DNA of 64,000 bases from a bacterium (GCA_006226965.1 SBGQ01000129.1:23202-87201), one strand, 5' to 3'. Shown: positions 1 to 64,000, numbered from the stretch's first letter. The notes: a model not told the origin generated them from the letters alone. Program-made: numbers and translations.

Positions 1-377
<377 letters not shown>

Positions 378-383
378 CTAGAA

Positions 384-1364
384 TTAGTTTTGTTTACACT
401 TTAATTCATAGCTCATTTCGTGCTCTGCGACTGTTTTGAATTGGCCGAAAGCAGCTTGTTCAAACGCTTCACACGCAGCACTTTTATTGCCTTTTAATTT
501 ATATGCGTAACCTAGTTCATACCAAATTTTAGCACGATCAGTCTTACCGCCCTTTTCGAATTGTAAGGCTTTATTAGCGTATTCAATAGCTAAATCGGTA
601 ATAGACTTTTTGTTATACGCTTCAGCTAAGCGGTAATAAACGTTTGCTGACTCATTATCATAATTAATTGCTTTGTTCAACAATTCAATTGCAGAATCGA
701 AACGCTTTGACTCAGTTTGCTTTACAGCTTTTACTAAAAGCATATCACGTGCAGCATCTTCTGCTTCATGAGCAGCAGTTTTGTCATTACTAGCCAAGCC
801 GATTTCAATAGCTTTATCAAAAAACTCTAAAGACTTTTCCATTTCGTCTTTCATTTTATAAACTAGACCTAATTGGTAATAAGCTTTTTCATAATTAGCA
901 TCTAAAGCAATAGCACTTTGGTAGCTTTCAATAGCTTGATCTAATTTTTCTTGCTTTAAAAAGCTGTTTCCCATTGTATAGTGCAATTTTGGAATAACAC
1001 CTTTAGAACGATTTTCAATGTTCTTATCGCCAAATTTTTCAGCTAAAGAAGCTGCTTCAGTAAATGCAACAATTGCACCCGGTACATCTTTTCCCTTGTA
1101 AATAGCACCTGCAATTTTGTATTGAAGTGAAGGAATCTGATCCTGAGCTTTTTTCTTTATCTCATTAGCTTGCTCGCCTACTTTCTCAGAAATACTAATC
1201 ACTTCAAAGAATTTTGATTTGGCTTTATCATTATCACCATCTTTTGCAAACTGATAACCTTCATTAAACGTTTTTACAGCGTCCTCATATGTTTGCGCAA
1301 ATGTTGTTGCAGATACAGTTAATACAAATAAAACTGTAAAAAATATTTTAGTGACAATTTTCAT
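384..1364 (-). CDS. Secreted tetratricopeptide (TPR) repeat protein
   Basis: There is an N-terminal signal peptide (MKIVTKIFFTVLFVLTVSATTFAQ). Repeated A..Y..LG..Y.....A...F..A helical-hairpin motifs run through the sequence. Confidence 0.8.
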   Translation of the reverse strand: MKIVTKIFFTVLFVLTVSATTFAQTYEDAVKTFNEGYQFAKDGDNDKAKSKFFEVISISEKVGEQANEIKKKAQDQIPSLQYKIAGAIYKGKDVPGAIVAFTEAASLAEKFGDKNIENRSKGVIPKLHYTMGNSFLKQEKLDQAIESYQSAIALDANYEKAYYQLGLVYKMKDEMEKSLEFFDKAIEIGLASNDKTAAHEAEDAARDMLLVKAVKQTESKRFDSAIELLNKAINYDNESANVYYRLAEAYNKKSITDLAIEYANKALQFEKGGKTDRAKIWYELGYAYKLKGNKSAACEAFEQAAFGQFKTVAEHEMSYELKCKQN

Positions 1365-1499
1365 AGATACACTTTTGATTATTGGTTAAGACCTGAACGA
1401 GAGTACTTCAAAATTTAGTACATGGTTACTTTGTTTCGGATTTTTCCAAAGCTTTTAAAATAAAAATTGCCAGTCAATATGTAAAACATATTTGAAAAA

Positions 1500-2480
1500 T
1501 TAAGCAGGAATATCAATTGTAAATTTTCCTCTAGGCAATCGCTTGTTAATAATCCAAGGATTATATCTCTTTAAGTCGTAATAGGTTATATCATATTGCT
1601 TTACCCATTCCGGCAAATCCATAATCCCATTTTGAATGGTAATTTTTTTTACATCATCCTTTTTATACATCTCACTTTGCGGCAAATAATATCCATACAG
1701 CTGTGGATTTTCTATGATAACCTTAGCTGCCAATATCCTAAAAACATATCTGGAGGTTTCTGCATTTAGAAATAATTTGTAATAATCATCTGATTTTTGA
1801 TCTTTTATGGTCGATTGCGTACGTGAAAACCCCATGTTGTAAGCTGCAGCCGCAAGTGTCCATGAACCGAATTTATCGTAAGCAGATTTCAAATATTTAG
1901 CAGCGGCACGAGTTGCTTTTTCAGTATGCATTCTCTCATCTATGTATTTATCAACTCTTAAGCGATAATTTTTTGCTGTTCCGGGCATAAACTGCCAAAG
2001 CCCTAACGCACCTTTGGGAGAACGTATGTTAGGAATCAAATCAGACTCAATAACTGATAGATAAATTAAATCTAAAGGCGCTCCCTCTTGCTTCAAATAT
2101 TCCTCTAATTCCGGAAAAATTCTTGGCCCACGTTTTAAGTAAAAAACAACCTGATAATAACGATGAGCTGTTATATACAATTCTTTTTCAAAACGTTCGA
2201 GTACGTCCGGATCATCTAAAGGCACAGGTTCACCGCAAAAATCTAATTTTTCAGGTATAGGCAATATCAAAGGGATGTTTGATAAAGCCGAATTTTGCGC
2301 TGCGATTTCCGGTTGCTTAATTTCTTTAAGGCGTTCTTTAAGCTCTTTTTCTACTCGTTCGTTAAAATATTCGGTGGATTCAATCGGTATTTGAGCCTGA
2401 TTTGATGAAAGTAAGCTTTTGGAAATCAGCCATATAACTAAAATGAGCACACTTCCAATGATATACTTCGAATATCTCAT
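1500..2480 (-). CDS. Lytic transglycosylase (SLT domain) protein, membrane anchored
   Basis: The motifs are LSVIES ... GALGLWQFMPGTA ... AAYNMG (catalytic Glu-Ser, GLxQ and AYNxG). There is an N-terminal TM helix. The gene overlaps the upstream gene by 4 nt. Confidence 0.8.
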   Translation of the reverse strand: MRYSKYIIGSVLILVIWLISKSLLSSNQAQIPIESTEYFNERVEKELKERLKEIKQPEIAAQNSALSNIPLILPIPEKLDFCGEPVPLDDPDVLERFEKELYITAHRYYQVVFYLKRGPRIFPELEEYLKQEGAPLDLIYLSVIESDLIPNIRSPKGALGLWQFMPGTAKNYRLRVDKYIDERMHTEKATRAAAKYLKSAYDKFGSWTLAAAAYNMGFSRTQSTIKDQKSDDYYKLFLNAETSRYVFRILAAKVIIENPQLYGYYLPQSEMYKKDDVKKITIQNGIMDLPEWVKQYDITYYDLKRYNPWIINKRLPRGKFTIDIPA

Positions 2481-3175
2481 ATAAAATTCGGCCTCATTGA
2501 CAAGTCTTCATAAAAACGCTTTAAGTGATTAATGGCGTCGTCTGGATCGTCAGTTACATGGAACAAATCAAAATCCTGCTCTGAAATTGTACCGTTTTCC
2601 AAGAGTGTATTTTTCATCCAATCAACTAAGCCCGACCAAAAATGTGTTCCCATAAGAATTACAGGTATGGGTTTTATTTTTTTTGTTTGTACTAATGTTA
2701 ATGCTTCAAATACTTCGTCTAAAGTCCCAAAACCGCCCGGGAATACGACAAAACCTTGCGCATATTTAACAAACATCACTTTACGAGCAAAAAAGTAATC
2801 GAATCTAAAGTGATATAAAGGATCAACATATGGATTGGGGCGTTCTTCAAATGGCAGAGTAATACATAAGCCAACTGATTTTCCGTGAGCATCTTTTGCA
2901 CCTCTGTTACCGGCTTCCATTATTCCTGGGCCACCTCCGGTAATCACACCAAAACCTGCTTCAGCTAACTTTTTTGAAGTAACTCGGGCTAATTCATAGT
3001 ATTCTGAACCATCTTTTAATCGAGCACTTCCGAAAACAGAAACACACGGCCCGATTTTATACAACCTATCATACCCTTCTACAAACTCGCTCATAATTTT
3101 AAAAACACGCCAAATGTCTTTTTCAAAATTACCCTCGTAGTTTAATCTTGGGATAGAATCGTTAAATGGTTCCAT
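2477..3175 (-). CDS. LOG family / TIGR00730 Rossmann-fold nucleotide-binding protein
   Basis: It carries the family signatures GGGPGIMEA and PGGFGTLDE. Confidence 0.85.
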   Translation of the reverse strand: MEPFNDSIPRLNYEGNFEKDIWRVFKIMSEFVEGYDRLYKIGPCVSVFGSARLKDGSEYYELARVTSKKLAEAGFGVITGGGPGIMEAGNRGAKDAHGKSVGLCITLPFEERPNPYVDPLYHFRFDYFFARKVMFVKYAQGFVVFPGGFGTLDEVFEALTLVQTKKIKPIPVILMGTHFWSGLVDWMKNTLLENGTISEQDFDLFHVTDDPDDAINHLKRFYEDLSMRPNFI

Positions 3176-3184
3176 AAACCTCTT

Positions 3185-3886
3185 TTAAAATGTTACAGTT
3201 AAGTTAAAACCTGTCGCTTTATCGTATAGTACAGGACTCATGCGTAACGACAAATTATCTGACACATCAAAATCTCTTAATTGTGCGAAAATATAAGCAT
3301 CAACCACATTCAGTCCATAAGTCAACATAAAAATGATTAGCATAAAATCACGCTCATTCCTGTAATAATTCCTGTAACTGAGTAATGCGGATTGTGGAAA
3401 TGTTGCTAATCGAGATGGCGTGGCACCAAACTTTTGATCAGCATAATTTGGATTAGTTGACGCAAAAGAGTTGTAATAAGCCGCTCTGAAATCTTTGTAT
3501 TGCCCGTCAAGCCAATAAACGTAATAGCCAACACCTGCTAAAGCCGAATAAATAATGGGGATTTTCCACCACTGTTTGTTTGTAGTTTGTCCCCAACCCG
3601 GCAAAATAAGTGATTGAAGCATAACAGACTTTGGCTTCGGCACGGTATCTATTTTCGTTTCGGATTCAGGCAGCCAATTATATTTTACTGCCGGATGGGC
3701 AACATTCACTTGCGCATGGAAAGAAAATGAGTTTGAAACAGGCTTGTTGTTTAATAACAACTCTGTTTCTTCCGTGAAATACTGAGCTTTAAGCTCAATA
3801 TTTTGAATTAGAATGAAAAGAATGATTAAATACGAATACTTAATCGCTGATTGCTTCGAATAATTGTAATAAGCGCTCAAGTTCAT
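3185..3886 (-). CDS. DUF5683-like membrane protein
   Basis: The motif LILPGWGQTTNKQWWKIPIIYSALAGVGYYVYW is present. The position directly downstream of parB is typical of Bacteroidota. I place the start at the internal Met (cat 3884-3886) rather than at the ORF-track start 3925. The start is uncertain and overlaps the parB 3' end. Confidence 0.6.
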   Translation of the reverse strand: MNLSAYYNYSKQSAIKYSYLIILFILIQNIELKAQYFTEETELLLNNKPVSNSFSFHAQVNVAHPAVKYNWLPESETKIDTVPKPKSVMLQSLILPGWGQTTNKQWWKIPIIYSALAGVGYYVYWLDGQYKDFRAAYYNSFASTNPNYADQKFGATPSRLATFPQSALLSYRNYYRNERDFMLIIFMLTYGLNVVDAYIFAQLRDFDVSDNLSLRMSPVLYDKATGFNLTVTF

Positions 3887-4763
3887 CCTGTGAGTAATAT
3901 TCGATTCGAATTTCACCACCCTCATTCTTTCTTTTCAACTCAACTTTCGTACTTAGTTTTGAACGTAAACGTTTCGAAATAGCTTCTAAATGAATAGAAT
4001 ACTCATCTTTTCCGGGCTTAGCTTTCGATTTGCTTTTAGAACCGGCTTCCTGCAACTTCCGAACGGCGTCTTCCATTTGGCGAACAGAAAAATCTTCTTC
4101 AATTGCTTTAGCTAATAAAAGTTGTTGAGCTTTTTCATCATCTAAACTGAGCAATGAACGAGCATGACCTGTAGAAATTTTCCCCTGTTTTAAAGCCGCT
4201 TGAATAAATGCAGGTAAATTCAATAACCGAAGCATATTGGTAACCGTTGAACGGTTTTTACCAACTTTCTTAGCAACTTCTTCTTGTGTTAAGCTACATT
4301 CATCAATAAGTTGTTGATAACCAAGTGCAACTTCTATCGCATTTAAATCTTCACGCTGAACATTTTCAATTAAAGCAAGTGCGATGGAATCATTATCACT
4401 TACTTCTCTCACATAAGCAGGAATAGTTTCCTGCCCTGCCATTTTAGAAGCTCGTAAACGACGCTCACCGGAAATTAGCTCAAATCTACTTGAGCCTAAA
4501 TGCCTAACTGTAATCGGCTGAATCAATCCGTGTTGCTGAATGGAATCACTAAGTTCTTGCAAGCGTAATTCATCAAACTCTTTACGCGGCTGATTGGGGT
4601 TGGCACGAATATGCTGTACAGGAATATGAATAATCGTATTTACAGGATCTTTTGTATCAATGAATGGATTTTTAACCTCATTCCCTGTGTTTGTTTCAGT
4701 CTCATCATTCATGTTCGGGAAATACGCTCCCAAACCTCTTCCTAAAGCTTGACGTTTAGACAT
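3840..4763 (-). CDS. parB: Chromosome partitioning protein ParB/Spo0J
   Basis: It has the ParB box motifs (NPNQPRKEFDE, LIQPITVR, ELISGERRLRAS) and an HTH (LTQEEVAKKVGKNRSTVTNMLRLL). Confidence 0.9.
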   Translation of the reverse strand: MSKRQALGRGLGAYFPNMNDETETNTGNEVKNPFIDTKDPVNTIIHIPVQHIRANPNQPRKEFDELRLQELSDSIQQHGLIQPITVRHLGSSRFELISGERRLRASKMAGQETIPAYVREVSDNDSIALALIENVQREDLNAIEVALGYQQLIDECSLTQEEVAKKVGKNRSTVTNMLRLLNLPAFIQAALKQGKISTGHARSLLSLDDEKAQQLLLAKAIEEDFSVRQMEDAVRKLQEAGSKSKSKAKPGKDEYSIHLEAISKRLRSKLSTKVELKRKNEGGEIRIEYYSQDELERLLQLFEAISD

Positions 4764-4766
4764 GCA

Positions 4767-5573
4767 TTACTCCGGCTCAGTCACGAATAACGGACTGTTT
4801 TTAAAACGTTTTCTATTCTTTTTGATGATTTCTTTAGCGAGTGATAAATAGTTCTGAGATCCGGTAGAAATTGCATCATATAAAAGTACCGGCTTTCCAA
4901 AACTTGGCGCTTCTGCTAAACGAACATTTCTGGCAATAACTGATTCGAATACTTTATCCTCGAAATACAATTTTACCTCATGAGCAACCTGATTTGAAAG
5001 TCGAGTTCTGTTATCATACATCGTTAACAACACACCTTCTATTTCAAGTCCGGTGTTTAAATGTTGTCTTACAATTTTAATTGTATTTAAAAGCTGACTT
5101 AATCCTTCTAAAGCAAAATATTCACACTGAACCGGAATAAGTACAGAATCTGAAGCAGTTAACGAGTTAATGGTTAAAAGACCTAAAGATGGCGGACAAT
5201 CTATTATTATAAAATCGTATTGATCTCTAACGGCTTCAATCGCTTGTTTTAAAATCTTTTCTCTGCCTGCTCTATCAATCATTTCAATCTCGGCACCAAC
5301 AAGATTGATATGAGCCGGAATTAAATCCAAATATGGCATTTCTGTTTTTAATTTAACCTCGTCGACAGATACTCCGCCAACTAAAACCTCATATATAGAG
5401 CCTGTAATGGTTTTGATATCAAACCCAATTCCTGAACTCGAATTAGACTGAGGATCGGTATCAATGAGCAATGTAGGATGCTCTAAAGCGGCTAAACTAG
5501 CAGCTAAATTTATTGCGGTAGTTGTTTTTCCTACACCACCTTTTTGATTCGCAATTGCAATGACTTTGCCCAT
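4767..5573 (-). CDS. parA: Chromosome partitioning ATPase ParA/Soj
   Basis: It has the deviant Walker A KGGVGKTT. It has a typical Soj length and lies immediately upstream of parB. Confidence 0.9.
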
Positions 5574-5648
5574 GTTCTCACTGGTTAAATGTTAGACGGC
5601 AAATATACATTCTTGTGTTTGGTATCACAAATGAAGCAAATAGTTTTT

Positions 5649-6659
5649 TCATTTCACTAAAGTGACCTTATTTACACGTAAACTGTTATTTTGATTGAGC
5701 ATAATCACATAAACACCTGATGCTAATGAGCTTGCATCCCATTTCAGTTTATATTCATTATCCTTAATTGTATCCACGTTAAAACCAGCGACTTGCAAAC
5801 CGATAGCTGAATAGATTTTAACACTAGCTGTACCTGTTTGTATTGATCTAAATTGAATAATCGTTTCCGGATTAAACGGATTTGGATATGCTTTAATAGC
5901 ATAAACTTGTGGCGTTGTATCTATTAAATCATGAATAGAAGTCACTTCCTTTTCTGTGCCAATACGCTCATATTCTAAATATGCATTCATTCCGCCAATT
6001 ATACTCGGCGATTGCCAAAACTCACTATGGCGATAACGAATCGAATCAACAGTAATGGTATCTATTCTAATTGTTCGCTGGTAAATAGCATTATATAATT
6101 CAGGTGAAGAGGAAAATACCGGAGAAACTGATTCAAGTGAATCGTTGTCGTTTTCGTAATTGATTCCAATCCACAGGTTTTCGTTTTTAAAACCGCTTGT
6201 ATCCGTAAAAGCGAATGAAACCCATTTTATTTGTTCAGCACTCACTGAAACATCAACTAAAGCAGAAACTCGCTTAAATGCTTTAGTTTGAAAATGAAAA
6301 GTAGTATCAACTTTATCCCAAATATATGCTCTGATTTTAGCACTATATAATTCGTGAGAGGTATCGGTTCTTCCTCCATAAAACGGAACTTTTAAAGAAA
6401 AAACGGCAATAGAATCAGAACTAATTGCACTCAACGGATATGATAATGTCAGATTTCTGCCAAATTGATATCCATAATAATAAGGTGCATTTCCGTTTGA
6501 AAACTGTAACGAATCAGTAATAGAAGCATTCTGAGACGGGGTCGATTTAGTAATCGGTACTACCACTTGTGTTTGCGCAAATACAGGAACGGCAAACATC
6601 GTTAGCAAACATAGGAATAAAAGCGAGTGTATCATTTTTTGCATACAAAAATGATACAC
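5649..6659 (-). CDS. Secreted protein with T9SS-type C-terminal sorting domain
   Basis: There is a signal peptide ending VPVFAQ. The C-terminal ~80 aa read YPNPFNPETIIQF...GVYVIMLNQNN...KVTLVK, typical of a Por/T9SS CTD. The true start is probably an internal Met (MQKMIHS...). Confidence 0.65.
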   Translation of the reverse strand: MYHFCMQKMIHSLLFLCLLTMFAVPVFAQTQVVVPITKSTPSQNASITDSLQFSNGNAPYYYGYQFGRNLTLSYPLSAISSDSIAVFSLKVPFYGGRTDTSHELYSAKIRAYIWDKVDTTFHFQTKAFKRVSALVDVSVSAEQIKWVSFAFTDTSGFKNENLWIGINYENDNDSLESVSPVFSSSPELYNAIYQRTIRIDTITVDSIRYRHSEFWQSPSIIGGMNAYLEYERIGTEKEVTSIHDLIDTTPQVYAIKAYPNPFNPETIIQFRSIQTGTASVKIYSAIGLQVAGFNVDTIKDNEYKLKWDASSLASGVYVIMLNQNNSLRVNKVTLVK

Positions 6660-6693
6660 GTTGGCATTTCAAGATTCAAGTAAAAATCCCGGT

Positions 6694-7251
6694 TTATTTA
6701 CGGGTTCTTGTTAGTAACAAATCGTCTGAATAAGGTGCTCCAATTACGGGTTCATCAATTAAGCGAAGCTTTTTCGCATTTTTTAAAGCTAAAGAATCGG
6801 CTTTTGTTTGAGCGGCAACATTATAAGCTTCAATACTTATAACGTCTTTTTTATCCTGCCATGTGGATGCAACATCTTTTTGAGGCTGCAAAGAAATTAC
6901 TTTAGCATGTGAGTTCTCTGATTGCGGCGATTGATTTAACACCCATCCAAATGAAAATGCCAAGCCAATTCCTGCAACCATGGCTGCATATCTGATGGAT
7001 GGCATGGCAAACCATTGAATGACTTTACCTTTTCTGGCGTTATTTCTGGCAATTGCTTTTACAGATTTAGTAAGATGCTCAGGAGTTTTTAACACCGGAA
7101 CAGACTTTATTTGCCCCAATGTTTTCCTCATCATTTCAACCTCGATTATGAGATTGGGGTCCGTCTTGAGCTGCTCTTCAAAAGCAAATCTTTCTGACGG
7201 ATCCATCTCATTCATCAAAAATTTAACACATAAATCTTCAACGGCTTGCAT
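6694..7251 (-). CDS. Putative anti-sigma factor (single-pass membrane protein)
   Basis: It overlaps the 3' end of the upstream ECF sigma gene by 14 nt. It has a short cytoplasmic N-domain followed by one TM helix (AAMVAGIGLAFSFGWVL). The call rests on context. Confidence 0.5.
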   Translation of the reverse strand: MQAVEDLCVKFLMNEMDPSERFAFEEQLKTDPNLIIEVEMMRKTLGQIKSVPVLKTPEHLTKSVKAIARNNARKGKVIQWFAMPSIRYAAMVAGIGLAFSFGWVLNQSPQSENSHAKVISLQPQKDVASTWQDKKDVISIEAYNVAAQTKADSLALKNAKKLRLIDEPVIGAPYSDDLLLTRTRK

Positions 7252-7873
7252 ACTTCATATCACCTTGCTGTTCTTTATCAAACATTTTTCTAAGATTAAT
7301 TAATGCATAACGCATTCTACCCAAAGCTGTGTTTATTGAAACACCGGTAATATCAGCGATTTCTTTGAAAGACATATCATAATAATGGCGCATTAACACC
7401 ACTTGTTTTTGTTCTTCCGGTAAATTGGCAATGTGTTTTAACAAACTTGTTTTAGTTTGGTCATTTGCCATTTGGTCATCGGCTGAGATAATACCTTCAT
7501 CAGGTAAGCGCTCGTAAAAGTCCGTTCCATCATTTTCATCAACATGAGCATTTACATCTACAAAACGACGATGTTTACGAATATGGTCAATCGTAGCATT
7601 ATGAGCAATTCGCATCACCCAAGCAATAAATTTACCTTGTTCATTGTATGTTTCGTCTAATTTGGCAACAACTTTCGTAAATGTCTCCTGAAAAATATCA
7701 GCAGCCACATCCGGATTTGTAACCATACTATAAATGTAAGAATAGACCTTATCCTGATAACGAGACAGGATTTGGTTAAACGCAAGTTCATCACCTTTTT
7801 GTTGATACATTTGTACCAATTGATGATCGTCTAAGTCGTTATAGTTGATTTTAGTATGTTGAAACAGTTTCAT
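7238..7873 (-). CDS. RNA polymerase ECF-type sigma-70 factor
   Basis: The region 2 motifs are FQETFTKV and AWVMRIAHNATIDHIRK. The region 4 HTH is SFKEIADITGVSINTALGRMRYA. Confidence 0.85.
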   Translation of the reverse strand: MKLFQHTKINYNDLDDHQLVQMYQQKGDELAFNQILSRYQDKVYSYIYSMVTNPDVAADIFQETFTKVVAKLDETYNEQGKFIAWVMRIAHNATIDHIRKHRRFVDVNAHVDENDGTDFYERLPDEGIISADDQMANDQTKTSLLKHIANLPEEQKQVVLMRHYYDMSFKEIADITGVSINTALGRMRYALINLRKMFDKEQQGDMKYASR

Positions 7874-8224
7874 AGTGCCACCTAACGTTTAGATGTTAAT
7901 CATAGTATGCGATTACCGCAAGTCGTGATATTTTTTTTCAAAAACGAATCGGTCTGACTCGTTAGCCTCTTGCCGCCCTTTCTGATGTGTAGTCAATAAA
8001 GGTTCTCACAATATCTACGAGCAACATACTATCAGATTGTTTGGCTATCCATAGCATTTTGATGCTAGAATGATTCGTTTTTTATCACATTATAATGTTA
8101 GCATCATGTTGATTTGATTGAAATCGCTGTTTTGATGTCAAACTTCACGAATTCCTGCGCATATTTTTTAAGTCTATTCCTTTTTTGTTCTGATACTTCT
8201 TTCAATTCAAACTATTTTTGAAGC

Positions 8225-8929
8225 ATGCCACAACTCCCAACACTCTCCTTTATTGACGAATACCAATCCATTGGAGTCCTATATGAAGACAATCATATAT
8301 TGGTAATCCATAAACCCAGAAATATTCCCGTTCAGAGCGATGATTCCGGAGATGAGTCCATCCAAACTCTTTTGCAGAGTTATTTGAAAGAGAAATACCA
8401 AAAACCGGGAAATGTTTTTTTAGGAATCGTACATCGATTAGATCGTCCGGTAAGCGGAATTATGGTGTTTGCAAAAACTTCGAAAGCTGCATCGAGATTG
8501 AGTGAGCAGTTTAGACTTGGGAAAATCACCAAAAACTACTGGGCAATCGTTCAAGGAAAAACAGAAATGGCAAAAACATTGAACGATTTTCTCAAAAAGG
8601 ACTCGAAAACTAATACAGTTTCTGTGTCGAACTCAAAAGATCAAGAAGCGAAAAAAGCTACACTCCATTTCAAAAAAATCTCCGAATCTGATGGTAAATC
8701 TTTACTGGAAATAGACTTGGAAACCGGTCGTCCTCATCAAATCAGGGTTCAACTTTCACATTTGGGGAATCCCATAATCGGTGATGCTAAGTACGGTAAA
8801 TCGAAAGGAAGAAGCGATGAAATCGAACTAAAATCCATTCGAATTGGCTTCGAGCACCCGACAACTAAAGAAGCTTTACTTTTCGAAGGACTCATTCCTG
8901 ATTCTGCGAATTGGTTAGTTTTTCACTAA
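8225..8929 (+). CDS. RluA-family pseudouridine synthase
   Basis: It has the catalytic motif HRLDRPVSG and the C-terminal motif GRPHQIRVQL. Confidence 0.85.
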   Translation: MPQLPTLSFIDEYQSIGVLYEDNHILVIHKPRNIPVQSDDSGDESIQTLLQSYLKEKYQKPGNVFLGIVHRLDRPVSGIMVFAKTSKAASRLSEQFRLGKITKNYWAIVQGKTEMAKTLNDFLKKDSKTNTVSVSNSKDQEAKKATLHFKKISESDGKSLLEIDLETGRPHQIRVQLSHLGNPIIGDAKYGKSKGRSDEIELKSIRIGFEHPTTKEALLFEGLIPDSANWLVFH

Positions 8930-9328
8930 TTGAAACCTCGCAAAAGGTGTCATTCGAGCTTTATTCAAGGAGAGTACACTATCCTTTATTGAATAATTAT
9001 CCACCTTTTGAAGCATTTCCAGAAAACGAGATTCCATTTCCATATCAAGACAAGCTCGTTTGGTTGAGGCTAATTGAGAAAGCTCTATTCTATTCCCTTC
9101 TCCTGTTTTATAACTGCCACGAAAAGTATTACAGCCGGAAAAACCGAAAACCGAATTTTCTGTTACTGAAAATTCTATGGTGATTTTCTTGTCTTTTATC
9201 TCAAATGAATTTCCCATGAATTCAGTTAGCTCCCATTTTCCTGCTTCAATACTCAGCTCTTTTGGGGGCATTCCTGAACAAGAAACAAAGAAAATTATAC
9301 ATGTAATCAGATTCAAAAAACTTGTCAT
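8915..9328 (-). CDS. META-domain (HslJ-like) lipoprotein
   Basis: It has a lipobox-like N-terminus (IFFVSCSG) and the META-type motif GFSGCNTFRGSY...TKRAC. Confidence 0.7.
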   Translation of the reverse strand: MTSFLNLITCIIFFVSCSGMPPKELSIEAGKWELTEFMGNSFEIKDKKITIEFSVTENSVFGFSGCNTFRGSYKTGEGNRIELSQLASTKRACLDMEMESRFLEMLQKVDNYSIKDSVLSLNKARMTPFARFQLVKN

Positions 9329-9333
9329 GTTAT

Positions 9334-10344
9334 CTATTTATTAATTTCTTTAAGCCAATTTCTCATATGCCTGTATGCTTCCAAACGAACAGGGAGTTTC
9401 GAAAGTATCACATCATGAATCGCATCTTTAACTTCTATTTTTGTCACGTGATCTCCCAAAACAGATGAATATTTGTCAATGTCTTTCACATCCAGAACGC
9501 CATCACCTGTAAAAAAATCGTTTGTCCAAACTTCTGAATAAACACTTTTATCAGAGTGGAGTACTAAGATTGGTTTCGAAATATGTAAACCGGACTGAAC
9601 TCTTTCATGCCCTAAGTGAATGGCTCGAACCCAACCTAAATTCGGGTTCACGGCATAAATAGGTTTCCAATCAGTATTAAATTCCCACTCGCCTTTGAAA
9701 TCTTTGTGAATGCTTTTTCCATATAAGTCTAAATCTTTTTTTACCAGAACTTTATCCGGATAATAATCTCCTAAAAATGAACCAACCGGAACAGAAACGG
9801 CTTCTTCAAATCCTGATAAATTCATATCAAAAAACGGGCTGTTTAACATGATACTTTGAATAAGATGTTGCTCAGGATGATCTTCTGCATACAAAGAGAC
9901 GATGAGTCCGCCGGTTGAATGCCCCACAAATACCACCGATTTAATGCTATCTCTTTTTATTTGGGCGAATGCAGAATCTATATCAGCATAGTATTCTTGT
10001 ATATCTCTCACATTGGTAAGTTTTTGGTGAGAAAGGTACGCCCTACCGTATTTTCGCAAATCTACCGCGTAAAAATGATATCCCCAGTTAACTACTGTAT
10101 CGGCAAGTTCTTTTTGAAAAAAATAGTCGTTAAAACCATGTACATATAGAACAGCTTGACTGATTGCACTATCAGGATTTTGTTTTCGAATTATTGCTGA
10201 AACAACTTCCCCTTCGTAATCATCTTTTTGCTTAACTATCCGAAATTCAAACCCATCACCCAAATAATCATTTTGCCAGTTTTGAGCTTGGATTGAACCC
10301 GATATAAAAACCAAAACCGCGAGAACTAAATACTTCATAAACAA
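9334..10344 (-). CDS. Secreted alpha/beta hydrolase (lysophospholipase-like)
   Basis: There is a signal peptide. The oxyanion region is HGFNDY and the nucleophile elbow is GHSTGG. Confidence 0.75.
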   Translation of the reverse strand: MFMKYLVLAVLVFISGSIQAQNWQNDYLGDGFEFRIVKQKDDYEGEVVSAIIRKQNPDSAISQAVLYVHGFNDYFFQKELADTVVNWGYHFYAVDLRKYGRAYLSHQKLTNVRDIQEYYADIDSAFAQIKRDSIKSVVFVGHSTGGLIVSLYAEDHPEQHLIQSIMLNSPFFDMNLSGFEEAVSVPVGSFLGDYYPDKVLVKKDLDLYGKSIHKDFKGEWEFNTDWKPIYAVNPNLGWVRAIHLGHERVQSGLHISKPILVLHSDKSVYSEVWTNDFFTGDGVLDVKDIDKYSSVLGDHVTKIEVKDAIHDVILSKLPVRLEAYRHMRNWLKEINK

Positions 10345-10420
10345 CCTTTTAAAATCTTATATGATGAAAAGTAGCTGAAAGTCGCATGAATTCGAAGCAA
10401 AAATCTAACTTATACAAAAA

Positions 10421-10451
10421 CAAAAAAGCCCGAATAGTTCGGGCTTTTTTT
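10421..10451 (-). terminator. Rho-independent terminator after the sigma factor gene
   Basis: The stem is agcccgaa (10427-10434) paired with ttcgggct (10438-10445), with a 3-nt loop. A-runs and T-runs flank both sides, abutting the stop codon at 10450-10452. Confidence 0.7.
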
Positions 10452-11118
10452 AGAATGTTCCTTGTTTGTCTTTTAGGAATTTGTACAGCAATTCTCGCGC
10501 TCTAAAAATGTGTGCTTTTACTGTACCAAGCGGTAAATCCAAGATTTCAGAAATTTCCTGATACGACTTTTCTTCCATGTGGCGCATCTTAATAACCATC
10601 TGATACTTTTCAGGTAAACTGCTAATTGCCTGAGAAATTAAACTTGCACGTTCTTTGTGTTGAATCTCTTTATCTGCTGCAAAATTATTGTCAGGTAACT
10701 CAATTTGCATTTCACCGTCTTTCGTTGAAACCGGCTCATCAATTGAATATGTGTTTAATTTCTTTTTACGCAGATAATCGATAGTGTGATTGGTTGCAAT
10801 ACGATACAACCATGTAGAAAATGCGTACTGCGGATTAAACGTGCTTAAATTTGAAAAAGCTTTTACAAAAATTTCCTGAATCAAATCAGGAATCATTTCT
10901 CTATCACGAACCATCTTTACGATAAAGAAATACAATGCACGCTCATATTTTTGCATGAATTGCTTATAAACCCGCTCATCACCGGCTAAAGCTCTTTCTA
11001 CCCAAGCGGCATCCTGAATGGAACTCTCGGACGCTACTCTTTCCTCAACTACTTCAGGTTGCTGTTCCTGAGCTGTTTTATCCGTTTCTTCCTGTTTTGG
11101 TTCGAGCGATTCTGACAT
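10450..11118 (-). CDS. RNA polymerase sigma-70 family factor (ECF/sigma-24 type) with acidic N-terminal extension
   Basis: Region 2 reads IQEIFVKAF...TWLYRIATNHTIDYLRK. The region 4 HTH is SYQEISEILDLPLGTVKAHIFRAR. Confidence 0.85.
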   Translation of the reverse strand: MSESLEPKQEETDKTAQEQQPEVVEERVASESSIQDAAWVERALAGDERVYKQFMQKYERALYFFIVKMVRDREMIPDLIQEIFVKAFSNLSTFNPQYAFSTWLYRIATNHTIDYLRKKKLNTYSIDEPVSTKDGEMQIELPDNNFAADKEIQHKERASLISQAISSLPEKYQMVIKMRHMEEKSYQEISEILDLPLGTVKAHIFRARELLYKFLKDKQGTF

Positions 11119-11180
11119 GCAAACGTTTTTTTAAAATCAGGTTGAAAATATAAGAAGTTTGGGCACTGAACAAACTAAGT

Positions 11181-12113
11181 TTACAATGTTTTTATCAAGG
11201 TGCCGTGACGAATTCCGCCGACAGAAACCGTGAGTTTTTTAAATCCGAATACTTCCATAAAACCCTTCAATATCATGATTCCGGCGAAGAATATATCTGC
11301 TCTACCCTTCATTACAACCGGATATTTTTCGATCATTTCTTCAGAACTAGATTGCGCAAATTCAACAAAAACAGATTCTATATCATCCAATGATAATTCC
11401 ACTGCATTAATTTTGGAAGCATCGTATTGCTGTAATTTTTCTTTGATGTAAGCAATAGACGTTACCGTTCCCGCAACACCAATTGCACGCAAATTAGATG
11501 AAGTTATCTCACCGGGAAAATTCGCATACATCTCATTTATAGCTTTTTCAGCCAGTTTTGTTTGTTCAGTTGATGGCGGATTTCCTTGCAAATAGCGTTC
11601 TGTAAATCGAACTGAGCCCATATCAAACGAATGGCGATTTTTTAAAACGGAACCTTTGCCTAAAGCTAATTCTGTACTTCCGCCACCGATATCAATTACC
11701 ATATAATGTTCATCAGACCTGAACTGAAACGCAGATAATGCACCGGCATATGTCCACTCCGCTTCCTCTGCTCCGCTTAATAAACGTACTTCCCAAGAAG
11801 TTGATTCTTTTACGAGTTTAATAAACTCATCCCGATTGGAAGCATCTCGAACTGCGCTTGTTGCCGTAATAACCGGACTCTCAATTTCGGGAAATCTTGA
11901 GTGCAAAATACCTTTATAGTGAACTAAAGCATCAATTACTCGCTGCATAGATTCCATAGATAGAGTCTTCTTCAAATCTACGCCTTTTCCTAATCGAGGA
12001 ATTTGTTGCTCTTCATACAATGTTGTTAACCCGCCTTGCGACGTATCGGCAACGAGCAACAGAACCGTATTTGTTCCGATATCAATAGACGCACGAATAG
12101 ATTGTTTAGCCAT
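11181..12113 (-). CDS. ppx: Ppx/GppA-family exopolyphosphatase/phosphatase
   Basis: It has the ASKHA-fold motifs ASIDIGTNTVLLLVAD and VIDIGGGSTEL. I place the start at Met32 of the ORF-track frame (cat 12111-12113). This gives an 8-nt ATGGCTAA overlap with the upstream gene. Confidence 0.85.
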   Translation of the reverse strand: MAKQSIRASIDIGTNTVLLLVADTSQGGLTTLYEEQQIPRLGKGVDLKKTLSMESMQRVIDALVHYKGILHSRFPEIESPVITATSAVRDASNRDEFIKLVKESTSWEVRLLSGAEEAEWTYAGALSAFQFRSDEHYMVIDIGGGSTELALGKGSVLKNRHSFDMGSVRFTERYLQGNPPSTEQTKLAEKAINEMYANFPGEITSSNLRAIGVAGTVTSIAYIKEKLQQYDASKINAVELSLDDIESVFVEFAQSSSEEMIEKYPVVMKGRADIFFAGIMILKGFMEVFGFKKLTVSVGGIRHGTLIKTL

Positions 12114-12453
12114 TACTTTTCGGATAAAATTCAGGTTGGCAGGATTCACATGGGCATAATTCTCGTAGTGTTTCCCATTTGTACATTCCTGAATTGTGAC
12201 CATCACTCCAACTTATCTGAATGGCATAATTCCCAATCGGAGTAATATTTTGGATATGTGTTATACGTTCTGGTTTTTCAAAAAAAACGATTGGATTGGT
12301 TTTTACATTCATAAATTCGTGTCCACCTTTGCAAACCACGCACGGACAGGCTTTTCTTAGACCATGCAAAGGATAACGACTTAGATGTTCATCTTTCCAG
12401 ATGATTTCCAGTACATTTTCAGTTTTGTGTACTGTTATTGATTTGGGTAACAT
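12106..12453 (-). CDS. DUF971 domain protein (gamma-butyrobetaine hydroxylase-like N-terminal domain)
   Basis: It carries the pattern ITPIGNYAIQISWSDGHNSGMYKWETLRELCPC together with Cys pairs (CPCVVC, CPCESC). Confidence 0.7.
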   Translation of the reverse strand: MLPKSITVHKTENVLEIIWKDEHLSRYPLHGLRKACPCVVCKGGHEFMNVKTNPIVFFEKPERITHIQNITPIGNYAIQISWSDGHNSGMYKWETLRELCPCESCQPEFYPKSNG

Positions 12454-12543
12454 GAAAAAGATTTCTTATTTGTTAACAACAGCTTTGTATAATTACTAAA
12501 AGTTAAGCCATTCCAAACTAAACTTTGTTCTAAGAGCGTAAAA

Positions 12544-12957
12544 ATGCAAACGGATTATCTCACAAAAATTCTGAATCCTACCGATAAAACCTATTTCACG
12601 AAAGCGGTGCAAATCTATTATTTCTTTAAACAAGAGCTAATAAATCCCCTAGAAATTGATATTTCTGCCAAGCTTGAAGAAGGTGCAAATTTAACGTACA
12701 GCTTACTTCGACATTATTTGGTGAACGAAAGCTTCGAACTCTCCTATTTGCAAGAAATAAATGAGTTGCTTAGAGAAATAAATGAAACAACAAAATCTAA
12801 CGAAACTATTCTACAAATTCCGGCAACACAAGTAGATGAAATCGAGTTACAGGAGCTTGTTCCGATGCAGTTCACTGATGTTGATACGCAAGAAAAACTA
12901 CAAGTCTTGTTTCATACTAAAGAAGGTGTTATTCTTTGGAACTTGATCCATCATTAA
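12544..12957 (+). CDS. Hypothetical acidic protein
   Basis: It is an intact 137-aa ORF in an otherwise gene-free interval. I recognised no motif. Confidence 0.4.
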   Translation: MQTDYLTKILNPTDKTYFTKAVQIYYFFKQELINPLEIDISAKLEEGANLTYSLLRHYLVNESFELSYLQEINELLREINETTKSNETILQIPATQVDEIELQELVPMQFTDVDTQEKLQVLFHTKEGVILWNLIHH

Positions 12958-12972
12958 CTTAATTTTTCCTTT

Positions 12973-13704
12973 ATGTATCACATTCTTAACGGGGATTCAC
13001 TGTTACAGCAGTTACCTGAAACCATTGCAGGTGAAAAAATTGTTTTTAGAGAAGCTTTGATTGACGGTGATGTAAGCGGAACTACGTCGGAAGCTTTTTT
13101 TCAAAATCGGGCTGTTCAGTTTGCTCATTTTTTTGATGAAGTTACTATTGATGGCTACATGAGAAAAAGTAAAGATGAAATCGAGCGAATAAACCACATC
13201 CCAATAGGAGAAACTGTTTATTTATGGTTTGAGGAAGACGCCTTTTGTCAAATCAACTTTTGGTATGCAATCCATCGGCTAATTGAAAACGGACACACCA
13301 AATTATTTCTAGTTCGCCCTGAATATCACACCAGATATGCTTTTTCAGGACATCAACCTGAAGAATTAACAGGTTTACTTCAAGGCTCATCACTTCTTAC
13401 CCAATTATCGGTATTAACAAAACTTTGGCCGGCTTATCAGGAAGATTCTGTTGAACAACTTAGAGCATTGGGCGAACAATTAGCCGGAAACTACCCTTTT
13501 ATCAAAGAAGCCATTACTAATCTGATTGGAAACAGTTCAACATCCCGAATTGAATCTAAAGTTGAAACTCTAATTACTGAAATCGTTCAGATAACCAAAT
13601 CAAATGAATTCAAAGATGTGTTTCGTTTTTTTGCAATGAATTACCCGCAATTTGGTTTGGGAGATTTGCAAGTTGAACGCATTTTCAAAAAACTTAGCTC
13701 TTAA
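12973..13704 (+). CDS. DUF1835-like protein
   Basis: The N-terminus MYHILNGDS... and the overall size resemble DUF1835 proteins. This is a weak recognition. Confidence 0.45.
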   Translation: MYHILNGDSLLQQLPETIAGEKIVFREALIDGDVSGTTSEAFFQNRAVQFAHFFDEVTIDGYMRKSKDEIERINHIPIGETVYLWFEEDAFCQINFWYAIHRLIENGHTKLFLVRPEYHTRYAFSGHQPEELTGLLQGSSLLTQLSVLTKLWPAYQEDSVEQLRALGEQLAGNYPFIKEAITNLIGNSSTSRIESKVETLITEIVQITKSNEFKDVFRFFAMNYPQFGLGDLQVERIFKKLSS

Positions 13705-13827
13705 TACATTTTAGGAACATTTATTTCATTTCCTAAAATATTTAGGAAACTATTTTTATAACACGCTTCTATTTAGCCATTTGCCTTAATAAATTAGGGG
13801 AAACAAATTTTTATTAAGGAGGTCTTT

Positions 13828-15087
13828 ATGAAAGAATGGCAAGCAAATTTACATCCCGAAACCCTGATGATGTCTTATGGTTACAATCCCCATTTATCGG
13901 AAGGTGCCGTAAAATGTCCCATTTTTCAAACCTCGACTTTCGTTTTTAAGACTGCTGAAGAAGGAAAAGCATTTTTTGAAGTTGCCTATGGATTACGAGA
14001 AAAAAAGCCCAACGAAGAAACAGGTTTAATTTATTCCAGACTGAACAATCCAGACTTAGAAATTTTAGAAAACCGTTTGGCATTATGGGATAAAGCTGAT
14101 GATTGTGCCGTTTTTGAAAGTGGAATGTCGGCAATTACAACCGTTTTATTGGAATTTTTAAAACCGGGCGATTTATTGCTTCACTCCGGTCCTTTATATG
14201 GCGGAACAGATCATTTCATACAACACTTTTTACCTAAAATCGGCATACATACCTTAGAATTTAGTCCCCTAGATGACTTCGATACAATCGTTGATAAAGT
14301 TCAGGATTCAGGTTTAGCTGAAAAGCTAGCTTTTATTTACATCGAAACTCCGGCAAATCCAACAAACGCCTTAATAGACATCGGTTTATGTAGAGAAGTT
14401 GCCGACTTTTTTACTGAAGAAAATCCTATTCGTGTTTGTGTAGATAACACCTATATGGGTCCGCTTTGGTCACACCCGCTAGAACACGGTGCTGATTTAG
14501 TGGTTTATTCGGCAACAAAATATATTGGCGGACATTCGGATGTAATTGCAGGTTCAGTTTGCGGTTATAAAGATGAAATTATTCGTGTGAAAGCATTACG
14601 TACATTCTTAGGCAATATGGCGGGGCCTTGGACAGGTTGGTTATTACTTAGAAGTTTGGAAACGCTGAAAGTTCGAATGACTCAACAAGCTGAAAACGCG
14701 CAAAAAGTGGCTGCTTTTTTGCAACATCATCCAAAAGTTGAATCCGTTTATTATTTGGGATTATTAGATCCTGAAAAAGATGCCGATGCCTACGATATTT
14801 ATACCAGACAATACCTATCGCCGGGTGCCATGTTGTCTTTTGATATCAAAGGCGGAGAAGCCGAAGCTTTCAAATTCTTGAACAACCTTAAATTGATGAA
14901 ATTGGCCGTGAGTTTAGGAAGTACTGAATCTTTAGTCCAACATCCGGCAACAATGACTCATGCAGGTGTAGCCATTGAACATCGCAAAGCATTAAATATC
15001 ACAGAAAAACTTGTTAGACTTTCAATTGGCGTTGAGCATATTGATGATTTAATTTGGGATTTGAATCAAGCTTTAGAAACTGTTTAA
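13828..15087 (+). CDS. Cys/Met-metabolism PLP-dependent enzyme (cystathionine gamma-synthase / methionine gamma-lyase family)
   Basis: It has the PLP-lysine motif YSATKYIGGHSDVIAG and a family-typical N-terminus. AAGGAGG lies 6 nt upstream of the ATG. Confidence 0.85.
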   Translation: MKEWQANLHPETLMMSYGYNPHLSEGAVKCPIFQTSTFVFKTAEEGKAFFEVAYGLREKKPNEETGLIYSRLNNPDLEILENRLALWDKADDCAVFESGMSAITTVLLEFLKPGDLLLHSGPLYGGTDHFIQHFLPKIGIHTLEFSPLDDFDTIVDKVQDSGLAEKLAFIYIETPANPTNALIDIGLCREVADFFTEENPIRVCVDNTYMGPLWSHPLEHGADLVVYSATKYIGGHSDVIAGSVCGYKDEIIRVKALRTFLGNMAGPWTGWLLLRSLETLKVRMTQQAENAQKVAAFLQHHPKVESVYYLGLLDPEKDADAYDIYTRQYLSPGAMLSFDIKGGEAEAFKFLNNLKLMKLAVSLGSTESLVQHPATMTHAGVAIEHRKALNITEKLVRLSIGVEHIDDLIWDLNQALETV

Positions 15088-15119
15088 ATCTAAAATCCTA
15101 ATTTCTGATTTTTCCTAAA

Positions 15120-15172
15120 AGTGAATATCATCCGTTAAACAAACACAGGTGATGTTCACTTTTTTTTTTTAC
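15120..15172 (+). terminator. Rho-independent terminator
   Basis: An imperfect long stem pairs agtgaatatcat with gtgatgttcact. Eleven T residues follow (15161-15171). Confidence 0.75.
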
Positions 15173-15198
15173 TATTGACGCCGATCTATTTTTTTGTG

Positions 15199-16278
15199 AT
15201 GATTTCAAAAGACGATTTAAACATAGTCCCAATTGAACGAGCTTTTACCATTCCGGCTAACTGGTATTTTTCTTCTGAATTATATCAACTTGAACAACTC
15301 CAACTATTTAGCGGGAATTGGATATATGTGGGGCACCGCAATCAACTAAAAAAAACATCTTCTCTTACTCTGCAAATCGGGAAAGAACCGATTATTGTTT
15401 TTGAAAACAAATCAGGTGAAATAAAAGCATTTATTAATGTTTGCCGACATCGTGGCGGCCCGCTTTGTTTACGGCGAGGAAGTAAAGATGTCCTTCAATG
15501 CCAATATCACGGATGGACGTACACAAGTGAAGGCGACTTACGCGGCGTTCCAGAATTTGATCGTGTAGAACTGTTTGATAAATCGGATTTTAAGCTCGTT
15601 GAATTGGATGTTTTTGAATGGTCAGGTTTACTTTTTATTCGCACTCAATCTGATACGTTTAATGACATCAAACAAACATGTGCACATATTCAATCTGAAA
15701 TTGGGTCAATTGATTTAAGTCGATTTGAGTTTTCTGAGCGAGTAAGCTATCCGATTCATTGTAATTGGAAGGTGTATATCGATAATTATTTGGAAGGATA
15801 CCATATTCCTCACGTTCATCCGGAATTAAACAAATTGTTGGATTATCGAACCTATCGAACCAAAACAGCAGCTTTTCACTCTTTGCAATATTCTCAGTTT
15901 AAAGAAGGAGATTCGATTTACGGTTCCGGCAATGCAGATGATCAGGCATTTTATTACTTCCTCTACCCGAATTGCATGTTAAATATTCTTCCTTCACGAT
16001 TACAAGTCAATATTGTTGAACCCGTTGACGAGCAACATTGTATCGTTCATTTCGATTATTTCTATGACAGAGCAGAATATGATGACGCACGCATCTTAGC
16101 AGATAAAAATTATTCCGAATTTGTTCAAAAAGAGGATGAAGATATTTGTGAACAAGTTCAAAAAGGCTTGCAATCTCAAACCTATCATCAAGGCCGATTT
16201 AGTGTAAAACAAGAGCAAGGAGTATATCATTTTCAATCCTTGCTCAAGCAAAATTATTCGAAGTTATTAAGCCGTTAA
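15199..16278 (+). CDS. Rieske [2Fe-2S] non-heme-iron oxygenase alpha subunit (choline-monooxygenase-like)
   Basis: The Rieske motif is CRHRGGPL...CQYHGWTY. The mononuclear iron motif is EGYHIPHVHP. The start is set at the first ATG (MISKDD); the ORF track begins at an upstream TTG at 15175. Confidence 0.8.
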   Translation: MISKDDLNIVPIERAFTIPANWYFSSELYQLEQLQLFSGNWIYVGHRNQLKKTSSLTLQIGKEPIIVFENKSGEIKAFINVCRHRGGPLCLRRGSKDVLQCQYHGWTYTSEGDLRGVPEFDRVELFDKSDFKLVELDVFEWSGLLFIRTQSDTFNDIKQTCAHIQSEIGSIDLSRFEFSERVSYPIHCNWKVYIDNYLEGYHIPHVHPELNKLLDYRTYRTKTAAFHSLQYSQFKEGDSIYGSGNADDQAFYYFLYPNCMLNILPSRLQVNIVEPVDEQHCIVHFDYFYDRAEYDDARILADKNYSEFVQKEDEDICEQVQKGLQSQTYHQGRFSVKQEQGVYHFQSLLKQNYSKLLSR

Positions 16279-17430
16279 CGCTTGCACGATATCATTATAA
16301 ATATCATCAGGATGTTCTAAACCAACTGAAATCCGAATTAAATTATCGGTTATACCGACAGCCAAACGTTCTTCTTTGCTTAATTTGGAATGCGTGGTTG
16401 TAGCCGGGTGAGTCACAATAGTTCTGGAATCACCTAAATTTGCGGTAATCGACAATAATAGAAGTTTATCTATCATTGAAACGGCTTTTTCAACACCGCC
16501 TTTTACTTCAATACAAATAATTCCGCCACCCATTTGCATTTGTTTCTGTGCTAAATCGAATTGCGGATGTGTTCCTAAAAACGGATAGCGAACGTGTTCT
16601 ATTTCCGTTAATTCCTGTAAACGATGTGCCAGTTCAAACGCCGATTTTGAATGTCGTTTCATCCGAATAGCCAATGTTTCGAGCGATTTCGAGAAAATCC
16701 ATGCATTAAACGGAGATAAAGAAGGCCCTGTTTGACGTGCAAAAAATCGGAGTTCTTTTATTAAATCTGCACGGCCAACAACAATACCGCCAATTGCCCT
16801 TCCCTGTCCGTCAATAAATTTCGTTGCGGAATGCGTAACCAAATGTGCACCAAACAAATACGGCTTTTGAATAATTGGCGTTGCAAAACAATTATCAACA
16901 TTTAAGATGATATTTTTTTCGTTTGCCAATTTCCCGACAGCTTCGAGGTCAATTAGTTGCAAACCAGGATTTGAAGGTGTTTCTAAAAAGAACATCTTTG
17001 TATTGGGCTGAATTGCTTCTTCCCATTCCTTGATGCCTATACCATCAACATAGGTATGAGAAATACCCCATTTCGGTAATATTTTTGTAAGAATTTGATG
17101 AGTTGAGCCAAAAACAGAACGTGATGCTACGATGTGATCACCGCTGTTTAACAAACCAGCCATTCCCGTAAAAATAGCTGACATCCCCGACGCTGTTGCT
17201 ATACCGTCTTCCGCCTCTTCTAAGGCTACCATTTTATCGACAAATTCGTTGGTATTCGGGTTTGAAAAACGTGTGTAAATATTTCCCTGAACTTCATCAG
17301 CGAACATCGCACGGGCTTGTTCTGCATCATCGAAAGTAAAACTGGAAGTCATATAAATCGGAACAGAGTGCTCACGATTCGTTTTTTCTTGTTTGAGTCT
17401 GATAGCCAGTGTTTCCGGGTGTAATTTCAT
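16267..17430 (-). CDS. O-acetyl/O-succinylhomoserine sulfhydrylase-family PLP enzyme
   Basis: It has the PLP-lysine motif HSATKFIDGQGRAIGG and the Cys/Met PLP family architecture. It is a paralog of the 13828-15087 gene. Confidence 0.85.
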   Translation of the reverse strand: MKLHPETLAIRLKQEKTNREHSVPIYMTSSFTFDDAEQARAMFADEVQGNIYTRFSNPNTNEFVDKMVALEEAEDGIATASGMSAIFTGMAGLLNSGDHIVASRSVFGSTHQILTKILPKWGISHTYVDGIGIKEWEEAIQPNTKMFFLETPSNPGLQLIDLEAVGKLANEKNIILNVDNCFATPIIQKPYLFGAHLVTHSATKFIDGQGRAIGGIVVGRADLIKELRFFARQTGPSLSPFNAWIFSKSLETLAIRMKRHSKSAFELAHRLQELTEIEHVRYPFLGTHPQFDLAQKQMQMGGGIICIEVKGGVEKAVSMIDKLLLLSITANLGDSRTIVTHPATTTHSKLSKEERLAVGITDNLIRISVGLEHPDDIYNDIVQALTA

Positions 17431-17581
17431 AATAATTCGAAGAATTCTGCCTTTTTTGGCTGTATGTGATAACAGGTTGAATACTTAAAATTACAAAATT
17501 GAAGGCATTCGAATGCACTGTCATATTTGCTAGATTCTCTTAACTTTAGTCACTTTAAATGTAAACTCGGCTTCAACCATT

Positions 17582-19780
17582 ATGCTCAAGACTTTTTTTA
17601 GTCTGCTGTTCATCGTAAGTGTATTTTTTCCACATGCTCTTTTAGCTCAGAACGCTCCATCATCAAATAAAAAGCGCCCTAAAATCGGCTTAGCGTTAAG
17701 TGGCGGCGCATCGAAAGGAATGGCGCATCTAGGTGTTTTAGAAGTCTTGGAAAAAAATGGTATTCCGATCGATTACATCTCAGGAACCAGTATGGGAGCT
17801 ATTATTGGCGGATTATATGCAACCGGATACCCAATTGACACTTTGATTAAAATTGCCCGCACAATTCCTTGGAACGAGATGTATTTCGATGAAGTAAGCA
17901 GAAATCAAAAGTTTGTTGACCAACGCTTTAATGACGAAAAGTTTGTACTGAGTTTGCCAATCGTTGATAATTCTATTGGCGTTCCTGATGGATTGATAAA
18001 CGGTCAGCGTTTTTATAATGAACTCCATTATTACACGAGTCCTGTACACCAAATAACAAATTTTGACAAACTGCCAATCCCTTTTCGAGCAGTTGCAACC
18101 GATTTGAGTACAGGGAAAGCATTCGTGTTTAAAGAAGGCTCCTTAGCACTTGCCATCCGTGCATCCATGAGCGTGCCTTCTGTCTTAAAAACGGTTAATT
18201 ATGATGGAAAAAGGCTAATTGACGGCGGAATTGCTCGGAACTTACCGGCTCAAGACGCATTGGATATGGGTGCTGACTATGTAATTGGAGTTGATGTCGG
18301 TGCTCCTCCTCCAATGGCAAAAGAGTTAAAAAACTTGTTTGATATACTGGATCAAACCATAAGCTTGCAAACTCATAAAAATCTTAAAGAGCAGTATGAT
18401 TTATCTGATTTAATCATAAAACCGGAAGTCGGCGAATACGGGGCAACAGATTTCGATTCTCTCGAAGTGTACATCGATCGTGGACGAAAAGCAGCTGAAA
18501 GTTTATTACCTGAAATAATTGAACTGGTCGGAAAAGAAAATCTTCGTACAAAACCACGTAAACCTTTAGCTATTCCAATCGAAAAAAACAGCTTTTTAAT
18601 ACATCGAATATCGGTTGACGGAATTTCTAGCGACCTGTCAGAATCTGTAGTAAAACTACTTACTTGTAAAACAGGCAAACAAACCACACTACATATCATC
18701 AAAAATGATATTGACAGGCTTGTGGGGCTTGGCATGTTCGAAAACGTTTCTTACAAATTAATTCCAAGTATTGATAGTTCGTTTGATTTACGAATCCAAT
18801 TAACTGAAAAACGCTCCGAAGAATTCAATTTAGGTGTTCGATACGACCACTTTTACAAAGCTTCCATCATGCTAAATATGCTTTTGCGCGACCGTTTTAT
18901 TCGATCTTCTGAACTAAATGCAACGTTACGAGTCGGGGAAGAATATTTTGCTGAATTGTATTACCGAAAACTGAATATGGTTCCGCCTCGTTTTTCGATG
19001 AGTTTCAGAACAACATACTCTCATTTAACTATTCCTATTTTCGAAAATTACAGCAGAGTTGCCGAATTAGGATTCAACCGTGCCAATGTATCCATTGAAC
19101 TTAACACGACGCGCTTATTTAATCTTACAACTTTACTTCGTTTAAAAACAGAATACATTTATTCCTTAGAAAAATTTGGGGTAAATCCTACCTCAAATGA
19201 AAGCTTTTTAAATACTGTTTTATATAGAGTTACATATGACAATCTCCCGACTTTGTATTACCCGAATCGTGGAACATTTGTCGAACTTGGGATAGAACAT
19301 TCAGGAAAGTACTCCATAAGCAATTACGAGTTCACTCAACTTTCCGGAACCATCAAACAAATGATTCCGGTAACCTCTTTTATAACCTGGGATATAGGTT
19401 TAAACTCAGGAATAAGTTTAAGTGACGATTTACCTGTGCATTACAATTTTATGGCTGGCGGAACTTTTCCTTCCGTTTTAAATGCAGAACACGAACTTGA
19501 TTTTTGGGGATATTTGAACCGACAAATCTATCAAAACCAATTACATAAAGCTTCTACGGCCTTGCACTTTAAGGTATATAAAAAGAATTATGTAAGCCTT
19601 ATGGCTAATTATGGATTAATTAATAACACCTTTTCAACACAACTTACTGATTATACAGAGCTGTGGGGTTACGGAGTTATGTTAGGCTCGTTAACGCCAT
19701 TAGGCCCAGTACAATTATCGTTTACAACGGGTAAGGTAGTCACATATATACTCGCGTTAAATGTTGGATTTCGATTTTAA
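17582..19780 (+). CDS. Patatin-like phospholipase fused to POTRA-like and Omp85-type beta-barrel domains (PlpD-like, type Vd architecture)
   Basis: There is a signal peptide. The patatin motifs are GLALSGGASKG, GTSMGA and DGG. The C-terminal ~350 aa show alternating beta-strand patterns and end in GFRF. Confidence 0.8.
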   Translation: MLKTFFSLLFIVSVFFPHALLAQNAPSSNKKRPKIGLALSGGASKGMAHLGVLEVLEKNGIPIDYISGTSMGAIIGGLYATGYPIDTLIKIARTIPWNEMYFDEVSRNQKFVDQRFNDEKFVLSLPIVDNSIGVPDGLINGQRFYNELHYYTSPVHQITNFDKLPIPFRAVATDLSTGKAFVFKEGSLALAIRASMSVPSVLKTVNYDGKRLIDGGIARNLPAQDALDMGADYVIGVDVGAPPPMAKELKNLFDILDQTISLQTHKNLKEQYDLSDLIIKPEVGEYGATDFDSLEVYIDRGRKAAESLLPEIIELVGKENLRTKPRKPLAIPIEKNSFLIHRISVDGISSDLSESVVKLLTCKTGKQTTLHIIKNDIDRLVGLGMFENVSYKLIPSIDSSFDLRIQLTEKRSEEFNLGVRYDHFYKASIMLNMLLRDRFIRSSELNATLRVGEEYFAELYYRKLNMVPPRFSMSFRTTYSHLTIPIFENYSRVAELGFNRANVSIELNTTRLFNLTTLLRLKTEYIYSLEKFGVNPTSNESFLNTVLYRVTYDNLPTLYYPNRGTFVELGIEHSGKYSISNYEFTQLSGTIKQMIPVTSFITWDIGLNSGISLSDDLPVHYNFMAGGTFPSVLNAEHELDFWGYLNRQIYQNQLHKASTALHFKVYKKNYVSLMANYGLINNTFSTQLTDYTELWGYGVMLGSLTPLGPVQLSFTTGKVVTYILALNVGFRF

Positions 19781-19983
19781 CAATCCGATTGCGACTTATA
19801 GCAGCTAACGCCAATCATACTTAGAAAGTAATCATTCAAGGCAAAACTGTACTAATACCTTAAAAGAATTTCAACAATCTTCCCGACTTTAAGTACTAGT
19901 TTACTTTCATTTCTGTTTGATATTGATGCTATTTACTGATTTTCATGCCGTTTTCAGGCCAAACAGTTCAATCATTGTAAGTA

Positions 19984-20018
19984 AAAAAAAAGCCTGTCCG
20001 ACAACGAACAGGCTTTTG
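19984..20018. terminator. Bidirectional rho-independent terminator between the patatin gene and dnaJ
   Basis: The stem is agcctgt (19991-19997) paired with acaggct (20008-20014). An A8 run precedes it and TTTT follows. The dnaJ stop is at 20020. Confidence 0.65.
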
Positions 20019-20019
20019 A

Positions 20020-21189
20020 TTATCCATGAAATACATCTTTAATCTTGTCAAAGAAACTTTTCTCTTTGGTTTCTATGCTCTTGGGATCAAAGTGTTTGCT
20101 CAGTCTGAGTGATTCCACTTTTTTGCGGTCATCAGAACTTAAATCTGTTGGGATATACACATTTACACGAACGTATTGGTCACCGGCTACTGTTGAGTTC
20201 AAGCCGATAATACCTTTTCCCTTCATTCTAAGGAGTTTTCCGGGCTGCGTTCCTGATTCAACTTTAATTTTTGCTTTTCCTTTTAAAGTCGGCACTTCAA
20301 CATCTGTCCCGAGAATAGCATCAGCAACAGAAATCGTTAAATCGTGGTAAATATCATTGCCGTCACGAGCAAAATCAGGATGTTCTTTTTCTTCTAAAAG
20401 AACGATAAGATTTCCGGATTCTCCGCCTCTGATTCCGGCATTTCCTTGTCCGCGTAAGGTGATATAGTTTCCATTTGAAACACCGCTTGGAATTTTAACT
20501 TTTACAGTCTCCTCGCCTTTAACTCGTCCTTCACCGGCACATTTCGAACATTTGTTCTTAATGATGCGCCCTTCACCATAACAGGTTGGACAAGGCTGCA
20601 CATTAACAAATTGTCCGAACATCGTTCTGGAAACCTGACGAACTTCACCCATTCCGCTACAGGTATTACAGGTCATGTAATCTGCATCAGACTGCGCACC
20701 TGAACCATTACACTGTGTACACTTTATCGACTTTTTCACTTTTAAAGTCTTTTCGGTACCAAATGCTATTTCGTCGATAGTGAGGGTGATATTTATTTTT
20801 AAATCATTACCCGGGCGACCAACTGAACGCTGAGAACGAGCTCTGCCTCTTCCGCCTCCGAACATATCGCCACCAAAAATATCACCGCCGAAGATATCTC
20901 CAAAACGAGAAAAAATATCTTCAAAGCTCACATTTTGGAAATCAGGTTCATTAAATCCACCAGAGTGTAAACCGGAGTGTCCAAAACGATCGTAACGGGC
21001 ACGTTTATTTTCGTCTTTTAGTACGTCAAATGCTTCGGCAGCTTCTTTAAAATTTTCCGATGCACTTGGGTCGTCCGGGTTTCTATCCGGATGATATTTC
21101 ATGGCCAGCTTTCTGTACGCTCTTTTGATGTCTTCAACTGAAGCATCTTTAGATACGCCTAAAACCTCATAATAATCTCTTTTTGACAT
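20020..21189 (-). CDS. dnaJ: Molecular chaperone DnaJ
   Basis: It has a J domain with HPD, a G/F-rich region and four CxxCxGxG zinc-finger repeats. Confidence 0.95.
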   Translation of the reverse strand: MSKRDYYEVLGVSKDASVEDIKRAYRKLAMKYHPDRNPDDPSASENFKEAAEAFDVLKDENKRARYDRFGHSGLHSGGFNEPDFQNVSFEDIFSRFGDIFGGDIFGGDMFGGGRGRARSQRSVGRPGNDLKINITLTIDEIAFGTEKTLKVKKSIKCTQCNGSGAQSDADYMTCNTCSGMGEVRQVSRTMFGQFVNVQPCPTCYGEGRIIKNKCSKCAGEGRVKGEETVKVKIPSGVSNGNYITLRGQGNAGIRGGESGNLIVLLEEKEHPDFARDGNDIYHDLTISVADAILGTDVEVPTLKGKAKIKVESGTQPGKLLRMKGKGIIGLNSTVAGDQYVRVNVYIPTDLSSDDRKKVESLRLSKHFDPKSIETKEKSFFDKIKDVFHG

Positions 21190-21190
21190 C

Positions 21191-21799
21191 TTATTCGCTC
21201 ACTATTACTTTTGCATGACGTACTACTCGTTCGCCCATTTTGTAACCGGGCTCAAATACCTGAAGTACCGTTCCGCTTGGAATATCGGCGTTTGGTGACG
21301 GTTGTTTCATTAACGCTTCGTGCAGATTTACATCAAACGGAACATGAATTTCATTGATTTTCTCAATTCCGTTTTTCAGCAATACGTTTTCGAACTTTTC
21401 AGCAACCAATTGCACGCCTTTTAAGAAATTTTCATCAATTGACAGGTTTTTTGAGCTATCTAATGTTCGCAATAAATCGTCGTTAATGGGTAAGAAATCA
21501 TTTAACGCTTCTACTTTAGACAACTGAATTGTCATATAACGTTCGCGTTCAACACGTTTACGCATATTTTCAAACTCGGCAGATTTACGAAGTAATAAGT
21601 CGTTTTTTTGATTGACTTCTTCTTTGAGTTTTTCGATTTCAGCTAACAAATTAACTTCGCCGGTTTGCACTTCTGCTTGAGAGGCATCAGTTTCCGGTTG
21701 ATGTTGAGTTGCTGAAATTTCTGCTGTATCTAAATCTTCGTTCACGATTGTTTGGTTATCCAAGGTTTGTTCCTTTTGTTTTTTTTCTGACATAGCCAT
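21191..21799 (-). CDS. grpE: Nucleotide exchange factor GrpE
   Basis: It has the coiled-coil plus C-terminal GrpE signature (FENMRKR, VLQVFEPGYKMGERVVRHAKVIVS). It lies directly upstream of dnaJ. Confidence 0.9.
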   Translation of the reverse strand: MAMSEKKQKEQTLDNQTIVNEDLDTAEISATQHQPETDASQAEVQTGEVNLLAEIEKLKEEVNQKNDLLLRKSAEFENMRKRVERERYMTIQLSKVEALNDFLPINDDLLRTLDSSKNLSIDENFLKGVQLVAEKFENVLLKNGIEKINEIHVPFDVNLHEALMKQPSPNADIPSGTVLQVFEPGYKMGERVVRHAKVIVSE

Positions 21800-21813
21800 T
21801 ACTATTTTATTTT

Positions 21814-22857
21814 TTAATTCTTTTGATTTAAACGATTGGCAAACTGTTCTACCAGTGCCACCATTTTGGGGTAATTCATGCGTGTTGGGCCTACAAGTCC
21901 TATTGTTCCTTTTGCATTCCCAAGATTATAGTTTGCAGAAACAACACTGCATGACGCTATTTGTTGAATTTTATTTTCTGAACCGATTCTGATTTTCACA
22001 TCCGGTTGAATAATTCCGGGCTCTTCCTGATCAAACAAATGAATAATCATGTCTTCATTTTCAATCAATTCAATAATACTTTTGTAATTCTTTAAATCAG
22101 CGAATTCCGGTTGCATTGCCATGTATTCAGCGCCGCCAAAATAAAAACGCCGCACTTGAACATCTTCAAAAATATCATCAGCGGAATCAATAAAAACGCG
22201 AACGATTCCGGAAGTATCCAGTGCTTCAACATCGGATAACACTTCATTTATGTTTGATGCAATCTCACTTAGTTTCAAACCGAAAAAACGCTCATTTAAT
22301 ATAGATGAAACGTTGTGCAAATCAGTGATTGAGAACGGATTTTTAACTTCAATCGTAATCGTTTTAATTAAACCTGAAAGAATAGTTAACACGATTAATA
22401 GTTTATCACCGCCAATATCAACTAATTCTAATTTCCTAAAAACCGAATCGGCGTATTTGGGCGCAATAACAATTGCCAATAAATTCGATAAACGAGATAA
22501 TAAAACAGAAGCAGATTGAATTGCATCGTTAACTCCGCGATTCATACTTTCTGTCCATGCATTAAAAACTTCCTGTTCTTTTTTGGTTAATCGCTGCGAT
22601 TTCATCAGGGAATCCACATAAAAACGATAACCCACTTCTGTCGGAACTCGACCTGAAGAAGTGTGAACATGATCGATATATCCTTTTTTTTCAAGGGACT
22701 GCATTACACTACGCACAGTTGCAGAGCTTAAACCTGCACTATATGCCATAGCCAATTCCTTGCTTGGCACAGGATTCGCAGTAATGATAAAGTGTTGAAT
22801 TATTTGTTGAAGAATCTCTTTCTCTCGCGGATTGAGATTAGGCAACTCGGTTTTCAA
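21814..22857 (-). CDS. hrcA: Heat-inducible transcription repressor HrcA
   Basis: It has an N-terminal winged helix (LSSATVRSVMQSLEKKGYI) and a typical length. It is the first gene of an hrcA-grpE-dnaJ operon. Confidence 0.9.
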   Translation of the reverse strand: MKTELPNLNPREKEILQQIIQHFIITANPVPSKELAMAYSAGLSSATVRSVMQSLEKKGYIDHVHTSSGRVPTEVGYRFYVDSLMKSQRLTKKEQEVFNAWTESMNRGVNDAIQSASVLLSRLSNLLAIVIAPKYADSVFRKLELVDIGGDKLLIVLTILSGLIKTITIEVKNPFSITDLHNVSSILNERFFGLKLSEIASNINEVLSDVEALDTSGIVRVFIDSADDIFEDVQVRRFYFGGAEYMAMQPEFADLKNYKSIIELIENEDMIIHLFDQEEPGIIQPDVKIRIGSENKIQQIASCSVVSANYNLGNAKGTIGLVGPTRMNYPKMVALVEQFANRLNQKN

Positions 22858-23005
22858 GGTAAGATCTTATTTAAAACTAGTTCTAATTCAATTAAACGCC
22901 ATGTATAACACATGGTTTTGAAATTAAAGACATATAATTTAACGAAATTCGGCGTTTATTTCAGCTTTTACTTAACTTTAAGGGCTCTTTTGAATTGACA
23001 GACAC

Positions 23006-24382
23006 ATGTTTCAAACCCGTTTATTACTACTTATTATCAGCTTGTTTTGGGTAAGCCCAGCTATTGCACAATTAATTCAAACTAAAAGTTATGAATTTAA
23101 TATGGGTTTTTATCTTGGCAGACCCGCCTATTGGGGTGATTACAATGGCGGTCTGTTTGGTTCGGAAACCGCTTATTCAACCGGAAGTACGCCTCAAAAA
23201 ACTTTTGGAACAGACATCAGTTTCGGCGCAGTAGCTTGGATTCCGATCAAATGGGGATTTAGTTTAAGACCATCTATTGAATACGGATCTTTGAATTACG
23301 TAATCAATGATAATGTTTTCCAACCCTATTTCATGAAAACGCCCTACCGAACAATGGCAGTAGCACTCCAGTATGATTTAGATTTAGGTGGATTTACTCC
23401 CTATTTAAGCTCAGGTATTGAGAGCTTGAAATTTACCGTTCCCGTTCAAAATGAAATGCCGGAGTTTCAATTTGATTCTCCAATTCAAGCTTATCAAAGA
23501 GATCAAGCCATTTCCATTCCTGTTACATTGGGATTCAATTTAGATGTCGGCACGTTTTCGTCGATATTTTTAGAGTCAACCATGCGATTTACAGAAACTG
23601 ATTTATTAGATAATTATACGCCTAATGATTCTAAATTCAGCTTTAAAAACGACATGATTTTTTCTTGGCAAGCCGGAATCAGAGTACAAGTTATAAATGT
23701 GATTAAACTTCTGTTTAACCCTGCAAAACCACAAAAACTTGCTCAATACACCGTGCCGCAAGTAACTGTTAAATGGGAACCCAATCTACCTGAATTAGCT
23801 CAGTTACCTTCAAAAAATCCGATTACAGAACCCATTGCAGAAGTTGAAACAGAAGCAACGAATACAAATGCTTCTATACCCACTCCGACTGTACCTGCAC
23901 CTATTCCTGTTGTTGATATTTCAACCCGTGTTTTTGACCGTGATGCGGAGTTAAAGAAAATGGAAGAGCTTCAAAAACAAAAAGAAGCTGAACCTGTTAA
24001 TACAGAACCAAAACCAAAAAGTAATTTAAATTGGGATCCGACCATTCCAATCATACAAACAAAAACCTCCACTGTGCCTGATGAAATTCCGGAAAATGGA
24101 TTTGTGGAAGATTCCGCCCCCGAAGGGTATTATGTGCAGGTATTTGCCACTGTTGGCCCAATAACTTCATCACGAGTTAGAAAACAGATTATCGAAGAAG
24201 CAAAACGCCAAAATTTACTCGCTGATCCTGAAAAACAAATCATGATTATGAAGAGAAAACAATTCTATGAAGTGCGTATCGGCGTATTCGATTCTTATGA
24301 GCAAACATTGCGTGTACTCGAAGCCATGCAAGGCATATATTTTGATTCATACTCTCTGATATATCTTCCCGATAATCAGTAG
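23006..24382 (+). CDS. Outer-membrane-like N-domain protein with Pro/Glu-rich linker and C-terminal SPOR domain
   Basis: There is a signal peptide (...SPAIAQ) and a beta-rich N-terminal half. The C-terminal SPOR-like motif reads GYYVQVFAT...YEVRIGVFDSYEQTLRVLEAMQ. Confidence 0.65.
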   Translation: MFQTRLLLLIISLFWVSPAIAQLIQTKSYEFNMGFYLGRPAYWGDYNGGLFGSETAYSTGSTPQKTFGTDISFGAVAWIPIKWGFSLRPSIEYGSLNYVINDNVFQPYFMKTPYRTMAVALQYDLDLGGFTPYLSSGIESLKFTVPVQNEMPEFQFDSPIQAYQRDQAISIPVTLGFNLDVGTFSSIFLESTMRFTETDLLDNYTPNDSKFSFKNDMIFSWQAGIRVQVINVIKLLFNPAKPQKLAQYTVPQVTVKWEPNLPELAQLPSKNPITEPIAEVETEATNTNASIPTPTVPAPIPVVDISTRVFDRDAELKKMEELQKQKEAEPVNTEPKPKSNLNWDPTIPIIQTKTSTVPDEIPENGFVEDSAPEGYYVQVFATVGPITSSRVRKQIIEEAKRQNLLADPEKQIMIMKRKQFYEVRIGVFDSYEQTLRVLEAMQGIYFDSYSLIYLPDNQ

Positions 24383-24384
24383 AT

Positions 24385-25491
24385 ATGACAAAACCATTCT
24401 TTATTGGATTTATTCTGTTTTTCCTTGGTTTGCAGGGCTCTTTAACTGCGCAAACCCGTAAGGAAAATACTTCCATTTTTCAACGATATTCGGCTGATAT
24501 TTCCTATGGTTTGCCTTTCTATGTAGGAGATTTTTATCGTCTTTTTTCAGATCCTCTTCCATACGACGGAAGCTTGCTTGGCGGAATTTCTCAATATAAT
24601 AACAGCACCGTTTCCGGTAGTTTAATAATTCCTTGGAAGTACAACATTTCATTTCGCTTAAAGGCTACACAAACAGTCATTTTTTACACTGAAGCACTTG
24701 CAAATGTGAATTTCAAAAATACCTTGTATGATTTCTCTTTACTCCCTCAATACAATTTTAATTTGAAGAAATTTAATATCTATGTCTTTGCCGGTGTAGG
24801 ATATCACGTCTCAACGGAAGCTACTATCTTCCAAACGATAAGCGATACTGAAATCGGGAATAATTACGGGCAAATTGTACGCATGAGTACAACAGGCGGG
24901 TTTGGGGTTGAATATAATGTTTGGCGTCAATTTAGTTTATTCATTGAAGGCGAATGGTACTTTACCGGTTCTGATCGATTTGACGGTTATAATGGGTTTC
25001 AGGCAGGACAATTAGAAAAACCTCAGGAAAAGGACTACTTCACTAGAGACCAGATAATTAGCGGACGATCTGGAATTAGAGTGTATTTCATGAACAGCAG
25101 CAAACTAGTGGCTGAACGTTCCTTTTCAAAAAAATCGAGTTCTTATTATAAAGACCCATACACCAAATTAACGCCGGAAGAAATCAAAAAAGAAAAAGAA
25201 GAAGAATTACCGGAAGAGTTAAAAAAATTGGGGGTTAAACGAAAACTGACAGGCTACAGTTTAGAAGTTAACCGAGTATTTACAGTAGATGAATTAAAGC
25301 GCCAAAAGTCATCCGGTGAAAAAGTAATTACATCCATTCATCAGGCATATCCGAATGCTCAGGTTCAACTTCTGCTTGAAGCAAATGGATTTACCATTCA
25401 TATTGGTGGATTTGGGAGTCTAAAAGAAGCTAAAAACGCAATGTACACCGTTCGTCAATACTACAATGCTGCGAATGTAAGAAAGCATTAA
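24385..25491 (+). CDS. Paralogous outer-membrane-like protein with C-terminal SPOR-like domain
   Basis: It has the same architecture as the upstream gene. The C-terminus reads GYSLEVNRVF...FTIHIGGFGSLKEAKNAMYTVRQ. Confidence 0.55.
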   Translation: MTKPFFIGFILFFLGLQGSLTAQTRKENTSIFQRYSADISYGLPFYVGDFYRLFSDPLPYDGSLLGGISQYNNSTVSGSLIIPWKYNISFRLKATQTVIFYTEALANVNFKNTLYDFSLLPQYNFNLKKFNIYVFAGVGYHVSTEATIFQTISDTEIGNNYGQIVRMSTTGGFGVEYNVWRQFSLFIEGEWYFTGSDRFDGYNGFQAGQLEKPQEKDYFTRDQIISGRSGIRVYFMNSSKLVAERSFSKKSSSYYKDPYTKLTPEEIKKEKEEELPEELKKLGVKRKLTGYSLEVNRVFTVDELKRQKSSGEKVITSIHQAYPNAQVQLLLEANGFTIHIGGFGSLKEAKNAMYTVRQYYNAANVRKH

Positions 25492-26484
25492 TTAATCTCG
25501 CTCCAGTAAGAAATTACATCCTCTAAGTTCTGAATCTGAAAGTCTGCCCAGCACTTCAAAACCACCGTCTTCGGTTGCAAATCCTCTATCCTCTGTAAGT
25601 ATAAAACTACATGAATAGATATTGGCTAAATCAATAACTCCGATTTGACCGACTTCCCCTGAAGGCATTTCTTCTAATGGATTTTCTGGATTTCGAATAC
25701 TTATTCTCATCCAATTTGGCGGATAAAATGGTTTTTGAGTTCCTTGCTTGTACGCTTGACTTAGCAATTCAGCCATACCGTATTCTGAATACAATTGAGA
25801 TGAATTACACGTGTAACGCTCTAATAATAAGTTCTGTAAATCTGATTTTGACATCTCTTTTCTGAATGTCTTCATCCCTCCTGTTTCAACAAGTATTGAA
25901 TCCGGATGTAATTTGATAGATTCAGATTCCGTAGCATCTAACAAACCAAAAGCGGCACCAAAAAGGATGACTGGTATGTCTGATTTTAGTTGCTCTTTTA
26001 ACGGAATATCCAGTTTTAAAAAAGCAGATGTAGTATCACCAACTTTCCTTTTTTCATCAATTAAAAATTGAATCATATAAATTAAGCTGGAATGCGGATT
26101 ATCTGCGTAACCCGGTAAATATGCTAGAATCGGCAGATTTTGAAAAACTGCATCAAAATGCTGACTTATCGATTTTTTATACAAGTCAGGAAATGGAACC
26201 CAATGTTTTGACCTACTCATTGCACTTGTGCCGCTGCTCATAAATACAAGCGCGTTCTGTGTAGTCACTTCATCAGAAATAAGCGTTTTTTCTTTGAATG
26301 CACCGATTGGTAATAAAGGAAAATCGATAGTATTGTTTTCTACCGAGTTTTTGTATCCGAGACTTTGAATGAACTTCTTAAAAACCGGATTCATTTCAGC
26401 TTGATATTCGAATACTAATGAAGCTCTCTCCTTAAATGAGATTTCATCATTAAATATTATGGTTGATAACGAATTCGAAGACAT
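25492..26484 (-). CDS. LuxE/PaaK-family adenylate-forming acyl-protein synthetase-like protein
   Basis: The N-terminal pattern IFN...FKERASLVFEYQAEMNPVFKKF...FPLLPIGAFK and the motif SSGTS...SKH match the Bacteroidota LuxE/PaaK-like family. Its start codon overlaps the flagellin stop codon (TAATG). Confidence 0.6.
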   Translation of the reverse strand: MSSNSLSTIIFNDEISFKERASLVFEYQAEMNPVFKKFIQSLGYKNSVENNTIDFPLLPIGAFKEKTLISDEVTTQNALVFMSSGTSAMSRSKHWVPFPDLYKKSISQHFDAVFQNLPILAYLPGYADNPHSSLIYMIQFLIDEKRKVGDTTSAFLKLDIPLKEQLKSDIPVILFGAAFGLLDATESESIKLHPDSILVETGGMKTFRKEMSKSDLQNLLLERYTCNSSQLYSEYGMAELLSQAYKQGTQKPFYPPNWMRISIRNPENPLEEMPSGEVGQIGVIDLANIYSCSFILTEDRGFATEDGGFEVLGRLSDSELRGCNFLLERD

Positions 26485-29276
26485 TATAACAAGCCGAGAA
26501 TAAAGCCCGGAGCTAAATTTGCCTGAGTTAGTGATGCCGTTTGGTATTGCTGTATAATTCTATTTTTCAGCATATTAGAATAGGTTTTTGCAAAATCTGT
26601 ATCTAACATTCTACTGCGAGCCGATTGGTTTGAGATTATACTGCTTCGCAACGAGTTTTCTCTGTTTGATAAACGATTCTGAATAATTCCAAACGAGTTT
26701 AGCTGATTATTTACACGGTTGATGGAATCGTCAACGTTTTGCAATAATTGGCTTGCTGTTGATTGAGTTAATGGTGTACCTGAACCAAAATCAACTAGAC
26801 CTAAACCAATAACGAGACCCGTATCTGATGCAAGTCGTAAAAACTGACTAATCTGGAAACTGGCATTTGAAAACGTTTTTGGCAAGCTATCAATATTATT
26901 CTCCGTAAATGAGGTTGACGCCGACATGCTGATTTGAGGTGAATTTTCCTCCTGAATACTAATTTGTCCGCCACTTAACGATGCAGAAAAGTTAACCGCA
27001 CCAATATTTCTGCCATCCAAAAATGTGACTAAATTACCGACAGTAAGATTTGAAGTATTCCCTGCTGCAACATCATTTAATGTAAAATTAAAATTCGCAG
27101 ATGCACCGGCTCTCGTTCTTAAATTAATTCGAATAACGTCATTTCCTTCTAAAGTTCCCCATCCATCAATATCTGTTAATCGAGTTCCTGAGTTTACGTT
27201 TACAGCACCGGATTGTAAGGTATTCGAAACCATAGCTTCACCACTGTAAGAAAACGTTAAGTTGATACCACCGTTATTCGGGCGGGGTAATTCAGTAAAA
27301 TCAGCGTTTGAGATACTCATGGCTATTGAGTTTCCTAAATTTGACGGATCTACTACAACTAACTCGTTCAAGGTTGCATTAAACGAAGCTGTTAATGTGG
27401 TTTGCGAATTTATTGCATTAATTAAATCATTTACTGTTGATGTGGATGCACCGCTTGAAGCGCCGGCAAAAACAAAGTTTACGTTTTGCGCCCCACCTAA
27501 ATTATCAGTTAAACGAATGGTGAGCGTGTCACCTGATTGAACATTCGTAAAATTGGGCAAACTGTTTAAAAGCGTTCCTGTGTTAAAAGCTCCTCCAAAA
27601 GTACCGTTCGAAGTAATAATTGTATCTCCGTAGGTTGTGGAGCCGGGATTTGAAAATGTACCGCCGCCGATATAATTCTGGTAGTTCATATTTAACAAGG
27701 TACCTTCACTCAGAGTATCCTCAGAAATTCTTAGCTGTCCACCTGAAATTGTAGCTGTAAAAGAAGAATTCGACGTAATGTAGTTTGCCAAATTCGCATA
27801 AGTATCATTCGGCGTTGCAAAGGTATAGGTTATTGTTTCAATAGTACCATCGTTTGCTCGAAGCTGAATATCGAAAGAATCGCCGGCTAAAAATCCAGTT
27901 CCAATTCCAGCAACAGCATCAGACAATTGAGTACCACCTGCAATTGCAGCTCCGGTATTTTGCCTAATTGATTGTGTGGTTTGTGCAAAACTAATATTTG
28001 AAACCGACGCAGCACCTGTATTCGTGCTATTTTCAATAAAACTTGACAAAGCCCTAAATGAACGCTGTGATAAATTCAATTCATCAATCTGAATTTGATT
28101 TGAAACTAAACTTGCAGAAAACTTAGCCCCGACTTGTGTATTAATCGCGTTGATTACATCATTTACAGTTGCATTTGATGTAGTTGCAGATGCACCGCTA
28201 AATGTGACAGTTACGGCATATGCGACATTATCTCTATCACGTAAATTAATGGTTAAGGTATCTTGTCCTTCAATTAAATTGAACTGATTAAGACTGTTAA
28301 TTTGAGTTGCTCCGGTTATAACGCCTGCCGATGTTAGTGATGAACGTAATGTTCCGGTTGCAGAATTAAAACCAAAACCAATTGTTCCGGTAGCACCGTC
28401 GGTATTTGGAGCTTCAACAAAGTTTCCAAAATTAACAGCTAGGGCATTTCCGGTTGTAACAACAGCTTCACGTACAATAATTTGTCCGTTACTGCTGGCG
28501 GAATAAGACGCCGTAAAGTCGCCGGTTCCGTTTATTGCATCTATTACATCTTGAATGGTATTCGTTGAAAGCTGCCCTTTTGATCCATTACCGGTAATAG
28601 TTGTAGTAACTTGTGTGCCATCACCGCGGGTTAAAATGATATCAAAAGTATCGCCTGCTTGAAAACCCTCGATTTGGTCGAGTGCATTTAGTTGAGTTGC
28701 TGTTGTAATAACTCCTGAAGAGGATAATGCTCCTAAAGATGTTACTTCTTCAACCTGAACATCTTGCGATGTTAAGTCGTCTGTGATAGTTAAACTTATT
28801 GTTTCGTTAAGTTGCTCGCCAACTTGGAATGTTGCAGAATATCCTTCCAGTAACAATTCCTGACCATTATAAACCGATTGATTTACAATTGAAGTGATTT
28901 CATTTGCAAGTCCGTTAATCGACTGTTGAATGTAACCCCTTTCTTCCGGTCCAGTTGCACCATTTGCAGCTTTTATGATGTATTTGCGAACCTGATTAAG
29001 AATATCGGCGATTTTTGTAAGACTCTGCTCCATAATGTCGATCATGCTTTTGGCGTCAGATACATTATGTTGTGCCTGTTCGAGTGCGGCTAAACGGGCT
29101 GATAACTTAGAGGAGATGGAGAATGATGCGGAGTCGTCTTCTGCTCGATTAATTCTTTTTCCGGTTGATAAACGTAAGAAGTCCTGTCCCAATTTCTTGG
29201 TAGTTCGATTAATCTCAAATCTCGTCAGATTGGATAAATCGTTAGTAGCAATCCGTGTAAAATCACCGAGTGACAC
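26484..29276 (-). CDS. Giant flagellin (930 aa) with conserved D0/D1 termini and a ~600-aa repeat-built variable region
   Basis: The N-terminus LRLSTGKRINRAEDDSASFSISSKL...NVSDAKSMIDIMEQSL...VYNGQELL matches the flagellin N domain. The C-terminus SFGIIQNRL...ARSRMLDTDFAKTYSNMLKNRIIQQYQTASLTQANLAPGFILGLL matches the flagellin C domain. The start is GTG, with AGGAG 4 nt upstream. Confidence 0.8.
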   Translation of the reverse strand: MSLGDFTRIATNDLSNLTRFEINRTTKKLGQDFLRLSTGKRINRAEDDSASFSISSKLSARLAALEQAQHNVSDAKSMIDIMEQSLTKIADILNQVRKYIIKAANGATGPEERGYIQQSINGLANEITSIVNQSVYNGQELLLEGYSATFQVGEQLNETISLTITDDLTSQDVQVEEVTSLGALSSSGVITTATQLNALDQIEGFQAGDTFDIILTRGDGTQVTTTITGNGSKGQLSTNTIQDVIDAINGTGDFTASYSASSNGQIIVREAVVTTGNALAVNFGNFVEAPNTDGATGTIGFGFNSATGTLRSSLTSAGVITGATQINSLNQFNLIEGQDTLTINLRDRDNVAYAVTVTFSGASATTSNATVNDVINAINTQVGAKFSASLVSNQIQIDELNLSQRSFRALSSFIENSTNTGAASVSNISFAQTTQSIRQNTGAAIAGGTQLSDAVAGIGTGFLAGDSFDIQLRANDGTIETITYTFATPNDTYANLANYITSNSSFTATISGGQLRISEDTLSEGTLLNMNYQNYIGGGTFSNPGSTTYGDTIITSNGTFGGAFNTGTLLNSLPNFTNVQSGDTLTIRLTDNLGGAQNVNFVFAGASSGASTSTVNDLINAINSQTTLTASFNATLNELVVVDPSNLGNSIAMSISNADFTELPRPNNGGINLTFSYSGEAMVSNTLQSGAVNVNSGTRLTDIDGWGTLEGNDVIRINLRTRAGASANFNFTLNDVAAGNTSNLTVGNLVTFLDGRNIGAVNFSASLSGGQISIQEENSPQISMSASTSFTENNIDSLPKTFSNASFQISQFLRLASDTGLVIGLGLVDFGSGTPLTQSTASQLLQNVDDSINRVNNQLNSFGIIQNRLSNRENSLRSSIISNQSARSRMLDTDFAKTYSNMLKNRIIQQYQTASLTQANLAPGFILGLL
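26949..28718 (-). repeat. Five divergent tandem coding modules (period about 121-130 aa) inside the flagellin variable region
   Basis: The recurring module core is G(A/T)TQL..L......G(D/Q)(T/S)(F/L).I.L....G........F..........T(V/I).D(V/L)I.AIN......F.AS......(I/L).(I/V).E. Cores begin near aa 187, 317, 444, 565 and 693. Confidence 0.7.
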
Positions 29277-29301
29277 AGTACTCCTTTGTTATCACCTAAG
29301 C

Positions 29302-29309
29302 TTATCGGC
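29302..29309 (-). promoter_or_regulatory. Sigma-28 (FliA)-type -10 element upstream of the flagellin gene
   Basis: The minus strand reads GCCGATAA, an exact match to the sigma-28 -10 consensus, 25 nt upstream of the GTG start. The -35 region (TTTAA, 14-15 nt upstream) matches TAAA only weakly. Confidence 0.5.
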
Positions 29310-29478
29310 AAAAGCGACAACAATTAAATACTAAACGATGATTTTTTAGTGTTTTTTTTCTGATTTTTTCCGGCAATGAAATATCTATAATCTATTACGC
29401 GACAATTGCTTACAAAAATCAACCACTTAGAAGAGTGTTAATTTTTAGAAATTAATATTTCGGGCGAAGATATTTGAT

Positions 29479-32400
29479 TTAATTTTCTACCTGAACGGTA
29501 AACGTTACAGTTCCTGAACCGCCGGATTCAAGAACTCCTCCAAAAGTCCAAGTGATTATTCCCGAAGTCCCAACACTTGGCGAAACCGTTACACAATTTG
29601 TCAAACTATTAGGAAGTGCTCCATATCCCACAGAGACAAATGTAGTATATGAAGGTGTAGCGTCTCGAATTACAATTGTATTTAAACTTCCCGAACTTAC
29701 ATTTGTATAAGTAACGGTGTATGTTATTTGCTCACCCGGCAATGCCGTGGCTTTGTTTGTTGTTTTCACCAATTCCAAACCGGCACTAGATGACAAATTC
29801 ACGGAAATCTTATCTTGATTGGTGTAATCTAAAACCACCACTGGCGAAGTTCCGCTTAATGAGTGTGAAACATCCACATCAACCAAAGCTGAACCACCGA
29901 TAGGGGCATTTGATGGAATTGAAACTTTCAAAATAAGTGCAACAACTTGGTCTGTTATCACACTACTTGTTCCGCTATAAACACCTTCCCCCGAATCCAG
30001 AACTCCATTGGCATTAGTATCGGTATATAAAATTGCGCTCCACCCTGCCATATTTGGATCCGGAGTAATTGTTGTTGTAATTGATATCGAACCTGGAGAG
30101 TTTGCAGTGAACTGATGCGGGATAAACACCGCAGTACCAGGAAGCGATTCTTTCTGCATCCCAATTTCAAGTCGGGATTTTGTAACAATTCCTAAGACAG
30201 AACCTGTGTAGGAAGTACCAGAGCTAACGGTAAACGACAGCTTAGTGTTTGGCAAGTCCATTGTACCTGAAGTTGTTCCAACATTTGAAGAAACAGGAAC
30301 AGTTCCGTTAGGTATTGAGCTAATTACTTTTACTGATGTCCCATTATAAGTATGAGGTATCCACAAAGTCACAGAGCCGTCACCATTTGTATGCTGTTCG
30401 TCAATAGTGGTGAGTTCATCTGACGTTGTTAATGCAATTTGGATGGCATCTACACCTAATTCGGTAGCTTCTTTTACAGCATTATATGCAGTAGCGCCAC
30501 TTTTTCCGTTGTCACGAAATACAGTGTAGCTCATTTTCGAACCGTTGTACAAACCAAAATTGATTCCTGTTAATTCGTAACTATTTACGATTAAGCTTGA
30601 AACTTGCAGATTTCTTTCTGTAGCAATCCAGCTTGTAGGTGATGTTGCCGTAACATCTGCGTCTAAATTATTCGTATCAACAATTAAGGAATAGGTGCCG
30701 GGTGAAACATTTGAAAAGCTAAATATTCCGGTTACAATGTCAACAGTAGCCTTATCTACGGTTACACCTGTTTGTATCAACTTTACGTATAACGTTTGCC
30801 CCGTTCCTGTTTCATCAAATTCCCGATTTGAGTTATGATTCGCATCTGAATACACTGAACCTGACAATGGATATCCACCGCTTCTAAAGTCCAAATCACC
30901 AGTGCCATCAGAGTTTGATAGCGTTACTGATGGATTGTTAACTCCTGCATTTGCAGGACCAAAAGTTGCATCATTTGAATCTATTGAATCATCTAATCCA
31001 TCATTATCCGCATCAGTTCCGCTTAAAGCAGCTAAACCGGATTCATTCACATCTAATAAAGAATCATTATCGGAATCGGTATCTAAATAATCAGGTGTTG
31101 TATCCGAATCTGTATCGACAGGACTTATATATGTTCCGCCATTATCCGCATCAAAACTATCATCTAAGCCATCATTATCCGTATCAGTTCCTGCTAAATT
31201 GATATAACCAGCTGTTGTTTGTGCTTCAATGATATCCGGAATTCCATCTCCATCGGAGTCCAAATCTCTAAAATTGGGTATTCCGTCGGCATCAGTTTGT
31301 GTAGTCCCTTCCACTGAATCTCGAATTCCGTCTCCATCTGAATCTAAATCCAAATAATCTACATGTCCGTCACCGTCGGTATCAACAACAACAATAAATG
31401 CACCGCCATTATTCGGGTCATAGGCATTATCTAAACCATCGCCGTCGGTATCTGAACCGCTTGCTGCCACAAAAGCTGAGGTTGATTGCGCTTCTACATT
31501 ATCTGAAATCGAATCGTTATCTGAATCGGTATCGCGATAATTAGGAATTCCGTCACCATCAAAGTCAGTTGTTCCTTCTACCGAATCACGAATTCCATCG
31601 CCATCAGAATCACTGTCTAAGTAGTCGGCGATTCCATCACCATCGGTAGAAACCGGAGTTAAATAGGTTCCGCCATTATCCGGGTCATAAGCATTATCTA
31701 AACCATCGCCGTCGGTATCTGAACCACTTGCCGCAATATAACCGGCTACGGTTTGGGCTTCGATATTGTCTAAAATTCCATCTCCGTCGGAATCCGTATC
31801 TCTAAAATTGGGTTGCGCATCTCCATCCTGATTGTTATTTAATTCGATTGAGTCACGAATACCGTCATTATCAGAATCTATATCTAAGTAATCATATTTA
31901 CCGTCGCTGTCGGTATCAACTAAAATTATGTAAACGCCACCGTTATCAGGGTCGTACGCATCATCTAAACCATCGCCGTCTGTATCGTTTCCGCTTGGCG
32001 CAACGTAAGCAGCCGTTGACTGTGCTTCAATATTATCGGGAATACCATCGCCGTCGGAATCGGTATCTCTATAGTTTGGAATACCGTCGCCGTCAAAATC
32101 CGCGGTTCCTTCTACCGAATCACGAATACCGTCACCATCAGAATCTAAATCGAGATAATCGTCTAAGCCGTCACCGTCGGTATCAATCAAAACGATATAC
32201 GTTCCGCCGTTATCAGGGTCATAGGTGTTATCTAAACCATCAGCATCGGTATCAACACCCGAAGGTGCAACGAATGCCGCAACAGATTGTGCTTCAATGT
32301 TATCGGAAATACCGTCACCATCAGAATCTAAGTCTAAGCGGTTTACAATTGTATCTCCGTCCTGATCATTATCTTCGGTTTCGTCCACATCTAAAATACC

Positions 32401-33483
32401 GTCATCGTCATCATCAATATCTAAGTAATCGGCAATTCCGTCGCCGTCAGAATCCTGAATGGTACTGAAAGGTTCTGAAATCGACATGGGAACTGAAAAC
32501 GCTAATAAATCTTCCCAAGTGGTATTTAAATCTCCGTTTTTATCATGAACACCACCAAAATCACCGTTTAATGAGTTTGCTTGTGTCGCCGTTACAGCGA
32601 TATACCTTACCAAGGTGTTGATGGTAATATTGATTCCTTTCTCAATAGCCAGAAAGTTTTTCAAATGTGTCCATGGAATAGATGTACTTACTAATACATC
32701 TGTTTGACCATCTGCATCGAGATCGTAATTTGTGGATTCGGCATAGGTTGTTGCTGATGCAAAAACTACTGCCCAATTATACGATGCATACGGTGTATTT
32801 ACAGTATTTCGCGTGTATGTAAAACTCGATGTACTTGGAGAGTCATTTGCACCCGTTCCTGTTCCTACTACTTCGGTTCGTTTTGTACCTGCTCCGCCAT
32901 CAAACGAAATAAAACAATCTAAAACACCATCGGAGTTTGCATCGACACCTACTAAGGTATAAATCGTAATTCTAGGAGGCGTTCCTCCGCCCGTTCCTTC
33001 AGCACCCAATCTCCAACGAACAGAAATTACGTCATCAGAATCATTGGCTTCACCTGCTGTTCCGCCATCATAGTAATGGAAATAAATTAAGGGGTCGGTT
33101 ACGTTTCCAACTAAATCCACGTCTTTTCTGTTGGACTGAGTGTCATCGTAAGGGTCGAAATTGGCACCGTTTAAGATGGGAAACCAATCAGCTGTGCTTC
33201 CCGATAGGTTTACCGGAGTTGAAGCCAAAGCCATGGGCGCAAAAAATGACTCCGGAGTAATATTCAACAACTCTTTTTGTCCGGCATGATTCCATCCGGC
33301 TAAGGTAAATGCCATAAGCATGGTATCATCCATATTATTATAGTTGATACTCTTTTCATGCATTTCACCGGCATTCATCAGCAACATTAAAGCAAAAGCG
33401 ACATTCCACTTAAGTTTAAACCGAGGTTTATGTTGTGTTCTTTTTTTCATCAATACATTCCCTTTTGCCATTATCTCCACCAT
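29479..33483 (-). CDS. Giant secreted protein: unknown N-domain, thrombospondin type-3 Ca-binding repeat array, SdrD-B/prealbumin-like Ig modules, C-terminal DUF11 domain
   Basis: It contains dozens of DxDxDGxxDxxD motifs and an SdrD-B-like segment (GSVYSDANHNSNREFDETG...GTYSL). The terminal DUF11 motif is LPGEQITYTVTYTNVS...IRDATPSYTTF...GSGTVTFTVQVEN. The likely true start is MKKRTQ at 33450. Confidence 0.8.
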   Translation of the reverse strand: MVEIMAKGNVLMKKRTQHKPRFKLKWNVAFALMLLMNAGEMHEKSINYNNMDDTMLMAFTLAGWNHAGQKELLNITPESFFAPMALASTPVNLSGSTADWFPILNGANFDPYDDTQSNRKDVDLVGNVTDPLIYFHYYDGGTAGEANDSDDVISVRWRLGAEGTGGGTPPRITIYTLVGVDANSDGVLDCFISFDGGAGTKRTEVVGTGTGANDSPSTSSFTYTRNTVNTPYASYNWAVVFASATTYAESTNYDLDADGQTDVLVSTSIPWTHLKNFLAIEKGINITINTLVRYIAVTATQANSLNGDFGGVHDKNGDLNTTWEDLLAFSVPMSISEPFSTIQDSDGDGIADYLDIDDDDDGILDVDETEDNDQDGDTIVNRLDLDSDGDGISDNIEAQSVAAFVAPSGVDTDADGLDNTYDPDNGGTYIVLIDTDGDGLDDYLDLDSDGDGIRDSVEGTADFDGDGIPNYRDTDSDGDGIPDNIEAQSTAAYVAPSGNDTDGDGLDDAYDPDNGGVYIILVDTDSDGKYDYLDIDSDNDGIRDSIELNNNQDGDAQPNFRDTDSDGDGILDNIEAQTVAGYIAASGSDTDGDGLDNAYDPDNGGTYLTPVSTDGDGIADYLDSDSDGDGIRDSVEGTTDFDGDGIPNYRDTDSDNDSISDNVEAQSTSAFVAASGSDTDGDGLDNAYDPNNGGAFIVVVDTDGDGHVDYLDLDSDGDGIRDSVEGTTQTDADGIPNFRDLDSDGDGIPDIIEAQTTAGYINLAGTDTDNDGLDDSFDADNGGTYISPVDTDSDTTPDYLDTDSDNDSLLDVNESGLAALSGTDADNDGLDDSIDSNDATFGPANAGVNNPSVTLSNSDGTGDLDFRSGGYPLSGSVYSDANHNSNREFDETGTGQTLYVKLIQTGVTVDKATVDIVTGIFSFSNVSPGTYSLIVDTNNLDADVTATSPTSWIATERNLQVSSLIVNSYELTGINFGLYNGSKMSYTVFRDNGKSGATAYNAVKEATELGVDAIQIALTTSDELTTIDEQHTNGDGSVTLWIPHTYNGTSVKVISSIPNGTVPVSSNVGTTSGTMDLPNTKLSFTVSSGTSYTGSVLGIVTKSRLEIGMQKESLPGTAVFIPHQFTANSPGSISITTTITPDPNMAGWSAILYTDTNANGVLDSGEGVYSGTSSVITDQVVALILKVSIPSNAPIGGSALVDVDVSHSLSGTSPVVVLDYTNQDKISVNLSSSAGLELVKTTNKATALPGEQITYTVTYTNVSSGSLNTIVIRDATPSYTTFVSVGYGALPNSLTNCVTVSPSVGTSGIITWTFGGVLESGGSGTVTFTVQVEN
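30994..32328 (-). repeat. Five tandem 267-bp (89-aa) coding repeats of TSP3-type calcium-binding motifs
   Basis: Repeat starts (DSDGDG/DSDNDS) fall at aa 386, 475, 564, 653 and 742, an exact 89-aa period. The unit reads DSDGDGIxDNIEAQxxAxxVAxSGxDTDGDGLDNAYDPDNGGxYIxxVDTDGDGxxDYLDxDSDGDGIRDSVEGTxDFDGDGIPNYRDT. Confidence 0.85.
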
Positions 33484-36400
33484 CTCGGCTTAATGTCGTA
33501 TGTCTGTTGAATCACTTTTACGTTTTCAACATTTTTTATTTCTATATCAACACGTCTGTTTGAAGCTCTGTCCATTTCTGTGGTTTCAGGAGCATTTACA
33601 TCACGACGAACATCCAATAACATTCTTCCGGGATGAATTCCTTTTGATTTCAGGAATTCGAATACCACATTGGTTCTTTTCCAAGCCATTTCGTTGTTTC
33701 TGTTTAGGCTTGTATTAGAATCGGAACCACCGGTTAACAATAATTCAGCGTCTGGGTGTGCTTTTAAGAACATTACCAAACGCATTAAAATAGCTTGCGA
33801 TTTGTGGTCGAGTTTATCACTCGCAAATGCGAAGTGAACGGCATTGGCCACATACGGTAATGAACGCAACGGAGATTGTAGTATCGGTAAATCGTTTCTT
33901 TCGTTTTGGATTTCAACCATGCGATACAATTCTTGCGGAATGTAGCCTACTTTTTCGCCTGCTAAATCATCGTTTTGTTCAAGAATTTCTAAATCGTCCG
34001 GTGGCATATACGAGAAGAATATCGCAGAATGAATAGCAGAAGCGCCGTATTGACGTTCATCATATCTGTTCGATCTTCTGAATTCGAATTGCATACGCTC
34101 TGCCGGAACACCTGCATCTTCTAAGTAGGTAATTACAGCTTTTGCCCGTTCAGTTACTAAGGTTTCGCCTGATTTATCATAACCAAACACCACTAAATTC
34201 ACTTCTGTTTTTAATTTTAAAATGGCTGCAATTCTAGCCAACAGAAGTTTATTCAAATCAGATAATTCTGAATTATTCATTTTAAAGTGAACACGATCGG
34301 CAACTGAATTTAATTCGGTTGATAAGAGGTAATTCCAGAATTTCGCAAAAGCCAATTCGCGTTTTTCGATTTGTAAGTCTTCTACCTGAGTTACTAAATC
34401 TACATCAGCACCTTGAAAATTTACCCCAAATTCAACACGTCTGTTTTCTGCTTCGTGTACTATATTAGTTTCTTTTGCAATACGTAATTCTGTTTTCCCT
34501 TTAGGGTCTAAGATGATTCGGGTTGAATCCACACCAGTTGCTATTAAATAGGCTTTTACAGCTTCTGCTCTTCTCATAGATAAATAGTAGTTATAAGAAG
34601 TTGTGTTTCTGGAATCCGTGTGTCCGGCAAGGTTTATAGTTGCATTGTCTTTTTGATGCATGAACCAAGCCATTCTGTTAATCATTGTAGCGGAGATTTC
34701 AGAAATGGCAGCTTTATTCAATCCGAAGTGAACATCTTTTGGCAATACAAAACGCTCACGTAAAATTGCAGGAGTAGGAACTGTAGCAATGAGTGAAGGA
34801 ATAACAGGTTTTGGCATTTCGAATGATGGAACATCACAACCACAATCCAAATCTGGGTAATCGGCTGGTTTAGACTTTGTAACGCGGAAAATTTCTTGCT
34901 CGTCAAATTTGTAGTGTAAACTCACATAAACACCATGAGCCGTAAAATCAGCACTTGCTAAATCTTGATCTCTATACCCTAAGAAGTTGTAACCCGTTAC
35001 CAATCTCAAGTTTCTTGCAACAATAAATCCTACTTCAGCGCCTATTCCTAATTGATTTGAAGTAAATGATTCGTTTGTTAATAAAGCTGTAGAAGCGCCG
35101 ACATCAAAACGACGAGATAAATCGTAGGTAGCACGCAATCCTAATAATTGTAAAAATGACTGACTTTCGAAATTATTCGAAGTTTCGGAAGCTAATTTTC
35201 CTGCCCAACGTGCAGTCAGATAAAACGGATCGTTTGGCTGCCAGTTTATATGAGAAGAAACCATGTGAACGGAACGCTCTAAACCGTCATTGAAACCATT
35301 GTTTTGCTCAAAAATGTATTCGTAACGTCCCAAAGCATTCCAACGAGATTGCTCAGATTCACGATACGCAAAACCGGCTCTTAAACGCTCAAGAATGCGA
35401 TCTGTTGACCCACCTTTTGTAAGAGCCATGGTATTTTTTCCTAAGAATGACCATTGGTCGGATAATCGGTGCGCATATCCTAATGAAGAGATATAACTGT
35501 TTTCTTGTTTTGAGAATCTCGTTTCAATACGTCCTGATGCTTTCCAGTTCGGATTTGCGGTGTAATCTAAGCCTAATGAAATTGACGTCCCTTCATTCAC
35601 GGCAACCCCGGCAATACTAAATACACGTTCTAAACCTGCTGTTAATCCTAAACCTTCACGCAACATAAATTGATTACGAACACCCATTGAAGCCTGAGTC
35701 GTTCTTCCGTCGAATGCATCGCGTGAACGATATTCAGTATATACACGTCCGTTTCGCATATAACCGGCATCAATACCTACAACGGTATTATTTTGTTGTT
35801 GTTGATCATTGAGAGAATAACGACCGGTTAAGCTGGATAAAAACTCATGACGTGCATATAAGCGTCCGCGAGCACCTAAGGTATAATCAGCACCGAGAGC
35901 TGCAATTCTTCTTTCAATTGATGCTAAACTTTGCTCGTATTCGCCATACACTTCGGCAGAGGTAAGGAATGGTAAACGAGAAATCAATTTACTGCGAACA
36001 CTACCTTGCTCAGTTGACGGAGCCGAACCTTTTTGGTCGTCTTTCATGTAACGAACGCCCAATTCAGCTTGTAAACCGTAAGCAAAACCACGTTGTACGT
36101 TTAACATAGCACCTTGGCGAACAGCGCCGGTTGTGTCGTTAGTAGATAATAAAGCTTCTGTTTGAAGAGTAGTTTTAGAACCTAAACGAACTGTTCCGCG
36201 CATTCCTGCTTCAGTTCTTGCACCGCCCAGCATACTAAACGGATTCACAAAATCTTCAGACGTTTTACCTGCAAAAACACGTCCGTTAAATACATTTCCC
36301 TGATGTTTGTACTCAACTCTTGCTCCGTAACCCTCACCTTTCGAATCTTTATCCGTGCGGGCAACTTCTGTTACTAATGTTCCTGATTCTCCTAGTTTGA

Positions 36401-39400
36401 TGCTTGAGTTTGCACTCACTAAGTTATAGGAATCTGCCGGATCCAGATCCACGTGTGCAGTTGCACCTACTTCGATATTATCGGTTACTTTTGCCTGAGC
36501 ATCGGTTGTTGCAACTACGAATTTTTCGAGTGTTTCTTCTGTTTCGTACGAAATTCTGATAAATCTCGGATTTAAATCTTCATCTAAACTGAAAACCGGA
36601 GCATTAAAGAAAATGTGTCCTGTAAATTGCTCTAAGGTGTAATCACGGAAACGAAACATCGTTTTAGAGTCAATAATTACATCAGGTTGATTTCTGTCTC
36701 TGGTAATAATTTCGATTCGTTCGCTGTTTTCGCGAACGTTTTCATGTTGTAATCGATAAGGGCCTGAAATTCCCAATGCAGGAAGTTCTTCAATTACCTG
36801 ACGAGAATCAGCTAAACTGACAGATGCATTTGCTTTGATTTTTGATGTTTCGTAATGCCCTTTAACACCAGTTAAATTTCTGTTGAACTGACCCAAATTT
36901 CTAGCCGGAGATTGATCCATCGTGTTAAAATCTCCGTACATGGCAAAATGTTTGTTTTTATCAACACGAACAAAAAGACGACCGGAAGACTGCGCATCGA
37001 AACCTTTTACGGAAGCATCACCATAAATAGGATAATATTCGTCCGGTTTAATATCGCGGAACATGCTTCTGTCTTCTTTTTCAGAATCGAAAGAAGCCGT
37101 TAATAAATAACTGCCTAAGATTTTACCCTTAATAAAGAAAGCCGTTCTTGCTGATGCACTGAAATTATCTGAACCTGCATTTAAGCCGCGCAATTCTTCT
37201 TCAAAAACATCACTTTGGTTTACTGCATCAATGCGGAAACCATTTTTAAGGCGAAGCGCACCTTCAATAATACCAGCTGCAATTAAAGGACGTAAGTTTG
37301 GTGTAAAGTGAATTTCTGAGCTCGATTTCAGATTACCTGATTTTACGACAACTTTACCAACTCCGGGTTCTAAAGGCGCTTCAACAAAAGCAAATCCGAC
37401 ACCGCCTTCAATAAATTGTTGTGTTCCGGCTTCAATTTCGTTCAAATCTTGTGTAAGCAATTGTCCGACTTCTATATCTAATGTGATCGGAGTTCTGGAT
37501 TTAACTAAAATGCCGTTTTTGTCAAACGCTTCAATTTTAATTTCTGCAACGGTTTTACCGTCAGCCGGAATCACTTCATTTAAAACAGTAATAGCGAAAT
37601 GGTCAACTAAACCCGGAGCAAAAACGTGAATTATTTCTTCACCGCGTTTATTTCCGAATGGGTCAAATACCTGAACTGTGATTTCATTTTTTCCCTCGTT
37701 TAATTCGATACCTACATATTCCCAACCTTCAACAGTAGGAGAATTCGCTTTAATACCAATTCTGGATTCAGGAATTTCAATACCATTTACAAAAAGCATG
37801 AACTTACTACCGACAGCGCCTTTAACCATTACATTTGTAATTGGAGTATTTAATGAATCGCCGTCGTTTAAGTTTAAGTAACCCAATTCTTTATCAGCGA
37901 TTGACAGTAAGTCTTCCAAGGAAGCATCTGTAGTTTCTACAGATAAAGTTTTCCAATACGAATTTGATTCCACTTTTTTGATTATCGGCTTATATGCTGT
38001 TGGATTTGCGACATCATTCGCTTTCGAACCGACAATACCAGAACTTGGTAAGGCTTTGTTTTCACGATTATCTCTGCGAATTTGAGCATCCATTCTGGAT
38101 TTTAACCCAAGAGCTAATTCCGACGGCAAATCGGTCATTTTCGTAAAACGAGCTCTGATTTCTGGTAAAATATCTTGCGTGTCGTCACAAATAGCGAAAT
38201 CGGCTTTATGTAATTCTCCTTTTTGTAAATCCACAAAACGGGAAGAAGCATCGAAAGCGTGACGGTTATCTAATACTTCTAAACCGCCACCGATTGGTAT
38301 TGTAGTAACATCTAATTTTAACACATGGCGTTTTGGAGATACACCATAGAAACTGTATTTACCTAAAGCATCGGTTTCAATATAGTTACCATTTTCCATG
38401 TAAATGCGCACATTGGGTACGCCCGGTTCGCCGACATCCTGAATTTTGTTTTTGTTTTTATCGTAGAACACTTTACCGATGATGTACGCATCGTCATCAA
38501 AAACACCTTTATCTACGCGGACAGTTACATCGGCTTCGTTTGAAATTTTATCAATTAATTCATCTGCTGTTGCCACAGCTACGTTTTTACCGTCGCTGCT
38601 AATCGCTGCTGATGTTGCCTGTAAACGGTATGTGAGCGATTTTACTTCTCCAACTTCTAAATTGCCAATTGAGAATTCTAAAATCGGGCCTCTGCCACCT
38701 GTCGGGTCTGTAATGGTAGAATCATCAAGCTGAGCGCTTCCTTTTATATAAGCAAAACCATAAGGCAAGTTATCAGTAACCAATACATTCGTAATATCAT
38801 TTTGAATGAGGTTGCTCACTTTAATTTCGTAATTCACAAATCCGCCCAAATCAACCCATTCGCGATCGGCTTCTTTTTCCATATTCATGGCTAATAAACC
38901 ATTTACATCCAACGGAATATCAAAACGTGCCGGACCATTCGGCGCTGAAATCGTAAATTCACGTCCCCAAGAACCGTCTGTCTCAATATTTCTGCCTTGA
39001 GGTAACACCGCTGCACTTAATTGAGACGGGAAGTTATATTGTGCGGGAGAAACGATTTCAATTCGGTATTTACCAGTATTCAAATATGGGAATGTAAATT
39101 CGCCATTTGCTTCTGTTGTGATTTCGTTCGGAAGGGTTTCAATACCTTTCGAATCGAATACTTGTGCAGGAACTCCTTCGCTAGAGTTTGTAACGTCTAA
39201 AATTCTTACTAAAGCACCCGGAATTGGTCTGTTTGATTCTGAATCGAATACTACACCAACCGGATTTACATAAACTCTTGCAATTACTCGAGCTGTAGCA
39301 CCACTTCTGCCACAGTTCAATAATTCGGCAACCAACTCATCGTTTTGAGTTGTTTCTAAGATTTGGTTTTGTTGAATAACAGGGAAATCCAAATAATTCC

Positions 39401-40694
39401 GAGTTGGAATAGCCATGTTAATTCTAAAAATTCCCGAGTTTCTCTCGGTTTCGATGGCAAGGAACGATTCAACATCGCCCGTTAAACTAGACGTAATTGT
39501 AATAATGGTAGAATCAGCCCACGCTGAATGCACATTACAACCTGCGGCGTCTGCTTCCAAGAATAATGGCTCGCCTACTTCTGTTATATTGGTTTTAATA
39601 GTAAAGGTGTTATCCGTGTAATAATGAATAACCGCGTCATAATCCGGTAATGCGGCAACTGCTAAGTTCGAAACTCCATCCGTAGTCTGGGTTCCGGTAC
39701 CGTCATCGTAGGTTACCGTTGCAATGTTTTCGATTTGTCCGACTGCATTTTCATTAACAGTTACTTTAAATCGAACGGTAAATGACTCCTGAACATCAAC
39801 CTCTTTAAAACCAACAGCAATCATATCCACAAATTTCGGATTGCTAGGTACAATTCGTGTGAATTCATTTGCCGGATACCCTTCAATATGATAAAGAGCT
39901 TCTCCGGAGCTTAGGAAATCATAACTATGAAATTGTGTATTTGCAGGAATTACGTCTTTTAAGAGAACTAAATGCTCTTCAACGTTATCGATAAGTACCG
40001 GTATTGCTAAAGCAGCAACATCTCCGGTGTTTTTACCATTAATTTCAAAGGTTAGGATACCGCCTTGCGTAATCTCCGATTCCAAAATTGTTTTTCTGAG
40101 CTCTATTTGAGTTCCGGCAATAATTGCAACTTCGTTATACGCCTGACTTACAACTTTACCGTTTTCGTTGAGAATATCAACATAGAATGAACCTACATCA
40201 TTGGATTTTAATCCGTATGGTAATTGGGCTTCAACTGTTACTTTTTTGGACTCGCCGGCGTTAAGCGTTACAATTACTGTAGCTGCTTCATTAGTTAATC
40301 TTGGAATATTGGTTTCCGTTTTAGCCGGAACAATGTCATCAACCAGAATATTGAATTGAGTGAATACGAAAGTTCCCTGACCGGAATTTCCTGCAACTAT
40401 TGTAAATGTTGCTTTTTTATTTCCTTTGTTTACAAGTGTATGCTCTAATGCTACACGTCTTCCCTGTCTTTCAGAAATATAGTTATCTGGGAAGATTTCA
40501 ACTTTTTCGACACCGTTTATTACAGTTTCAACTGTATTTGATTCACCGGATAATGCACTCCCAACCAAATTTGAAAAGCTAAACGAAGCTTTATTCTCAA
40601 TCACCGATCCTGACAACGGAGCATGTTGAGCCTTAGCCAAGCCGGCCAGGCTTAGAAGCAGTAAAGTAAATACTATAAAACTTCTTTTGTTCAT
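33471..40694 (-). CDS. 2407-aa outer-membrane protein: N-terminal DUF11/CnaB-like/SdrD-B/Big_1-like passenger, central ~800-aa predicted beta-barrel, three C-terminal OmpA-like domains
   Basis: There is a signal peptide (...LAKAQ). The recognisable passenger segments are:
- DUF11-type: GGFVNYEIKVSNL...VTDNLPYGF;
- SdrD-B: GKVFYDKNKNKIQDVGEPGVPNVRIYMENGNYIETDALGKYSF;
- Big_1-like: IPADGKTVAEIKIEAFDKNGILV.
Alternating-strand sequence from about aa 1135 ends in GVYVSLHYKF (F1930, nt 34905-34907). A canonical OmpA_C motif follows (LAGHTDSRNTTSYNYYLSMRRAEAV...NRRVEF), then two degenerate copies; the last ends NRRVDIEI. Confidence 0.8.
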   Translation of the reverse strand: MNKRSFIVFTLLLLSLAGLAKAQHAPLSGSVIENKASFSFSNLVGSALSGESNTVETVINGVEKVEIFPDNYISERQGRRVALEHTLVNKGNKKATFTIVAGNSGQGTFVFTQFNILVDDIVPAKTETNIPRLTNEAATVIVTLNAGESKKVTVEAQLPYGLKSNDVGSFYVDILNENGKVVSQAYNEVAIIAGTQIELRKTILESEITQGGILTFEINGKNTGDVAALAIPVLIDNVEEHLVLLKDVIPANTQFHSYDFLSSGEALYHIEGYPANEFTRIVPSNPKFVDMIAVGFKEVDVQESFTVRFKVTVNENAVGQIENIATVTYDDGTGTQTTDGVSNLAVAALPDYDAVIHYYTDNTFTIKTNITEVGEPLFLEADAAGCNVHSAWADSTIITITSSLTGDVESFLAIETERNSGIFRINMAIPTRNYLDFPVIQQNQILETTQNDELVAELLNCGRSGATARVIARVYVNPVGVVFDSESNRPIPGALVRILDVTNSSEGVPAQVFDSKGIETLPNEITTEANGEFTFPYLNTGKYRIEIVSPAQYNFPSQLSAAVLPQGRNIETDGSWGREFTISAPNGPARFDIPLDVNGLLAMNMEKEADREWVDLGGFVNYEIKVSNLIQNDITNVLVTDNLPYGFAYIKGSAQLDDSTITDPTGGRGPILEFSIGNLEVGEVKSLTYRLQATSAAISSDGKNVAVATADELIDKISNEADVTVRVDKGVFDDDAYIIGKVFYDKNKNKIQDVGEPGVPNVRIYMENGNYIETDALGKYSFYGVSPKRHVLKLDVTTIPIGGGLEVLDNRHAFDASSRFVDLQKGELHKADFAICDDTQDILPEIRARFTKMTDLPSELALGLKSRMDAQIRRDNRENKALPSSGIVGSKANDVANPTAYKPIIKKVESNSYWKTLSVETTDASLEDLLSIADKELGYLNLNDGDSLNTPITNVMVKGAVGSKFMLFVNGIEIPESRIGIKANSPTVEGWEYVGIELNEGKNEITVQVFDPFGNKRGEEIIHVFAPGLVDHFAITVLNEVIPADGKTVAEIKIEAFDKNGILVKSRTPITLDIEVGQLLTQDLNEIEAGTQQFIEGGVGFAFVEAPLEPGVGKVVVKSGNLKSSSEIHFTPNLRPLIAAGIIEGALRLKNGFRIDAVNQSDVFEEELRGLNAGSDNFSASARTAFFIKGKILGSYLLTASFDSEKEDRSMFRDIKPDEYYPIYGDASVKGFDAQSSGRLFVRVDKNKHFAMYGDFNTMDQSPARNLGQFNRNLTGVKGHYETSKIKANASVSLADSRQVIEELPALGISGPYRLQHENVRENSERIEIITRDRNQPDVIIDSKTMFRFRDYTLEQFTGHIFFNAPVFSLDEDLNPRFIRISYETEETLEKFVVATTDAQAKVTDNIEVGATAHVDLDPADSYNLVSANSSIKLGESGTLVTEVARTDKDSKGEGYGARVEYKHQGNVFNGRVFAGKTSEDFVNPFSMLGGARTEAGMRGTVRLGSKTTLQTEALLSTNDTTGAVRQGAMLNVQRGFAYGLQAELGVRYMKDDQKGSAPSTEQGSVRSKLISRLPFLTSAEVYGEYEQSLASIERRIAALGADYTLGARGRLYARHEFLSSLTGRYSLNDQQQQNNTVVGIDAGYMRNGRVYTEYRSRDAFDGRTTQASMGVRNQFMLREGLGLTAGLERVFSIAGVAVNEGTSISLGLDYTANPNWKASGRIETRFSKQENSYISSLGYAHRLSDQWSFLGKNTMALTKGGSTDRILERLRAGFAYRESEQSRWNALGRYEYIFEQNNGFNDGLERSVHMVSSHINWQPNDPFYLTARWAGKLASETSNNFESQSFLQLLGLRATYDLSRRFDVGASTALLTNESFTSNQLGIGAEVGFIVARNLRLVTGYNFLGYRDQDLASADFTAHGVYVSLHYKFDEQEIFRVTKSKPADYPDLDCGCDVPSFEMPKPVIPSLIATVPTPAILRERFVLPKDVHFGLNKAAISEISATMINRMAWFMHQKDNATINLAGHTDSRNTTSYNYYLSMRRAEAVKAYLIATGVDSTRIILDPKGKTELRIAKETNIVHEAENRRVEFGVNFQGADVDLVTQVEDLQIEKRELAFAKFWNYLLSTELNSVADRVHFKMNNSELSDLNKLLLARIAAILKLKTEVNLVVFGYDKSGETLVTERAKAVITYLEDAGVPAERMQFEFRRSNRYDERQYGASAIHSAIFFSYMPPDDLEILEQNDDLAGEKVGYIPQELYRMVEIQNERNDLPILQSPLRSLPYVANAVHFAFASDKLDHKSQAILMRLVMFLKAHPDAELLLTGGSDSNTSLNRNNEMAWKRTNVVFEFLKSKGIHPGRMLLDVRRDVNAPETTEMDRASNRRVDIEIKNVENVKVIQQTYDIKPRWWR

Positions 40695-40857
40695 GCTTTG
40701 TTTAAAAGTTGAGCCGGAGTTTTCACACCCCGACTCAATGGGATGTTTGATGTTTGAGATATTTTTTTGGTTCGGAAGTCTTTATCGAGCTCTTTGCTTA
40801 AAAGACCCCGATTGAAGAGGAATGCGGCCGTTCAGACCACATTCCACCGATGTTTAA

Positions 40858-43506
40858 TTAGTTGTCGATCAAGACTCCGAAAGTAATTACTGCTGATTCA
40901 CCAGCTCCTAAAGAACCCACATCCACAGTAATGGTGTTGGTTCCGGCGTTGTATGAAGCAGTACCTTTGGTAGTTGCTACCGGTGCTACACCAGAGTTGT
41001 ATGTGGTATAAGCAGGAATAGCATCATTAATTTGAACTGTGGTTACTGAAGTTGTACCTAAGTTTGAAACCGTGATTTGGTAAAGAATACCTTCACCAGG
41101 ATTTGCAGTCACTTGGGTTGTGATATAAACTCCAGCACCTGCATCAGGTGTACCGTCGTTGTTTGCATCTTTAGCTTGTTTTTTCACTAAAGTCACGTTG
41201 CTGTTGATAACAGTAGTTACATCTGTAGCAGCAGTAATTGTTGGAGGCGCAACACTATTTACGTTTCCTACTAATGTAGCAGTAACCGTAGTGGTGTTAA
41301 TTAAACCTTCAGTAACACCAGGAGTAGCATTTACACGAACAATAATTTGTTTTGATTGTCCGATTGCAAATGAACCGAAGTTGGTAGAACCGTTAATTTG
41401 AACGTCACCACCATCAATAGAACCATCTTCGTTGATATCGATATAAGCAACAGCACTAAAACTTCCGTTTGAGTTAGAAACTGAAATAGAGAATGCAGTT
41501 CCTGAAGCGTTTTCAACAGTATTACCATTGTTTGTAATGGTATGGATATACGTTACAGCACCACCCGGGAATACCTGACCAGAGTTGTTTGGAGTTAAAG
41601 CCATATCACGAACTGTGTTTACGGTTAATCCCAAATGGATTCGGTCATTAGCTCCAGATGCTGGAGAAAGAGCACGTACGAAATACGATTCCGGAGTACT
41701 TGTTGCAGCTTTGTTTGAAGGAATGGTGATATCAACAAAAATCTCTTTTTGAGAGTTTGCTAATACAGTTCCTGTGTTTGCAATGATAGCGAGTGTAGAT
41801 GCATCGCGGAAGGTTACTGTAACACCAACCGGAATTACCTGCGTTGCAAATGTTTGATCTGTACTAACTGCTAAGTCGTAGTTATCAGACACGTTAGACG
41901 TGTTGTTAACAAACAATGTATAACGAGTTGTTGTACCGGGATTTGTTGCATTTGTCTGAACTGGAGAACCTTCTGGACCTGCTCCAAGACCGTCTGATGC
42001 TTGCGCACCGTCGTTCGCAATATCATTATTTGCTGTAATATCCACTGTGTTACCTGCAATTGTGGTTAACACGTCGTTCATATCAGCAAAAACAGAAGAA
42101 CTGGTTACTGAAGTTGCACGTTTAACAATCGTGTAAGGGCCGCCGCCGTTAGCACCGTTTGGTAATGTAACTTTTAACACTACATCATAAGAAGCACCAG
42201 CTGCTAAAGGACCTGAATCAGGAATACCGTCAGCGTTTGTGTCCAATAATGGGCTTAATCCATCAGATTTGTATAAGATGTAAGAAGAACCAACTGGAAA
42301 GCTGTTGCTTTGGATTGTGATGTTAAATCGATCGGTAATGTTACCTGTGTTGGTAATTTGGTTAGTGAAGGTTACTGTTGCACCCTGACTTGCAGAAGCA
42401 ATAGTTTCACCAGTACCAGTTACACCGGGAGTTGGGTTTACCGTAAAGATGTAGGTGTTTGAGTTAAAAGGACCTACGTTTCCGGCACCATCATTATAAC
42501 TATAAATTGCAGTGTTATTTAATGTACCCGGAGGTGTTGCAGCAGCAATGTTTACTTGGAAAGTAACCGTTCCTGATTGTCCCGGAGCAATTGAAGCTAT
42601 TGTAGCTGCAACTGTTCTAGTACCTGCAGTATATGAATAATCAATATTTACACTTGGTTCTGCTGTTCCATCGTCAGTTAAGGCAGATGAACCGGTTACT
42701 GACCAACGACCTGTACCTGCAACATAATCCATGTTTACAGGAAGAGCGTCAGAAATTACCAAGTTAGTACCCGTTGCGTTACCGGAGTTGGTATAAGTCA
42801 AGGTTACTGTGTATGGTCCGGAACCAGGATTACCGGTTGATGAACTCATCGCTTTAGTAAGGTTGATTACGGCATTATCACTAATGTCAGCAACGTCAGC
42901 ATTGTTAGCTAAAACACTGTTGTTGAACTGCGAAGTGGCAGTAACTGTTAGCGTTGCAGATTCACCGTCAAGTGCAGAAGCAGGCACAGTAACAACAGCA
43001 ACAAAGTTGAATGATGTTCCTGATGCCAAGTTTGGTGATACTGTAATCGGATTAAAGTTATCCGGAACCCCGTTACCATCAAGATCTTCGTAGAAGCTGA
43101 TGGTTGAGAAGGTGTAATCACCAGATTGAGCAGAGGTAAGGTCAAATCGGTCTGTTCCGTTTCCGTTGTTTGTTATTGTGTGAGGAAACGCTAATTGACC
43201 ACCTGCGGCAACCGTTCTGGTTTGCGGAGCAGATAAGGTTAATGCTGCAACCTGAGCAACTTGTGTGTTAACAACGTTAGAAGTAACTGTTCTTGGGTTA
43301 CCACCAGCATCGTTAAACGTAGCTGTTGCTTGGTTACCAATCAATGTACCCGCTGGAGGGGTTTGTGCAAATGCAGAAGTAATCGACAATGTGAAGACAA
43401 TTACTACCGCTGCAATCAACGTAAAAAAGCTGCGAAGTACAGCCATTGTTTGTGTTGTTTTCATGGTATTGTTTGTTTGATTTTTAGGATTGTGAAATAA
43501 ATTCAT
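40858..43506 (-). CDS. 882-aa secreted Thr/Asn/Gly/Val-rich protein built from DUF11-type Ig-like repeats
   Basis: There is a signal/anchor sequence (...ITSAFAQ). Modules of the form H(T)ITN(N/T)GN..D(R)F.(L/I) recur, with D..(D/N)G.PD loops. The terminal DUF11 domain reads PGEGILYQITVSNLG...INDAIPAYTTY...GESAVITFGVLIDN. The likely true start is MKTTQT at 43464. Confidence 0.75.
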   Translation of the reverse strand: MNLFHNPKNQTNNTMKTTQTMAVLRSFFTLIAAVVIVFTLSITSAFAQTPPAGTLIGNQATATFNDAGGNPRTVTSNVVNTQVAQVAALTLSAPQTRTVAAGGQLAFPHTITNNGNGTDRFDLTSAQSGDYTFSTISFYEDLDGNGVPDNFNPITVSPNLASGTSFNFVAVVTVPASALDGESATLTVTATSQFNNSVLANNADVADISDNAVINLTKAMSSSTGNPGSGPYTVTLTYTNSGNATGTNLVISDALPVNMDYVAGTGRWSVTGSSALTDDGTAEPSVNIDYSYTAGTRTVAATIASIAPGQSGTVTFQVNIAAATPPGTLNNTAIYSYNDGAGNVGPFNSNTYIFTVNPTPGVTGTGETIASASQGATVTFTNQITNTGNITDRFNITIQSNSFPVGSSYILYKSDGLSPLLDTNADGIPDSGPLAAGASYDVVLKVTLPNGANGGGPYTIVKRATSVTSSSVFADMNDVLTTIAGNTVDITANNDIANDGAQASDGLGAGPEGSPVQTNATNPGTTTRYTLFVNNTSNVSDNYDLAVSTDQTFATQVIPVGVTVTFRDASTLAIIANTGTVLANSQKEIFVDITIPSNKAATSTPESYFVRALSPASGANDRIHLGLTVNTVRDMALTPNNSGQVFPGGAVTYIHTITNNGNTVENASGTAFSISVSNSNGSFSAVAYIDINEDGSIDGGDVQINGSTNFGSFAIGQSKQIIVRVNATPGVTEGLINTTTVTATLVGNVNSVAPPTITAATDVTTVINSNVTLVKKQAKDANNDGTPDAGAGVYITTQVTANPGEGILYQITVSNLGTTSVTTVQINDAIPAYTTYNSGVAPVATTKGTASYNAGTNTITVDVGSLGAGESAVITFGVLIDN

Positions 43507-43515
43507 TGCAATGCG

Positions 43516-44019
43516 CTAGTTCGTTACAGGAGCTATTATGCGCATGCGGGCTTTGAAAACTTTGGTCTCACCCGAAACCATTGAAGACTGTAACCACTGT
43601 AAAAAGCGGTATTCTTTAACATCAGCCTTAATTTTCCCTTTAGAACCGTTAGGTAAAGTGATTTCTTTCAAAACCGGTGGTTGCTGAAAAACCTGATCTT
43701 GAGTCAAGCTCACAGCATGAACGATAGGACTGGCAGTGTTTTCAATGAAAATCATACCATCCGGTACAGGTAAAACCGGACGCAGATTCGAAATGGAACC
43801 ACCGGTTTCGTTTACGTATGTCAATTGGTACTCTATGATATCCCCTGGCATCACTGAGTTGGTTTCAACCAATTGCTCTTTGTTATCAACCTTAACCACT
43901 TTATAAGCTTTAAGGTCAGATACAAGCTCATTTCTTTGTGCGACTAATCTAGCTTGTTGAGCAAATGCTGAACCTGCTATCAAAATGAGCAACATGAAGA
44001 GAGTTGTTTTTGTTTTCAT
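43516..44019 (-). CDS. Small secreted single-domain protein, DUF11-like Ig fold (first gene of the operon)
   Basis: There is a signal peptide (MKTKTTLFMLLILIAGSAFAQ). The motif PGDIIEYQLTYVNETGGSISNL...PVPDGM and the ending GETKVFKARMRIIAPVTN resemble the DUF11 domains of the downstream genes. Confidence 0.55.
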   Translation of the reverse strand: MKTKTTLFMLLILIAGSAFAQQARLVAQRNELVSDLKAYKVVKVDNKEQLVETNSVMPGDIIEYQLTYVNETGGSISNLRPVLPVPDGMIFIENTASPIVHAVSLTQDQVFQQPPVLKEITLPNGSKGKIKADVKEYRFLQWLQSSMVSGETKVFKARMRIIAPVTN

Positions 44020-44246
44020 GGCGAAATGTTTTTGAATTTTTAATTCGATTTTTTGGTGTCAAACTGAGTTTCGACCTCAGAATGCTCGTTCTCCGCCATG
44101 TAAATAAGCCTGATCGACAACAAAGCGGGTAAACATCATTAGACTAATTTTATGTTTTCCCTCGCTGAGGTTGTTATCACGTATGTTGCGAAAGTTTTAG
44201 GGCTTGTGTACCTAGTTTTATAAAATGTTGCCGTATTTTAGAACTT

Positions 44247-47200
44247 GTGATTTCGAACAGTAGAATAAATTTGAAAATTGGCTTTATTTGCTCACTATGG
44301 GCACTTTTAGGCATTACAACCACAGCTAAAGGTGGTTTATTAAACTTTATTAATACAATTAACTCTTTTAATAGCCAAGTTCAACCAACCCAAACAGATG
44401 CTGTCAATTTCATCGTAAAAAACTGGACTTCTAAAGACGGACTTCCGGTAAACTCGTTTTCATATTTGGAATTGGGTTCAAACGGACTGATTTGGATTGC
44501 TACCTATGACGGTTTAGTTCGTTTTGACGGCATCTCATTTAAAACATATTCGTCCAGAAATTACAGCGCCATCAAAAACAATCGTTTTGTAAACGTTTTT
44601 GAAGCCCCGAATAAGCTTATTTACTTCTTCTCTGAGGAAGGCGGTCTTTATGTATTAAACCCTGATTTAGATAGCGTTGAACAGGTTCTTTCCGATACGA
44701 ATACGCCCTTATACATACACTATATCAGCAAAGGTAAGAACGGGAATTTGTACTTAGCATCTGAAAGCGGTATATGGTCTGTCACAACTGAACGCAATCC
44801 TGTAAAAATTCTTCCGAATGATATTAAACACCCTGTCTACATGGCCTACATGGACCAATTCAACAGACTTTGGTTTATAAATCAGAACAGCCAACTCTAT
44901 TACATCAAAGACAATCAGGTTAAAATCGTAAGTATATCGCGTCCAAATAGTTATCTGTTTTTCACCTTAACAGAAAATGACCATTACGGTTACTTAGGAT
45001 GGCTCAATCAGATTGTTTATTACGACGAAAACCAAATTACTGTTTATGATATAGATCAAATTAGTGATAAAGAAACCTTCCAACGGCTAGTTATTGAAAC
45101 TGATAACGAGCACTTAATTATTCATACGAGCTTAAAAGATACTTACCGAACATCAACTAATAACATAAATAAGCTTGAAAAACTTCCGATTCACGGTTAT
45201 CCTATACTAAAACACCAAAAATTGATTCACCCCGTTTTAGGGCAACTGTTAGTTACGTCGGAAGGACTCTATTTAGAAAACGGCACTCGTTTATACGACT
45301 TCTCAACATATAAAATTGAAGATGCATTAATAGATTTTGAAGGAAGCATCTGGATATCTACAACCGGTGGCGGCATATTTCAGTTAAGCTTAAATCACTT
45401 TAAAAATTACACGTTTGGCTTAAATGCTATTGATAATAATATATTTACGGTTTCACCTGTGCAGCCCGATTCAAGCGTTTTCGTTGGTTCATACGGAGCC
45501 GGCTTGTATCAATTAAACTTAAAAAACGGCTCAACTAAACCAATCAAATTACATTCAGACGTACAAGACAAGTTTGTTACAAGTATTGAACAATTATCAA
45601 CCGGAAGTCTGTTAATTGGCGCTCATTCGTATACAATTTTTGAGTTAACACCGAACAAAAAGGTGATTCAACATCATCTCCCAATCAAAAAAAACCAAAC
45701 CATTAGCGCACTCTTGGAAGATAATGACGGTAATATTTGGGTCGGCAGTTCTGATGCCTTGTATTTAAAGCGAAAAAACACCTCTTCGTTCAGTGAAGCA
45801 GAAACGTATAACTTAAATTTTAACGCACAAATTAAAACGATAACCCAAGCACCTGATCAAACAATTTGGCTTGGCACAAGAGGTAAAGGTTTAATTCGCT
45901 TAATTAAAGAAGTCCCTGAACCCATATTATCCAACGAACCCTTTTCACATGCCATTATTCGCTCGATATCACTCGACCCATTAATTAATACTCCAAACAA
46001 TTATAGACTTTGGATTGCGACAGAAGCACTTGGCATTATTGTTTTAGATGTAGTGAATCAACAAATAAAAAGCACCCTTTCACTAACACTCGAAAACGGC
46101 TTATTAGATAATACCATTCACCATATTGTATTCGATGAAAAAACAAACCTTTGGGCAACTACAAACCGAGGTTTATTTTCAATTTTGAGTACGGAACTAC
46201 ACGAATTTGTATCTGGCACAATCAAACAAGTAAATCCTTCCATTTATATTGATGATGACGGTTTACCTGATAACGAATTTAATGGCGGTGGAAACCCATC
46301 AGCTCAAAAAATTGGTAAAAACCAATTCCTGTTTGCGAATCAAAAGGGTTTGGTCTATTCCAATCTGTCTAATTTAACCACCAATTCGTATATCCCTTCT
46401 GTCATTGTTTATGAGTTAAAATCTAACGGAACGGTAGTTCAACACAACAAAAAAAATTATTGGGAATTAGCAAATACACAGCGAAATATTGAGATTAGCT
46501 TTACATCTTCCAGTCTTGCATCACCCAAAAAGAATGTTTTCCAATATCGATTGTTGCCGATATCTGACAACTGGGTTGATATAAGAGATACAAGAGAATT
46601 GAATTTTCAGAATCTAAGCACCGGTATTTATACTCTGGAAATTAAAGGCTCGAACAGCAGCGGATTATTTAGCCCAAGCCCTACAGTTGTACAATTTACC
46701 ATTGCCCCTTTCTGGTATGAAACAAGTTGGGCTTACATTTTTGCCTTCTTATTTCTAATCGGAGCAAGTTATAGTTTGGTAAGATTGAGAGTGCTTCAAT
46801 TGAGTAAACGTTCTGCCAGACTCCAGTCTTTAGTTGATGAACGAACAAAAGAGTTACAAAATGAACGTGAGCTCGCAATCAAACAAAGGAATCAGCTTAA
46901 TGAAGTGTTGGAATCCAGAAGATTGTTGTTGTCTCAAATTAGTTTTGAGCTAAAGAATCCGCTAACGATGATTCAATCCCCGCTTCATTTACTCAATCTG
47001 AATCGCTATGGGACTTTACCAACCGAAGCCAAGCTTGTAATCGATGAAGTGATTCGCCAAACCAATAATTTAGACACCCACATCAAACGAATAATTGATA
47101 TTTCATCTATTCATGACGGGAAATTCGGCGTTTATAAAGAAAAAATCATTTCTAAGCCGTTTTTCGACAGTTTCTTTTATGAAATAAGAAATGAACGCCC

Positions 47201-48452
47201 GGAAATTTCTACGCATCACTTAAGTCTGACAAACAAAAGTAATTGTGAGTTTAATGCTGACCCTATTCAAATTCGAAACGGATTAAAACGAGTCATTTAT
47301 TTTTTCCTTGATGTTACTCCGGATAATAAAACGATTCATTTCACATGCTCAAATCATTCCAATAAATTAGTAATTAGTGTGAAAATTGAGCGACTAAGCC
47401 CGATTATTCTGCAACAATTACATTTCGATTTTGAGCAGTCCAAATTATTAGAAAGTAATCAAGAGCGACTGACCAATGCCATTACTATTCGCTATTTAAA
47501 CGAATTACTAAGCGCCAATGGCTTGAATTTAACTTGGGATATTTCAAACAATCAAACGTTCACCTGTACATTTATAACGGATGCCGAAAATGACGGTATC
47601 TACAACGATGAGGAGTCGAAATCAGAGATAGAAGTAACCCCAAAATCTACAATAAACCCTGATGAAGCAGAACAAGTTGAAGATAAACCTCTAGCTGTAA
47701 TTGTTGATGATTTCGGGCCGTTCAGACTTTTGGCAAAAGAAACAATTAAGAACGAATTTAGGATAAAAGACTTTCAAAATCCCTTACAAGCGCTTGAATT
47801 TATAAACGAAACTCAGCCTGACATCATTCTTACAGATTTGAGAATGCCGGAAATTTCAGGCTTAGAGTTAATCAAACGAATTAGAAATAATAAAGACTTA
47901 TCAGGCATTCCAATTATCCTGCTTTCGGCTGTTACAGATGAAGTGGATCAGGTTAAAGCTCTTCATGCAGGCGCTGATATCTACCTCACAAAACCCTTTC
48001 AACCAACTGTTCTCTTGGCTCAAGCGAAATCTTTATTGGCTTTCCGCCAGCGCTTACGGTCTAGTAAATTTAAGGCCAGCTTGTCTTTGGTTAATTATGA
48101 TGAGATTGCAGATTTAAAAGACCGCGAATTTGTGGTTCAAATGATTAAAAATATTGAATTAAACCTTTCGAACCCCGAATTTAATGTTGAAGAATTGGCA
48201 CATCAATTATCGATTGACCGCTCTGCCCTTTTCCGAAAACTGAAAAAAATAAACGATAAATCTCCAAGTATTTTGATTCAGGAAATGCGTATTGCGAAAG
48301 CAAAAGAGCTCTTAAAAAGTGGCAAAGGCAATGTATCTGAGGTGGCTTATGCTTGCGGTTACAATTCATTATCCTATTTTTCACAAGCATTTAAGGCTTC
48401 TACAGGTAAGAGTCCATCCGAATGGCTCGCCGAAACCTATATTGATAAGTAA
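44247..48452 (+). CDS. Hybrid two-component-system-type regulator (beta-propeller/Y_Y_Y sensor, TM, degenerate HisKA/HATPase, receiver, AraC HTH)
   Basis: It has periplasmic propeller repeats and a Y_Y_Y region (NVFQYRLLPISDNW...GIYTLEIKGSNSSG). A TM helix follows (WAYIFAFLFLIGASYSL). The H-box-like segment is SQISFELKNPLTMI. The receiver reads VIVDD...ILTDLRMP...LLSA...LTKPF. The AraC HTH is at the C-terminus. Confidence 0.85.
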   Translation: MISNSRINLKIGFICSLWALLGITTTAKGGLLNFINTINSFNSQVQPTQTDAVNFIVKNWTSKDGLPVNSFSYLELGSNGLIWIATYDGLVRFDGISFKTYSSRNYSAIKNNRFVNVFEAPNKLIYFFSEEGGLYVLNPDLDSVEQVLSDTNTPLYIHYISKGKNGNLYLASESGIWSVTTERNPVKILPNDIKHPVYMAYMDQFNRLWFINQNSQLYYIKDNQVKIVSISRPNSYLFFTLTENDHYGYLGWLNQIVYYDENQITVYDIDQISDKETFQRLVIETDNEHLIIHTSLKDTYRTSTNNINKLEKLPIHGYPILKHQKLIHPVLGQLLVTSEGLYLENGTRLYDFSTYKIEDALIDFEGSIWISTTGGGIFQLSLNHFKNYTFGLNAIDNNIFTVSPVQPDSSVFVGSYGAGLYQLNLKNGSTKPIKLHSDVQDKFVTSIEQLSTGSLLIGAHSYTIFELTPNKKVIQHHLPIKKNQTISALLEDNDGNIWVGSSDALYLKRKNTSSFSEAETYNLNFNAQIKTITQAPDQTIWLGTRGKGLIRLIKEVPEPILSNEPFSHAIIRSISLDPLINTPNNYRLWIATEALGIIVLDVVNQQIKSTLSLTLENGLLDNTIHHIVFDEKTNLWATTNRGLFSILSTELHEFVSGTIKQVNPSIYIDDDGLPDNEFNGGGNPSAQKIGKNQFLFANQKGLVYSNLSNLTTNSYIPSVIVYELKSNGTVVQHNKKNYWELANTQRNIEISFTSSSLASPKKNVFQYRLLPISDNWVDIRDTRELNFQNLSTGIYTLEIKGSNSSGLFSPSPTVVQFTIAPFWYETSWAYIFAFLFLIGASYSLVRLRVLQLSKRSARLQSLVDERTKELQNERELAIKQRNQLNEVLESRRLLLSQISFELKNPLTMIQSPLHLLNLNRYGTLPTEAKLVIDEVIRQTNNLDTHIKRIIDISSIHDGKFGVYKEKIISKPFFDSFFYEIRNERPEISTHHLSLTNKSNCEFNADPIQIRNGLKRVIYFFLDVTPDNKTIHFTCSNHSNKLVISVKIERLSPIILQQLHFDFEQSKLLESNQERLTNAITIRYLNELLSANGLNLTWDISNNQTFTCTFITDAENDGIYNDEESKSEIEVTPKSTINPDEAEQVEDKPLAVIVDDFGPFRLLAKETIKNEFRIKDFQNPLQALEFINETQPDIILTDLRMPEISGLELIKRIRNNKDLSGIPIILLSAVTDEVDQVKALHAGADIYLTKPFQPTVLLAQAKSLLAFRQRLRSSKFKASLSLVNYDEIADLKDREFVVQMIKNIELNLSNPEFNVEELAHQLSIDRSALFRKLKKINDKSPSILIQEMRIAKAKELLKSGKGNVSEVAYACGYNSLSYFSQAFKASTGKSPSEWLAETYIDK

Positions 48453-48460
48453 GCAGTAAA

Positions 48461-49714
48461 ATGGAAAAAAGCCATTTATATAAGATTTTTTCTGATCCGG
48501 TTCACGGGTTTATCAACATTCCAAAAGGTATTATTCTAAAACTTATTGACCATCCGTATGTGCAGCGTTTACGCCGTATTCGTCAGTTGGGCCTAGGATA
48601 TTTGGTTTTTCCGGGAGCTGAACATTCCCGATTTGCTCATGCTCTTGGTGCTACCGGACTCATGCAAAAAGCATTGGTAAATCTGAAAGAAAAGAATACA
48701 ACCATTACCAATGCCGAATATGAAGCTACCATGATTGCGGTTTTACTTCATGATATCGGGCACGGACCATTTTCGCATTCTCTTGAACATAGTTTTATCA
48801 AGGATTTCCATCACGAAAAGATGACACTTGCCTTAATGCACAAACTGAACGAGGAATTTGACGGTGCATTAGATATGGCGATTAAGATTTTTACGAATCA
48901 ATACGCAAAACCGTTTTTGCACCAGTTGGTTTCGTCTCAGCTGGATATCGACCGATTAGATTATTTGAAACGTGATTCTTGGTACACCGGCGTTAGTGAA
49001 GGTTTCGTAGGGGTTGATCGCATCATAAAAACGATGCGTGTGCATAAAGGTCACATCGTTGTCGAGAAAAAAGGTATCTACGCCATCGAAAATTACATTC
49101 TGGCGCGCCGACTCATGTATATGCAGGTTTATTTGCACAAAACTGTTCTAGCGGCTGATAAGCTGCTTATGAGCATTTTAAAACGTGCTCGTTATTTAGC
49201 ATCCAACAATCAATTAGAAGAGTTCACCTCTCCTGCTTTATCCTATTTCGTGAAGCACGATGTGTCTGCATTCAAAGGCATCAGCGATGAAATTATTGCC
49301 AATTATGTCTTGATGGAAGACAATGACATTTTGATGAGCTTAAAATATTGGCAATTCTCAAACGATAAAATTTTGGCTGATTTATCGAAACGGTTTTTAA
49401 ATCGTCAATTATTCAGAGCTACATTTTCAAAAAAACCATTTACGGATTCGGAAATCGCTGATTTACGAGAAAAAACAGCTGTTGCTCTTCATAAAAGAGG
49501 GATTCAGGCAAGCGATGATGACCTCAATTACTATTTACATTTTGATTCAAGCAATACTGAAGCGTATAAATACAAATCGGAAAGTATCTGGATTTTTGAT
49601 GGCGATGATAAAGCCGTTGAATTCTCCAAAGCAGCTGATACGAAGAATGTAATCGCCCTAACCAAACAAGTTGTTAAACCTTATTGCGTGCATTTGAAAG
49701 AAGTTTTGGTTTGA
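48461..49714 (+). CDS. HD-domain phosphohydrolase (SAMHD1/dGTPase-like superfamily)
   Basis: The motifs are SRFAHALG, LLHDIGHGPFSH and DRLDYLKRD. Confidence 0.8.
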   Translation: MEKSHLYKIFSDPVHGFINIPKGIILKLIDHPYVQRLRRIRQLGLGYLVFPGAEHSRFAHALGATGLMQKALVNLKEKNTTITNAEYEATMIAVLLHDIGHGPFSHSLEHSFIKDFHHEKMTLALMHKLNEEFDGALDMAIKIFTNQYAKPFLHQLVSSQLDIDRLDYLKRDSWYTGVSEGFVGVDRIIKTMRVHKGHIVVEKKGIYAIENYILARRLMYMQVYLHKTVLAADKLLMSILKRARYLASNNQLEEFTSPALSYFVKHDVSAFKGISDEIIANYVLMEDNDILMSLKYWQFSNDKILADLSKRFLNRQLFRATFSKKPFTDSEIADLREKTAVALHKRGIQASDDDLNYYLHFDSSNTEAYKYKSESIWIFDGDDKAVEFSKAADTKNVIALTKQVVKPYCVHLKEVLV

Positions 49715-49757
49715 TTAGTTGATTAGTTGATTAGTTGATTAGTTGATTAGTTGATTA
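49711..49757 (+). repeat. Tandem octamer array (TTGATTAG) x ~6
   Basis: There are five perfect copies, a sixth lacking its last base, and one more degenerate copy at 49766-49772. The array starts on the TGA stop of the HD gene. Each unit contains TGA and TAG. Confidence 0.9.
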
Positions 49758-49781
49758 AAAATGAGTTGATTTGTTACAATT

Positions 49782-50129
49782 ATGCATAAAAGAAATGAAA
49801 TTCTTGAATTAACTTTTCAATTTTCACTAAAGATTATTCAATTCTGCGATTCTTTAGAAGAGTCTCGAAAGTATGTAATTGCCAATCAATTACTAAAATC
49901 GGGAACATCTATTGGTGCTAATGTCAGGGAGGCGCAAAATGCTGAGAGTAAAGCAGATTTCATCCATAAATTAAAGATTGCTATCAAAGAAGCTGATGAA
50001 ACTGATTACTGGCTAGACCTCTGTAAAGCATCATCAAATTATCCATTTGATGATGTTCTGAAAGAAGATCTATTAGTCATAAAAAAAGTGATTTCAAAAA
50101 TAATTGCTACAATGAAATCTAAAGCTTAG
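49782..50129 (+). CDS. Four-helix-bundle protein (23S rRNA intervening-sequence protein / Avd-like family)
   Basis: It is 115 aa. The family-typical motifs are LLKSGTSIGANVREAQNAESKADFIHKLKIAIKEADETDYWLDL. Confidence 0.8.
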   Translation: MHKRNEILELTFQFSLKIIQFCDSLEESRKYVIANQLLKSGTSIGANVREAQNAESKADFIHKLKIAIKEADETDYWLDLCKASSNYPFDDVLKEDLLVIKKVISKIIATMKSKA

Positions 50130-50137
50130 CAAAAGCC

Positions 50138-50177
50138 AATCATCTAATCATCTAATTAATTCATTAACTAATTTATC
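50138..50177 (-). repeat. Degenerate octamer array, inverted relative to the 49711 array
   Basis: The plus strand reads aatcatct aatcatct aattaatt cattaact aatttatc. The reverse complement of the first units (AGATGATT) matches the rotated left unit AGTTGATT at 7 of 8 positions. The array abuts the polA stop codon (50176-50178). Confidence 0.7.
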
Positions 50178-52980
50178 AATGCGCATCCAGCCAATTGTCC
50201 CCAGTTCCTACTTCTACTTTTAATGGAACACTGATTTCCATCGCCGATTCCATCACCTGTTGAATCAATTGCGATGCTTTCTCCACTTCATCTTTTGGAG
50301 CTTCGAACACCAATTCATCATGAACCTGCAAAATCATTTCCGTTTTTAGTTGATGCTCATCTTTCGCCTTTTCAAAAGCTATCATCGCCATTTTAATTAA
50401 ATCTGCGGCCGAACCCTGAATCGGAGTGTTGATGGACGTACGCTCCGCGAACGAACGAATATTAAAGTTGGAAGCGTGAATATCCGGAATTGGACGTCGG
50501 CGACCCGTAATCGTTTTTACATAACCGTGCTCTTTGGCATAGACAACCATATCTGCCATAAAGGCTTTCACACCAGGGAAACGATCAAAATAAGCCTGAA
50601 TCATTGCTTTACCTTCGCTGTTTTCAATTCCCAAACGCGAAGCCAATCCATAAGCAGATACACCGTAAGGAATTCCAAAATTCACTTCTTTGGCTTTTCG
50701 TCGATGGTCGGATGTCACTTCGTCTAAACTATCTAAATGGAAAATCTCTTTCGCCGTACGAGCGTGAATATCTTCATTCTGTCTAAATGCTTCGCGCATG
50801 GCTTCATCATTGGCGATGTCCGCAATAACACGTAACTCAATCTGCGAATAATCCGCTGAAATCAACACTTTTCCCGATTCCGGCACAAATGCTTTTCTGA
50901 TTTCTTTCCCTCGTGATGTTCGAATCGGAATATTCTGCAAGTTCGGATTGGAGGATGATAATCTTCCCGTTGCCGCTACATGCTGATTAAAAGCAGTGTG
51001 AACTCGACCCGTTTCAGGATGAATTAATTTTGGGAGCGCGTCCACATAAGTGCTTTTAAGTTTACTCAACGTGCGATAATCCAGCAAATGAGCCGCAATT
51101 TCATACTTAACAGCCAAGGTACTTAACACATCTTCTGAAGTGGAATATTTGCCAGTCGCCGTTTTTTTTCCGGTCGGTAATTTCAACTTATCAAATAAAA
51201 TGGCTCCTAATTGCTGCGTTGAGTTAATGTTAAACTGCTCGCCTGCCAAGGAATAAATCTGAGATTCTAATTCAATAATATCTTCTGTGAGTTGTTTAGA
51301 AATGGATTTTAATAAGTCTAAATCAATTTTTACCCCGTTCATTTCCATTTTTGCCAAAACGTGAATCAGCGGAAACTCAATATCGTATGATACTTTCCCT
51401 AAATCTAACTCATCCAATTGTTTACGAAAAACATCCGCCAATTGAAGCGTAATATCGGCATCTTCACATGCATAATCGGAAACCGTTTTTGCATCCACAT
51501 CAGCCATGCTTTTTTGAGATTTTCCCGAACCGATTAAGTCTTTAATTGAAATCGGCTCATAATTCAGAAACTTCATCGAAAGCTCATCCATCCCCACTTT
51601 TTGATTCGGATCGATGAGATAAGCCGCAATCATCGTATCAAAAATTTTATTCTTGATTGGAATTCCTTGTCGCTCCATAATGATGATATCATACTTCGCA
51701 TTTTGAGCAATTAATTCCTTTGAAGAATCCGCAAAAGAAGCTTTAAATGAATCGAAAACGGCTGTTTTGTCTAAATCGGAATGAACCAAATCAATATAAA
51801 AAGCTTCTCCTGTTTTAAATGCAAATGATAATCCGACAGGTTCGGCCAACATTGGGTCTGTTCCGGTAGTTTCTGTATCAAAACAAAAAGAAGCAGAAGC
51901 ATTTACCCGATCCGCAAGTTCTTGAACGGCATTCATTTCCTGAACCAAAACGTAGTTCACTTTATCGGACTCAAATCGTTTGTACATGGGCGCCGATGAA
52001 AACAAATCCCCCGTTTGTTCAGTTTCTGTTTCGGGCACTTCAACGGCAAATAAATCAGACTGTCCCTCCTTTTTTGCCACAACCTGATTCGAATCAGCCA
52101 ATGTGGTTTTAGGTTGATATCGGTTCGTTAATGAACGGAATCCCATCTCTTTAAAAAACAGATACAAAGAGTCGTTATCAGCACCATTCCACTGATATTT
52201 TTCCCAATCATCAAATCCCGGAACAGAGGTATAAATGGTTACCATTTCCTTCGATTTGAGCGCTAATTCGGTATTCGCTTTAATATTCTCTCTCGTTTTA
52301 TTTGCTTTGATGGAGTCCGCATTAGCAATCAGATTTTCAATGGAACCAAACTCATTTATTAAAGCAGGAGCACCTTTTTTCCCGACTCCCGGCATTCCCG
52401 GCACATTATCCGAAGCATCACCGATTAAAGCCAACACGTCTATTACTTTATCAGGAGTTACTCCGAAGTATTCCACAACTCCATCAATACCAACAATATC
52501 AAATCCTTTTGCGTTATTCAGCGGTTTATACAATTTGATGCGCTCCGTTACCAACTGCATGAAATCTTTATCCGGAGTTACCATAAACACATCTACATCA
52601 TGCGTGGAAGCAACGGTTGCAAGTGTTCCTATGATGTCATCAGCTTCAAAACCGTCCAACTCCAAATTGGCGATTTTAAAGCCTTCCAGCATTTTTTTGA
52701 TATATGGTATGCCCTGACGTAATTCATCGGGCTGTGGCGGACGATTGGCTTTGTATTGGTCGTCCATATCATGTCTGAAAGTCGGCGCGTGAGTATCCCA
52801 AGCTACCGCTATGTGTGTCGGCTGTTCTGTATCTAAAATTTGTACTAATGTATTCGCAAATCCAAACATGGGTCCGGTTGCTAAACCTTCACTATTTCTT
52901 AAATTAGAGCTGATAAAAGCAAAATGAGCGCGGTAGGCTAATGCCATACCATCTAGGAGGAATAACTTTTTGTGTGCCAT
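50176..52980 (-). CDS. polA: DNA polymerase I
   Basis: It contains a 5'-3' exonuclease domain, a 3'-5' exonuclease domain (FDTET) and a polymerase domain (DYSQIELR, QVHDELVFE). Confidence 0.95.
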   Translation of the reverse strand: MAHKKLFLLDGMALAYRAHFAFISSNLRNSEGLATGPMFGFANTLVQILDTEQPTHIAVAWDTHAPTFRHDMDDQYKANRPPQPDELRQGIPYIKKMLEGFKIANLELDGFEADDIIGTLATVASTHDVDVFMVTPDKDFMQLVTERIKLYKPLNNAKGFDIVGIDGVVEYFGVTPDKVIDVLALIGDASDNVPGMPGVGKKGAPALINEFGSIENLIANADSIKANKTRENIKANTELALKSKEMVTIYTSVPGFDDWEKYQWNGADNDSLYLFFKEMGFRSLTNRYQPKTTLADSNQVVAKKEGQSDLFAVEVPETETEQTGDLFSSAPMYKRFESDKVNYVLVQEMNAVQELADRVNASASFCFDTETTGTDPMLAEPVGLSFAFKTGEAFYIDLVHSDLDKTAVFDSFKASFADSSKELIAQNAKYDIIIMERQGIPIKNKIFDTMIAAYLIDPNQKVGMDELSMKFLNYEPISIKDLIGSGKSQKSMADVDAKTVSDYACEDADITLQLADVFRKQLDELDLGKVSYDIEFPLIHVLAKMEMNGVKIDLDLLKSISKQLTEDIIELESQIYSLAGEQFNINSTQQLGAILFDKLKLPTGKKTATGKYSTSEDVLSTLAVKYEIAAHLLDYRTLSKLKSTYVDALPKLIHPETGRVHTAFNQHVAATGRLSSSNPNLQNIPIRTSRGKEIRKAFVPESGKVLISADYSQIELRVIADIANDEAMREAFRQNEDIHARTAKEIFHLDSLDEVTSDHRRKAKEVNFGIPYGVSAYGLASRLGIENSEGKAMIQAYFDRFPGVKAFMADMVVYAKEHGYVKTITGRRRPIPDIHASNFNIRSFAERTSINTPIQGSAADLIKMAMIAFEKAKDEHQLKTEMILQVHDELVFEAPKDEVEKASQLIQQVMESAMEISVPLKVEVGTGDNWLDAH

Positions 52981-53051
52981 GCTTTACAATGCTGAACTTT
53001 TTATTAACATTTGCGATACTACTGCCCAATTATAAGGTAATAGAAAATTAG

Positions 53052-54173
53052 ATGGCCGGAAAAAACGATTCAAATACAGTCTTTCAGAATACAAAAACGT
53101 TCTACAAAGAATACACGGAGGGCATGACTCGTGAACGTATCGGTAAAGAATTTTACGCTGATACAACCCGTCTGAAAAAACTGTATAGAGAGGCCGTCGG
53201 TGAAGAATTTGACCCAAGAACGGGCGAACAAATCGGCTTAGTTACCAAAATAAACCGTTTTATTAATGCTTTAGGGAAACGATTAAACCCAACTCGCCGA
53301 CTCGTTTTTGGCGGCAGCATTTTAGGATTTTTAGCCCATTATATGTTCTCAGGTTTATTGGGAACTGCTTTATTAGGTGCATCATTTTTGGGCTTTGTGA
53401 TGATTATGGTTTTAGAACTTCTCGAAAAGTTTGACGCCAAAAAAGAAATCGACTTTGCCAGAGAAATCCAGTTGAGTTTACTTCCCAATCCTGATATTAA
53501 ATTTAGCGGAATGGAAATCACATCTTTTGCGAATACAGCCAATGAAGTTGGCGGCGATTATGTAGATGTAATTCACACCGAAAAAGGCACTTTTGTAGTA
53601 ATTGCCGACGTTTCCGGTAAAGGCTTATCGGCATCACTCTATATGGTTCGTATGCAGGCAATGGTTCATTTAATGATTAACAAAGGAGTGGATGGCCCGA
53701 GACAACTTTTCCTTGAGATGAACAATTACATTAAATCGAGTACGAAAGACAAAACATTTGTAACAGCTTGTGCGGCATTCTTTCCAAAAGATGAAGACCA
53801 TTTCTTGTTTTCACGTGCCGGACATAACCCACCTATTCTCTATTCAAAAGAAAAAGACGCTACCATGTTGTTACGAACTCCGGGACTAGCTTTAGGCATG
53901 GCACCGACATCACGCTTAGAAAAACACCTAAAAGAAGCAACCGTAACGTTTAAACAAGGCGATTCACTCTTAGTATATACAGATGGACTTACAGAAGCCC
54001 GAAATATTGAAGGACGTGAATACGGTGAAGCTCGTTTAGAATCGATCATGGATATCTACGGAAGCTTAGATTCAGATACTGTAATGAATAAAATTCAGAA
54101 TTCTCTTGAAATTTTTATCGGTGAAGAAGAGCAATTGGATGATATCACGTTTTCAGTGATTCATAAGAAATAA
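53052..54173 (+). CDS. Membrane-associated PP2C/SpoIIE-family serine phosphatase
   Basis: It has two TM helices followed by the motifs GGDYVDV, DVSGKG, TDGLTEA and DDITFSV. Confidence 0.8.
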   Translation: MAGKNDSNTVFQNTKTFYKEYTEGMTRERIGKEFYADTTRLKKLYREAVGEEFDPRTGEQIGLVTKINRFINALGKRLNPTRRLVFGGSILGFLAHYMFSGLLGTALLGASFLGFVMIMVLELLEKFDAKKEIDFAREIQLSLLPNPDIKFSGMEITSFANTANEVGGDYVDVIHTEKGTFVVIADVSGKGLSASLYMVRMQAMVHLMINKGVDGPRQLFLEMNNYIKSSTKDKTFVTACAAFFPKDEDHFLFSRAGHNPPILYSKEKDATMLLRTPGLALGMAPTSRLEKHLKEATVTFKQGDSLLVYTDGLTEARNIEGREYGEARLESIMDIYGSLDSDTVMNKIQNSLEIFIGEEEQLDDITFSVIHKK

Positions 54174-54273
54174 TACAGTATTCGATTTTTAAGCTTCAAC
54201 CTCTATCTGTTCTAACACACATTTACATTACTCAGATATTAGATTATCTTAACGCCAACCTGTTTATAAAAGA

Positions 54274-55092
54274 TTGTTTATGAGAAAGTTAGCGCTTATC
54301 TGTTTGTTATTTGGGATTTTAGTGTCTTGCGGGGAAGATCAAATCAATGAATTAATTGAAGACACAAAAGGACCATTAAAAGGTCGATTAAAAGCTTACC
54401 TAAGACAAAGTCAGGCAAATATCGATGCCGTTTTTATCGATATCCAATCAGTTGAAATAAGCGCTAAAAACGACTCCTCTTCTGATTGGTCTAATATTTT
54501 AGAAAATCCGGTTCGCCTAAATATTCTTGATCTTGCTAATAATTTGGATACTCTTTTGGGTGATTACGAATTGGACGCCGGAAATTACTCTCAAATACGT
54601 TTGATTTTAGGCGACAATAACACCGTTGTTGTAAATGGTGAAGAAAAAGAATTAAAAACACCAAGTGCCCAACAAAGCGGTCTTAAACTCAAATTAAATG
54701 CGACCATCGAAGAAGGTGTTACATATACCATCGGTTTCGATTTTGATGCGGCAAAATCAATCGTAACTACCGGAAATGCAAAGAACCCAAAATACAATCT
54801 TAAGCCGGTAATCCGTCTAATCACAGAAGCCACAAGCGGCTCAGTGAGTGGTGTAATCAGCCCGGCAAGTGCAGCTTCTGACATCACACTATATAATTCA
54901 ACCGATACATTAAGCACTTACGCAGATACTGTTTCCGGTTCTTTTTTAATTCGCGGAGTTCCGGAAGGGCTTTATTCGATGTTGGTTGAATCGAGAAATA
55001 ATGAGTACACAGATAGTTTAGTTACGTCTGTTGATGTAGCTCTCGGAAATGCTACTGTTTTAGATACGCTGTTTTTAACTCCAAAAAACTAA
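54274..55092 (+). CDS. DUF4382-like lipoprotein with C-terminal carboxypeptidase-regulatory-like domain
   Basis: It has a lipobox (LVSCG). The motifs are IQSVEI...W..I......LNILDL and GNYSQIRLILG...LKTPSAQQSGLKL. Confidence 0.65.
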   Translation: MFMRKLALICLLFGILVSCGEDQINELIEDTKGPLKGRLKAYLRQSQANIDAVFIDIQSVEISAKNDSSSDWSNILENPVRLNILDLANNLDTLLGDYELDAGNYSQIRLILGDNNTVVVNGEEKELKTPSAQQSGLKLKLNATIEEGVTYTIGFDFDAAKSIVTTGNAKNPKYNLKPVIRLITEATSGSVSGVISPASAASDITLYNSTDTLSTYADTVSGSFLIRGVPEGLYSMLVESRNNEYTDSLVTSVDVALGNATVLDTLFLTPKN

Positions 55093-55241
55093 AATCAACT
55101 GTAATTACTCTGCTTTGATTTTATTGTTTATAGCTTTGTGATTTATACGCTCTTAGTCAAATCGAAGACAATTAAACCAAATGAATTTTATTTTGTTTTT
55201 TTGGGTTTATACATTGAGGAAAATCAATTAACCTAAAAACT

Positions 55242-55703
55242 ATGTTTCGCTTACTTTTCATCTTTTGTTTAATCCCTGTAGTTATGCAAGCACAAAATCA
55301 ACCTAAAGATTCGTTAAAACTTCGAAAACTGACGACAGAAGAAGCTCGTGTCATTTTATACAAAGGCACAGAACTCCCCTTTACCGGTACATACACTGAC
55401 AATAAAGAAACCGGCACCTATCATTGTAAACAATGCGACGCCCCGCTTTATCGCTCCAAAGACAAATTCAATTCGTTCTGCGGTTGGCCAAGTTTCGATG
55501 ATGAAATTGATGGCGCAGTAAAACGTATTCCAGACGCCGACGGTGAACGCACTGAAATTGTTTGCGCACGTTGTGGCGGACATTTAGGTCACGTTTTCCT
55601 TGGAGAAGGTTTTACCGCCAAAAATACCCGCCATTGTGTGAATTCCATTTCGATGGTGTTTAAAGCCGATTCTACCGCTGAAAAACCTAAAGGGATGGAA
55701 TAA
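55242..55703 (+). CDS. msrB: Peptide-methionine (R)-S-oxide reductase MsrB with N-terminal signal peptide
   Basis: It has the zinc CxxC pairs (CKQCDAPL, CARCGGHLGHVF) and the motifs GWPSF and RHCVNS. The N-terminus reads MFRLLFIFCLIPVVMQAQ. Confidence 0.9.
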   Translation: MFRLLFIFCLIPVVMQAQNQPKDSLKLRKLTTEEARVILYKGTELPFTGTYTDNKETGTYHCKQCDAPLYRSKDKFNSFCGWPSFDDEIDGAVKRIPDADGERTEIVCARCGGHLGHVFLGEGFTAKNTRHCVNSISMVFKADSTAEKPKGME

Positions 55704-56193
55704 GTTCTTTCATTTGTTCGATATGTCTTTTGGTGTGATGGATGATGGTAAACATCCAATCCACCTTCGTCATATCTCCTAAAAATGGGTGCGGCTGAAT
55801 TTGATTATTCGGAATAAAGCTTCCGTCCTCTAATTTTGAAATTAAACGGTCACGTTGATTCAAAAAAGCCGTTTTAAAATCATCAGATTGTTTAAATAAG
55901 CCTCTGGGTTCAAGAATCTCAGGGGCTTTTACTTTTCTGGAGCGCATACCTACTAAAATTTTACCCAGTCGTTCATCTCCAAATTTCGTTTCTGAATCCA
56001 AATACTGCTCAGATTCAGTAAATAACATTTTTAGAAATACTTTGTCTGAGATAAATACGTGTTCGGCAATCTCTAATAAGCTCCAACCGGAATCCGGTTT
56101 TAGAACCTGTTTCGATTCTTCAACCGAATCTAAAGTTGAAATACATTCATTTGAATTAGCTTTTAATGCCGAAATGTAGGCTTGAATATCCAT
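55687..56193 (-). CDS. DinB-family (four-helix, metal-binding) protein
   Basis: It has spaced histidines (EHVFISD ... IIHHTKRH) in a ~170-aa helical protein. Confidence 0.65.
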   Translation of the reverse strand: MDIQAYISALKANSNECISTLDSVEESKQVLKPDSGWSLLEIAEHVFISDKVFLKMLFTESEQYLDSETKFGDERLGKILVGMRSRKVKAPEILEPRGLFKQSDDFKTAFLNQRDRLISKLEDGSFIPNNQIQPHPFLGDMTKVDWMFTIIHHTKRHIEQMKELIPSL

Positions 56194-56197
56194 AAGG

Positions 56198-59077
56198 TTA
56201 TTTTATTAGCATCATTTTTTTGATGAGTTCCTGCTCACCTGAAACTAAACGATATAAATAAACTCCGCTTGATAAATGTGATGCATCGAATTTTACAGTA
56301 TGATAACCCGCAATCTGCTGTTTATCTACTAATGTGGCAACTTTTTGCCCAAGTAAAGTAAATACTTCAAGTCGCACATTACCCGCATTTTTGACTGAAT
56401 ATTTGATTTCAGTTGTAGGATTAAACGGATTTGGAAAGTTTTGACTTAATTCAAATTGATAATCGATTCCTGCTAGATTATCAACCGATGTTGAGACCGG
56501 ATTTAACGTGAGTTTGAAACGGTTTGAACCTTTATCATCAAGAAAAACATCTGTTGCTTTTCGCTTTAACAAATTTCCGGACTTATTCCCATTAAATTGA
56601 ACCATTGAGCCATTTTCAAGCGAAAACACTTTATCTGTTAGATAATCATATAATTCAAAATGAATAGATTTTGAACCTTGCACCACTTTGGTTTCTAATA
56701 AAATTTCACCTGTAAACTCACCGGATTCTAGAATATCTATTACCGATTCATTAGTAGTTGAAAGTGGAAAAGCCAATTGGGAATACGTTTCATTTTCTTG
56801 ATTCATTGAAAAGAGTTTGTCAGCTACGCGTAATGGATATAATTTTTTGGCGTCTAAAGCATCATTAGATTCATTAGCATGGTCATCAAATACGATATAT
56901 AATTTATCCTGCTCGATTACATCTACCGACTTCTTCATTTTGAAGGTCAATTCAACCACTACCCTATTATTCGCAACAGATTTTAAGACATCACCGTTTG
57001 CAAATTTTCCGTCTGCTATTATGGAAGCAACAGGAATCGTGATACTTGTAGCTGTGTTATTTTCGAGCATCATCCCCTGCCAAGCACCGACCGAATCTCC
57101 CCAAGCCGTTGTTGTGGTGTAGGTTCCGGTTTGCGGGTTGTAAATATGCCCGACAGTTGACGTTAAACTCCCGCCATTTACCGTTATTTGTGAAAAATCA
57201 ATCGGTTCATCGAAGGGATTACCAATCAGATTAAATTTATTGCCGTTTGCATGGAGATTAACCTGAACATCTGTTGTGGGGACAGTTCCAGATGCACGTA
57301 ATGTAATCGGCAATTCGCTGGAACCGGCTAGTGCATTATCAAAGAAATAAACGATAAATCCGTTTCCGGCTAGCTGTGATTCATTCATTGAGCCCGGTTT
57401 CACCCAATCAGTACCATCGTAGGATGTATATACATTCGCAAAATGATTGTCATCAATCCCTTGAATGGCGGTGAATGCTTCTAAATTTTCGAGCGGATAG
57501 GAATCGACCGGAGCTGCCAACATTCTCCATCCGGCAGCATTTGTAATGGTTGCATATGGTACAAAAGGATCACCGTTTATTTTTGTCCCGACACTGAACC
57601 AACTGTCGCCCAATGTTTTATGATAAACAAAATTGCCTGTTATATCCGGATTACGAACTAATGAGCCACCTGTAAATAAAGTATCTGAGCTATAGTTCAC
57701 TTTATATATAGTTGCTCCGGTTAAGGCATATAAAAACAGGTTTTCTGAACTATTACTCAAACTCAAGGTATCGGTTGTGGCTGATTGAATTAGAGCACCG
57801 TTTAAATTAGCATCGACATTAAGTGTCGATCCACCAAAAATGACTAACGCTTGCTTGCTAACTAATTTTGTGCCATTGGGAAAAACATGGCGATTTTTTG
57901 TTTGATCGGCAAATGTCCACCCACTTAAATCTATTGTTTCATTACCTCTGTTCACAATTTCAACAAATTCATCACTAATTGTTCTAACAGAACCATTACC
58001 GTCAGCATCACCACCAGGTGCAATTGGATAAAAATGAATTTCATTTATCGTTAAGTAAGGAATTTCAGGGAACGTTACCGTATTAAACGCTCTTGGTATT
58101 AACTCCTGTAACTCCTCAATCAAAGTTCTGTATTTATCTTGTGATGCTCGAATGGATGTAAACTGTTCCAAGTGGAAAAATCGACCAGTGTTTGCTATCG
58201 GGCTTGTACCGCAAGGGTCGGATGAACCGTTCACATAACGACCTTGCGTATTTGTAGTTCCTGCTAAGCCACAGATAGAGCCATCACCCGGAACGGCAGC
58301 ATCAACACCATGCGCTTCAAGTGAGTCGCGTAAAGCATAAGCCGACGATTTACTGTCATCATCTCTCCCATTACTGATAAACACATCTTCACAATCGCTG
58401 TCAGCGTGTCCGTGAACATTCAAAAACCAAGCATTTGATGATAAGCCGTACAAAGAAACGTGTGCGCGCTGGAAAACGGTTGAATCATTATGAGCCATAT
58501 CAGAAATCTTAAACGGTTCAGAAGAGTTCGTTGCAGAACAAACCGTTGTAGTTCCGTCGCAGCTAGAGGCTATTGACGATGCACATCTATGTGTTCCGGC
58601 CATCACAAAAAGACGTGCGCCTAAGAAATGAAACAAATCCACACTTTCGTAAGGAGTTTTCGAATCGTGAAGCGGATGCGGAGCTGCAACCATTACATCT
58701 CGCTGGTAATTTGGATTGTACACAAAGGTACCCCAGCCTTTTGTAACCGGATTTTCACGAACCATGTAATATTCAAAATTCTCGAAAGTGGAATCCGTTA
58801 AATGAACCAACTCATAACTTGGATAATAAGTCGCCAATGAATCTTTTACTTGGTCGTAAGCTTCCACAAGTAACAAATCAAAAATGGCTTCGAAACGATC
58901 TAAATCAGTGGCGGATGGTTTAACATAACCGCCGGAATTTTCGAGCGGCATATCATTAGTAATATGATTGTGAACCCAAGCCATAAAAGAGCCGGTTTCT
59001 TGAGTAATTTGAGCAATTGCTTGATTACTAATTAATACGAACATCCCAAAGGCGAATACTTTGAATCCTCTAAACAT
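56198..59077 (-). CDS. Large secreted protein with lamin-tail domain and T9SS C-terminal sorting domain
   Basis: There is a signal peptide. The LTD motif is INEIHFYP...DEFVEIVNRGNETIDLSGWTF. The C-terminus FPNPFNPTTEIKYSV...GVYLYRLVSGEQ...KMMLIK is T9SS CTD-like. Confidence 0.7.
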   Translation of the reverse strand: MFRGFKVFAFGMFVLISNQAIAQITQETGSFMAWVHNHITNDMPLENSGGYVKPSATDLDRFEAIFDLLLVEAYDQVKDSLATYYPSYELVHLTDSTFENFEYYMVRENPVTKGWGTFVYNPNYQRDVMVAAPHPLHDSKTPYESVDLFHFLGARLFVMAGTHRCASSIASSCDGTTTVCSATNSSEPFKISDMAHNDSTVFQRAHVSLYGLSSNAWFLNVHGHADSDCEDVFISNGRDDDSKSSAYALRDSLEAHGVDAAVPGDGSICGLAGTTNTQGRYVNGSSDPCGTSPIANTGRFFHLEQFTSIRASQDKYRTLIEELQELIPRAFNTVTFPEIPYLTINEIHFYPIAPGGDADGNGSVRTISDEFVEIVNRGNETIDLSGWTFADQTKNRHVFPNGTKLVSKQALVIFGGSTLNVDANLNGALIQSATTDTLSLSNSSENLFLYALTGATIYKVNYSSDTLFTGGSLVRNPDITGNFVYHKTLGDSWFSVGTKINGDPFVPYATITNAAGWRMLAAPVDSYPLENLEAFTAIQGIDDNHFANVYTSYDGTDWVKPGSMNESQLAGNGFIVYFFDNALAGSSELPITLRASGTVPTTDVQVNLHANGNKFNLIGNPFDEPIDFSQITVNGGSLTSTVGHIYNPQTGTYTTTTAWGDSVGAWQGMMLENNTATSITIPVASIIADGKFANGDVLKSVANNRVVVELTFKMKKSVDVIEQDKLYIVFDDHANESNDALDAKKLYPLRVADKLFSMNQENETYSQLAFPLSTTNESVIDILESGEFTGEILLETKVVQGSKSIHFELYDYLTDKVFSLENGSMVQFNGNKSGNLLKRKATDVFLDDKGSNRFKLTLNPVSTSVDNLAGIDYQFELSQNFPNPFNPTTEIKYSVKNAGNVRLEVFTLLGQKVATLVDKQQIAGYHTVKFDASHLSSGVYLYRLVSGEQELIKKMMLIK

Positions 59078-59403
59078 TTGAACGGGGTACTAAGTTGAAT
59101 AATTTAAAAATGCGTAAAATGATAATAGGAAAAAAACTACGCAAAATGTGTCAAAAGCACAGTAATTTCCCTTTTAAGACATTGTTTTTTAACAGCGACC
59201 GAGTTCGTTATTCAACAAATTTAGTTTCAAGCTAGTTCAATTTTATTAAACTTATTTGTAAATCAATTTCTAGCAATGGGATAAGTAGAAATGAAGCCGC
59301 TTTTTACGTATGAATTCAAATCAAAATAAATCGTTTACAACCTAAGATTTTGCTTTTGTTGATGTAATGATTTACCATCCTTTTCTTCAATTTAATCAGC
59401 ACT

Positions 59404-60030
59404 ATGTATATACCTAAACACTACGTAGCAGAAAATCAGGAGGAACTGCTACAATTCATGAAAACCTATTCGTTTGCGACCATCGTAACGGCTTCTGAAT
59501 CGCATCCGATTGCAACACATTTACCTTTTTCGATTCACCGGAATGAGTCCGGAACCATCATTTTACGTTCTCATTTTTCGATTGCGAATCCTCAATGGAA
59601 AGACATTGAATCCCAAACTGTTTTGGTGATTTTTTCTGAACCTCATGCGTACATCTCTCCTACTCTTTACGAAAAACAGGAAAATGTACCGACCTGGAAT
59701 TATATCTCTGTTCATGCATACGGGAAAGGGAAAGTCATCAAAGACAGAAAAGAATCCATAAATATCCTAGAAAGTATGATTCACACGTATGAGAGTACGT
59801 ATTCTGAACAATGGGGCAATTTATCCGAGTCGTACATCAATCGATTGTTAAACGGAATCGTTTCTTTTGAAATTGAAATCACAAATTTGCAAGGGAAAAT
59901 GAAATTGAGTCAAAATAAAACTGATGTAGAAAAGAAAAACATTGTTGACTCTTTAAGCAAGAGTTCTGACACCAATGAAAAAACTATTGCGGATTACATG
60001 AATAAACGATATTTCGAAAATCATGATTGA
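59404..60030 (+). CDS. FMN-binding negative transcriptional regulator (PaiB family)
   Basis: The N-terminus MYIPKHY...FATIVT and the motif VPTWNYISVH...GKMKLSQNK are typical of PaiB. Confidence 0.8.
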   Translation: MYIPKHYVAENQEELLQFMKTYSFATIVTASESHPIATHLPFSIHRNESGTIILRSHFSIANPQWKDIESQTVLVIFSEPHAYISPTLYEKQENVPTWNYISVHAYGKGKVIKDRKESINILESMIHTYESTYSEQWGNLSESYINRLLNGIVSFEIEITNLQGKMKLSQNKTDVEKKNIVDSLSKSSDTNEKTIADYMNKRYFENHD

Positions 60031-60508
60031 ACCGATTATCAAAAGCATTTCAGCGAAAAACATTTTAGGAAAATCTGTATCTACAAACTTGGTAACGAAT
60101 AAAACTCCTGAATTGTGGAAGTCATGTATTCCTTTCATTTCTGGAATTCAACATCGTGCTAACTCAAATGAACTCATTTCTGCAGCAATCTATCCAAAAG
60201 ATTACTATTCAAGCTTCAGTCCAATAAACGAGTTCACAAAATGGGCCGGTGCTGAAGTTTCAAGCGTTGAAAATCAACCGAATGAGCTAGAACGCTTAGA
60301 AATTCCCGATGGCTTATATGCGGTATTTCATTACAAAGGACATCCACTAAAAGGGGCTTCTTTTTTTCAGTACATTTTTGCTGATTGGCTACCAAATTCA
60401 GGCTATATATTAGACGAAAGACCACATTTCGAAGTATTAGGCCCGAAATACAATAATCAATCCGAAGAATCCGAAGAAGACATTTACATTCCAATTAAAA
60501 AGCTATGA
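60023..60508 (+). CDS. GyrI-like small-molecule-binding domain protein
   Basis: Its size and the motif YAVFHYKG......F..I...WLP.SGY..D..P.FE... resemble AraC effector-binding/GyrI-like domains. Confidence 0.6.
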   Translation: MIEPIIKSISAKNILGKSVSTNLVTNKTPELWKSCIPFISGIQHRANSNELISAAIYPKDYYSSFSPINEFTKWAGAEVSSVENQPNELERLEIPDGLYAVFHYKGHPLKGASFFQYIFADWLPNSGYILDERPHFEVLGPKYNNQSEESEEDIYIPIKKL

Positions 60509-60858
60509 ATGAAATCGAAGTCTATATTTCCGCTTTTCCTGAAGAAGTTCAACAGCATTTAACTACAATTCGGGAAATCATTTTGAATTCCAACTCCGAA
60601 ATTTTGGAATCAATCAGCTATGGTATGCCTGCATATAAACTCAAAAAGAAACCTTTGGTTTATTTTGCAGCTTACCCGAATCATATCGGATTTTATGCAA
60701 CGCCAAACGGACACGAAGCTTTTCAAAAAGAATTTTCGGTCTACAAACAAGGTAAAGGCTCCGTGCAATTTCCTTTAGACAAACCCATTCCCTTCGATCT
60801 AATCAAGCGAGTGGTTGAATTCAGAATAGAATCCATCTTAAACGCATCAAAAAAATGA
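60505..60858 (+). CDS. DUF1801 (YdhG-like) domain protein
   Basis: It carries the pattern ISYGMPAYKLKKKPLVYFAAYPNHIGFY and GKGSVQFPLDKPIP. Confidence 0.7.
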   Translation: MNEIEVYISAFPEEVQQHLTTIREIILNSNSEILESISYGMPAYKLKKKPLVYFAAYPNHIGFYATPNGHEAFQKEFSVYKQGKGSVQFPLDKPIPFDLIKRVVEFRIESILNASKK

Positions 60859-61163
60859 GCAAATTATTCTTACATGGTAAATTAACTGCAAAGTCGGGTC
60901 AAGGCGAGGAACTGGCTGATATTTTAGTAGAAGCATCCAAATTGGTATCCGGAGCAAAAGGCTGTCGATTGTATCTTATTTCTAGAGATTCTTCTTCTCT
61001 TGACGATGTATGGGTTACAGAAGTTTGGGATTCTTCAGAAGATCACATGAATTCGTTGCAAATAGAGGCCGTTCGTGCTTTAATCGGAAGAGCAATCCCT
61101 ATTCTTGAAGGAAAACCTCAATCGGGGCAACGTTTAGAATTGCTTGGCGGACACGGACTTTAA
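60855..61163 (+). CDS. Antibiotic-biosynthesis-monooxygenase (ABM) domain protein
   Basis: It is a ~100-aa ferredoxin-like protein with the pattern GC..Y.......D...V.V.EVW.S...H.. Confidence 0.65.
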   Translation: MSKLFLHGKLTAKSGQGEELADILVEASKLVSGAKGCRLYLISRDSSSLDDVWVTEVWDSSEDHMNSLQIEAVRALIGRAIPILEGKPQSGQRLELLGGHGL

Positions 61164-61177
61164 CCTACCTCAAAAGG

Positions 61178-63013
61178 TTAATATTCGCTGGTTTGCTCGC
61201 TTAAACTTCTCTCGTAAGCAATCAAGAAATTACGCTCTGTTAAGACACCAATTACTACATTGGGAGAGCCATGCGCTAAAACCGGAATCTCGGGTAAATT
61301 CGTTTGTTTAAAAATCTTGAATGCCATTGAAATCGGGTCGTTTAAATGCAAAATATTTAAGCGAGTCATTATATCTGCAGCTACGATCAAGCCCGGTTCA
61401 CTTTGTTCATTTAAAAGTAATCTCAAATCGTTGAGCGTTATCAAACCGACTAATTCGTCACTTTTATTTTTAACCGGAAGGACCAATAATTCTGAATCGG
61501 TAAACACCTTTAGAATCGAATTGATATCATCATAAACAGATAATATCGGCATGTTTTTTATAGGTTTGAATGCGGAACGAACTTTAACTGATTCCATCGC
61601 ATCGTTTAAAAACTCACCTCTATATGACGGCGAATCCAATTTTGTATCAATCTGAACGTCGTACAAACTCCAGCTTTGCGAACCGATAAAGGAAATTGCA
61701 CTTGCAAAAATGAGCGGTACAATCAACTCATAACTTCCACTCATTTCAGTAATAATAATGGTTGCCGCAATCGGTACTTTTTCAACTGATGCAAAAAAAG
61801 CTGCCATTCCTACCAAGATAAAACCTTTGGGGTCAGAAATTAGCCCGGGAAACCATTGCTCAATTCCCAAACCAAAAGCACCGCCCAACAAACCGCCAAT
61901 TACCATTGTTGGTGCAAATACCCCGCCTGATGCACCCGATTTCACGGTTAGACTGGTTGTCAAAATTTTAAGGAATGCCAACGCCAACATGAACCAAACC
62001 GGAAGATTTCCATGCAAACCTTCTTGTAAATAACCGTAACTGGACTCTAAAATCGGCGGAAACTGAGTTGCAATTAAACCCACCATCAAACCACCAATAA
62101 CCGGTTTATAGTAATCGTTTATCATCATTTTCTCGAAAAACGAGTTCTTGATGAACTTAAAAGAGCGTGTATAAACAATTGCTGTGAGTGTGAGCAAAAT
62201 ACTCAGCAAAATGTATAAGGGGAATTCGGTCGGTTCTTCAAAACGAACAGCTTCAAAACGGAAAACCGTTTTCCAACCCGACATAGATGAAAAAATAGAA
62301 TATGCAATAATTGATGCAATAATGGAAGGCATCAACCCTTCGCTCTCGATATCTTTTTTGTACAAAACCTCTGCAGAGTAAATGGCACCACCGATTGGCG
62401 ATTGGAATATGGCTCCGATTCCCGCACCCATGCCCGCTATCAAAACTATCTTTCTTTCTTTTTCTGATAGATTCAATTTTGATGCTAAAAACGATGCAAT
62501 TCCGCCACTAATTTGTGCAATCGGGCCTTCACGTCCGGCACTACCGCCTGTTCCAACAGTTAAAACGGAAGCAATAAATTTAACGAACGGAACACGCGCA
62601 CGAATATATCCTTTATTAAAATGAAACGATTTTACTACAGAATCCACCCCGCCTCCGGCTGCTTCCGGTGCAAAACGTTTCGTTAAAAATCCAGCCAATC
62701 CTGCTCCGATTGCCGGAAGAAATATAATCCACCATACATTTTTAACATGAAGTGCCTCACTTAAATCAAACGGTATAATTTGGTCTGATTCACCGGCAGG
62801 AATAGGAAAGTTATATCCGGCTAAATCTTTGAGTGAAAAATGGAGAAGTGTATCTAAGGCAAAGGCAAAGGCAAGTGCAGAAAAACCCGCAATCATGCCC
62901 ACTAAAATGCAGATGAATAACCATTTACCCGTTAAAACTACATTCACTTGATTGCCAAGTTGTAGCACTTTTCGGTTGACGTACGAGCTGCGGAATTTCC
63001 CCATGGTTTTCAA
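61178..63013 (-). CDS. ClC-family chloride channel/transporter with C-terminal CBS pair
   Basis: It has the selectivity-filter motifs GSAGREGP and GGVFAP, multiple TM helices, and two CBS-like segments at the C-terminus. Confidence 0.9.
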   Translation of the reverse strand: MKTMGKFRSSYVNRKVLQLGNQVNVVLTGKWLFICILVGMIAGFSALAFAFALDTLLHFSLKDLAGYNFPIPAGESDQIIPFDLSEALHVKNVWWIIFLPAIGAGLAGFLTKRFAPEAAGGGVDSVVKSFHFNKGYIRARVPFVKFIASVLTVGTGGSAGREGPIAQISGGIASFLASKLNLSEKERKIVLIAGMGAGIGAIFQSPIGGAIYSAEVLYKKDIESEGLMPSIIASIIAYSIFSSMSGWKTVFRFEAVRFEEPTEFPLYILLSILLTLTAIVYTRSFKFIKNSFFEKMMINDYYKPVIGGLMVGLIATQFPPILESSYGYLQEGLHGNLPVWFMLALAFLKILTTSLTVKSGASGGVFAPTMVIGGLLGGAFGLGIEQWFPGLISDPKGFILVGMAAFFASVEKVPIAATIIITEMSGSYELIVPLIFASAISFIGSQSWSLYDVQIDTKLDSPSYRGEFLNDAMESVKVRSAFKPIKNMPILSVYDDINSILKVFTDSELLVLPVKNKSDELVGLITLNDLRLLLNEQSEPGLIVAADIMTRLNILHLNDPISMAFKIFKQTNLPEIPVLAHGSPNVVIGVLTERNFLIAYERSLSEQTSEY

Positions 63014-63038
63014 AGTTACAAAAAAATGTACTCAGCAA

Positions 63039-63821
63039 TTACCAGTTAATCACTAATTCAAAAGATAAGGTGTTTACCCACGGATCGATGTCAATAATCG
63101 GTTCTGCATCGTAAAAAAGGTTGGAAGCGATTGCCAATTGAACCGTATTTGTGAGATTCCAACTCAGGTTTCCGTCCCAAATAATTCGCGGAGCTTCCGG
63201 TCTGTCCGGCACAAACTGATAATAACCCGTTCCCCTTAACGTAAACCGTTCGCTTAGTAGAAATGCAAGTAACAAACTAGACGTCGATTTAATCAAATTT
63301 CGAGTTTGTTTTTGAGTTTTAAACCACCATTCGTATTCGTGCATAAAACCACTGGCAAAATCCACAGAAACATGTTTGTTTTGGATGATATCAAAGCGTA
63401 AATCAAAACCTTGAACATCACGGCGTTTTAGTCCGCGCACAGCATCGAATTGTTCCTGAAAAAACAACTCATAGCTTACTTTCTTTTTTACATTGAACGT
63501 AGAACGCAAATGCACATAACCGTTCGAAATCACATTATCCCCTTCAACAATTACCCATTTCAGCTCTGATAACAATAGAAATTGATGTGCTCCCGGTCTG
63601 TATGCCGTAAATGAACGCTCTTTAAATTCATACACGGTGTTTTCAATTTGTGTGATATCACCTTTAAAACCAATTTGGTTTATCCATTTTGTGGAATCAG
63701 TTAATCTGGATTGAAATTTTTCAACGTTAAGAATTTGAGCGGAAGCAATCTGAGTACTTAAAATGGCTGATAAAACCAGACTTTTTAGGAATGATTTTTT
63801 GACTGGAATAATTGAATTCAA
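63039..63821 (-). CDS. Putative outer-membrane beta-barrel protein (DUF481-like)
   Basis: A signal-like segment (KKSFLKSLVLSAILSTQIASAQ) is followed by alternating beta patterns, and the protein ends in an aromatic residue (VINW). The ORF-track start (63959) adds an implausible 46-aa leader, so I propose the TTG at 63821. Both the start and the family assignment are uncertain. Confidence 0.35.
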   Translation of the reverse strand: MNSIIPVKKSFLKSLVLSAILSTQIASAQILNVEKFQSRLTDSTKWINQIGFKGDITQIENTVYEFKERSFTAYRPGAHQFLLLSELKWVIVEGDNVISNGYVHLRSTFNVKKKVSYELFFQEQFDAVRGLKRRDVQGFDLRFDIIQNKHVSVDFASGFMHEYEWWFKTQKQTRNLIKSTSSLLLAFLLSERFTLRGTGYYQFVPDRPEAPRIIWDGNLSWNLTNTVQLAIASNLFYDAEPIIDIDPWVNTLSFELVINW

Positions 63822-64000
63822 TGTAGTACTAGTTTTCAGGTTGAAGGCGCATAAAACTAGCCATTCTTCACCCGAAAAAACACCGTTTTTTGTGAATCTT
63901 ATCAGATAGATTAGCCTCTGATGTCTAAAATGTTGCTTTTCACTTTCTGAGGGTTTCACTTATTTGTGTTTTATTTAAAGATTTTCCGCCTCTTATCCTT

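What the first reader, a model, noticed from the sequence alone, without database searches (positions are those of the whole stretch)
26484..29276. 930-aa giant flagellin whose variable region is built from five ~125-aa tandem modules, isolated from other flagellar genes
Both termini are clearly flagellin D0/D1. The N-terminus has STGKRINRAEDDSASFSIS and the C-terminus has ...RMLDTDFAKTYSNMLKNRIIQQYQTASLTQANLAPGFILGLL. Between them, aa 187-776 consist of five related modules with cores starting near aa 187, 317, 444, 565 and 693. Each module has a conserved core: G.TQL..L......G(D/Q)(T/S)(F/L).I.L....G, then a ...T(V/I).D(V/L)I.AIN... helix-like segment, then ...F.AS......(I/L).(I/V).E. Typical flagellins are 270-500 aa with one or two unique outer domains. 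Giant flagellins have been reported mainly from marine Gammaproteobacteria. A repeat-built outer region would decorate the filament with five copies of one domain per subunit, which fits a sheath-like or adhesive filament surface. No fliD, fliS, flaG or other flagellar gene is in the window. The gene instead lies directly downstream of the surface-protein operon, and I saw no convincing terminator in between.
Basis: partly seen in the sequence, partly recalled or inferred. Interest (0 to 1): 0.65.

Follow-up and report, generated by a model that had tools for sequence, protein, structure and literature searches.

The report
Large five-module accessory flagellin of Balneolales
This is a real 930-residue flagellin gene from an uncultured Balneolales-type bacterium whose surface-exposed middle is five diverged copies of a domain already known from flagellar proteins, so it is an unusually large but recognisable member of the known "large/giant flagellin" class rather than a new kind of system.

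Summary
Between them lie five homologous ~120-aa modules (aa 182-303, 312-431, 439-544, 560-678, 688-810).

The modules are divergent copies of the Pfam "Flagellin hook IN motif" domain, which also occurs as repeats in giant FliD caps. The family is small and restricted to Balneolales-like genomes, with 3 to 8 modules per protein. Its outer region is as conserved as its core.

The core is about 50% identical to the ordinary ~280-aa flagellins of the same lineage. Those sit beside fliS and fliD (usually flaG too) in every genome that also has a giant ortholog.

The gene has its own sigma-28-type promoter (TTAAT-N15-GCCGATAA), and the same motif precedes most flagellin genes of the order. Its position next to the surface-protein operon is not conserved.

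Best reading: an accessory structural flagellin that thickens or decorates the filament. Large flagellins with duplicated outer domains are already described, so this is a new member of a known kind, of moderate interest. Filament incorporation is not shown.

The parts
26484..29276 (-). Large flagellin gene: 930 aa, 97.9 kDa, GTG start, no Cys, pI 4.4.
   Evidence: ORF list and translation. Pfam Flagellin_N plus Flagellin_C. The AF2 model matches solved flagellar filaments by Foldseek, best 9au6_A at E 2e-13. Composition.
28776..29276 (-). N-terminal D0/D1 core (aa 1-167).
   Evidence: 50% identical over 167 aa to the 283-aa flagellin of locus L012, which lies next to fliS, fliD and flaG. This is within the range seen between short flagellins of the order.
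28368..28733 (-). Module 1 (aa 182-303), Flagellin_IN-type alpha/beta domain.
   Evidence: AF2 pLDDT for the module region is about 75-92.
27984..28343 (-). Module 2 (aa 312-431).
   Evidence: Modelled on its own from a 57-sequence module alignment with pLDDT 88.9: hairpin, helix, hairpin.
27645..27962 (-). Module 3 (aa 439-544). It is the most divergent module and is duplicated in the 6-module relatives.
27243..27599 (-). Module 4 (aa 560-678). It gives a sub-threshold Pfam Flagellin_IN hit.
   Evidence: PF07196 E 0.009, 16.6 bits against a cut-off of 22.7. Also.
26847..27215 (-). Module 5 (aa 688-810).
26487..26744 (-). C-terminal D1/D0 core (aa 845-930).
   Evidence: Pfam Flagellin_C. 45% identical to aa 196-281 of the short flagellin in L012.
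29302..29327 (-). Sigma-28 (FliA)-type promoter, TTAAT-N15-GCCGATAA. The -10 element is at 29309-29302, 25 nt before the start codon.
   Evidence: Sequence. The GCCGATAA octamer occurs only 5 times in the window. The motif T[TA]AA[AGT]-N14-17-CGATAA lies upstream of all 7 giant-family genes and of 59 of 84 flagellin genes in the fetched loci, against 105 sites in total in 1.67 Mb.
29281..29286 (-). Shine-Dalgarno AAGGAG, 4 nt before the GTG start.
   Evidence: Sequence. The GTG start is conserved in 7 of 7 family genes.
25492..26484 (-). LuxE/PaaK-like adenylate-forming gene (330 aa). Its start overlaps the flagellin stop by 1 nt. It is a conserved neighbour, and a functional link is not established.
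   Evidence: Pfam LuxE at 39.2 bits and PDB 7xc6_E LuxE at E 7e-9. It follows the flagellin in L001, L002, L003, L006 and L007. The same LuxE-LuxC pair exists without any flagellin in Balneola vulgaris and Gracilimonas.

Best explanation
The gene encodes an accessory structural flagellin of a flagellated Balneolales-type bacterium.

Shown:
- It has a complete flagellin D0/D1 core of the local Balneolales type.
- A ~677-aa insert replaces the ~28-aa D1 loop of the ordinary short flagellins.
- The insert is five diverged Flagellin_IN-type alpha/beta domains. Each is a beta-hairpin, the 'IN' helix, then a beta-hairpin plus further strands.
- The gene carries its own sigma-28-type promoter, shared with the lineage's other flagellin genes.

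Inferred:
- It is transcribed with the late flagellar regulon.
- It is kept unfolded (it has no cysteine) and exported through the flagellar type III system.
- It polymerises through D0/D1 under the FliD cap, either with the short flagellins or as its own filament segment.
- The five acidic, Ser/Thr/Asn-rich modules (net charge -31) then form a thick outer layer around the core.
- The outer modules are as conserved between species as the core. This suggests they make ordered contacts (a proteinaceous outer sleeve that changes filament diameter, stiffness or surface chemistry) rather than serving as a hypervariable antigenic surface.
- The conserved GTG start suggests lower translation than the ATG-started short flagellins, so this is probably a minor or specialised subunit.
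For: - Flagellin_N and Flagellin_C score above the Pfam cut-offs.
- The best NCBIfam matches are flagellins.
- The AF2 full-length model (pLDDT 77.5) matches solved flagellar filament subunits at E 2e-13 to 1e-7.
- The core is 50% (N-terminal) and 45% (C-terminal) identical to a short flagellin adjacent to fliS, fliD and flaG. That is within the spread seen between short flagellins.
- A sigma-28-type promoter is conserved in all 7 family genes and is strongly enriched upstream of flagellin genes.
- Genomes with giant orthologs also carry short-flagellin clusters with fliS and fliD: L006/L015, L007/L012, L008/L034 and L009/L013.
- Sixteen family members show E <= 2e-137 to the query; the 14 aligned here have a mean column identity of 51%. 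Modules show 44-53% pairwise identity and the core 49-50%.
- The module profile otherwise hits only flagellar axial proteins, namely giant FliD and FlgE with Flagellin_IN repeats.
- The protein has no Cys and the gene's GC content is native.
- Balneola vulgaris is flagellated and motile (PMC5167729).
- Thick filaments built from giant flagellins have been shown experimentally elsewhere (PMC6248924).
Against: - No expression, export or filament data exist for this protein or any family member.
- Only 64 kb of the source genome was visible. Its own flagellar apparatus, fliA and other flagellins could not be checked.
- Several cultured Balneolaceae with flagellar genes are described as non-motile with an 'incomplete' pathway (PMC9909488), so flagella may be decaying in parts of the order.
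- The gene is never next to fliS, fliD or flaG.
- Its stop codon overlaps a non-flagellar gene (luxE-like). This is atypical for a highly expressed flagellin, which is usually followed by a terminator.
- Inter-module geometry in the model is uncertain (pTM 0.43).
Confidence: 0.7

Rival explanations
1. It is a flagellin-derived protein that no longer serves motility. It would be exported (by the flagellar type III system or otherwise) and act as a free or surface-bound adhesin or matrix fibre, possibly in cells that have lost swimming.
For: The gene is solitary and away from flagellar genes in all loci. The outer region is large, acidic and conserved. Some Balneolaceae with flagellar genes are non-motile (PMC9909488). 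In the window the gene lies next to very large surface proteins.
Against: D0 and D1, the polymerisation and export parts, are complete and as conserved as in working flagellins. The flagellin-type sigma-28 promoter is conserved. Relatives keep fliS, fliD, flaG and cheA. The surface-protein neighbourhood is not conserved.
Confidence: 0.12
2. It is functionally tied to the LuxE-like enzyme encoded immediately downstream. For example, the flagellin is acylated, or the pair forms a dedicated two-gene module.
For: The stop and start codons overlap by 1 nt. The adjacency is conserved in five loci whose flagellins are only 43-75% identical to the window protein. LuxE-family enzymes activate fatty acids and transfer them to protein (family knowledge; PDB 7xc6_E hit).
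Against: The LuxE-like gene belongs to a very widespread family: the search, capped at 8000 scored candidates, returned 7994 with E <= 0.001. In Balneola vulgaris and Gracilimonas it forms a LuxE-LuxC pair beside leuS with no flagellin nearby. The 6-module relatives L004 and L005 lack it. The simplest reading is that the flagellin gene was inserted upstream of a housekeeping pair.
Confidence: 0.05
3. It is a hook-filament junction protein (FlgL/HAP3) or another minor axial protein, not a filament flagellin.
For: JGI names two family members 'flagellin-like hook-associated protein FlgL'. TIGR02550 FlgL gives a partial hit. Flagellin_IN repeats are common in the hook-associated protein FliD.
Against: The FlgL model scores 72.8 bits against a cut-off of 127.2, and flagellin models score higher. 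The core is 50% identical to genuine flagellins next to fliS and fliD and shares their promoter. The JGI name is the generic COG label.
Confidence: 0.03
4. It is the last gene of the upstream DUF11/OmpA surface-protein operon and part of that cell-surface system.
For: Same strand, a 202-bp gap and no terminator-like hairpin by the scan.
Against: The gene has its own promoter and Shine-Dalgarno sequence in the gap. No homolog of the surface proteins lies near any ortholog, and the upstream genes differ between loci.
Confidence: 0.03

Closest known systems
Giant and large flagellins of Oceanospirillales (Bermanella marisrubri, Oleibacter marinus; Thomson et al. 2018, PMC6248924)
   Same: Both have a canonical D0/D1 core plus a very large central insert that grew by internal tandem domain duplication. 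In those species the protein is shown to build thick filaments. No enzyme domain is present in either.
   Different: Those proteins have two tandem 'DE' regions plus a DX insert. This one has five copies (3-8 across the family) of a ~120-aa Flagellin_IN-type module. The lineage is different: Balneolales, which is not among the phyla listed in that paper. Here the large flagellin is an extra, solitary gene beside arrays of short flagellins. Homology of the modules to the DE region was not tested.
Geovibrio thiophilus flagellin (792 aa, cryo-EM 9au6; Sanchez et al. 2024, PMC11532411)
   Same: It is the best structural match of the full-length model (Foldseek E 2e-13). Both have a multi-domain outer region that covers the core and a strongly acidic surface.
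   Different: The G. thiophilus outer domains are different folds, including an Ig-like D3, not a five-fold repeat of one helix-containing domain. The alignment is dominated by D0/D1 (TM 0.16-0.18).
Pfam PF07196 Flagellin_IN ('flagellin hook IN motif') domains in flagellins, FliD and FlgE, including giant FliD caps
   Same: The module profile hits giant FliD proteins (1039-1655 aa, 6-8 stretches) and FlgE, and the hit positions coincide with Pfam Flagellin_IN hits. Flagellin_IN is the only Pfam family matched by several modules (6 of 57, best E 1.9e-5). The best relevant fold matches of one module are FliD structures 6sih_A and 6iwy.
   Different: The window's own modules stay below the Pfam cut-off (best 16.6 bits against 22.7). 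The module is about 120 aa, against 55 aa for the Pfam motif. Fold matches are not statistically significant (E about 0.4-0.6).
Multi-flagellin filaments with major and minor subunits (for example Helicobacter FlaA/FlaB, Campylobacter, Caulobacter, Shewanella; from general knowledge)
   Same: Several flagellin paralogs occur per genome, some encoded away from the main cluster, under late-class flagellar promoters.
   Different: In those systems the paralogs are similar in size. Here the paralogs differ more than three-fold in mass (about 30 kDa against 98 kDa).

Membership tests
Bacterial flagellin (FliC/Hag) | N-terminal D0/D1 helical region (Pfam PF00669) above the gathering score | tested here: met
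   92.8 bits against 26.6, aa 9-142.
Bacterial flagellin (FliC/Hag) | C-terminal D1/D0 helical region (Pfam PF00700) above the gathering score | tested here: met
   44.5 bits against 23, aa 845-930.
Bacterial flagellin (FliC/Hag) | Curated NCBIfam flagellin model reached at its cut-off | tested here: not met
   The best is NF005294 at 123.9 bits against a cut-off of 387. All 24 hits are below their cut-offs because only the termini match. These whole-protein, equivalog-type models are expected to fail when the insert is 677 aa of unrelated sequence.
Bacterial flagellin (FliC/Hag) | Predicted fold of the core matches solved filament subunits | tested here: met
   37 PDB matches at E <= 0.001, almost all of them flagellins from filaments or crystals (9au6, 8sug, 7sn4, 6x80 and others).
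Bacterial flagellin (FliC/Hag) | Belongs to the flagellar regulon (late-class sigma-28 promoter) | tested here: met
   TTAAT-N15-GCCGATAA lies 25 nt upstream of the start. The motif is conserved in 7 of 7 family genes and in 59 of 84 flagellin genes, against 105 sites in 1.67 Mb. Promoter activity itself was not tested.
Bacterial flagellin (FliC/Hag) | Flagellar export, hook and cap genes in the same genome | not testable with these tools
   Only the 64-kb window is available and it holds no flagellar gene. In the four genome assemblies that hold a giant ortholog, fliS and fliD are present next to short flagellins; flaG and cheA were also found in three of them.
Bacterial flagellin (FliC/Hag) | Polymerises into the flagellar filament | not testable with these tools
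   Needs EM or mass spectrometry of filaments.
Giant flagellins sensu Thomson et al. 2018 | Length over 1000 aa ('large' is over 800 aa) | tested here: not met
   At 930 aa it is 'large'. Family members P0011 (1038 aa), P0009 (1050 aa), P0162 (1236 aa) and P0163 (1285 aa) exceed 1000 aa. Definition from PMC6248924.
Giant flagellins sensu Thomson et al. 2018 | Central insert enlarged by internal tandem duplication | tested here: met
   Five homologous modules, and 3-8 across the family.
Giant flagellins sensu Thomson et al. 2018 | Insert homologous to the Oceanospirillales DE region | not tested
Pfam PF07196 Flagellin_IN | Match at or above the gathering score (22.7 bits) in the window protein | tested here: not met
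   Only module 4 matches, at 16.6 bits, E 0.009. Nothing appears in the whole-protein scan.
Pfam PF07196 Flagellin_IN | Family-level homology of the module to Flagellin_IN domains | tested here: met
   A module of family member P0163 scores 48.9 bits on PF07196 and lies inside an A3 module. Six of 57 modules hit PF07196, best E 1.9e-5. The module profile hits FliD and FlgE at their IN repeats, E 4e-14 to 1e-9.
FlgL / HAP3 | TIGR02550 at its cut-off (127.2 bits) | tested here: not met
   72.8 bits, N-terminal 132 residues only.
Enzymatic flagellins (flagellinolysin type) | Peptidase or other enzyme domain in the outer region | tested here: not met
   No enzyme family was found in whole-protein or per-module Pfam scans. 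Nothing was found in PDB by sequence profile.

The most novel reading that the evidence does not exclude
The five to eight IN-type modules form an ordered, species-conserved protein sleeve. The giant flagellin would then be a deliberately low-abundance (GTG-started, sigma-28-driven) specialised subunit that builds a distinct filament segment or a second filament type alongside the short flagellins. Module number (3 to 8) would act as an evolutionary dial for filament thickness and surface chemistry. Because the same module is expanded in giant FliD caps of other bacteria, there would be a general 'IN-domain outer layer' shared by flagellar axial proteins. A more extreme sub-variant is that the co-transcribed LuxE-like enzyme acylates this layer.
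Probability: 0.15. Interest if true: 0.55.

Novelty: new member of a known kind. Interest (0 to 1): 0.35.

Why it matters
If it is confirmed in a filament, this would be a clean natural example of a flagellin whose outer layer is a tandem array of one small domain, with copy number varying from 3 to 8 between close relatives. The lineage (Balneolales, FCB group) is one whose flagella are almost unstudied. The unusually conserved outer region and the coexistence with about 30-kDa outer-domain-less flagellins make it a good cryo-EM target. It could show how outer domains pack, how tandem domains solve the flagellin 'out-and-back' topology problem raised by Thomson et al., and how very different subunit sizes share one filament. 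It does not change the current picture of flagellin diversity, which already includes hundreds of outer-domain architectures (PMC11532411).

Tried and rejected
- Whole-protein self-BLAST returned only the identity hit. I replaced it with segment-against-segment BLAST and leave-one-out HMMs.
- I first read the long matches (L010, L013-L015, L025, L027-L031) as further giant flagellins. ORF extraction showed they are tandem arrays of 2-6 short flagellin genes. The giant family is confined to L001-L009.
- I considered a functional flagellin-LuxE pair because of the 1-nt overlap and conserved adjacency. I down-weighted it after finding the same LuxE-LuxC pair without a flagellin in Balneola and Gracilimonas.
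- I tested the link to the upstream surface-protein operon by searching all loci for homologs and found none.
- I looked for recent duplication at the DNA level and found none.
- I looked for horizontal-transfer signs: the gene's GC is 39.2% against 38.0% for the window, and the core identity is typical of the order. There is no such signal.
- The NCBI contig of 127,893 bp, which would extend the view, was not retrievable. Only a 48-kb Logan contig was returned.


Full report
**1. What is there**

The ORF at window 26484..29276 lies on the minus strand. It is 930 aa with a GTG start. Pfam finds Flagellin_N at aa 9-142 (92.8 bits, cut-off 26.6) and Flagellin_C at aa 845-930 (44.5 bits, cut-off 23), and nothing else. 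NCBIfam's best matches are flagellin models. All are far below their whole-protein cut-offs because only the termini match. FlgL (TIGR02550) scores lower, at 72.8 bits against a cut-off of 127.2. The protein is 97.9 kDa, has pI 4.4, contains no cysteine, and is 33% Ser+Thr+Asn.

**2. The five modules are real**

- Segment-against-segment BLASTP gives E-values down to 8e-15. Nine of the ten module pairs have E <= 0.006, which connects all five; only M1-M5 is not significant.
- The five align over their full ~120 residues.
- To avoid circularity I built one HMM per module position from orthologous modules of other family members, excluding the window protein. Each HMM finds all five modules in the window protein, with the worst independent E-value at 1.5e-5.
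- HMM boundaries are 182-303, 312-431, 439-544, 560-678 and 688-810.
- There is no tandem repeat at the DNA level. Each module position is orthologous across species. The duplications are therefore old.

**3. What the module is**

- The full-length AF2 model has mean pLDDT 77.5, with most of the module region at about 75-95.
- A single module modelled from a 57-sequence module alignment reaches pLDDT 88.9.
- Each module is a beta-hairpin, one helix carrying the 'AIN' motif, a second hairpin and further strands.
- PDB sequence-profile and Foldseek searches give nothing significant. The only thematically relevant Foldseek hits are FliD cap structures: 6sih_A (probability 0.85) and 6iwy.
- The module profile was searched against 1.84 billion representative proteins. 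Only 127 hits had E <= 1e-3 and 12 had E <= 1e-30.
- The strong hits sampled with Pfam (P0162, P0163, P0168, P0169) and those already in the family are flagellins of the same family, with 3, 5, 6, 7 or 8 modules (a 586-aa fragment shows 4). The next-best hits that I scanned with Pfam are giant FliD proteins (1039-1655 aa) and one FlgE carrying Pfam Flagellin_IN repeats, and the positions coincide.
- One module of family member P0163 scores 48.9 bits on PF07196.
- Flagellin_IN is the only Pfam family hit by several modules: 6 of 57, best E 1.9e-5.
- The window's own module 4 is sub-threshold at 16.6 bits.
- The modules are therefore divergent, extended Flagellin_IN domains. This domain type is restricted to flagellar axial proteins, and Pfam itself describes it as usually repeated (my recollection of the Pfam entry).

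**4. Whose gene it is and whether the lineage has flagella**

- The exact protein is NCBI 'MAG: hypothetical protein EP331_10705 [bacterium]' on a 127,893-bp contig.
- Related loci in species-representative genomes are almost all Balneolales or Rhodothermales: Fodinibius, Gracilimonas, Aliifodinibius, Balneola, Rhodohalobacter. The window also encodes T9SS-tailed proteins.
- ORF extraction showed that the usual flagellins of this group are short (most 275-330 aa, a few 400-506 aa) and often occur in tandem arrays of 2-6 genes. The large family is confined to loci L001-L009.
- In locus L012 the 283-aa flagellin is followed by fliS, fliD, flaG, a sigma-54 activator and cheA.
- Homologs of fliS and fliD flank short flagellins in 26 loci. 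These include loci from every assembly that also holds a giant ortholog: L015 with L006 (75% ortholog), L012 with L007, L034 with L008, and L013/L016 with L009.
- The window protein's aa 1-167 are 50% identical to L012's aa 1-167, and aa 845-930 are 45% identical to its aa 196-281.
- That 50% lies inside the range seen between short flagellins of different loci (median 56%, 10th-90th percentile 45-73%).
- The large flagellin is thus a local flagellin core in which a ~28-aa loop is replaced by a 677-aa insert.
- Gene GC (39.2%) matches the window (38.0%).
- Flagella and motility are documented for Balneola vulgaris (PMC5167729). Fodinibius and Aliifodinibius isolates, however, are reported as non-motile with an 'incomplete' flagellar pathway (PMC9909488). 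That is a genuine caveat.

**5. Regulation and neighbourhood**

- The 202-bp gap upstream contains TTAAT-N15-GCCGATAA (29327-29302). An AAGGAG Shine-Dalgarno sequence sits 4 nt before the GTG.
- GCCGATAA is the textbook -10 element of sigma-28/FliA promoters (established knowledge). It occurs only 5 times in the window.
- A relaxed motif, T[TA]AA[AGT]-N14-17-CGATAA, lies within 180 nt upstream of all seven family genes and of 59 of 84 flagellin genes in the fetched loci. There are only 105 such sites in 1.67 Mb counting both strands.
- The gene therefore has its own flagellar-regulon-type promoter.
- The scan finds no terminator-like hairpin in the gap, so read-through from the upstream 1334-aa DUF11 protein gene cannot be excluded.
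- That neighbourhood is not conserved. Orthologs have Lon protease or RecQ upstream, and no homolog of the surface proteins is found near any of them.
- All seven family genes start with GTG, whereas the short flagellin genes shown start with ATG.

**6. The downstream gene**

- The flagellin stop overlaps by 1 nt the start of a 330-aa LuxE/PaaK-like adenylate-forming enzyme gene (PDB LuxE 7xc6_E at E 7e-9).
- This adjacency recurs in L002, L003, L006 and L007.
- The enzyme family is very widespread, however: 7994 of the 8000 scored candidates had E <= 0.001.
- In Balneola vulgaris and Gracilimonas sp. Q87 the LuxE-LuxC pair sits beside purD and leuS with no flagellin nearby.
- The 6-module relatives lack the adjacency.
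- I read this as insertion of the flagellin gene upstream of a housekeeping pair. Co-transcription is possible, and a functional link is unproven.

**7. Conservation pattern**

Among nine five-module orthologs, mean pairwise identity is 44-53% for the modules and 49-50% for the D0/D1 segments. Ordinary flagellins have a hypervariable middle (PMC7018530), so here the outer region appears to be under constraint comparable to the core. The outer region is strongly acidic, with net charge -31 and pI 4.05. This resembles the negatively charged G. thiophilus filament surface discussed in PMC11532411. That flagellin (9au6, 792 aa) is also the best structural match of the full-length model.

**8. Mechanism**

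The shown steps are:
- flagellin identity
- the five-module Flagellin_IN architecture
- the flagellin-type promoter
- coexistence with canonical flagellin, fliS and fliD clusters in relatives.

The inferred steps are:
- export through the flagellar type III system
- polymerisation via D0/D1, alone or mixed with short flagellins
- formation of a thick, ordered, acidic outer layer that alters filament diameter, mechanics or adhesion
- lower abundance because of the GTG start.

Confidence in the accessory structural flagellin reading is about 0.7. The rivals are a non-motility secreted fibre or adhesin (0.12), a functional LuxE pair (0.05), FlgL (0.03), and membership of the surface-protein operon (0.03).

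**9. Comparison with the known, and novelty**

- Large and giant flagellins are known from many phyla. Some grew by tandem duplication of an outer 'DE' region, and they build thick filaments (PMC6248924).
- An AlphaFold survey sorted flagellin outer regions into 682 structural clusters and noted variable domain numbers (PMC11532411).
- Flagellin_IN is an existing Pfam family.
- Specific to this case are:
  - the five-fold (3- to 8-fold) tandem array of that module inside a flagellin
  - the rarity of the family
  - its Balneolales host, which is not listed among giant-flagellin phyla in PMC6248924
  - the conserved outer region
  - its status as a solitary extra gene beside arrays of ~30-kDa flagellins.

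I classify it as a new member of a known kind. It is a good structural-biology target but not a surprise to specialists, so I score interest at 0.35.

Noticed in passing
window 25492-26484 (-); L002 12796-13785; L003 12792-13769; L007 12842-13852; L060, L061: A LuxE/PaaK-like gene starts 1 nt inside the flagellin stop codon and follows the flagellin in five loci. In Balneola and Gracilimonas the same gene forms a LuxE-LuxC pair near leuS with no flagellin. In the window and in L006 the LuxC partner is not adjacent: two convergent genes with no Pfam match (23006-24382 and 24385-25491, + strand) abut it instead.
   Followed up: partly
window 29274-29276 and the starts of L002, L003, L004, L006, L007, L008: All seven genes of the large-flagellin family use a GTG start codon, while the short flagellin genes whose starts were displayed use ATG. 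This may be a conserved way to keep translation of the large subunit low.
   Followed up: partly
window 29479-44019 (-): A run of very large surface-protein genes (167, 882, 2407 and 1334 aa) with DUF11 repeats, SdrD_B and prealbumin-like domains and three OmpA-type peptidoglycan-binding stretches. There are also weak CglD/MtsC-like (thrombospondin-type) hits. The 1334-aa protein has internal repeats around aa 411-781 (48-64% identity).
   Followed up: partly
window 44247-48452 (+): A 1401-aa hybrid sensor (Reg_prop beta-propeller, Y_Y_Y, HisKA, receiver, AraC HTH) is transcribed divergently from the surface-protein gene run. It is a plausible regulator of that run.
   Followed up: no
L012 6841-9928 (+): An 837-aa protein with two GT2 glycosyltransferase domains and a 200-aa TPR protein lie directly upstream of the short flagellin-fliS-fliD-flaG cluster. 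They are candidates for a flagellin glycosylation system in this lineage.
   Followed up: no
L010, L011, L013, L014, L015, L030, L031, L041, L043: Balneolales and Rhodothermales genomes carry tandem arrays of 3-6 short flagellin genes (275-330 aa), most with their own TTTAAG-N16-CGATAA promoter. The Rhodothermales arrays (L041, L043, L047) lack this motif, so they may use a different promoter type.
   Followed up: partly
window 5649-6659 (-) and 56198-59077 (-): Two proteins carry the T9SS C-terminal sorting domain (Por_Secre_tail), one with a lamin-tail domain. The organism therefore combines a Bacteroidota-type T9SS with flagellin genes.
   Followed up: no
P0170-P0175 (database proteins, not in the window): Giant FliD cap proteins of 1039-1655 aa contain 6-8 Flagellin_IN-type repeats related to the window's modules. 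The same domain has therefore been expanded independently in the filament cap of other bacteria.
   Followed up: partly
window 49782-50129 (+): A free-standing gene for a 23S rRNA intervening-sequence protein family member (PF05635) lies between an HD-associated protein gene and polA.
   Followed up: no
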